Sequence record: SRR2962707_2058
Direction: 5' to 3' (one strand)
DNA: 33,804 nt
This document shows, piece by piece, positions 1 to 33,804 of the stretch. Both the position numbers and the translations under genes were made by a program. The notes under the pieces are model-generated. The model made no database searches and was not told the origin of the DNA. It saw nothing but the letters and a program-made list of their open reading frames with translations. Every line of letters starts with the position of its first letter. The stretch's first letter is position 1.

Positions 1-813
1 GAAATAATGGCGGATCGTCACGCCCATCAAGAACACCAGCGCTGCAATAATCCAATTATACTCAGTGCCAAATGCCAATGGGTAGTGGTTCGACAGCATC
101 AAGAAAAGGACTGGCAAGGTCAGATAATTATTATGCGTCGAGCGCAATTTTGCGATTCGGCCATACTCAGGGTCTGGCGTGCGCCCTGCTTGAAGGTCAG
201 CCACCACAATTTTTTGGTTCGGGATAATCGTAAAGAACACATTGGCCGACATAATTGTCGCCGTGAAAGCACCAAGGTGCAGCATCATGGCGCGGCCTGT
301 GAATATTTGATTATAGCCCCAGCCCATCACCACTAAGAGGCAAAACAGCAAAAGCATCAATATTGTCGGGTAATGGCCAAGTTTTGATTTGCACAAATTG
401 TCATAGACAATCCAGCCAATTGTCAGGGAGCCTGCGGAGATAGCAATGGCCTGCCAGAGCTGTAAATCAGCTTTTGTCCGATCGATAAGGAAAAGTTCGC
501 CGCCAGCCCAATAGACAATCATCAACAAAGCAAAGCCGGATACCCACGTCATATAGGCTTCCCACTTAAACCACGTTAGGTGCTCAGGCATCCTTTCGGG
601 CGCGACGAGATATTTTTGCATGTGATAAAAACCGCCGCCATGCACTTGCCACTCTTCGCCATAAGCACCTTTAGGCAATGCTGGATTTTGGCGCAGGCCT
701 AGATCAAGCGCCACAAAGTAGAACGATGACCCTATCCAAGCGATTGCAGTGATAACGTGTAGCCAGCGCACAGCGAACGCCAGCCAATCCCAAGCAATTG
801 CAAATTCGTACAC
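1..813 (-). CDS. puuD: Urate hydroxylase / membrane urate oxidase PuuD (3'-truncated by the window edge)
   Basis: Not in the ORF track because it runs off the edge. Manual translation from GTG at 813 (AGGAGAG RBS upstream) gives MYEFAIAWDWLAFAVRWLHVITAIAWIGSSFYF...EEWQVHGGGFYHMQKY...HLTWFKWEAY...RSTHNNYLTLPVLFLMLSNHYP, which are PuuD-family motifs. It lies next to uraH. The C-terminal cytochrome c domain would be outside the window. Confidence 0.92.
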   Translation of the reverse strand, partial: MYEFAIAWDWLAFAVRWLHVITAIAWIGSSFYFVALDLGLRQNPALPKGAYGEEWQVHGGGFYHMQKYLVAPERMPEHLTWFKWEAYMTWVSGFALLMIVYWAGGELFLIDRTKADLQLWQAIAISAGSLTIGWIVYDNLCKSKLGHYPTILMLLLFCLLVVMGWGYNQIFTGRAMMLHLGAFTATIMSANVFFTIIPNQKIVVADLQAGRTPDPEYGRIAKLRSTHNNYLTLPVLFLMLSNHYPLAFGTEYNWIIAALVFLMGVTIRHYF

Positions 814-904
814 TTTTCTCTCCTATGCGGATGCCCCTAATAATTGAAACTTGTCAGACAGTTCCAATCGAGACAATAGGACTTTGTCATCGAACAGACA
901 TTTT

Positions 905-1255
905 TTAGCTGCCGCGATAGGTGGAATAGCTATAAGGCGAGACCAGAAGCGGCACGTGATAATGCTGGTTGGCGTCAGCAATGTTAAAGCGAAGCGGAAT
1001 TGAGCCTAAAAAAGGCTCGGATTGAGCTGGAAAATAATCCGCAGTTTCAAACACAATTTCATACCAGCCTTCTGCAATTGCCGATTTATCGAGCAGCGGC
1101 GCATCTGTTCGCCCATCATCATTGGTCATTGTTTCAACCAACAATGTGCGTTCTTCGCCATTGAGTTGGAACAGTTTGATTTTTATGCCGTTTGCAGGAC
1201 ACCCTTTTGCGGTGTCTAAAACATGCGTGCTGAGCCAGCCTTTTTTATCCGTCAT
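905..1255 (-). CDS. uraH: 5-hydroxyisourate hydrolase (transthyretin-like)
   Basis: LSTHVLD N-terminal motif, HYHVPLLVSPYSYSTYRGS with terminal YRGS. ATG at 1255 follows an AGGAG RBS. Confidence 0.96.
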   Translation of the reverse strand: MTDKKGWLSTHVLDTAKGCPANGIKIKLFQLNGEERTLLVETMTNDDGRTDAPLLDKSAIAEGWYEIVFETADYFPAQSEPFLGSIPLRFNIADANQHYHVPLLVSPYSYSTYRGS

Positions 1256-1387
1256 TTGCAACTCCTTATCTCGCCACTATGGCGCAGTTATTTTATGATG
1301 AGAAGACCAATCGCAACCATTTGCTTTCGCCATTTTTTTGGTAAACAACGGGACGACAGTTTTTTGATCTAAATTAAGGAGAATGGT

Positions 1388-2815
1388 GTGAGCAACAATC
1401 GATATGCGCGCGATATGCGTGGCTATGGCAGCGATGCACCAGATCCGAAATGGCCGGGCGGCGCAAAAATCGCTGTGCAGTTCGTCATCAATTATGAAGA
1501 AGGAGGCGAGAATTGCCTTTTGCATGGCGACGGGCAATCCGAAGCATTTCTATCGGAAATCGTTGGTGCAGCCAATTGGCCCAATCAACGCCATTGGAAT
1601 ATGGAATCAATTTACGAATATGGTTCACGCGCAGGCTTTTGGCGTTTGCACCGACTTTTCACCGCAGCGAAAATTCCCGCAACCATTTATGGCGTTGCGA
1701 CAGCCTTGGCCCGTTCGCCCGATCAAGTGGCTGCTATGCAAGATGCTGATTGGGAAATAGCCTCGCACGGCTATAAGTGGATCGAGTATAAAGATTATTC
1801 GTGGGACGATGAACGCGATCATATGCTCAAAGCGATTGCGCTTCACACAGAAGTAACCGGCGAGCGCCCCCAAGGTTTTTATCTTGGCCGCGCCTCCATG
1901 AACACCGTGCCTTTGTCGGCAAGTGAGGGCGGTTTTACCTATATTTCTGATACCTATTGCGATGATCTGCCTTATTGGATTGAAGTGGAAGATAAGGCGC
2001 AATTGGTCATTCCCTACACGCTTGATTGTAACGACATGCGCTTTGCCGCCACGCAGGGCTTTAACTCTGGCGATCAATTCTACGCCTACTTAAAAGATAC
2101 GTTTGATGTGCTTTATGCCGAAGGACAGGCGGGCAAAGCAAAAATGATGAACATTGGCTTGCATTGCCGCCTCGTTGGTCGCCCGGGCAGGCTAGCCGCC
2201 CTGCAGCGCTTTATCGAATATGCACAAAGCCATGACGATGTCTGGTTCGCCAAACGTATCGATATTGCCAATCATTGGATTGACCAGTTTCCCCACGAGG
2301 CGCCAAAACTTCGCCCATCGACAATGGAAAAAAGCGAATTTGTTTCGGCCTTTGGATCAATTTTTGAGCACTCACCTTGGATTGCAGAACGCGCATTTGA
2401 TCTTGAATTAGGACCAGCCCACGACAGTGCCTATGGGCTGCAAAATGCGCTCGCTCGCATGTTTAGAAGCGCATCGCCTGAAGAAAAACTTGGCGTGCTC
2501 ACCGCGCACCCAGATTTAGCTGGAAAACTTGCTGCTGCAAAGCGTTTGACTGCGGAATCTACCGCTGAGCAGGCATCGGCAGGGCTTGATTCTTTGACGG
2601 CAGAGGAGCATTCAAGGTTCAGCGAGCTTAACGAAAAATATACGGGAAAGTTCGGGTTCCCCTTCATTATCGCTGTGAAGGGCCTAAGCAAAAATGACAT
2701 TCTAAACGCTTTCGAAGCCCGAATTGCTAATAATAAGGAGCAGGAGTTTGACACAGCTTGTCGCCAAGTTGAGAAAATCGCACTGCTTCGTTTGAAAGAT
2801 ATTCTGCCATGCTAG
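1388..2815 (+). CDS. puuE: Allantoinase PuuE fused to C-terminal OHCU decarboxylase (UraD)
   Basis: N-terminal ~305 aa has a polysaccharide-deacetylase-like PuuE domain (NYEEGGE, ESIYEYGSRAG, GLHCRLVGRP). C-terminal ~165 aa has UraD motifs (FEHSPW, AHPDLAG, STAEQASAGL, KFGFPFIIAV). GTG start with AGGAG RBS. Confidence 0.95.
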   Translation: MSNNRYARDMRGYGSDAPDPKWPGGAKIAVQFVINYEEGGENCLLHGDGQSEAFLSEIVGAANWPNQRHWNMESIYEYGSRAGFWRLHRLFTAAKIPATIYGVATALARSPDQVAAMQDADWEIASHGYKWIEYKDYSWDDERDHMLKAIALHTEVTGERPQGFYLGRASMNTVPLSASEGGFTYISDTYCDDLPYWIEVEDKAQLVIPYTLDCNDMRFAATQGFNSGDQFYAYLKDTFDVLYAEGQAGKAKMMNIGLHCRLVGRPGRLAALQRFIEYAQSHDDVWFAKRIDIANHWIDQFPHEAPKLRPSTMEKSEFVSAFGSIFEHSPWIAERAFDLELGPAHDSAYGLQNALARMFRSASPEEKLGVLTAHPDLAGKLAAAKRLTAESTAEQASAGLDSLTAEEHSRFSELNEKYTGKFGFPFIIAVKGLSKNDILNAFEARIANNKEQEFDTACRQVEKIALLRLKDILPC

Positions 2816-3657
2816 ACAAAAATAAACAGGTTTCGAATTTTTATGCGCACCACGGCAATTTGCCTGCGCAAACAGAACTCATGACTGGCCGTGCCGTTTT
2901 TACTGAAGCTTATGCGGTTATTCCAAAAGGCGTTATGAGCAACATCGTGACATCCTTTTTGCCCCATTGGGACAAAACAAAGGCATGGATGATTGCACGT
3001 CCGCTTTCAGGTTTCGCTGAAACATTTTCCCATTACATTATGGATGTTGAACCCGGCGGCGGCTCTCAAGCGCCCGAACCTGACGAAGGCGCAGAAGGCG
3101 TTCTTTTCGTTGTTGGTGGTGAGATAAAATTGGAACTCGGCGGCCAAACCCATAATATGGTTGTTGGCGGTTATGCGTTTATTCCTGCGGGCGCAAAGTG
3201 GACGCTTGCAAACGAAGGCAAAGAAACTGCCAAGTTTCATTGGATCCGCAAACTTTATGAAGCGGTTGACGGCATTCCTGCGCCAGCACCTATTGTTCTC
3301 AATGAAAATGACGTGGAAGCTGACATTATGCCGGGCACAAACGGCACTTGGTCAACAACGCGTTTTAGGGACCCTGCTGATTTAAGCCATGATATGGCTG
3401 TAACAATCGTCAACTTTGAACCAGGCGGCTGTATTCCGTTTGAAGAAACCCATGTGATGGAACATGGTCTTTATGTTCTTGAAGGCAAGGCGGTTTATAA
3501 ACTCAACCGAGATTGGGTTGAAGTTGAAGCAGGCGATTATATGTGGCTACGCGCTTTTTGCCCGCAGGCTGGATATGCTGGCGGACCAAATCGCTTCCGC
3601 TATCTTCTTTATAAAGACATTAATCGCCACGCAAAGCTTGGGCTTTTCGGGCGCTAA
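2809..3657 (+). CDS. allE: Bicupin (S)-ureidoglycine aminohydrolase / allantoicase (AllE/YlbA family)
   Basis: RAVFTEAYAVIP, ETHVMEHGLYVLEG, FCPQA and YLLYKDINRH motifs; overlaps the puuE stop by 7 nt. Confidence 0.9.
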   Translation: MLDKNKQVSNFYAHHGNLPAQTELMTGRAVFTEAYAVIPKGVMSNIVTSFLPHWDKTKAWMIARPLSGFAETFSHYIMDVEPGGGSQAPEPDEGAEGVLFVVGGEIKLELGGQTHNMVVGGYAFIPAGAKWTLANEGKETAKFHWIRKLYEAVDGIPAPAPIVLNENDVEADIMPGTNGTWSTTRFRDPADLSHDMAVTIVNFEPGGCIPFEETHVMEHGLYVLEGKAVYKLNRDWVEVEAGDYMWLRAFCPQAGYAGGPNRFRYLLYKDINRHAKLGLFGR

Positions 3658-4139
3658 TCGACAATAAACGGGACATCAAAATGGTGGAGGGCAAGATTGT
3701 CCTCCTCACCGGCGCGATCAACGACAATAAAGTCAGCTGGTTCATTGAGCGTTGTGAGAACACCGTGCCAAACATTGCGGCTGAAATTTATGCCTTGGCC
3801 TGCGCGTGTTAAAAATGCGCGCGGATTGACCGGCGTCCCGTCCTTATCTTCACAAACAAAAACCAAGAATGGCTGGTTTGATAAGGGGTAGAACGCTTGG
3901 CTCCCAAAGGGGTGGCGTTCGACCATGGAAACAGTCAGCGGCAGTTTCACAGGCTGAGCGGAAAATATATTGATGATCGCACGCGCCTCGGTGCCTGTTG
4001 TCTCAACAGTTGCTAGATCATGATAGCGCTCACAGGTACCCGCATTAATCGGAAACGAAATTGCACCCTCTTTTTGAATGACTTGCCCGAATGCGGCAAA
4101 GCCTTCGGCAGTTAAAGGCTCAGTTTTGATTGCATTCAT
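3654..4139 (-). CDS. allA: Ureidoglycolate lyase
   Basis: PLTAEGFAAFGQVI, INAGTCERYHDLA, ERHPFGSQAF, WHGVL, VVDR. ATG at 4139 follows a GGAG RBS. Confidence 0.93.
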   Translation of the reverse strand: MNAIKTEPLTAEGFAAFGQVIQKEGAISFPINAGTCERYHDLATVETTGTEARAIINIFSAQPVKLPLTVSMVERHPFGSQAFYPLSNQPFLVFVCEDKDGTPVNPRAFLTRAGQGINFSRNVWHGVLTTLNEPADFIVVDRAGEEDNLALHHFDVPFIVD

Positions 4140-4196
4140 TAATCGGCTCCACATTATAAATTAGATTGCTCGGTTCGCGTTGTACGCCTGCAAATT

Positions 4197-4241
4197 CAAA
4201 CCATATGGTTCAACTTCCGAAATTTATATCCATTTGGTCAA
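4197..4241. promoter_or_regulatory. Two candidate RutR-like operators in the allA/xdhA divergent region
   Basis: CAAACCA-TA-TGGTTCA (4197-4212, containing the perfect palindrome AACCATATGGTT) and ATATCCA-TT-TGGTCAA (4226-4241), compared with the RutR consensus TTGACCA-NN-TGGTCAA. Confidence 0.55.
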
Positions 4242-4315
4242 AAAATAGAAGTTTTTTAAGATTGGGGTATTTACGAAAAGACACGGAAGGGGGAAGCTCA
4301 CAAGATCATTAGGAG

Positions 4316-5785
4316 ATGAATGTGTCGTACCGTGAAGAAATTCGATTTATACTCAATGGCCAAGATGTTGTTCTAAACAACGTAGAGGCAAGCCAGACAC
4401 TCTTAGATTATTTGCGCTTGGGCCGCCAGCTTACGGGCACGAAAGAGGGCTGCGCTGAAGGCGATTGTGGCGCTTGTACTGTGCTTATCGGTCGGCTGCA
4501 TGACGGCGCACTTCGCTACGAAACGGTCAATGCCTGTATACGCTTCTTAGCTTCAATTGATGGCTGCCAAATTGTGACCGTCGAAAGTCTTTCCAAGTCA
4601 GATGGTCCGCTGCATCCGGTGCAACAAGCGATGGTCGATTTTCATGGAAGCCAGTGCGGTTTTTGCACACCAGGCTTTGTAATGTCCCTTTATGCGTTGT
4701 GGATGGAAATACCCGAGCCAACAGAGACACAAGTTGAATCAGCCCTTCAGGGCAATCTATGCCGCTGCACGGGTTATGAACCGATCATTCGCGCAGCTTT
4801 GGCGATAAATTCCTACGGCAGTCCCGTTGCTGACATTTTGAACGTTGAACGCGAGAAAACAATTAAGCGCCTTAAAAAATTACGCGATGGAAAACGCGTT
4901 GTTGTTGGCCCCGACGATAACCGCGTTATCATTCCCGCCGATGTTGATGATCTCGCGGTTGTCTTTGTTAAAGAGCCGGACGCAACGATCATCGCGGGTG
5001 CGACAGATGTTGGCCTTTGGGTGACGAAATTTATGCGCCCCATCAGCCCCGCCATTTTTATCGGTCATTTGGAAGGTTTAAAGAACATCAAAGAAGGCGC
5101 AAAGGCGCTCGAAATCGGTGCAGGCGTCTCCTATTCAGACTGTCAGGATGTGATGGGCAAAGCCTTTCCGCATCTTGCGACCTATTGGGATCGTATTGCT
5201 GGATGGCAAGTGCGCAATATGGGAACAGTTGGCGGTAATATCGCCAATGGATCGCCAATCGGCGACACGCCGCCTGTGCTCATTGCGCTCGGCGCGACAA
5301 TCAAAATGCGTAAGGGCAAGGTGCAACGCGATGTGTTGCTCGAAGATTTCTTTATCGACTATGGCAAGCAAGATCGCGCCAAGTCTGAATTTGTCGAATC
5401 CATTACGATTCCCTATCCGGTAAAAGGCCAGCGCGACGCGGCCTATAAGATTTCAAAACGCCGTGATGAAGACATCTCCTCTGTAGCCGCGGGGATTAGC
5501 GTAACAGTTGAGAGCGGTGTGATCACCGATTGCCGGATCGCATTTGGCGGTATGGCAGCAACGCCAAAACGTGCTGCCAAAGCCGAAGCATCCTTGCGCG
5601 GGAAAAAGTGGAGCAAGGAAGCCTTCGCCGCTGCTTCAAAAGCGCTTTCAGAGGACTTCAAGCCCTTATCAGATTGGCGCGCATCATCTGAATACCGCAT
5701 GACTGTGGCAAGCAATTTGCTAACGCGGTTTTTCCTAGAAAATGATGAAGCCAGTGTCGCGCCCGCGCGGCTAGAACAGGCGTAA
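4316..5785 (+). CDS. xdhA: Xanthine dehydrogenase small subunit (2x[2Fe-2S] + FAD)
   Basis: GTKEGCAEGDCGACT, QCGFCTPG, GNLCRCTGY, AGATDVGLWVTK, YKISKRRDEDIS. The start may instead be GTG at 4322 given RBS spacing. Confidence 0.96.
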   Translation: MNVSYREEIRFILNGQDVVLNNVEASQTLLDYLRLGRQLTGTKEGCAEGDCGACTVLIGRLHDGALRYETVNACIRFLASIDGCQIVTVESLSKSDGPLHPVQQAMVDFHGSQCGFCTPGFVMSLYALWMEIPEPTETQVESALQGNLCRCTGYEPIIRAALAINSYGSPVADILNVEREKTIKRLKKLRDGKRVVVGPDDNRVIIPADVDDLAVVFVKEPDATIIAGATDVGLWVTKFMRPISPAIFIGHLEGLKNIKEGAKALEIGAGVSYSDCQDVMGKAFPHLATYWDRIAGWQVRNMGTVGGNIANGSPIGDTPPVLIALGATIKMRKGKVQRDVLLEDFFIDYGKQDRAKSEFVESITIPYPVKGQRDAAYKISKRRDEDISSVAAGISVTVESGVITDCRIAFGGMAATPKRAAKAEASLRGKKWSKEAFAAASKALSEDFKPLSDWRASSEYRMTVASNLLTRFFLENDEASVAPARLEQA

Positions 5786-5796
5786 GGAGAAAGATC

Positions 5797-8115
5797 ATGA
5801 CCTTTAATGTAAAAATCTCCGGCGCTGTACATTCAGATCGTCAACACGATAGCGCCCATAAGCACGTCGCAGGCAGCGCGGAATACACCGATGATATCGT
5901 TGAGCCTCGTGGCACGCTTCACGCCTATCTAGGCGTTGCTGATGTTGCCCATGCCAATATCAAATCGATGGACCTTTCCAAAGTATTGGCGGCTCCCGGT
6001 GTCATAGGCGTTTTGACGGCAGACGATATTCCAGGTGCAAATGATATAAGCCCGTCCGGCAAAAATGATGAGCCTGTCTTTCCTACTGAAAAAGTTCAGT
6101 TCCACGGCCAACCGCTGTTTGCGGTGGTTGCCGAAACGAGAGATTTAGCCCGCCGTGCTGCTGAACTGGCAGTGATGGACTATGAGATTTTGCCTCACGC
6201 CGTTGATGTTGTCGCGGCTCAAGAAGCCGATTATCCCTATGTCACCGATCCGCTGAAATTAGAGCGCGGTGACGTAAGCCAAGGTTTTGATTCAGCATCG
6301 CATCGCATCATCGGCCGCATGGTTGTTGGCGGCCAAGACCATATGTATCTGGAAGGCCAAATTGCTTTTGCCATTCCAGGTGAAGACGATGAAATGATTA
6401 TGCATGTGTCAACGCAGCACCCGAGCGAAGCACAGCACATGGTTGCCCATGTTTTAGGTGTGCCATCAAACGCAATTACAGTGAATGTTCGGCGTATGGG
6501 TGGCGGATTTGGCGGCAAAGAAAGCCAGATGAACCTGTTTTGCGCGGTATCGGCGATTGCTGCCAAAAAATGGAAACGGCCCGTTAAAATCCGTCCCGAC
6601 CGCGATCAAGATATGACTGCGACAGGCAAGCGCCATGATTTTGTGATTGATTATGACGTTGCCTTCGACGATGAGGGAAAAATTCAAGCTGTTGACGGTA
6701 TTTATGCCGCGCGCTGCGGGTTTTCTTCGGACCTTTCAGGCCCCGTGACAGACCGCGCGCTTTTCCACGCCGATAATGCATATTATTACCCGAATGTACG
6801 CCTCGTCAGTAAGCCGATGAAAACCAATACCGTATCCAATACGGCGTTTCGGGGGTTTGGCGGTCCACAGGGATTGATCGCCGCTGAGCGCATAATTGAA
6901 GAGATTGCTTTTGAGCTGGGCAAAGATCCGCTCGACATTCGAAAAGCAAATTTCTACGGCGGCGAAGGGCGCACTCTCACACCTTACCACCAAGAGGTGA
7001 CGGATAATATTATTGATCGTGTGGTTGATGAACTTGAAGAAAGCGCAGACTACCGCGCGCGCCGCGCTGCGATAAAAGAGTTCAACGAAACATCGCCAAT
7101 TATCAAAAAGGGCATTGCACTCACGCCGGTCAAATTCGGCATTTCGTTTACCGCCACTTGGTACAATCAGGCCGGTGCGCTGATCCATATTTATAGCGAC
7201 GGTTCAATCCACCTCAATCATGGTGGCACGGAGATGGGCCAAGGATTGAACACCAAGGTGGCGCAAGTCGTAGCCGAAGCATTTCAGGTGGATTTCGAGC
7301 GCATCAAAATCACCAAAACCACAACGGAAAAAGTGCCCAACACATCGGCAACTGCCGCATCATCGGGTTCAGACCTTAACGGTATGGCAGCGCTGAATGC
7401 TGCTGAAACATTGAAAGAGCGTCTGGTCGAGTTTGCCGTATCAAAGTGGAATGTGACGCCTGATCAAGTGCTGTTTTTGCCCAACATGGTGCAGATCGGC
7501 GATAAGCAGATGACCTTTAATGCGTTCATCAAGCAGGCCTATATGGACCGCGTTCAGCTGTCGGCCACAGGTTTTTATAAAACGCCGGACATTCATTGGA
7601 ACCGTGAAACGGGCAAGGGCAAACCATTTTACTATTTCGCCTATGGCGCAGCCTGCTGCGAAGTCACCATTGATACACTGACCGGTGAATACCGCGTTGA
7701 TCAGGCTGATATTCTCCACGATGTGGGCAAATCGCTTAATCCGATTTTGGATAAAGGCCAAGTTGAAGGCGCCTTTATTCAGGGCATGGGCTGGCTCACG
7801 ACTGAGGAATTATGGTGGGACGATAAAGGTCGCTTGCGCACCCATGCGCCATCGACCTATAAAATCCCGCTGGCGTCTGACAGACCGCGCAAATTTAATG
7901 TCAAATTAGCTGATTGGTCAGAAAACCGCGAATTGACAATCAAGCGTTCAAAAGCTGTTGGCGAGCCGCCATTTATGTTGGCGGTAGCGGTGTTTGAAGC
8001 GCTTTCAATGGCTGTGTCGAGTGTTGCAGATTATAAAATCTGTCCGAAGCTTGATGCACCTGCGACGCCGGAATGTATTTTGATGGCGGTAGAGCGTTTG
8101 AAATCGACGCTTTAA
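5797..8115 (+). CDS. xdhB: Xanthine dehydrogenase molybdopterin-binding subunit
   Basis: HDSAHKHVAG, RRMGGGFGGKES, AFRGFGGPQG, HGGTEMGQG, SKAVGEPP (catalytic Glu). Confidence 0.97.
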   Translation: MTFNVKISGAVHSDRQHDSAHKHVAGSAEYTDDIVEPRGTLHAYLGVADVAHANIKSMDLSKVLAAPGVIGVLTADDIPGANDISPSGKNDEPVFPTEKVQFHGQPLFAVVAETRDLARRAAELAVMDYEILPHAVDVVAAQEADYPYVTDPLKLERGDVSQGFDSASHRIIGRMVVGGQDHMYLEGQIAFAIPGEDDEMIMHVSTQHPSEAQHMVAHVLGVPSNAITVNVRRMGGGFGGKESQMNLFCAVSAIAAKKWKRPVKIRPDRDQDMTATGKRHDFVIDYDVAFDDEGKIQAVDGIYAARCGFSSDLSGPVTDRALFHADNAYYYPNVRLVSKPMKTNTVSNTAFRGFGGPQGLIAAERIIEEIAFELGKDPLDIRKANFYGGEGRTLTPYHQEVTDNIIDRVVDELEESADYRARRAAIKEFNETSPIIKKGIALTPVKFGISFTATWYNQAGALIHIYSDGSIHLNHGGTEMGQGLNTKVAQVVAEAFQVDFERIKITKTTTEKVPNTSATAASSGSDLNGMAALNAAETLKERLVEFAVSKWNVTPDQVLFLPNMVQIGDKQMTFNAFIKQAYMDRVQLSATGFYKTPDIHWNRETGKGKPFYYFAYGAACCEVTIDTLTGEYRVDQADILHDVGKSLNPILDKGQVEGAFIQGMGWLTTEELWWDDKGRLRTHAPSTYKIPLASDRPRKFNVKLADWSENRELTIKRSKAVGEPPFMLAVAVFEALSMAVSSVADYKICPKLDAPATPECILMAVERLKSTL

Positions 8116-8117
8116 AA

Positions 8118-8918
8118 ATGACAGCTAGCAGTCAAAGCCTTAGTGCCTTTTTTGCAAAGCAAAAGGCGGTGATCCATGTTTTCCTGAGCAAAGTTGCTGG
8201 TTCTTCGCCGCGCGAACAGGGCGCAGAAATGTTAGTGTCCGACGGTGCCCTTTGGGGAACCATCGGCGGCGGTCAGCTTGAATTTATCGCCATTGATAAA
8301 GCGCGACAGATGCTCATTTCAGGCGAAGAGAAAGCTGTGATGGATGTGCAGCTTGGCCCTGAAATAAATCAATGCTGCGGCGGGCGTGTGGATGTCACTT
8401 TTAGCAAAGTTGACGAAGCTGCGATGGCGATGTTGCTGCATCACGAGAGTGAAAAACAAAAGGCACAGCCGCATATCTACATTTTTGGCGCGGGGCATGT
8501 AGGCCGAGCCTTGGCCGATTTTCTGCAATATTTGCCAGTTCATGCCGTTTTAATCGATGGGCGTGATGATGAATTGGCGCGCTGCAACGCCAATGTCGAA
8601 AAGCGTCTAAGCGCATTACCCGAAGCCGATGTGAGCAGAGCGCCAAGCGGCAGCGCATTTGTCGTTGCCACGCACGATCATAATCTCGATTTTTCCATAA
8701 GTGCGGCCGCATTATCGCGCCAAGACGCACACTATGTCGGCATGATTGGTTCAAAAACCAAACGCGCAAAGTTCAAACATTGGTGCGCAAAGAGCGAACC
8801 GACATTAGATGCTGATGAACTCATCTGCCCAATTGGCGCAAGTGCGGTCAAAGACAAAAGACCAAGCATCATCGCTGCGCTTGTAACCGCAGAATTAATG
8901 ACAAAAATCTCTTTATGA
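8118..8918 (+). CDS. xdhC: Xanthine dehydrogenase accessory protein XdhC
   Basis: GSSPRE, GTIGGGQLE, QCCGG, FGAGHVG, THDH, GMIGSKTK. ATG at 8118 lies 2 nt after the xdhB stop. Confidence 0.94.
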   Translation: MTASSQSLSAFFAKQKAVIHVFLSKVAGSSPREQGAEMLVSDGALWGTIGGGQLEFIAIDKARQMLISGEEKAVMDVQLGPEINQCCGGRVDVTFSKVDEAAMAMLLHHESEKQKAQPHIYIFGAGHVGRALADFLQYLPVHAVLIDGRDDELARCNANVEKRLSALPEADVSRAPSGSAFVVATHDHNLDFSISAAALSRQDAHYVGMIGSKTKRAKFKHWCAKSEPTLDADELICPIGASAVKDKRPSIIAALVTAELMTKISL

Positions 8919-8941
8919 AGCTATCGTCGCCACTATCAAGC

Positions 8942-8963
8942 TGATATAACCATTTTTATATCA
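8942..8963. promoter_or_regulatory. Perfect inverted repeat, candidate operator upstream of the arabinose/galactose operon
   Basis: TGATATAA-CCATTT-TTATATCA, with further TATATC half-sites at 8971-8976 and 9003-9008. Confidence 0.5.
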
Positions 8964-9077
8964 TTTACGGTATATCTATGCCCAAATTATATATTTTACA
9001 GTTATATCGCACCACGCTAGAAATTGCCCTCTGGGATCAATAATAGTAAAATTGTCTTATTTGGGAGAGTGAAATCT

Positions 9078-10823
9078 ATGACATTCAAACCGGCTCAATG
9101 GCCTAGAAAGCTTCGCTCTCAGGAATGGTATGGTGGCACTTCTCGCGATACGATTTACCATCGCGGCTGGTTGAAAAACCAAGGCTACCCGCATGATCTG
9201 TTTGATGGTCGCCCTGTCATTGGTATCCTAAATACCTGGTCAGAATTGTCGCCATGTAACGGTATCCACATGAAAGAATTGGCCGAAAAGGTCAAAGCTG
9301 GCATCTGGGAAGCTGGCGGATTTCCTGTGGAAGTGCCGGTATTCTCTGCATCTGAAAATACATTCCGCCCGACCGCGATGATGTTCCGCAATCTGGCGGC
9401 TTTGGCTGTGGAAGAAACCATTCGCGGCCAGCCAATGGATGGCTGCGTGCTGATGGTTGGCTGTGATAAAACCACGCCTTCCTTGATGATGGCGGCATCG
9501 TCTGTTGATCTGCCCACAATCGTCGTGACCGGCGGCCCAATGCTCAATGGTTATTACCGCAATGAGCGTGTTGGCTCTGGCACGCATCTGTGGAAATTCT
9601 CTGAAGCTGTCAAAGCCGGCGAGATGTCACAGGACGAGTTTTTGGAAGCCGAGGCTTCCATGTCGCGCTCAACAGGCACTTGTAACACCATGGGCACAGC
9701 ATCGACGATGGCGTCGATGGCCGAAGCGTTGGGCATGGCGCTTTCTGGCAATGCGGCTATTCCAGCCGTTGATAGCCGTCGCCGCGTTATGGCGCAGCTT
9801 TCTGGCCGCCGTATCGTGCAGATGGTCAAAGATGATCTTAAACCATCAGACGTCATGACCAAACAGGCATTTGAAAATGCCATCCGCACCAATGCTGCCA
9901 TTGGCGGATCAACCAACGCTGTCATCCACTTGCTTGCTATGGCGGGCCGTGGCGGTGTCGATTTGACGCTTGAAGACTGGGATCGTTGCGGCCGCGATGT
10001 GCCAACGATTGTGAACTTGATGCCATCAGGCAAATATCTGATGGAAGAGTTCTTTTATGCAGGCGGTCTGCCGGTCGTGCTCAAGCGATTGGGCGAGGGC
10101 GGATTGCTTCACAAGGACGCGATCACCGTATCCGGCGAAAGCATCTGGGACGAAGTCAAAGATGTGATGAACCACAATGAAGATGTAATTTTGCCGACAG
10201 ACAAAGCGCTGACCCAGTCAGGCGGTATTGTTGTGGTCAAAGGCAATCTTGCGCCTAAAGGTGCTGTTCTTAAACCATCTGCTGCGACACCAGCGCTGCT
10301 TCAGCATAAAGGCCGCGCCGTCGTTTTTGAAGATATTGATGACTATAAAGCCAAGATCGAAGATCCCGATCTTGATATTGATGAGACTTGCATCATGGTC
10401 ATGAAAAACTGTGGCCCGAAGGGTTATCCGGGCATGGCTGAGGTCGGCAATATGGGTCTGCCGCCTAAAATCTTGAAAAAAGGTATTACGGACATGGTGC
10501 GTATCTCCGATGCGCGTATGTCTGGCACAGCCTACGGTACTGTTGTGCTGCATACATCGCCTGAGGCTGCTGCTGGTGGTCCACTGGCTGTCGTTCAAAA
10601 TGGCGACATGATTGAGCTTGATGTTGCCAACCGCCGCCTACACCTCGATATTTCGGATGCTGAATTGGCTGAACGCCTTAGCGCTTGGGCGCCGCAGCAC
10701 GAGCGCGCCGTTAGTGGCTATACATGGTTGCATCAGCAGCATGTCGAAGGTGCCGATACCGGCGCCGATCTTGACTTCCTTAAAGGATGTCGCGGATCAG
10801 CAGTTGGGAAGGATTCACACTAA
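9078..10823 (+). CDS. araD: L-arabinonate dehydratase (IlvD/Edd family, Fe-S)
   Basis: LRSQEWYGG..IYHRGW, SPCN, GCDKTTP, GTCNTMGTASTM, SDARMSGT, C-terminal GKDSH typical of sugar-acid IlvD/Edd enzymes. ATG at 9078 follows GGGAGAG. Confidence 0.88.
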   Translation: MTFKPAQWPRKLRSQEWYGGTSRDTIYHRGWLKNQGYPHDLFDGRPVIGILNTWSELSPCNGIHMKELAEKVKAGIWEAGGFPVEVPVFSASENTFRPTAMMFRNLAALAVEETIRGQPMDGCVLMVGCDKTTPSLMMAASSVDLPTIVVTGGPMLNGYYRNERVGSGTHLWKFSEAVKAGEMSQDEFLEAEASMSRSTGTCNTMGTASTMASMAEALGMALSGNAAIPAVDSRRRVMAQLSGRRIVQMVKDDLKPSDVMTKQAFENAIRTNAAIGGSTNAVIHLLAMAGRGGVDLTLEDWDRCGRDVPTIVNLMPSGKYLMEEFFYAGGLPVVLKRLGEGGLLHKDAITVSGESIWDEVKDVMNHNEDVILPTDKALTQSGGIVVVKGNLAPKGAVLKPSAATPALLQHKGRAVVFEDIDDYKAKIEDPDLDIDETCIMVMKNCGPKGYPGMAEVGNMGLPPKILKKGITDMVRISDARMSGTAYGTVVLHTSPEAAAGGPLAVVQNGDMIELDVANRRLHLDISDAELAERLSAWAPQHERAVSGYTWLHQQHVEGADTGADLDFLKGCRGSAVGKDSH

Positions 10824-11749
10824 TGGATATCGCACTCGTCGGCATCGGTAAGATCGCAATCGATCAACACGTGCCCGCTCTTGCAGCGTCAAAAGATTGG
10901 AACCTTGCTGCGACTGTGTCGCGGTCAGGCTCTGTGGATGGCGTTGATTCATACACGGATATCGCCACTATGCTCGCGGAACGGCCAGAAATTGGCGTGG
11001 TGTCATTATGTGTGCCGCCGGTTCCTCGTTTTGATATTGCTGCTGCTGCGCTCAAAGCAGGCCGCCATGTGATGTTGGAAAAACCGCCGGGCGCGACACT
11101 TTCTGAGTGTCATGCGCTGATTGATCTGGCGAAACAAAACAATGTTTCGCTTTATGCTTCTTGGCATTCGCGCGAAGCGGCGATGGTTGCCCCTGCCAAA
11201 GCGTGGCTCGCGGACAAAACACTGCGCCGCCTAGCGGTTAAGTGGAAAGAAGATGTGCGTCATTGGCATCCAGGCCAAGATTGGATTTTCGAGCCAGGTG
11301 GCCTTGGTGTTTTTGATCCGGGTATCAATGCGTTGTCGATTGTGACGGCTATTCTGCCCGATCCAATTCATGTGACATCAGCAACTTTGCACATTCCATC
11401 AAACCGCCAAGCTCCGATTGCCGCAGACCTTTCTTTTTATCATCCAAAGGGCGCTGTGGTGACTGCTGAACTGGATTCGCTTCACGAAGGCGTTCAGTCT
11501 TGGGTCATCGAGATCGAAACCGATCAAGGTGAACTGGTGCTCACCGAAGGCGGCGGCAAAATGTTCATCGATGGCGCTGAACAAGGAAGCGCTGCCAACA
11601 CGTTGCTTGGTGAATATCCGCGCCTCTATGCCAATTGGGCAAAAATAGTCGCAGATAATGCCATCGACATGGATATCTCACCGATGCGCCATGTCGCCGA
11701 CGCATTCACATTAGGTCGCCGCGAAACCGCAGCCGCTTTTGATTTCTGA
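10823..11749 (+). CDS. Gfo/Idh/MocA oxidoreductase, L-arabinose/D-galactose 1-dehydrogenase type
   Basis: GIGKIAIDQHVP, LEKPPGAT, WKEDVRHWHPGQDWI, GVFDPGINALSI, EYPRLY. TAATG overlap with the araD stop. Confidence 0.85.
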   Translation: MDIALVGIGKIAIDQHVPALAASKDWNLAATVSRSGSVDGVDSYTDIATMLAERPEIGVVSLCVPPVPRFDIAAAALKAGRHVMLEKPPGATLSECHALIDLAKQNNVSLYASWHSREAAMVAPAKAWLADKTLRRLAVKWKEDVRHWHPGQDWIFEPGGLGVFDPGINALSIVTAILPDPIHVTSATLHIPSNRQAPIAADLSFYHPKGAVVTAELDSLHEGVQSWVIEIETDQGELVLTEGGGKMFIDGAEQGSAANTLLGEYPRLYANWAKIVADNAIDMDISPMRHVADAFTLGRRETAAAFDF

Positions 11750-11771
11750 TTTTCTTTAAAGGGACATTACA

Positions 11772-12689
11772 ATGATCCAACCTCTAACAGGTATACTTCC
11801 CGTTGCTCCAACACCATTCCATGAAGATGGACGCATTGATGAAGATGGCATGCGCCGTGTTTTGGATTGCTTGATTGACCAAGGTGTCGACGCAATCTGT
11901 ATTCTGGCCAACTATTCAGAGCAATTTGTTTTGTCTGATGAAGAGCGTGGTTTGTTGATGCGCTTAAGCCTTGAACATGTTGCAGGCCGCGTGCCGGTGA
12001 TTGTGACGATCAGCCATTTTTACACGCAAATCGTGGTTGAGCGCGCGAAGGCAGCTGAGGCACTTGGCGCTGACATGGTTATGATGATGCCGCCTTATCA
12101 TGGCGCTGGTCTCGTTGCCACCGATCAAGGCGTTTATGAGCATTTCCAAGCCGTAAGCGATGCCATTTCTATTCCAATCATGGTACAGGATGCGCCACTT
12201 TCCGGCGTGAAATTGTCCGTTGAATTACTTGTTCGCATGGCAAAAGAAATTGCCAATGTTAGCTACTTTAAAATTGAAACACCTTTTGCCGCAGACAAAT
12301 TAGCAGACTTGATCGCCCAAGGCGGCGAGCACATTGTCGGCCCTTGTGATGGCGAAGAAGCCGTTACCCTATTGGCTGACTTGGATGCAGGCGCAACGGG
12401 TGCAATGACATCGGGACTTTTCCCAGAACACATTCGCCCAATCGTGACGTCTTATCTTGCAGGAGATATCGATGCCGCTGTCCTACAATGGCAAAAATGT
12501 ATTCCGCTGATCAACCACGAGAACCGCCAATGTGGCTTGCGTGCCTGTAAGACTGTTTATAAGGCGGGAGGCGTTATTAAGAGTGATTATGTGCGCCACC
12601 CATTGAAACCGATGTCTGAACGCACGACATCACGCTTGTTACAATTGGCTAGTACAATGGACCTCATAGCACTTAATTGGGGCAAATAA
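11772..12689 (+). CDS. L-2-keto-3-deoxyarabinonate dehydratase (DHDPS/NAL family)
   Basis: CILANYSEQF, PIMVQDAP, YFKIET (Schiff-base Lys), DGEEAVTL, HENRQCG resemble the Azospirillum L-KDA dehydratase rather than true DapA (no GTTGE motif). Confidence 0.82.
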   Translation: MIQPLTGILPVAPTPFHEDGRIDEDGMRRVLDCLIDQGVDAICILANYSEQFVLSDEERGLLMRLSLEHVAGRVPVIVTISHFYTQIVVERAKAAEALGADMVMMMPPYHGAGLVATDQGVYEHFQAVSDAISIPIMVQDAPLSGVKLSVELLVRMAKEIANVSYFKIETPFAADKLADLIAQGGEHIVGPCDGEEAVTLLADLDAGATGAMTSGLFPEHIRPIVTSYLAGDIDAAVLQWQKCIPLINHENRQCGLRACKTVYKAGGVIKSDYVRHPLKPMSERTTSRLLQLASTMDLIALNWGK

Positions 12690-12698
12690 GGATATATC

Positions 12699-14222
12699 AT
12701 GACTTTTACACCGCACGGCAAACATCTAATCGCAGGCGAATGGGTGTCCGCTGAACAGACATTTATGTCTTCACCGGTAGACGGCGAGGGTTACGCATTT
12801 TCCGCTGGTTCAGCTGCAATTGTAGATGCAGCTTGCGCAGCCGCTGAAGAAGCATTTTGGCAATATGGTTATTTAAGCCGCGAAGATCGCGCTGCGTTTC
12901 TAAACGCAATTGCTGATGAGATTGAAGCACGTGGCCCGCAGATCACGGAAATTGGTACAAGCGAAACAGGCTTGCCAGCAGGCCGTCTTGAAGGCGAACG
13001 CGGTCGTACAACAGGCCAACTACGCCTGTTTGCTTCACACATTTTGAAAGGCGATTATCTTGATCGCCGTCATGATGAAGCTTTGCCAGATCGTCAGCCA
13101 TTGCCGCGTCCAGACATTAAACTCGTTCAGCGCCCAATTGGCCCAGTTGGCGTATTTGGCGCATCAAACTTCCCATTGGCCTTTTCAACAGCTGGCGGCG
13201 ATACGGCCTCAGCGCTTGCTGCGGGCTGTCCTGTGGTTGTTAAAGGCCATGAAGCGCATCCTGGCACAGCTGAAATCGTTGCTGAAGCAATTCATGCTGC
13301 AATCAAAAAACGCGGCATTCACCCGGGTGTATTCTCGCTTGTTCACGGCGGCAGCATTGAAGTTGGTGGCGCACTTGCCAAAAACCCATTGATCAAAGCC
13401 ATTGGCTTCACCGGCAGCTTGCACGCTGGCCGTGCGCTTTATGATATTTGTGCCGCACGCCCTGAGCCAATTCCATTCTTCGGCGAATTGGGTTCTGTGA
13501 ACCCAATGTTCCTATTGCCAGAAGCGATGAAAGCACGCGGCGCAGACCTTGCAAAAGGTTGGGCTGGATCATTGACAATGGGCGCAGGTCAGTTCTGCAC
13601 CAACCCTGGTATTTCAGTGGTCATCGAAGGCGCAGAAGCAGACGGCTTTATCGAAGCGGCAAAAACAGCACTTGAAGCTGTAGGTCCACAAACAATGCTA
13701 ACCAAAGGCATTGCCGAGGCTTATCAAAAAGGCCGCGAGCGCGTTTCAGCAACCACCAATGTTCAAGAAGTGCTCACATCTATGTGTGATGTGCGTCAAG
13801 CTTCGCCGTATCTCTATGCGGTAAGCGGCGACGACTGGCTTGCAAATGAAGCACTTGGCGAAGAAGTATTCGGACCACTTGGCATCGTCATTAAGGTCAA
13901 AGACGAAGCACAAATGCGCGAGATTGCCAAAGCACTGCACGGTCAGTTGACCTGCACATTGCATATGGACGCTGGCGACACTGCGCTTGGACAAAGCCTG
14001 ATGCCAATTCTTGAGCGTAAAGCCGGTCGTATCTTGGCAAATGGCTTCCCAACGGGTGTTGAGGTATCTGAAGCGATGGTTCATGGCGGCCCATACCCAG
14101 CCTCAACCAACTTTGGTGCAACGTCTGTTGGCACAATGGCGATCCGCCGCTTCTTGCGTCCGGTGAGCTTCCAAAACATTCCAGACGCTCTGCTTCCAAA
14201 AGATTTGTCTGAGTCTGTCTAA
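12699..14222 (+). CDS. Aldehyde dehydrogenase (NADP+), alpha-ketoglutaric semialdehyde dehydrogenase type
   Basis: FGASNFPLAFSTAGGDTASALAAGCP, GELGSVNP, GQFCTNPG, HGGPYPAST; pathway context. Confidence 0.85.
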   Translation: MTFTPHGKHLIAGEWVSAEQTFMSSPVDGEGYAFSAGSAAIVDAACAAAEEAFWQYGYLSREDRAAFLNAIADEIEARGPQITEIGTSETGLPAGRLEGERGRTTGQLRLFASHILKGDYLDRRHDEALPDRQPLPRPDIKLVQRPIGPVGVFGASNFPLAFSTAGGDTASALAAGCPVVVKGHEAHPGTAEIVAEAIHAAIKKRGIHPGVFSLVHGGSIEVGGALAKNPLIKAIGFTGSLHAGRALYDICAARPEPIPFFGELGSVNPMFLLPEAMKARGADLAKGWAGSLTMGAGQFCTNPGISVVIEGAEADGFIEAAKTALEAVGPQTMLTKGIAEAYQKGRERVSATTNVQEVLTSMCDVRQASPYLYAVSGDDWLANEALGEEVFGPLGIVIKVKDEAQMREIAKALHGQLTCTLHMDAGDTALGQSLMPILERKAGRILANGFPTGVEVSEAMVHGGPYPASTNFGATSVGTMAIRRFLRPVSFQNIPDALLPKDLSESV

Positions 14223-15124
14223 TGCAATTGGCCGATTGGATTGCCGTCGATTGGGGGACATCTAATCTGCGCCTCTGGGCGCTTTCGGCCGATGGTAAAA
14301 TAATAAAAACCCATGCCTCCTCGCGGGGCATGGGTTCACTTTCTCCTAATGAGTACGAAGAAGTTCTGATTGAACTGGCCAGCGATGTTCTGGCACCCAA
14401 TAAGCCGACAGATGTTTTAATTTGCGGCATGGCAGGCGCTAAACAAGGTTGGATCGAAACGCCTTATAAGCCAGTGCCCTGTGCGCCAGCTGGCAATGCG
14501 CCGATCAAAGCACCAACGCATGATCCACGCCTCAATGTCCATATTCTGTCTGGTTTATGCCAAATGGATCCACCCAATGTGATGCGCGGCGAAGAAACGC
14601 AGATTGCTGGCTATCTGTCATTTGATCCAGATTTTGAGGGCATGCTTTGCCTGCCCGGCACCCATTCAAAATGGGCGAAGATTGCAGGCGGGAAAGTACA
14701 ATCATTTGATACGATTATGACTGGCGAATTGTTTGCGCTGCTCTCCAAAAACTCAGTTCTGCGCCATTCGGTTCACGATGATTGGGACGACGGTGCCTTT
14801 CTCGCAGGCGTCAAAGAAAGCATCAAAAAACCGGCAAAATGGATTGCGAAACTGTTCACTGTCCGCGCTGCTGATTTGGTTGCAGCGTCAAAGCCATCGG
14901 CCAAAGCTTATTTGTCAGGGCTTTTAATCGGTGCGGAATTAGCAGCGATGCAAGAACATTGGTCTGATCAACCGGTGAAAATTATTGGCGCACCAGCCTT
15001 GGCTGATCTCTATGTTGCAGCGCTTAAAAGTTTTAACTGTGAGGCCTCCCGTGCGGACCAGGATGATTTATCATTGCATGGATTAAAATCTGCCTATTTG
15101 GCATTGAAGGGAACATTTATATGA
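14222..15124 (+). CDS. dgoK: 2-dehydro-3-deoxygalactonokinase
   Basis: DWGTSNLR, GMAGAKQGW, VMRGEETQ, LPGTHSKW, MTGELF, YLSGLLIGAEL. Confidence 0.94.
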   Translation: MQLADWIAVDWGTSNLRLWALSADGKIIKTHASSRGMGSLSPNEYEEVLIELASDVLAPNKPTDVLICGMAGAKQGWIETPYKPVPCAPAGNAPIKAPTHDPRLNVHILSGLCQMDPPNVMRGEETQIAGYLSFDPDFEGMLCLPGTHSKWAKIAGGKVQSFDTIMTGELFALLSKNSVLRHSVHDDWDDGAFLAGVKESIKKPAKWIAKLFTVRAADLVAASKPSAKAYLSGLLIGAELAAMQEHWSDQPVKIIGAPALADLYVAALKSFNCEASRADQDDLSLHGLKSAYLALKGTFI

Positions 15125-15732
15125 GCCGCAAAATAGTCGCGATTCTACGCGGAATTACACCAAGCGAAGCGATCTCAATCGCCAAAGTGTTGATAGACGC
15201 TGGCATCGAAATTATCGAAGTGCCGCTCAATTCGCCAGAGCCGCTAAAATCCATTGAAGCGATGGCCAATGAATTTGGTGACAAAGCGCTCATTGGCGCA
15301 GGCACCGTGCTCAGTGTTGCCGATGTCGAAAATGTGAAAAATGCGGGCGGCAAAATTATTGTCTCGCCGGACATGAACCCTGAGGTGATTAAGGTGACGA
15401 AAGCGGCAGGTCTGCTTTCCTACCCAGGCGTTATGACACCATCAGAATGTTTTGCGGCGCTGCGCGCTGGCGCCGATGCGCTTAAACTATTTCCAGGTTC
15501 ACTCATTGGCCCCGCCGGTCTTAAAGCCATGCGCGCTGTCATACCTGCTGAAATTGATGTGCTGGCCGTTGGCGGCGCAGCACCTGATAATTTTGCGGAC
15601 TGGTTTGCCGCTGGTGCATCAGGCTTTGGCATGGGCACAGCGATTTATCGCCCCGGCGATGCGCCTGAAATTGTAAGCGCCCGCGCCAAGGAAATCGTTG
15701 CCAGCTACGACAAATATGTCGGTCGCAAATAA
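15121..15732 (+). CDS. dgoA: 2-dehydro-3-deoxy-6-phosphogalactonate aldolase
   Basis: AILRGITP, IEVPLNSP, GAGTVL, LKLFP, AVGG; ATGA overlap with dgoK. Confidence 0.93.
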   Translation: MSRKIVAILRGITPSEAISIAKVLIDAGIEIIEVPLNSPEPLKSIEAMANEFGDKALIGAGTVLSVADVENVKNAGGKIIVSPDMNPEVIKVTKAAGLLSYPGVMTPSECFAALRAGADALKLFPGSLIGPAGLKAMRAVIPAEIDVLAVGGAAPDNFADWFAAGASGFGMGTAIYRPGDAPEIVSARAKEIVASYDKYVGRK

Positions 15733-15736
15733 GCAA

Positions 15737-16906
15737 TCAGCTTTTCGGCAGTTCTACCCAAGTGCCAAGCTCGTTGGACTTAACCGCTTGTGCCGTAAAT
15801 TCCATGCCTTTTAACCCGTCGATGACATTGGGATAATTGAGCAAGCCGTCGGGCAATTTTTGGCCATTGCGGCGCGCGTCGATTGCCACGGCAAATTCCA
15901 GATAAAGATTAGCCCACGCATCTGTTAAAGCTTCGGGGTGTCCGCGCGGCATGCGAATAAATGGTTCGGTGTCAGGCAACATGCCTGCGCCATGGCCGCG
16001 TGAAATAATTTGAGCCGGTGCTCTGACAGGACGGTACTGCAAATATTCAGGATCTTCTTGGTTCCATTCGAGCGTCGCTGTAGAACCGCAAACGCGCAGC
16101 CGGAAACCGCAATGACTACCCGCCATCGCTTGGCTGACCATGAGCGTTCCGGGAACATTGCCGCTAAAACGCAAATTCATAAAGGCCGTGTCTTCAAGCG
16201 TCTTTGGTTGGCCGGTGACATGAAATTCAGCGCGCAGCGCCTCTACTTCTAGGCCGCTAACGAACCGCGCCAAATGCTCTGCATGGGTGCCGATGTCTCC
16301 AACGGTGAGCGTTTCTCCGCTTTGTTCCTTATCAAAGCGCCAAGGCCTGTCATCGCCTTCAGCTTTGACATCGATCGCCCATTCCTGAAAATATTCCACA
16401 TGGATTTGCTTGATGTCGCCAATCATTCCTTTAGCGATCATCGCCTTTGCCTGACGCACCATCACATGGCTGGCATAGGCATAGGTAACGCCAAAAACGA
16501 GCCCTGTTTCGCGCTGCCGTTTTACCAGCGCCTGCGCATCCGCGAGCGTTGTCGTTAGCGGTTTGTCCGAGATGATGTCGATGCCAGAGTCCATGAAAGC
16601 CATAGCAGCAGGCGCGTGCAAATGATTTGGCGTGACAATCGCAACGGCATCAATGCCGTCTGGACGTGCAGCTTCCGCCTTCGCCATTTCGCGAAAGTCG
16701 CTATAGGTCCGGTCTTCGGCAAGCATCCAATCGCGGCCAGATTGTTTGGCGCGCTCCGGATTTGAAGACAGTGCACCGGCAACAATTTCCCAGCGGTTGG
16801 ATAAGCGTGCGCCATTGGCATGGATTTGCCCAATAAGCGCGCCTTGGCCGCCGCCGACAAAGCCGAGACGTAATCTGCGTGAGGGGGTAGGGAAGCTTTT
16901 AGCCAC
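15737..16906 (-). CDS. Gfo/Idh/MocA family oxidoreductase (possible inositol-isomer or ketosugar dehydrogenase)
   Basis: GFVGGGQGALIG, VTPNHLH, SDKP, GDIGTHA, PRGHPEA; GTG start after GGAGG; directly downstream of iolB. Confidence 0.85.
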   Translation of the reverse strand: MAKSFPTPSRRLRLGFVGGGQGALIGQIHANGARLSNRWEIVAGALSSNPERAKQSGRDWMLAEDRTYSDFREMAKAEAARPDGIDAVAIVTPNHLHAPAAMAFMDSGIDIISDKPLTTTLADAQALVKRQRETGLVFGVTYAYASHVMVRQAKAMIAKGMIGDIKQIHVEYFQEWAIDVKAEGDDRPWRFDKEQSGETLTVGDIGTHAEHLARFVSGLEVEALRAEFHVTGQPKTLEDTAFMNLRFSGNVPGTLMVSQAMAGSHCGFRLRVCGSTATLEWNQEDPEYLQYRPVRAPAQIISRGHGAGMLPDTEPFIRMPRGHPEALTDAWANLYLEFAVAIDARRNGQKLPDGLLNYPNVIDGLKGMEFTAQAVKSNELGTWVELPKS

Positions 16907-16938
16907 GCGGTGTCCTCCAATTAGGTAAAATTCAGTGC

Positions 16939-17751
16939 TTAGGCTTTTAAATCGCGCTGATAAATCCAGTCATGGTCTGGATCGTTTTTAAAGCGCCATT
17001 TGCGCAAGGGACCAGCCATCACATTGAGATAGTAAAGATCATAGCCGTAGGGTGCGCCCACCGGATGATGACCTTTTGGCACCAGCGTTACATCGCCGTC
17101 TTTGAAGGCAATAGCTTCATCCAGAGAACCGTCCTCGGTATAAATCCGATGGAGGCCAAAACCAGATTTCGGGTTAAGCCGATGATAATAGCTTTCTTCC
17201 AAATAGGTCATGTTCGGATAATCATCTTCATCATGGCGATGGCTTGGATAGGAAGACCAATTACCCTGCGGCGTGAAAACCTCTGTTACCAAAAGACTGT
17301 CGGCGACATCGCGGCCTTCCATCGCAATATTATTGATGTGGCGTGTATTTGCCCCAGTACCACGCGTTGAACTTTCAATGCCGACAGGGCCAAGACGGGC
17401 CGCTTTATAATTGCCTTTGCCAGGCGCTGCACAGACTGCCAGCACACACTTGGTTGTCGCCTTTGCAGACCAGTCAGAACCATTGGGCACATAAACCGCG
17501 TGTGGCGGTGTTCCTTCAAACACATCCATGCGGTCGCCCATCTCGCCGAAGTTCTCGCCGCTGGCTACAATTTCCGCTTTGCCTTCAACAAGAACCAAAA
17601 TGACTTCATTGTCTCCGGTTGCTTCACTTGCACTTTCGCCTGCTGCTAAGTGGTACAGCCCAAATCCAACATATTTCCATCCAGCACTTGCTGGCGTGAC
17701 ATCGTGAACTTTCCCGCTGTTGGCGCGCGGCTTAAGGTGCAATTTGCTCAT
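16939..17751 (-). CDS. iolB: 5-deoxy-glucuronate isomerase
   Basis: TPASAGWKYVGF, EVFTPQGNWSSYPSHRHD, LEESYY, VPKGHHP, YYLNVMAGP. Confidence 0.95.
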   Translation of the reverse strand: MSKLHLKPRANSGKVHDVTPASAGWKYVGFGLYHLAAGESASEATGDNEVILVLVEGKAEIVASGENFGEMGDRMDVFEGTPPHAVYVPNGSDWSAKATTKCVLAVCAAPGKGNYKAARLGPVGIESSTRGTGANTRHINNIAMEGRDVADSLLVTEVFTPQGNWSSYPSHRHDEDDYPNMTYLEESYYHRLNPKSGFGLHRIYTEDGSLDEAIAFKDGDVTLVPKGHHPVGAPYGYDLYYLNVMAGPLRKWRFKNDPDHDWIYQRDLKA

Positions 17752-17822
17752 GGCTATGTATTTTCCTACCCATTATCTTAGTCTTTTTGTTGGTTTAATC
17801 ATTGAGCATGCGTGCATGCTTT

Positions 17823-17836
17823 GCAACATAATTTCC
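17823..17836. promoter_or_regulatory. Candidate IolR operator
   Basis: GCAA-CATAAT-TTCC, one mismatch from the rhizobial IolR motif GGAA-N6-TTCC, in the iolB/iolE divergent spacer. Confidence 0.35.
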
Positions 17837-17965
17837 AACTTTTGCCGCTTCATCAACGCGCTTCTTACTTGTTTGCTGATTGCGATAATGCCATAGAATC
17901 GCGCCAAATGGGATGGTGCCATAAGCCAAACGCGCTATGGCAGAAAAACAAGCGAAAGTCATAAG

Positions 17966-18862
17966 ATGAAAGCAAAATTGGGAATGTCGCCAATCGCATG
18001 GTGGAACGATGATCTGGCCGAACTGAGCGATGATGTTTCGCTGGAGGAATGTTTGCGCCAAACCAGTGTCGCAGGTTTTACCGGCATGGAAACAGGCCGC
18101 CGATTCCCGATGGATATGAACGAGCTTGGACCGATCTTAAATAAATATGGCATATCAGTTTGCGGTGGCTGGTTCTCTGGTCTGTTGCTTGACGGCGATA
18201 TTGAAGTTGAAAAAGACCGCATCGCCGCACAGATGGAATTCTTTAAAGCCGCCAATGCACCTTGCATCGTCTATGGAGAAACGGCGCGCTCAATCCAAGG
18301 TGAAAAGTCAAAACCATTGGCGACGAAGCCAAAGCTTTCTGATGACGAGATGAAAGCCTATGGGCGCAAGATGACTACATTTGCAGAATGGTGCGCTGAT
18401 CAAGGCATGCCGCTTAGCTATCATCACCATATGGCTGCGGCCATTGAAACCGAACAAGAGCTTGATAGCTTCATGGCAAATTCAGGTGAGGCATTGCCGC
18501 TGCTTTATGATGCAGGCCACATGGCGTTTGCCGGCGGCGATGTGTTGCGTGTGCTTGATAATCACCATGCCCGCATTAGTCATGTTCATACTAAAGATGT
18601 GCGAATGAATGTGATCGATGGTCTTGATCGCTCAAAAGAGAGCTTTTTGGATGCGGTCGTCAAAGGTGCATTCACCGTGCCGGGCGATGGTTCGCTCGAT
18701 TTTGAAGCCATCGTTAAACGCCTTGCATCTTATGATTATGAGGGCTGGTTTGTTGTCGAAGCTGAGCAAGATCCGGTCGCGAACCCACCGCTTGAGATGG
18801 CAAAAGTTGGCCATAAGGAATTGCTTCGTGTTATGGCAGCCGCAGGCTACGAAGTTATCTAA
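17966..18862 (+). CDS. iolE: myo-inosose-2 dehydratase
   Basis: PIAWWNDD, YHHHM, DAGH, HVHTKDVR, FTVPGDG, GWFVVEAEQDP. Confidence 0.95.
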   Translation: MKAKLGMSPIAWWNDDLAELSDDVSLEECLRQTSVAGFTGMETGRRFPMDMNELGPILNKYGISVCGGWFSGLLLDGDIEVEKDRIAAQMEFFKAANAPCIVYGETARSIQGEKSKPLATKPKLSDDEMKAYGRKMTTFAEWCADQGMPLSYHHHMAAAIETEQELDSFMANSGEALPLLYDAGHMAFAGGDVLRVLDNHHARISHVHTKDVRMNVIDGLDRSKESFLDAVVKGAFTVPGDGSLDFEAIVKRLASYDYEGWFVVEAEQDPVANPPLEMAKVGHKELLRVMAAAGYEVI

Positions 18863-18889
18863 ACCGACAGACACATTTAAGGACGCGCT

Positions 18890-19105
18890 ATGTTACTAGA
18901 TCCAAACGATCCATTCTTCGCCCCACTTTGGCGGCGTTTTGCCATCTTGGTCGTTTGCTTTGGATGGGCGATTTTAGAATTGTTTATCGGTACGCCGACT
19001 TGGGCGGCGATCTCAGCAGGTATAGGCCTATGGGCTGGTTGGCAGCTGTTCTTTAAGCGCGATGCAGATAAGGTCGAGGAAGTGGCTAAAGATGAACAAG
19101 ATTGA
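18890..19105 (+). CDS. Small two-TM membrane protein (DUF3329-annotated alphaproteobacterial type)
   Basis: DPNDPFFAPLWRR followed by two hydrophobic helices; AAGGA RBS; in the same orientation between iolE and the SDR. Confidence 0.75.
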   Translation: MLLDPNDPFFAPLWRRFAILVVCFGWAILELFIGTPTWAAISAGIGLWAGWQLFFKRDADKVEEVAKDEQD

Positions 19106-19910
19106 TGGAAAGGTCGCCGTTGTTACGGGCGGCACGCAAGGTCTGGGTGCAGCGATTGCTCAGCAAATGGCTAAAGCTGGCGCTGCTGGCATTATTACCT
19201 GTGGACGTAACGCTGAAAAAGGCGAGGCGGTTGCAGCCGCGATTATCGCTGAAACCGGATGCCGTGTTCATTTCATCAAGGCTGACTTGGCCAGTGTTGA
19301 AGATTGCCGCGCTGTCGTAAAAGCGGCGGACGATCAATTTGGCCGCGTGGACATTTTGGTCAATGCTGCAGGTCTGACCGATCGCGGTGATATATTGACG
19401 ACCGACGAAGCGCTGTTCGACAATATGTTTGCCGTCAACGTCAAAGCGCCATTCTTTTTGATGCAGGAAGCAATCAAGCGCATGATCCGTGATGAGATTG
19501 AAGGCGCTATTGTTAATATTGGTTCCGTATCAGCCATGGCTGGACAACCTTTCATATCACCCTATTGCGCATCCAAAGGCGCGCTTGCAACGCTAACGAA
19601 AAACACAGCCTTTGCCGTGATGCGCAATCGCATCCGTGTCAATCAGCTCAATATTGGGTGGATGGCGTCTGATGGCGAAGATCGCATTCAACGCGAATAT
19701 CATGGTGCCGAAGAAAGTTGGCTCGAAAAAGCTGCTGCTGAAATGCCGTTCGGACGTTTGCTTGCGCCTAGGGAAGTTGCCAAAGCCGTGCTGTTCTTAA
19801 GCTCTACGGATTCCGGCATGATGACCGGATCGGTTGTCAACTTTGATCAATCTATCTGGGGTGCGTATGAAGCCGCATCGCCTACGCCATCTGAAAAAAT
19901 GAAGCTCTAG
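19092..19910 (+). CDS. Short-chain dehydrogenase/reductase (classical SDR)
   Basis: TGGTQGLG, VNAAG, catalytic YCASK; ATG at 19092 after GAGGA. Confidence 0.92.
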   Translation: MNKIDGKVAVVTGGTQGLGAAIAQQMAKAGAAGIITCGRNAEKGEAVAAAIIAETGCRVHFIKADLASVEDCRAVVKAADDQFGRVDILVNAAGLTDRGDILTTDEALFDNMFAVNVKAPFFLMQEAIKRMIRDEIEGAIVNIGSVSAMAGQPFISPYCASKGALATLTKNTAFAVMRNRIRVNQLNIGWMASDGEDRIQREYHGAEESWLEKAAAEMPFGRLLAPREVAKAVLFLSSTDSGMMTGSVVNFDQSIWGAYEAASPTPSEKMKL

Positions 19911-20797
19911 GATCTATAGACGAACAGGTTTTTGTCTTTTTCAGCGATGGTTTGCAGGAACTTAGCGACTTCGCGGATTCGGCGGCTATTGTTCATGCTT
20001 TCGTGCCAAACGGTCCAATAGCTTCTGCTAAGGTTATGGGCGGGTAAAATGCGCTCAAACTGCGCGCTATCACGCACCATAAAATCATGCAAAATGCCGA
20101 TGCCGCCACCAGACCGCACAACTTCAAATTGGCCGAGCGCACTGGAAACCTCGATGTTGGAATGCCAATCGCGCAAAAACTGCGCGGCATAATCCAGCGC
20201 TGGCGTAAAGATGAGATCATCAACATAGCCAACAAGGCGGTGGTTTCTCAAATCATCGAGGCTTTCAGGCCTGCCGTACTTTTCCAAATAATCTGGCGAG
20301 GCAAAAAGACTCAGCGAGTAATCGGTCAATTTGCGCACCCGCAAGCGGCCTTTTTCTGGCCGGTCCACAGTAATCGCAATATCGGCTTCGCGCTGCGATA
20401 GGGAAAATACCCGAGGCACGGGCACAAGCTGTATCGTGAGATCGGGAAATTGCTCATTAAGCAGGCGCAGACGCGGCGCAAGAAAAGCAACACCAAACCC
20501 ATCGGGCGCGCCAATTCGCACTGTGCCGCTGACATTGCTTTCGTGGCCTTTGAGTGTTGATGAAACCTGCAGCGCTTCAGCCTCAATATTGAGCGCATGT
20601 TCCATCAGCGAAACGCCTTGCGGTGTTAACTCACAGCCAGCCGTCGAACGGTTAAACAAGATCATATCCAGAGAGCTTTCAAGCGCAGATAAATGCCGAT
20701 TGAGCTTGGCTTGAGACACGCCTAGTTTTTGCGCGGCGCTGAGCATTTGCCCATCGCGCGCAACCGCGAGAAAAAACCGCAAATCGTTCCAATCCAT
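19907..20797 (-). CDS. LysR family transcriptional regulator, divergent from mmsA
   Basis: MDWNDLRFFLAVAR..AAQKLGVSQ HTH, LFNRS, GTVRIGAPDGFG, READIAI. Confidence 0.94.
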   Translation of the reverse strand: MDWNDLRFFLAVARDGQMLSAAQKLGVSQAKLNRHLSALESSLDMILFNRSTAGCELTPQGVSLMEHALNIEAEALQVSSTLKGHESNVSGTVRIGAPDGFGVAFLAPRLRLLNEQFPDLTIQLVPVPRVFSLSQREADIAITVDRPEKGRLRVRKLTDYSLSLFASPDYLEKYGRPESLDDLRNHRLVGYVDDLIFTPALDYAAQFLRDWHSNIEVSSALGQFEVVRSGGGIGILHDFMVRDSAQFERILPAHNLSRSYWTVWHESMNNSRRIREVAKFLQTIAEKDKNLFVYRS

Positions 20798-20893
20798 CTT
20801 ATATCCAAAAGTGAAGATCTGTTATCAGCCTTTGTCTATATTTTTGAGCAATAAAAGTCGATAGGTTAAGCCACAATCAAATAGGAGAGAAAT

Positions 20894-22396
20894 ATGACTG
20901 AAATAGCCCATTTCATAAACGGCGCTGCCGTTGCCAGCAAATCTGGCCGCAATCAAGCCGTTTTCAATCCTGCAACGGGTGAAGCTGTAAACACAGTTGC
21001 GCTCGCAAGTGTTGAAGAAGTTGATGCCGCTGTTGCAGCCGCAAAAGCTGCATGGCCAGCATGGTCTAAAACACCGGCTTTGCGCCGCGCCCGTATCCTA
21101 GACAAATTCAAAAACATCCTTTGGGAACGCATGGAAGATCTTGCTCGCGCAATTTCCTCCGAGCATGGCAAAACCCATGATGATGCCGTTGGTGAAGTCA
21201 CACGCGGCCTAGAGGTTGTTGAATTTGCCGTTGGCGCACCAACCTTCCTAAAAGGCGAGTTCTCAGAAAATGTAGGCACTGGCGTTGATAGCAATATGAT
21301 CCGTCAAAGCCTTGGCGTTTGCGCAGGCATTACACCGTTCAACTTCCCAGCAATGGTGCCGATGTGGATGTTCCCTGTTGCCCTAGCAACTGGCAATACA
21401 TTCATTCTTAAACCGTCTGAGCGCGACCCTTCACCATCCCTTCTTATCGCGGCATGGCTCAAAGAAGCTGGCCTTCCTGATGGCGTGTTTAACGTCGTCC
21501 AAGGTGATAAAGTTGCGGTTGATGCGTTGCTAAACAATCCTGATGTGAAAGCCGTTAGCTTTGTGGGTTCAACCCCAATTGCGCGCTATATTCACCAGAC
21601 GGGTACAGCCAATGGCAAACGCGTTCAGGCACTTGGCGGTGCTAAAAACCATATGATCATTATGCCAGACGCTGATTTGGATATGGCCGCAAATGCTCTT
21701 ATGGGCGCAGGCTACGGTTCTGCTGGTGAGCGCTGCATGGCGATTTCAGTCGCAGTTCCTGTAACCGACGCTGTTGCTGATGCCTTGATTGCAAAATTGG
21801 TGCCGCAGATTGAGGCGCTTAAAATTGGCCCATCAACCGATGCGACATCAGACATGGGCCCAATTGTGACCGATGCTGCGCGTGATCGCATTCACGGTTA
21901 TATTGATGCGGGCGAAGCTGCCGGTGCCAAAGTTGTGGTCGATGGCCGGAAATTTAAGCAGACAAAGCAGGGCTATGAAAATGGCTTTTATACCGGCGGT
22001 ACCTTGCTCGATAACGTGACCGAAGACATGACTTGTTACCGCGAAGAAATTTTTGGTCCTGTTGTTTCTGTTGTGCGCAAAAATTCTTATCAGGAAGCTG
22101 TGGATCTGATCCATGGCCATGAATATGCGAACGGCACTGCGATCTTTACCCGTGATGGCGACACGGCCCGTAACTTCTCACAGGAAATCGAAGTCGGCAT
22201 GGTTGGCATCAATGTGCCAATTCCTGTGCCAATGGCATTCCATAGTTTTGGTGGCTGGAAATCTTCGATTTTCGGCGATCATCATATGCACGGTATGGAA
22301 GGTGTTCGTTTCTATACACGCATTAAAACAACGACGACACGCTGGCCAACGGGTCAACGCACAGACCCAGAATTTACAATGCCGACACTTGGCTAA
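20894..22396 (+). CDS. mmsA: CoA-acylating methylmalonate/malonate-semialdehyde dehydrogenase (MmsA/IolA)
   Basis: ITPFNFPAMVPMW, KPSERDP, GGAKNH, AGERCMA, GINVPIPVP, FGGWK; AGGAG RBS. Confidence 0.95.
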   Translation: MTEIAHFINGAAVASKSGRNQAVFNPATGEAVNTVALASVEEVDAAVAAAKAAWPAWSKTPALRRARILDKFKNILWERMEDLARAISSEHGKTHDDAVGEVTRGLEVVEFAVGAPTFLKGEFSENVGTGVDSNMIRQSLGVCAGITPFNFPAMVPMWMFPVALATGNTFILKPSERDPSPSLLIAAWLKEAGLPDGVFNVVQGDKVAVDALLNNPDVKAVSFVGSTPIARYIHQTGTANGKRVQALGGAKNHMIIMPDADLDMAANALMGAGYGSAGERCMAISVAVPVTDAVADALIAKLVPQIEALKIGPSTDATSDMGPIVTDAARDRIHGYIDAGEAAGAKVVVDGRKFKQTKQGYENGFYTGGTLLDNVTEDMTCYREEIFGPVVSVVRKNSYQEAVDLIHGHEYANGTAIFTRDGDTARNFSQEIEVGMVGINVPIPVPMAFHSFGGWKSSIFGDHHMHGMEGVRFYTRIKTTTTRWPTGQRTDPEFTMPTLG

Positions 22397-22430
22397 TATT
22401 GCTGCATTGGTTATTTAAAATCTGAAATTG

Positions 22431-22460
22431 AAAGGCCGCCCCGTGCGGCCTTTTGTTTGT
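22431..22460 (+). terminator. Rho-independent terminator after mmsA
   Basis: AAAGGCCGC-cccgt-GCGGCCTTT followed by TGTTTGT. Confidence 0.88.
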
Positions 22461-22543
22461 GAAGAAAAACACAATTATCAATTCACAATTGTGGCAAGTA
22501 TGATGTAAGTTCCCTCTCATATTCTTGGGAGGGAATGAACGAA

Positions 22544-23878
22544 ATGCGGCACCAGACTAAAATTTTGTCAGCCATCGCTTTGGCTTTAAGCGTCAGTGTG
22601 GCTTGGGCAGGTAATTTACCAAAACCAGCCAGTGATGATGATTTTGTCGCGGTCGATATGCGCGAAGTTGAACTCGGCCAATTATTGTTCTGGGATCCCA
22701 TTCTATCAGGCAACAAAAATATCTCCTGCGGCACCTGCCACCACCCCAAATTTGGTACCGCCGATGGCGTGTCGCTTTCAATTGGTGAAGGCGGCAAGGG
22801 CCTTGGTCCGGATCGTACGCCACTTGCCAGCGACATGCCCGAGCAGCGTATTCCGCGCAACGCGCCAGCCCTGTTTAATCTGGGCGCGAAAGAATTTGTC
22901 GCGATGTTTCATGATGGCCGAATAGAAGCCGACCCGACGAAGAAGTCGGGCATCCGTTCGCCAATGGATGATGACATGACAGTTGGTTTTTCCGGCGTTT
23001 TGTCCGCGCAGGCCATGTTCCCTGTCTTGTCTAGTGACGAGATGGCAGGTCAATTTAGTGAGAACGATGTTTCTAAAGCGGTACGCCAAGGCCTCATCAC
23101 TGGCGAAGGTGGTGCGTGGGATATTATTGCAAAACGCGTTTCTGCAATTGAACAGTATCGCGATATGTTTGCTAGTTTCGATGCTGATATTGCTAGCGGA
23201 AAGCCTATAGATTTCACGGACATTTCAAATGCTATGGCAGCGTTCATTGTTTTTGAATGGCGTGCAGATAACAGTCCATTTGATAATCATCTGCGCGGAA
23301 AAGCGCAGATCGTTGGGCCTGCGGCAACCGGCATGGATTTGTTCTATGGCAAGGCTAATTGCGGCACCTGTCACACCGGCACTTTCCAAACAGATCACCA
23401 ATTTCACGCGATGGGCGTGCCGCAATTAGGACCGGGAAAATCAGCGAGCTTTGAATATAACAGCCAAGATACCGGCCGCGAACGCGTTACCGGAAATCCC
23501 GACGACATGTATGCATTTCGCACGCCTTCGCTTAGAAATGTGAAGCTCACCGCGCCCTATGGGCACGATGGCGCTTACCGAGATTTGCGCAGCTTTGTAG
23601 AGGCGCATGCAAATCCTGCAACCGCGATTGCCAATTATGACAGAAGCGAAGCATTGTTCTCTAACTTCACACCGCCAAAAGATGATTGGGCGGTCATGGA
23701 TGATAGTGCTGAAAATGCCGCAATCGCTGCTGCTGTTAAGACAGCATCTGTCGATTTAAGCGATCAAGATATTGATGCGTTAATGGCATTTTTAGACCAG
23801 CTGACAGATCGCCAAGGCGCGGATGGGCGTTTGGGTATTCCTAAAAGCGTTCCAAGCGGCTTGCCAGTTGATCGCTGA
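22544..23878 (+). CDS. Exported diheme cytochrome c peroxidase / MauG-superfamily protein
   Basis: Signal peptide (..ALSVSVAWA), LGQLLFWDPILS, two CGTCH heme motifs, RNAPALFN, FRTPSLRNV..TAPYGHDG, C-terminal VPSGLPVDR. ATG at 22544 fits the GGGAGGG RBS better than 22535. Confidence 0.9.
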   Translation: MRHQTKILSAIALALSVSVAWAGNLPKPASDDDFVAVDMREVELGQLLFWDPILSGNKNISCGTCHHPKFGTADGVSLSIGEGGKGLGPDRTPLASDMPEQRIPRNAPALFNLGAKEFVAMFHDGRIEADPTKKSGIRSPMDDDMTVGFSGVLSAQAMFPVLSSDEMAGQFSENDVSKAVRQGLITGEGGAWDIIAKRVSAIEQYRDMFASFDADIASGKPIDFTDISNAMAAFIVFEWRADNSPFDNHLRGKAQIVGPAATGMDLFYGKANCGTCHTGTFQTDHQFHAMGVPQLGPGKSASFEYNSQDTGRERVTGNPDDMYAFRTPSLRNVKLTAPYGHDGAYRDLRSFVEAHANPATAIANYDRSEALFSNFTPPKDDWAVMDDSAENAAIAAAVKTASVDLSDQDIDALMAFLDQLTDRQGADGRLGIPKSVPSGLPVDR

Positions 23879-25462
23879 TTAATCGCGAGTTTCGTGGACA
23901 GTAAATGCGTTGGTCGTTTTCACGCGCTCAACGCTTAGCTGCTGGTTGGCCAGAACGGTTGACCAGTCAGACGTCGCACCATCTGGCCATATAATCCGCA
24001 GCTCAGCTTCTTGTGCCGTGCCTAAGCCGAAATGAACCGGCGCAATTTCGCCGCTGGCATGGCCGCCGCCAACATTAATTTCATGGGTCTGAACTTTGCC
24101 GGTTGATGCACCGCGCAATTCTACCCACGCGCCGATTGCATCGCGGTTTATGCCCTCTTGGCTAATTTTTAGCGAAACAAAATTGCCAACCGATTTGCTT
24201 ATATTTTCATAGACTTCAAAGGGCGCACGGCGGTTCATCACGGCAATGTCAAGTTTACCGTCGCGGTTGAAATCCAAAACAGCCGCGCCGCGTGATCGCG
24301 CCATATTGGCGATGCCGGCTTCAAGGCCAATTTCGTAGAAGGTGCCGTCGGGCTTTTGTTTCAGCAGATTGTTCGGGTCTTTTGTCGCCATGCCGGGCAT
24401 CTGATCAACATTGCCTTTTGCAATAAAGAGGTCGGGCAAGCCGTCATTATCGACATCGCCAAATTCCGCATGCCAGCCCGTTGAAGGGCGGCCATCATCG
24501 CCCGTATAAGGCTTATGCGCATACGCACCGATAGAGAATGGCGCATTTTCCATGCGCGCACCGCCTGCATAAAATTGCATGAGTTGGTCGCCCATGGAGG
24601 TAAGGACCACATCAGGCTTTTCGTCATTATTTAGATCTTGGCTGGCAATGCCCATGCCCCAAACTGAAATTGGCTGCCAACCATCTTCGCGGGTCAATGA
24701 ACGCATTTCATCAAGCCGCCACATCTGTTCTTCGCCGTGATCGACATAATAATGGCGGTCGTTGGAAATGCGAAGATCGCGCCGGCCCGTGCGCATCCAA
24801 TCAGAAAACAACATTGAAAGAGCGCAATAGCCTGGTTCAAGATTTATCGCTGCGCTGTAGGCTTTGCCTTCGGGGCGATGAAGTTGATTAATGTCACACG
24901 CACGAAACGGCCCATCTGGGTTGCTGCGGTCAACATAATTGCCTGCGGCAAGTGTTGGGAAATCTTTGCCCTCTTCCCATGTGGCAGAAAAGGATGTTGT
25001 CCATTTATCGCCGCCATCAAAATGCCATTCCACATTGGCTTCTTCAAATTTGCAATTGGGCAGACCGCGCAACAATTTGTTTTCGCCAACGCGCATTACG
25101 AACAGATCTGTTATGCCATCGCTATCGATATCGAGCGGATAAGCGCCCGTGACATGCTCAAATTCTGCACCGCTATTGGGCACTGACTTAAATTGAATTG
25201 CCGCGCCAGCTTCGCCGGTGGTGTTCACGATAAGGCGCGATGGATCAGAGCCGCCCGCCAACAACGCATCGGGAAAATGGTCGCCATTGCAATCAAATGT
25301 TGCCATACCGCCGCCGACAAAATGTTCCCAGCCGCCACTGTAGTTGTGAACAAAGTCAAAGCCTTCAGCACGCGGCGCGAATACTGTTTCGGCTGCCTGA
25401 CTTGGATAAGCGATAAGCGCAAAGCCAGCTGCGTATAATAATGTTTGATTTAGTTTTCTCAT
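23879..25462 (-). CDS. Exported CRTAC1-like protein: FG-GAP beta-propeller plus ASPIC/UnbV domain
   Basis: Signal peptide (..IAYPSQA). Repeated DxDxDG-type loops (DCNGDHFPD, DIDSDGITD, DLNNDEKPD, DVDNDGLPD, DFNRDGKLD). C-terminal NRDAIGA..GGGHASG..VHFGLG..WPDG. Confidence 0.88.
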   Translation of the reverse strand: MRKLNQTLLYAAGFALIAYPSQAAETVFAPRAEGFDFVHNYSGGWEHFVGGGMATFDCNGDHFPDALLAGGSDPSRLIVNTTGEAGAAIQFKSVPNSGAEFEHVTGAYPLDIDSDGITDLFVMRVGENKLLRGLPNCKFEEANVEWHFDGGDKWTTSFSATWEEGKDFPTLAAGNYVDRSNPDGPFRACDINQLHRPEGKAYSAAINLEPGYCALSMLFSDWMRTGRRDLRISNDRHYYVDHGEEQMWRLDEMRSLTREDGWQPISVWGMGIASQDLNNDEKPDVVLTSMGDQLMQFYAGGARMENAPFSIGAYAHKPYTGDDGRPSTGWHAEFGDVDNDGLPDLFIAKGNVDQMPGMATKDPNNLLKQKPDGTFYEIGLEAGIANMARSRGAAVLDFNRDGKLDIAVMNRRAPFEVYENISKSVGNFVSLKISQEGINRDAIGAWVELRGASTGKVQTHEINVGGGHASGEIAPVHFGLGTAQEAELRIIWPDGATSDWSTVLANQQLSVERVKTTNAFTVHETRD

Positions 25463-26778
25463 TTTACCGCACTTATGTTGATTGGCGCATATGGGTTTTG
25501 ATTAGACTGCACATTGTTATGGCCGAGCAACTCATCGCTTAATGCAGATAGTGCGAGCGCTGCAGCCCCTTGTGCCCACAGGAGATTGCCCCATCGATGA
25601 ATTTCGATTGTCGGGCGCTTGCCCATACGGTCTAACGTGAGACTTTCGGTTTCCGCCAAAACTTCATCGCCATAAAGAAACTCATATTCCATCCGTTCGC
25701 CCGACAAGATGACGAGACTAGGGTCAAAAATATTGATAATGTTGGAAAGGCCGGATGCCAAATAACGGCCCGCACGTCTAAATATCGAAAGGGCAGGCGC
25801 GTTGCCATTTTTTGCCTCTTCAAACAATTGCTGCAACACAGCCGCAGGGTCGGTTTTGCCTTTAAGTTCCAAATTAAGCGCGGTGGATGCCTCACGCACC
25901 AACGCATAATCTGCAACATAGGCTTCAACGCATCCGCGCTGGCCGCAGCGACATAGTGCGCCATCAAGCTGCACTTTTGTATGCCCAAACTCCATGCCAA
26001 GCCCCATAGCCCCGCGATAGAGTTGGTGGTTGATCACCATGCCCATACCAACACCATATTCGATGGTGACAACGGCAAAGTCGGAGATGTTGCGGCCTTT
26101 GCCAAACCACAATTCGGCAAGCGTCACCAGATTGGTATCATTATCTATGTGGACAGGAATGCCGAATTTCTGGGCTGCCATATCGCGAATTGGAACACGG
26201 CGGTTAGCAATCAACGGTGACCAAACGGCGAGGCCCGCAGAATTATCAATCAAGCCAGGCATACCAAGGCCAAGCGCAGAAATTTGATCAAGACGCAGAT
26301 CACACTTTGTCAGGGCTTTTCCGAGTAGTTCATATGCTTCATCGAGCAGATCTTCTGTGCTGCGCTTTGGTCGATTATGAACCATCTCAGCACTGGCAAC
26401 GACACGGCCTGCAAAATCAACAATAACGGCTGTGTGCTTGTTATCACTTAGTTTTAGTCCAGCCACATAGAATGCGTTTTGGCATACGCCCAATGAAACT
26501 GGTGGTCGCCCGCGTAGCGGTTCTCCATCGCGGGCAGGCGAGGTGACTTCGTTTATGTAGCCTGCTTCTATCAGATCAGATGAAATTGACGTGACACTGC
26601 CGGGGCTGATGTTGAGGCTGTTGGCAATATCAATGCGTGCACATAAGCCTGCACCGCGAATATAATCAAATACTTGGCGCCGAAGTGGACGCACGCCCTC
26701 AGTGTTTGGAGGTATAAGCGGGCCGCAGCCCTCAATGAGGCCATCAGCATCTATATGTAAGGAAATATCATCCGGCAT
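25459..26778 (-). CDS. ROK family transcriptional repressor (XylR-like)
   Basis: N-terminal wHTH (RIDIANSLNISPGSVT, GRPP), IDNDTN..AE, GVGMG, EFGH and the Zn motif CRCGQRGCVEAY; divergent from xylF. Confidence 0.92.
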   Translation of the reverse strand: MPDDISLHIDADGLIEGCGPLIPPNTEGVRPLRRQVFDYIRGAGLCARIDIANSLNISPGSVTSISSDLIEAGYINEVTSPARDGEPLRGRPPVSLGVCQNAFYVAGLKLSDNKHTAVIVDFAGRVVASAEMVHNRPKRSTEDLLDEAYELLGKALTKCDLRLDQISALGLGMPGLIDNSAGLAVWSPLIANRRVPIRDMAAQKFGIPVHIDNDTNLVTLAELWFGKGRNISDFAVVTIEYGVGMGMVINHQLYRGAMGLGMEFGHTKVQLDGALCRCGQRGCVEAYVADYALVREASTALNLELKGKTDPAAVLQQLFEEAKNGNAPALSIFRRAGRYLASGLSNIINIFDPSLVILSGERMEYEFLYGDEVLAETESLTLDRMGKRPTIEIHRWGNLLWAQGAAALALSALSDELLGHNNVQSNQNPYAPINISAVK

Positions 26779-26884
26779 TAATTTAGCTGCTGAATTTAAA
26801 GCAGGTCAAAACTGCCGTAAATACGCAATGCCTCCCACATTACACACTTCTCGTTGCGCTGAGAGTCACATTTTTTTGTTTTTT

Positions 26885-26927
26885 CGTCAATTTATTTTTT
26901 GACAACTGAATAAAATATTGCAATGAT
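26885..26927. promoter_or_regulatory. Candidate ROK operator overlapping divergent sigma70 -35 elements
   Basis: TTTATT-N12-AATAAA (26891-26914) encloses a perfect TTGACA (26899-26904) with AATGAT 17 nt downstream. A minus-strand TTGACG lies at 26885-26890. Confidence 0.5.
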
Positions 26928-26994
26928 TTGCGGCATGTTGATACATTTATCGGCGTAGCCAGGCATGGCACAATTAATCTCGGGAGGATTTTTC

Positions 26995-28029
26995 ATGCGC
27001 AAAACTCTAATTCTTGCTGCTTTTGCAGCGCTAGCTATGAACTCGACAGCAATGGCTGCGGGCAAAACAGTCGCTGTTTCTTGGAAGGTATTCCAAGAAG
27101 AGCGTTGGAAACGCGACGAAGCTGTTATTAAGAAAATCGTTGAAGATGCAGGCGATACCTACATCTCTGCCGATGCTCAGGGTTCAGCTGCTAAACAGCT
27201 TACAGATATTGAATCTTTGATTTCTCAGGGCGCTGACGTTCTTATGATCGTGCCTTTCGACTCAGAAGCAATTTTGCCAGCTGTTGAAAAAGCAACCGCT
27301 GAAGGCATTCCAATGATCGCTTATGATGTTCAGATCGAACATCCAGATAGCCTTTACATCACATTCGATAACGTAGGCGTTGGCCGTCTGATCGCTAAAG
27401 AAGTGCTTAAAGCAAAACCTGAAGGCAACTTGGCAATCATTAAAGGTGACCCAGGCGATCCGAATGCAACATTTTTGCTAAATGGCATGATGGAAGTTGT
27501 TCAGCCAAGCATCGACTCTGGCGCTGTGAAAATCGTCGGCGAAGCATTCTCTGATGGTTGGAAGCCTGAAAATGCGCAGAAGAACATGGAACAGATCCTA
27601 ACTGCCAATGAAAACAAAGTTGACCTCGTTTTCTCTGAAAATGACGGTATGGCTGGTGGTGTTGTGGCTGCTCTTTCTGCACAGGGCCTTGCTGGTTCAG
27701 TGCCAGTTGGCGGTCAGGACGGCGACCTAGCTGCGATCAACCGTGTTGCTCTTGGCACGCAGACAACTTCAGTTTGGAAAGACTCTCGTGCATTGGGTAA
27801 GGTGGCTGCTGAAGCTGCTTTGATGCTCGCAGACGGCAAATCAATGACTGATGTTCCTGGCGTTACTAAGTTCTCAGACGGTAAACGCGGCGTAGAAGTA
27901 AACGCTATTCTTCTTGATCCGCTACCAATCACAGTTGACAACATCGACGTTGTTATCGACGCTGGCTGGATCGACAAAGATACAGCTTGTAAAGGCGTTG
28001 AAGCAGGCAAAGTTGCAGCTTGTAACTAA
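26995..28029 (+). CDS. xylF: D-xylose ABC transporter substrate-binding protein
   Basis: Signal peptide, FQEERWKRDE, YITFDN, KGDPGDPNA, GW, ENDGMAGG, GQDGD, VWKD; ATG at 26995 after GGGAGG. Confidence 0.9.
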   Translation: MRKTLILAAFAALAMNSTAMAAGKTVAVSWKVFQEERWKRDEAVIKKIVEDAGDTYISADAQGSAAKQLTDIESLISQGADVLMIVPFDSEAILPAVEKATAEGIPMIAYDVQIEHPDSLYITFDNVGVGRLIAKEVLKAKPEGNLAIIKGDPGDPNATFLLNGMMEVVQPSIDSGAVKIVGEAFSDGWKPENAQKNMEQILTANENKVDLVFSENDGMAGGVVAALSAQGLAGSVPVGGQDGDLAAINRVALGTQTTSVWKDSRALGKVAAEAALMLADGKSMTDVPGVTKFSDGKRGVEVNAILLDPLPITVDNIDVVIDAGWIDKDTACKGVEAGKVAACN

Positions 28030-28055
28030 GTCTAGAAAGACTTGAGATGAACTTC

Positions 28056-28083
28056 GGGGGCCAAAACGTCTGTTCTGGCCCCC
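28056..28083 (+). terminator. Intercistronic hairpin after xylF (attenuator or mRNA stabiliser)
   Basis: GGGGGCCAAAAC-gtct-GTTCTGGCCCCC (one mismatch) followed by TATTT. Confidence 0.6.
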
Positions 28084-28181
28084 TATTTCCAAAAGTTTTC
28101 CAAATTATATATGCGAGATCCTGACCGCAGAGCGGTTGCAGTCGATTTCCCATCATTATTAAATATTTAGGAGTGTTGGCT

Positions 28182-29501
28182 ATGGCCGATGGCGGAACTA
28201 CGCAAGACCCCAATGCACCAAGGCAAGACAGCGCATTTGTGCGGTTCTTGCGCGCGACTGAGATCGACACCCGCATGCTGGGTATGATTGCAGCACTGAT
28301 CGCAATTTGGGTAGGTTTTCATTATTATGGTCTATTTGCCAACGGTTTTGCGGCGTTTCTAACACCGCGAAATTTATGGAACCTATCAGTTCAAACATCT
28401 TCAATTGCCGTGATGGCGACAGGCATGATGCTAATTATCGTGACGCGCCACATCGACCTTTCTGTTGGTTCAATGCTTGGCCTCGTCGCCATGCTTATGG
28501 GTGTGACGCAGGTTTGGATTTTGCCGGAATATCTTGGTCTCGATAACCCGCTTACATGGGTTATCACCGTCGGTGTTGGTGTAATTGCAGGAACAATCAT
28601 TGGCGCTTTCCAAGGTTTTTTAATTGCCTATCTGTCCATACCTGCCTTCATCGTCACATTGGGCGGTCTTTTGATTTGGCGCGGGTCTGCCTATTTGGTG
28701 GCGCGCGGAGAAACAATTGCGCCGGTTGATACGACCTTTGCTCTTATCGGCGGCGGCCCTTTCGGTACGGTCGGTGCAACCGGCACTTGGATCGTTGGTA
28801 TTCTTGCTTGTTTAGGTATTATCGCTTTGCTTTTGGCTGGACGTCGCCAAAGGGTTCGATTTGAATTTCCATTGCGTCCAATGTGGGCAGAATATCTAAT
28901 CGGCGGTATTGGCTGTGGTTTGGTTATTGCCACTGTACTCGTGATGAATGCCTATCCTTGGCCTAAAGGCATTGTGCGCCAAGTCGCGCAGGAGCGCGGT
29001 GTAACACCTGAAGACATCGGCTTCGTATCGCACGGTCTGGCAATTCCAGTTTTGATCGCAATTGCAGTTGGCCTCGTGATGACATTCATCACAACACGCA
29101 CGCGCTTTGGCCGCTACGTGTTTGCCATTGGTGGCAACCCAGAAGCGGCAGAATTGGCCGGTATTAACACCAAAAAAATGACATTGATGATTTTCGCCCT
29201 GATGGGTGCCTTGGTTGGTATTTCAGCGACGATTGCAAGCGCCCGTCTAAAATCAGCAACGATCGCGCTTGGTCAATTTGATGAGCTTTACGTGATTGCA
29301 GCAGCGGTTATCGGCGGCACTTCTTTTGCTGGCGGTATCGGCACGATTTACGGCGCCATGCTCGGCGCGCTGGTTATGCAGTCCCTGCAATCGGGCATGG
29401 TGCTCGTTGGTTTTGACAGCGCAATCCAGCAAATGGTCGTCGGCGGCGTTCTCGTTGTCGCTGTATGGCTCGACACAATGTATCGCAAGAATTCGGTTTA
29501 G
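28182..29501 (+). CDS. xylH: Xylose ABC transporter permease
   Basis: RHIDLSVGS, IPAFIVTLGG, TRFGRYVFAIGGNPEAAELAGI, ELYVIAAAVIGG; ATG at 28182 after AGGAG. Confidence 0.92.
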   Translation: MADGGTTQDPNAPRQDSAFVRFLRATEIDTRMLGMIAALIAIWVGFHYYGLFANGFAAFLTPRNLWNLSVQTSSIAVMATGMMLIIVTRHIDLSVGSMLGLVAMLMGVTQVWILPEYLGLDNPLTWVITVGVGVIAGTIIGAFQGFLIAYLSIPAFIVTLGGLLIWRGSAYLVARGETIAPVDTTFALIGGGPFGTVGATGTWIVGILACLGIIALLLAGRRQRVRFEFPLRPMWAEYLIGGIGCGLVIATVLVMNAYPWPKGIVRQVAQERGVTPEDIGFVSHGLAIPVLIAIAVGLVMTFITTRTRFGRYVFAIGGNPEAAELAGINTKKMTLMIFALMGALVGISATIASARLKSATIALGQFDELYVIAAAVIGGTSFAGGIGTIYGAMLGALVMQSLQSGMVLVGFDSAIQQMVVGGVLVVAVWLDTMYRKNSV

Positions 29502-29510
29502 GGGTTGGTG

Positions 29511-30311
29511 ATGACAAATTCACAGACAAATACGATGGATCAACAGCCACTTGTCGAAATGCGGGATGTTTCAATCGCTTTCGGCGGCATTAAAGCGGTC
29601 GATCATGCAAGCCTTTCGCTTTATCCAGGCGAAGTTGTTGGTTTGCTTGGGCACAATGGCGCAGGCAAATCAACGCTGATTAAAATCCTGTCAGGCGCCT
29701 ATGCGCGTGATGGCGGCAAAATCTACGTTGGCGGCGAAGAGGCGCAAATCGCAAATCCGCGTGACGCAAAAGCCTATGGTATCGAGACGATTTACCAAAC
29801 GCTTGCGCTTGCTGATAATGTGGATGCGGCGGCTAACCTTTTCCTTGGTCGCGAATTGCTGACCCGCTGGGGTACACTTGATGATGCGGCAATGGAATCT
29901 GAAACACGCAAGGTGATGGGCCGTTTGAACCCAAACTTTAGACGTTTTAAAGATCCGGTGAAATCGCTATCAGGTGGCCAACGCCAATCCGTGGCGATTG
30001 CCCGTGCGATCCACTTTAATGCGCGCATCTTGATTATGGACGAACCAACGGCGGCGCTTGGACCACAAGAAACCGCACAGGTTGGTGAACTTATTAAGCA
30101 GCTTAAAAAAGATGGCATCGGCATATTCCTGATCAGCCACGACATTGAAGACGTGTTTGATTTGGCGGACCGCGTTGCTGTGATGAAAAACGGCCAGATG
30201 GTTGGCTCAGCAAAAGTCGGTGATGTGACCAAGGACGAAGTTCTGGGCATGATCATCTTGGGCAAATGTCCGCCCGGCGCTACGCCCGGCCCAGGCGCGA
30301 TCGAGGAATAA
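29511..30311 (+). CDS. xylG: Sugar ABC transporter ATP-binding protein (single NBD)
   Basis: Walker A GHNGAGKS, signature LSGGQ, Walker [13 protein letters not shown]. Exact start is uncertain (29505, 29508, 29511 or 29535). Confidence 0.9.
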
Positions 30312-30314
30312 GCA

Positions 30315-31754
30315 ATGTATCTCGGCCTTGATCTTGGCACTTCTGGACTGAAGGGTCTGCTCATTGATAGCAAACAGAATATCGTCGCTGAAGCTTCAGC
30401 TGCGATTTCTGTTTCACGTCCTCATGACGGCTGGTCAGAGCAAGACCCAGCCGACTGGATCGCTGCAACTAAGAGCGTCTTGGCTGATCTAGCAAAGGCC
30501 ACTGATCTGTCCTTGCTGCAAGCCATCGGTGTCAGTGGTCATATGCACGGCGCAACTTGCATCGACAAAGCAGGTGAAATTATTCGCCCTGCCATTTTGT
30601 GGAATGATACGCGCAGTCACGTAGAAGCCGCAGCGATGGATGCTGATCCTGAATGGCGCTCTGTTACGGGCAATATTGTTTTCCCAGGCTTTACCGCACC
30701 CAAAATTAATTGGATGCGCAAGAATGAGCCTATGCTTTTTGAGCGTATTGATAAGGTGCTCTTGCCGAAGGACTATCTGCGCTATTGGCTTATCGGCGAT
30801 TGCGTCGCTGAAATGTCTGATGCTGCAGGCACCGCGTGGCTCGACACCGGAAAACGCGATTGGTCTGACAGCCTGCTTGCCAAAACGGGACTTAGCCGTG
30901 GGCAGATGCCACGCCTAGTTGAGGGCGGCGAAGTTTCGGGCACAGTGCGTTCCGCACTTGCGCAGGAATTTGGCTTTTCAGATAAAGTAGTGGTTGCTGG
31001 CGGCGCTGGTGACAATGCCGCCGCAGCGATTGGCGTTGGTGTTGTCAAAGAAGGTGATGCGTTTGCATCCTTTGGCACGTCTGGTGTTTTGTTTGCCGCC
31101 TGTGATGGCTTCAAGCCTGATCCTGAAACGGCAGTGCACACATTTTGCCACGCGGTTCCAGATACTTGGCATCAAATGGGCGTTATCCTATCTGCAACGG
31201 ATTCCCTTAATTGGTACGCAAAATTTGTTGGCAAAAGCGCCGCGGATCTAACGACTGGTCTTGGCGACCTTGTAGCGCCAAGCAAGACTTTGTTTTTGCC
31301 CTATTTGGGCGGCGAACGCACACCGCATAATGACGCCAATGTGCGCGGCGCCTTCCTTGGCCTTGAACACATCACAGATCAAGCCGCCGGAACCCGTGCA
31401 GTCCTAGAAGGTGTTGTGCATGCCTTCCGCGATAGTTTTGATGCCCTAACGTCAACCGGCACCAAAATGGAACACATTATGGCAGTTGGCGGTGGATCAA
31501 AGTCTGACTACTGGCTTAAAGCATTGGCGACATCGCTCAATATGCCGATTGATGTGCCGGTCTCCGGTGACTTTGGCGGCGCATTGGGCGCAGCCCGTCT
31601 CGCAATGATGGCTAAAACAGGCGCTGGCGCTGAAATCGCGACCCGCCCCCCTGTGGCCAAAACAGTAGAACCTGTAACCTCAATGATTGAAGCATTCAGC
31701 GATGCGCATAGCCGTTATCGTGAAGCATACAAAGCGATAAGGAGCCTCGCGTGA
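30315..31754 (+). CDS. xylB: Xylulokinase
   Basis: [47 protein letters not shown]. Confidence 0.96.
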
Positions 31755-33052
31755 CTGACTTTTTCAAAGGAATTGAAGCCGTAAAATATGAAGGTCCAGA
31801 CAGCGATAGCGAACTTTGCTACCGCCATTACGATCCAAATGAAGTGATCATGGGCAAGCGTATGGAAGATCATCTGCGCTTTGCCGTGGCATACTGGCAT
31901 TCATTTGCTTGGCCAGGCGGCGACCCTTTTGGTGGCCAAACATTTGATCGGCCTTGGTTTGGCGAGACAATTGAGCTGGCTAAGTTGAAAGCGGACGTTG
32001 CTTTCGACATGTATGAAATTTTGGGCCAGCCATATTACTGTTTCCATGATGCCGATATGCGTCCCGAAGGCGCAAATTTTGCGGAAAGCCAAGCTAATCT
32101 CGAAACCATCGTCGATTACCTTGGCGAGAAAATGGAGAACTCAAAGACTCGTCTTCTTTGGGGAACAGCAAACCTATTTTCTAATCGCCGCTTTATGTCT
32201 GGCGCATCGACTAATCCTGACCCAGATGTCTTTGCCTATTGTGCGGCGACCGTAAAAGGCTGCATGGACGCGACCCTTAAATTGGGCGGTGAAAACTATG
32301 TGCTTTGGGGTGGCCGCGAAGGCTATGAAACATTGCTCAACACCGACCTAAAACAGGAAGACGAGCACATGGGCCGCTTCCTTAACATGGTTGTTGATTA
32401 CAAACACAAAATTGGTTTCAAAGGTCCGATCCTTATCGAGCCAAAGCCGCAAGAACCATCAAAGCATCAATATGATTATGATGTTGCCACCGTCTACGGC
32501 TTCCTCAAACGTCATGGCCTTGAGAACGAAGTGCGCGTGAACCTTGAGCAGGGACATGCAATTCTTGCCGGCCACTCTTTTGAGCATGAGCTTGCAATGG
32601 CTGGTGCGCTCGGCATTTTCGGTTCAATCGATATGAACCGCAATGATTATCAATCTGGCTGGGATACCGATCAGTTCCCAAACAATGTGCCTGAAGTGGC
32701 TTTGGCCTATTATGAAATTCTGCGTGCGGGTGGTTTTACAACCGGTGGCACAAACTTTGATGCGAAAATTCGCCGTCAGTCGCTTGATCCGATGGATTTG
32801 ATTGCTTCACACGTTGGCGGCATGGATATCTGTGCACGCGGCTTTAAAGCGGCTGCTAAAATGTTTGAAGACGGCAAATTGGAAGCAGAGCGCAAAGCAC
32901 GTTATGCTGGCTGGGAAACCGGCGAAGCCAAAGCAATGCTCAACAGCAATCTTGGCGATATTACTGCCCGTGTGCTTGCTGAAGATATCAATCCACAGCC
33001 ACGCTCTGGTAAGCAGGAAATTTTGGAAAATTTGGTCAATCGCTACGTCTGA
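31751..33052 (+). CDS. xylA: Xylose isomerase (class II)
   Basis: [43 protein letters not shown] overlap with the xylB stop. Confidence 0.97.
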
Positions 33053-33077
33053 CCAAGGCCTAATATCAATTTAACTG

Positions 33078-33109
33078 AACGCCCGCTTTATGCGGGCGTT
33101 TTTGTTTTT
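33078..33109 (+). terminator. Rho-independent terminator after xylA
   Basis: AACGCCCGC-tttat-GCGGGCGTT followed by TTTGTTTTT. Confidence 0.9.
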
Positions 33110-33207
33110 ACCGGCCCCATAAAAGGGACCGAATACAGCGATAACAATTCTTCCTGTTTCTCTAACCGCGGAAAATTTATTGAAAAGAAGTTTCTCTATG
33201 GCCTTTT

Positions 33208-33219
33208 TAAATCGATTAG
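33208..33219. promoter_or_regulatory. Candidate LacI-family operator upstream of zwf
   Basis: TAAATCGATTAG, a CG-centred near-palindrome (core AATCGATT) about 40 nt before the zwf ATG. Confidence 0.3.
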
Positions 33220-33258
33220 ATTATAGGTAATGCAACACTTTCAAACTTGAGCATTGTT

Positions 33259-33804
33259 ATGTCCAGTCAGATTATTCCAGTAGATCCCTTTGATTGTATC
33301 GTATTTGGTGGCACGGGCGACCTTGCCGAGCGCAAGCTATTGCCAGCGCTTTATCATCGTCAAAAAGACGGTCAGATGACTGAACCATCAAATATTATTG
33401 GCGCTTCACGTTCAGAAATGAGCGATGACGAATACCGCGAATTCGCGCACGCTGCCCTTAAAGAGCACATCAAAGAACCGCTTGATGAAGAGCAAGTAAA
33501 GCTGTTCTTGGGTAAACTGCGCTATGTGTGTGTTGACGCAAAATCGGACAAAGGCTGGTCTGATTTAAAAGAGGCTGTCGGCGGCGAAAAAGATAAAAAA
33601 CGCGCCTATTATTTAGCTGTTGGCCCTGCTTTGTTTGGCGATATCGCGACGCGCCTTCGTGACAATGATATGATCACGCCGGAAACCCGCATCATCGTTG
33701 AAAAGCCGATTGGCCGCGATCTTGAGTCTGCCAAAGTGCTTAATGACACTTTGGGCGAGGTTTTTGAAGAATATCAGATTTTCCGTATCGACCATTACCT
33801 TGGC
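33259..33804 (+). CDS. zwf: Glucose-6-phosphate 1-dehydrogenase (3'-truncated by the window edge)
   Basis: Not in the ORF track. Manual translation gives MSSQIIPVDPFDCIVFGGTGDLAERKLLPALY...YYLAVGP...EKPIGRD...IFRIDHYLG. Confidence 0.96.
   Translation, partial: MSSQIIPVDPFDCIVFGGTGDLAERKLLPALYHRQKDGQMTEPSNIIGASRSEMSDDEYREFAHAALKEHIKEPLDEEQVKLFLGKLRYVCVDAKSDKGWSDLKEAVGGEKDKKRAYYLAVGPALFGDIATRLRDNDMITPETRIIVEKPIGRDLESAKVLNDTLGEVFEEYQIFRIDHYLG

Follow-up and report, generated by a model that had tools for sequence, protein, structure and literature searches.

A CRTAC1-like propeller protein and a di-haem CCP/MauG-superfamily protein as a candidate periplasmic peroxide-using unit at a ROK/XylR-type xylose locus

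The question raised by this locus is why the genes for two exported proteins, a di-haem protein and a beta-propeller protein, should lie beside the xylose genes of a marine bacterium. The window, that is, the whole stretch of 33,804 nucleotides that was analysed (sequence record SRR2962707_2058), has them next to a ROK-family regulator and the xylFHG, xylB, and xylA genes (Table 1). The initial annotation had interpreted them as a periplasmic redox pair attached to the xylose regulon, the di-haem protein maturing the propeller protein or exchanging electrons with it in the manner of MauG or MbnH. The analysis below bears out the co-conservation of the two genes and argues for the co-transcription of the propeller gene with ROK and for a complex of the two proteins, but it does not bear out the specifics of MauG and MbnH or expression of the di-haem gene with the regulator.

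Table 1. Position of the two genes and of neighboring features in the window
Feature	Position	Strand	Product or context	Basis
Terminator-like hairpin, AAAGGCCGC/GCGGCCTTT, then T run	22431-22453	+	3' of mmsA/iolA-like gene	
24-nt imperfect palindrome, CACAATTATCAA/TTCACAATTGTG	22470-22504	+	5' of di-haem gene	
Di-haem CCP/MauG-superfamily protein	22535-23878	+	447 aa, exported	ORF + PF03150
CRTAC1-like FG-GAP/UnbV_ASPIC protein	23879-25462	-	527 aa, exported	ORF + Pfam
ROK-family regulator, XylR-like	25459-26778	-	439 aa	Pfam ROK, 179 bits
18-nt palindrome, TTTAnTTkk/mmAAnTAAA	26893-26910	.		15.2 bits, the highest in the window
xylF	26965-28029	+	Xylose ABC importer	NCBIfam, 372 bits, slightly under cut-off of 389.6
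xylH	28173-29501	+	Xylose ABC importer	
xylG, half-size	29505-30311	+	Xylose ABC importer	
xylB	30315-31754	+		NCBIfam XylB, 542.6 bits
xylA	31751-33052	+		NCBIfam xylose isomerase, 708.8 bits

The di-haem stop codon, TGA, is at 23876-23878 and the complement of the propeller stop codon, TTA, is at 23879-23881, so that the gap between these tail-to-tail genes is zero, as had been annotated. No terminator-like site was found at this convergent junction in a consensus scan. The start annotated for the di-haem gene, 22544, has to be corrected because there is no start codon there, the ATG codons being at 22535 and 22547. As read from the sequence, the N-termini of the di-haem and propeller proteins, MNEMRHQTKILSAIALALSVSVAWA and MRKLNQTLLYAAGFALIAYPSQA, respectively, are signal-peptide-like. 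At its other end the propeller gene overlaps the ROK gene, which on the minus strand ends in ...GTA AAA TGA with the propeller ATG within (ATGA, 25459-25462), and here the earlier reading was right. The hairpin sets the mmsA/iolA-like gene apart from the di-haem gene, and the imperfect palindrome that follows it overlaps a sigma-70-like promoter, TTATCA-18-TATGAT.

It had been suggested that the propeller gene is probably expressed with the xylose regulator. The 18-nt palindrome is conserved in the ROK/xylF spacer of 68 of 70 loci, and in loci with no ROK gene in between (L016, L022, and L024) it sits between xylF and the propeller gene. The window copy lies across the -35 of a promoter-like site for xylF at 26899-26927, and it is a putative XylR operator. 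Co-transcription of the propeller gene with ROK from this palindrome-bearing control region, common to ROK and xylF, is thus supported, and with the ATGA overlap and the conserved linkage to xylFHG and xylAB the sequence places the propeller gene in the XylR(ROK) xylose regulon. The same is not supported for the di-haem gene, which is on the opposite strand with its own promoter, and none of 69 loci has a xyl-type palindrome of at least 12 bits within 250 nt 5' of it. The imperfect palindrome in front of it has a motif different from that of the xyl operator. In one locus, L087, the di-haem gene is 3' of xylB-xylA on the same strand.

Co-occurrence of the two genes with each other and with ROK-xylFHG-xylBA, suggested earlier as a check, is supported by a comparison of 80 related genome loci. 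The di-haem gene follows the propeller gene directly and convergently in 69 of the 80, ROK is directly upstream of the propeller gene in 73, and xylF is present in 74. A 4-nt overlap of the convergent stops is seen in 33 of 60 loci (those with both ends called by script). The gene on the far side of the di-haem gene varies. Among 301 genomes sampled from the order, with E 1e-130 as the limit for a di-haem match, 149 have both genes, 19 the propeller gene only, 7 the di-haem gene only, and 126 neither, these counts being uncorrected for shared ancestry; 126 of the 133 propeller-less genomes thus have no such match. The two genes are adjacent in 130 of the 140 genomes of this sample that have both positions listed. 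With this recurrence in the related loci and in the order-wide sample, the arrangement is far from chance. It may still be that the two genes are just carried along with the xyl block. Where the di-haem gene is not adjacent, a copy that is 56-61% identical is kept elsewhere in the genome (5/5 tested). Rearranged loci remain linked, as in xylFHG-DHOR-propeller-xylBA (L085), DHOR-propeller-xylFHG (L083), and ROK-propeller facing xylB-xylA-di-haem (L087), and the xyl linkage of the propeller gene is retained across four different gene orders.

The propeller protein is a member of the CRTAC1 / ASPIC-UnbV family by its domains, motifs, and fold. We know of no enzymatic role for CRTAC1. A seven-bladed FG-GAP propeller (FG-GAP_3, 71.7 bits against 26.9) is followed by a C-terminal UnbV_ASPIC domain (59.8 against 23.4), and there are five Dx[DN]xDG-type motifs (57-62, 111-116, 276-281, 336-341, and 397-402) in what we describe as a calcium-type propeller. 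Four cysteines (58, 137, 189, and 213) are invariant and the top face is strongly conserved and polar/aromatic (Y238, Y239, D292, S327, T328, W330, H331, K349, and N351). No NCBIfam model matches the protein. The structure closest to its model is murine/human CRTAC1 (PDB 9ETN; Z 37.8, 18% identity, and rmsd 2.6 over 443 residues, the C-terminal domain among them). A sugar-converting propeller, aldos-2-ulose dehydratase (AUDH, PDB 4A7K), matches with Z 28.3 and rmsd 3.5 over 355 residues, a lead of only 2-4 Z units over seven-bladed propellers in general (Z 24-26). According to PMC8023676, lectins, AUDH, and RG lyases all belong to the VCBS/FG-GAP supercluster.

The di-haem protein is a member of the CCP_MauG superfamily: it scores 119.6 bits against PF03150 (gathering score 25.6), has two CXXCH haem motifs (C65-H69 and C276-H280), and has the bCcP fold. 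Its best fold matches are the canonical peroxidases of N. europaea (1IQC) and P. aeruginosa (1EB7/2VHD) and MacA (4AAN), with Z 29.5, rmsd 2.2 over 292-298 residues, and 32-35% identity, and it shares with them the Gln...Pro...Glu-Met peroxidatic distal pocket. These residues, Q159/P163/E169/M170, are invariant in 39/39 di-haem sequences and align, in a weak local alignment, with MacA AAQAKGPVQASVEM. Their counterparts in MauG are presumably Q103/P107/E113, with which PDB entry titles agree. The protein is nevertheless not a canonical bCcP because the Met that is the sixth ligand is replaced by His358 and the inter-haem Trp by His126; PYMH has become PYGH and FWDGR has become FHDGR. His358, in the column of MauG Tyr294 and P. 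aeruginosa position 275, is invariant (39/39), and His126 is found in 36/39; the alignment with MacA, in which WDGRA comes immediately ahead of the pocket, places the Trp position inside FWDGR. Also unlike the canonical enzymes, its N-terminal domain has an insertion of about 65 residues (the Pfam match spans 44-257 for a profile of 149 positions), which carries the predicted partner-binding loop 181-189.

The analogy to MauG and MbnH is not supported in its specifics. The fold is like that of MauG with pre-methylamine dehydrogenase (PDB 3L4M) and of the Y294H variant (3ORV), with VIA Z 28 and rmsd 2.7-2.8 over about 305 residues, the Gln/Pro/Glu pocket is conserved, and MauG also acts with a partner that holds a seven-bladed propeller. 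However, the Tyr294 ligand is His here, as in the engineered variant, as is the inter-haem Trp, and the score against the MauG model (TIGR03791) is 90.4 bits for a cut-off of 443.85. Tyr-His ligation in MauG and BthA is described in the BthA paper. No mauA/mauB-like gene was found among the window ORFs scanned. As an MbnH (TIGR04039) the protein was rejected likewise, with 123 bits for a cut-off of 362.85 and a His where 6E1C has a Tyr (IDIY). The best NCBIfam match, the His-Xaa-Ser system MauG-like family (TIGR03981), is also below its cut-off (260.6 against 340), so that every MauG-type cut-off is missed. That system has radical-SAM HxsB/HxsC genes as neighbors, and none of the 28 window ORFs scanned is of a radical-SAM family.

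Does the pair form a complex? The prediction check gave a median score of 0.77 in three runs, whereas the highest-scoring of 3 controls reached 0.50. The pair passes the mark for such scores, a level that 51 of 78 solved complexes and 2 of 108 mismatched pairs attain; the runs share at least 93% of contacts, with a partner pLDDT of at least 90. Part of the 0.77 may reflect the predictor's memory of propeller/di-haem structures already solved (MauG bound to pre-MADH, and hydrazine synthase). Judged from residue numbers beside the distal-pocket residues, the predicted docking site is the peroxidatic-haem domain, unlike in MauG, and the predicted interface takes in the invariant propeller aromatics W45 and Y238. 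On sequence comparison, the predicted interface residues are partner-type-specific on both proteins. In propellers linked to DHOR, retention is 0.66 at interface columns versus 0.86 elsewhere (p 0.027), and in those linked to VCPO/PAP2 it is 0.57 versus 0.83 (p 4e-4). In di-haem paralogues without a propeller it is 0.30 versus 0.78 (p 4e-6), and loop residues 188-189 are deleted in 4/8 of these paralogues, all 4 being TRAP-linked. In hydrazine synthase, as described in PMC12758564, beta-propeller subunits work with a di-haem subunit that is CCP-like and has bis-His ligation of its second haem, and the clusters of the non-anammox homologue clades I-III hold genes for 'CRTAC1 family' FG-GAP and ABC substrate-binding proteins. 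The gamma subunit of hydrazine synthase (5C2V_C) gives Z 14.2 over 226 aligned residues, far under the bCcP and MauG matches, and is absent from the sequence matches of the di-haem protein at E 0.001 or better; the propeller of hydrazine synthase is from a different family. The CRTAC1-like gene is an unexplained neighbor in those clusters, and the text of PMC12758564 available to us reports no sugar genes.

The partner of the propeller is also swapped. Of the metagenome loci, 47 extend at least 1.5 kb upstream, and 28 of these have a DHOR/DUF1111 di-haem gene directly 5' of the propeller gene; a vanadium-chloroperoxidase-like or PAP2 gene is in that place in 7 further loci, and a swapped partner is directly upstream in 4/5 propeller-only genomes of the order sample as well. 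These replacement peroxide-type enzymes are translationally coupled to the propeller, although the PAP2/VCPO-like partners could be phosphatases instead of haloperoxidases. No peroxide-type neighbor is seen in L187, L084, and L086 and in about 12 of these 47 metagenome loci. Because the DHOR and vanadium-haloperoxidase-like replacements are unrelated, the swapping points to peroxide chemistry in general and not to one dedicated maturase.

Based on these findings we lean, with some reserve, to the explanation that the propeller and di-haem proteins are two parts of one periplasmic peroxide-using unit that is an accessory of the ROK/XylR-type xylose-uptake locus. The sequences show how the genes are arranged and conserved, that the partner is swapped, and which residues are kept; the complex is predicted, and that the unit uses peroxide and that its chemistry is tied to xylose are what we infer. 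The strongest of the other explanations, which we nonetheless consider unlikely, is a MauG-type maturation in which the di-haem protein acts once per propeller with H2O2, installing a cofactor or cross-link (for example at Y238/Y239, W45, or W330), after which the mature propeller would function on its own, as an enzyme or a sensor. The superfamily has precedents, MauG reportedly acting with pre-MADH and MbnH with MbnP; W45 and Y238 are within the predicted interface, and convergent, separately promoted genes would be in keeping with a helper of which little is required. However, the Tyr ligand for remote oxidation and the inter-haem Trp of MauG are both His here, and the Y294H variant of MauG (3ORV) is said to be unable to make TTQ. 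Docking is predicted away from the six-coordinate haem, the MauG and MbnH scores are far below their cut-offs, and one precise maturation is hard to reconcile with two or three unrelated partner families, each with its own propeller interface variants.

It is improbable that the pair handles metal, using peroxide to oxidize or capture periplasmic Fe2+ or Mn2+ in the way of two iron systems, EfeB/EfeO and DUF1111-DUF1513 (di-haem and beta-propeller), and so supplying or protecting the metal-dependent xylose isomerase pathway. DUF1111 has been found in an operon with EfeO-like proteins and the beta-propeller DUF1513, and ferrous iron uptake was proposed, by Price et al. (bioRxiv 10.1101/072470). 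DHOR/DUF1111 is the most frequent of the swapped partners above, and Met, His, and Asp are conserved on the propeller top face; but EfeO/imelysin, permease, and ferritin genes are absent from the loci examined, and the linkage is specific to xylose transport/catabolism genes and a sugar-responsive ROK regulator. Even less credible is that a general periplasmic peroxidase and a calcium-binding lectin/adhesin are unrelated neighbors, adjacent only because a tight convergent junction allows no rearrangement: opposite strands, separate promoters, no shared operator, and 41-50% identical di-haem paralogues in other contexts without a propeller would fit, but the unlinked orthologue is kept, propeller-less genomes mostly have no match, the partner is replaced by coupled peroxide-type enzymes, and the complex prediction passes, with interface residues that are lineage-specific on both proteins.

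How would the proposed peroxide-using unit work? The propeller would be its constant part, made with the regulator upon induction of the locus, and its conserved top face probably holds a sugar-type ligand or metal. The di-haem protein would place its peroxidatic-haem domain onto this face, with the H2O2-activating pocket of bacterial peroxidases retained. Because the Trp and the Tyr/Met that relay oxidizing equivalents in MauG or electrons in CcP have been lost, the reaction is likely at the five-coordinate haem, upon what the propeller presents or produces. In fungi, the kelch-type copper radical oxidase, a secreted oxidase with a propeller fold, is found in tandem with a class II peroxidase. 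A 'fine-tuned interplay' of a fungal copper-radical alcohol oxidase paired with a haem peroxidase is reported in PMC9770985, and by analogy the working mode may be similar, although the protein families are unrelated. In the xylose locus, H2O2 would serve to oxidize either a small molecule that is bound or one of the propeller side chains, or H2O2 arising at the propeller would be destroyed on the spot.

The gene for the exported di-haem protein, a member of the CCP_MauG family, and that for the exported FG-GAP/UnbV_ASPIC protein, referred to here as the propeller, converge with a zero gap because the TGA stop of the former directly abuts the complement of the TAA stop of the latter. On the minus strand an ATGA is common to the stop of the XylR-like ROK regulator gene and the start of the propeller gene. 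This anatomy is as described in the initial annotation except at position 22544, where it had started the di-haem gene: there is no start codon at that position, and the ATGs are found at 22535 and 22547. The N-termini of both exported proteins were judged by eye to be signal-peptide-like. Among the related genome loci (L001-L080), the stops of the convergent pair overlap by exactly 4 nt in 33 of the 60 that have both ends called. A promoter/terminator consensus scan of the window found no terminator-like site at the convergent junction, so each transcript would continue antisense into the other gene. A family scan of the window ORFs found no ccm, mau or radical-SAM genes in the rest of the window.

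Features of the window, with coordinates and strand where given
Feature	Coordinates	Strand	Description
Purine catabolism cluster	1-8918		Urate_ox_N-type urate hydroxylase (truncated by window end), cupin, ureidoglycolate lyase, XdhABC-like xanthine dehydrogenase, OHCU decarboxylase fused to a polysaccharide-deacetylase-type domain
Candidate sugar-acid genes	9024-15732		ILVD/EDD-type dehydratase, GFO/IDH/MocA oxidoreductase, DHDPS-family protein, aldehyde dehydrogenase, 2-keto-3-deoxy-galactonokinase, KDPG-type aldolase
Inositol-type genes	16939-22396		KduI/IolB, GFO oxidoreductase, AP_endonuc_2, SDR, LysR regulator, CoA-acylating methylmalonate-semialdehyde dehydrogenase; run closes with the hairpin just 5' of the di-haem gene
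Hairpin with T run	22431-22453		Terminates the preceding mmsA/iolA-like gene
Imperfect palindrome, 24 nt	22470-22493		CACAATTATCAA/TTCACAATTGTG; overlaps the di-haem promoter-like site
Promoter-like site	22475-22504		5' of the di-haem gene
Di-haem protein ORF	22535-23878	+	447 aa; CCP_MauG, two CXXCH motifs; TGA stop 23876-23878
Propeller ORF	23879-25462	-	527 aa; FG-GAP_3 and UnbV_ASPIC; TAA complement 23879-23881
ROK regulator ORF	25459-26778	-	439 aa; ROK with HTH
Top xyl palindrome match	26893-26910		15.2 bits; overlaps the -35 of the xylF promoter-like site
xylF, xylH, half-size xylG, xylB, xylA	downstream	+	Family-profile matches (xylB 542.6 bits, xylA 708.8 bits)
xylG ATPase	29505-30311	+	268 aa only

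The genes from 9024 to 15732 look like an oxidative sugar-acid route, possibly a second, non-phosphorylative pentose/hexose pathway beside the isomerase pathway. Within the xyl genes, XylG matches positions 1-238 of the 500-aa XylG/RbsA-type profiles, that is, their first half, and this short form is kept across related loci (90-100% coverage); XylH, at 442 aa, is long and is matched in two separate stretches.

The propeller and the di-haem gene are conserved together. A scan for the propeller with one genome per species gave 169 relatives, and the best 80 of these 169 were used as loci; they comprise Ahrensia (about 70% identity) and many genera of Rhodobacterales (50-62%). Neighbouring genes were called by tblastn of the window proteins. 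The di-haem gene is convergent and immediately after the propeller in 69 of the 80 loci, is missing from nine, and in one locus each lies on the same strand as the propeller or 5 kb off. ROK is directly 5' of the propeller in 73/80 and xylF is present in 74/80. Since the gene past the di-haem gene varies from genus to genus in these loci, the conserved block stops exactly at the di-haem gene. Two of them (L006 and L010) retain the pair without ROK or xyl genes, and in all five tested genomes whose locus has no di-haem gene a 56-61% identical copy is found elsewhere. At L021 a cytochrome P450 gene (11508-12725) is convergent to the propeller gene, replacing the di-haem gene, and a di-haem orthologue lies elsewhere in the genome.

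In an even sample of 301 genomes across the order, 168 have the propeller (E 1e-60 or better) and 156 a di-haem orthologue (E 1e-130 or better). Both genes occur in 149 genomes, the propeller only in 19, neither in 126 and the di-haem gene only in seven, all of which have the weakest E-values (1e-131 to 1e-142). Fisher's test for co-occurrence gives p = 4e-54, a value not corrected for shared ancestry, and the two genes are at most 2.5 kb apart in 130 of the 140 genomes for which both positions are listed. Class-wide, seven of 401 sampled genomes have a propeller orthologue, and all three genomes with a di-haem orthologue are among these. The association of the two genes suggested by the initial annotation is thus borne out by their neighbourhoods.

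Expression with the xylose regulator, which was considered probable there for the propeller gene, is supported for that gene and not for the di-haem gene. A palindromic motif, TTTAnTTkk/mmAAnTAAA, emerged when 70 ROK/xylF spacers and the window were searched by EM. When all 80 loci (1.57 Mb) were scanned at a threshold of 12 bits, the palindrome was found in 68/70 spacers, a circular count because the same spacers trained the model, and only six matches were found elsewhere; four of these belong to rearranged Jannaschia loci (L016, L022 and L024), with xylF on one side and the propeller or ROK on the other. The palindrome and the gene placement put the propeller in the regulator's own transcription unit, with a presumed operator common to xylFHG. 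No palindrome of at least 12 bits was found upstream of the di-haem gene in any of 69 loci. This gene has its own ordinary promoter, the exception being locus L087, where xylB-xylA precede it in the same orientation. Inspection of 70 di-haem upstream regions by eye revealed no shared motif, only ordinary -35/-10-like elements and sometimes the end of an upstream gene. The 24-nt palindrome that overlaps the promoter-like site in the window is distinct from the xyl palindrome and, by eye, not visibly kept in the three Ahrensia loci; it may be a candidate site for another regulator.

The model of the propeller is confident (pLDDT 91.1). In structure it is nearest to murine CRTAC1 (Z 37.8, rmsd 2.6 over 443 residues, 18% identity), then to the EPTP domain of LGI1 (Z 29.1) and to aldos-2-ulose dehydratase, a sugar-converting enzyme (Z 28.3); generic seven-bladed propellers score Z 24-26. 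CRTAC1 is also its only sequence match in the PDB, and no NCBIfam model matches it. Its sequence contains five Dx[DN]xDG-type motifs, four of its Cys are invariant, and R231, N234, D235, Y238, Y239, Q246, M270, D292, S327, T328, W330, H331, K349, N351, H468 and H477 are kept across all lineages. Judging from its conservation, this polar and aromatic set looks like a binding or active site and not mere scaffold.

The AlphaFold model of the di-haem protein (pLDDT 86.6) matches canonical peroxidases (Z 29.5), MbnH (28.7) and MauG (about 28) about equally, and BthA (Z 24) and hydrazine-synthase gamma (Z 14) more weakly. Its NCBIfam scores are under all named family cut-offs, the top one being the His-Xaa-Ser-system MauG-like model (260.6 vs 340). 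A PDB sequence search with the middle fragment gave chance matches to designed TIM barrels only, and a profile search was used instead. In the HMMER alignment His358 falls in the column of MauG Tyr294, which is also position 275 of the P. aeruginosa enzyme, and the top match in that search is the Y294H variant 3ORV. This His is invariant in 39/39 family members, including eight paralogues, and the FWDGR motif appears as FHDGR, its His being present in 36/39. With His at both positions the protein is without both of the residues that move charge between the haems in MauG and CcP. MauG carrying Y294H is reported to form a compound-I-like species but to be unable to make TTQ. Q159-P163-E169-M170, the residues of the peroxidatic pocket, do not vary and line up with the Q..P..EM of MacA in a weak local alignment; since this pocket is kept, the five-coordinate haem should still activate H2O2.

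Paralogues of the di-haem protein (41-50% identical) are found in genomes without the propeller. Four such loci (L091, L092, L093 and L095, at about 7300-9500; 42-46% identical) have one common gene order and no propeller; two of them, L091 and L092, were annotated. At L092 the order is TRAP transporter (DctQMP), di-haem gene, PfkB kinase and DeoC/LacD aldolase, with a fucose-isomerase-like gene also following the di-haem gene; at L091 DctM and DctP are 5' and a GFO/IDH/MocA oxidoreductase is 3' of it. This branch of the di-haem family is repeatedly tied to sugar importers.

Binding between the two proteins was examined by complex prediction on the mature chains. Three runs scored 0.83, 0.77 and 0.75 (median 0.77) as against 0.50 for the best of three controls, although part of this score may be memory of solved propeller/di-haem complexes (MauG with pre-MADH, hydrazine synthase). 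The mark used is reached by 51/78 solved complexes and by 2/108 mismatched pairs. At least 93% of the contacts agree between runs, with a partner pLDDT of at least 90. The prediction thus favours a complex, as the initial annotation would have it. The predicted interface comprises propeller residues 45, 48, 183-186, 237-240, 290-292, 316-326 and 352-361 and di-haem residues 141-148, 162-166, 174-175, 181-189, 303-309 and 317-320. Interface columns conserved in 31 di-haem orthologues are retained at 0.30 in the eight propeller-less paralogues as against 0.78 elsewhere (p 4e-6), and the TRAP-linked paralogues lack loop residues 188-189. On the propeller side, columns with at least 90% conservation among CCP-partnered propellers were compared at the interface and elsewhere. 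Retention is lower at the interface in propellers partnered by DHOR/DUF1111 proteins (0.66 vs 0.86, p 0.027) and in those partnered by vanadium-chloroperoxidase-like (VCPO) or PAP2 proteins (0.57 vs 0.83, p 4e-4); G324/R325, G357/M358 and D353/Q354 are examples of changed columns. These residue patterns lend independent support to binding. The predicted interface residues F162, L165 and S166 of the di-haem protein adjoin P163 and flank the distal-pocket residues, so the propeller seems to cap the peroxidatic side.

The DHOR and VCPO/PAP2 partners come from loci in which the neighbour of the propeller is replaced. In two divergent genomes, at L083 (DHOR-propeller-xylFHG) and L085 (xylFHG-DHOR-propeller-xylBA), an upstream DHOR/DUF1111 di-haem gene is translationally coupled to the propeller inside the xyl operon. 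A metagenome scan with the L085 propeller as query gave 80 loci. DHOR is directly upstream on the same strand in 28 of the 47 with at least 1.5 kb upstream, and the 35 with at least 5 kb upstream include xyl genes in 31, ROK in 25 and DHOR in 24, the usual order being xylGHF facing ROK-DHOR-propeller. The upstream gene is vanadium-chloroperoxidase-like (DUF6851 and VCPO_2nd) in five further metagenome loci and encodes a PAP2 protein in two others. In five propeller-only genomes of the order sample neither a CCP-type nor a DHOR-type protein was found, and a PAP2/VCPO_2nd gene is directly 5' of the propeller in four of them, two of these inside xyl operons (L189 and L190). A search of 10 Rhodobacterales genomes returned no DHOR-type partner, an empty result that is weak evidence. 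There are counter-examples, since no such neighbour is present at L187, L084 or L086 or in about 12 of the 47 metagenome loci. Two ORFs beside propellers (L086:2682-3695 and L024:12058-14160) were rejected as spurious, having Arg/Gly/Ala-rich translations and no family matches.

In metagenome loci that have no DHOR partner, the propeller is followed in the same orientation by a Creatinase_N/M24-like gene of 458-496 aa (L102:1765-3168, L119:8482-9972, L120:2254-3630, L127:8517-9968 and L134:1485-2867), which may be a further recurring neighbour; three other metagenome loci (L154, L164 and L174) have similar-sized ORFs with no family match.

Judged from the sequences, the partner is exchanged among three unrelated families, of peroxide type by family assignment, and each exchange is accompanied by corresponding changes in the surface of the propeller. 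This natural experiment suggests that the job of the propeller needs activated peroxide and not one particular protein. The evidence fits a two-protein periplasmic unit in which the propeller would be the constant, xylose-regulated part and any peroxide-activating enzyme could be the second. At their joint site a bound sugar-type molecule might be oxidised, a side chain of the propeller might be oxidised, or H2O2 made by the propeller might be removed. A specific proposal, which we consider rather improbable, is that the propeller with any of the three partners constitutes a new H2O2-driven two-component periplasmic carbohydrate oxidase/peroxygenase. The propeller would bind a xylose-containing or xylose-related substrate, the activated peroxide of the partner (haem compound I, or hypohalite in the vanadium form) would transform it, and XylFHG would then import the product. 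A minor rival is that the pair handles metal, by analogy with the DUF1111/EfeO/DUF1513 iron operons mentioned in Price et al. (bioRxiv 10.1101/072470). Of the three possible events at the joint site, the least favoured is the MauG-type maturation of the propeller by the di-haem protein put forward in the initial annotation, given that His stands at both key positions, that docking is predicted on the peroxidatic side and that the partners are interchangeable.

No published description of the propeller/di-haem pairing was found in the literature on UnbV/ASPIC, the CRTAC1 family, MauG/bCcP networks, xylose/XylR/ROK/Rhodobacterales, or xylose with FG-GAP and cytochrome c peroxidase. A term search of the main text of the BthA paper, which presents a superfamily network, found mention of neither FG-GAP nor xylose. 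The nearest published case is that of genes for a CRTAC1-family FG-GAP protein and ABC binding proteins between those for hydrazine-synthase-like haem proteins in non-anammox bacteria (PMC12758564). The CRTAC1-family gene is an unexplained neighbour there, and this is the sole near miss that the searches gave.

If the pair were an H2O2-driven carbohydrate oxidase/peroxygenase, the ASPIC/UnbV (CRTAC1) family, which extends to humans, would gain its first biochemical role, and a sugar pathway that is among the best studied would gain an oxidative step. The uptake and breakdown of xylose (xylFHG, xylAB and XylR) are regarded as fully understood, yet an extra exported propeller is present at the xylose locus in 168 of the 301 sampled genomes of this marine order, 149 of which also have the di-haem partner. 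Solving its function would give the first function for bacterial CRTAC1/ASPIC-UnbV proteins and for a large bis-His branch of the CcP/MauG superfamily, and perhaps show that abundant marine heterotrophs carry out peroxide-dependent sugar chemistry in their periplasm.
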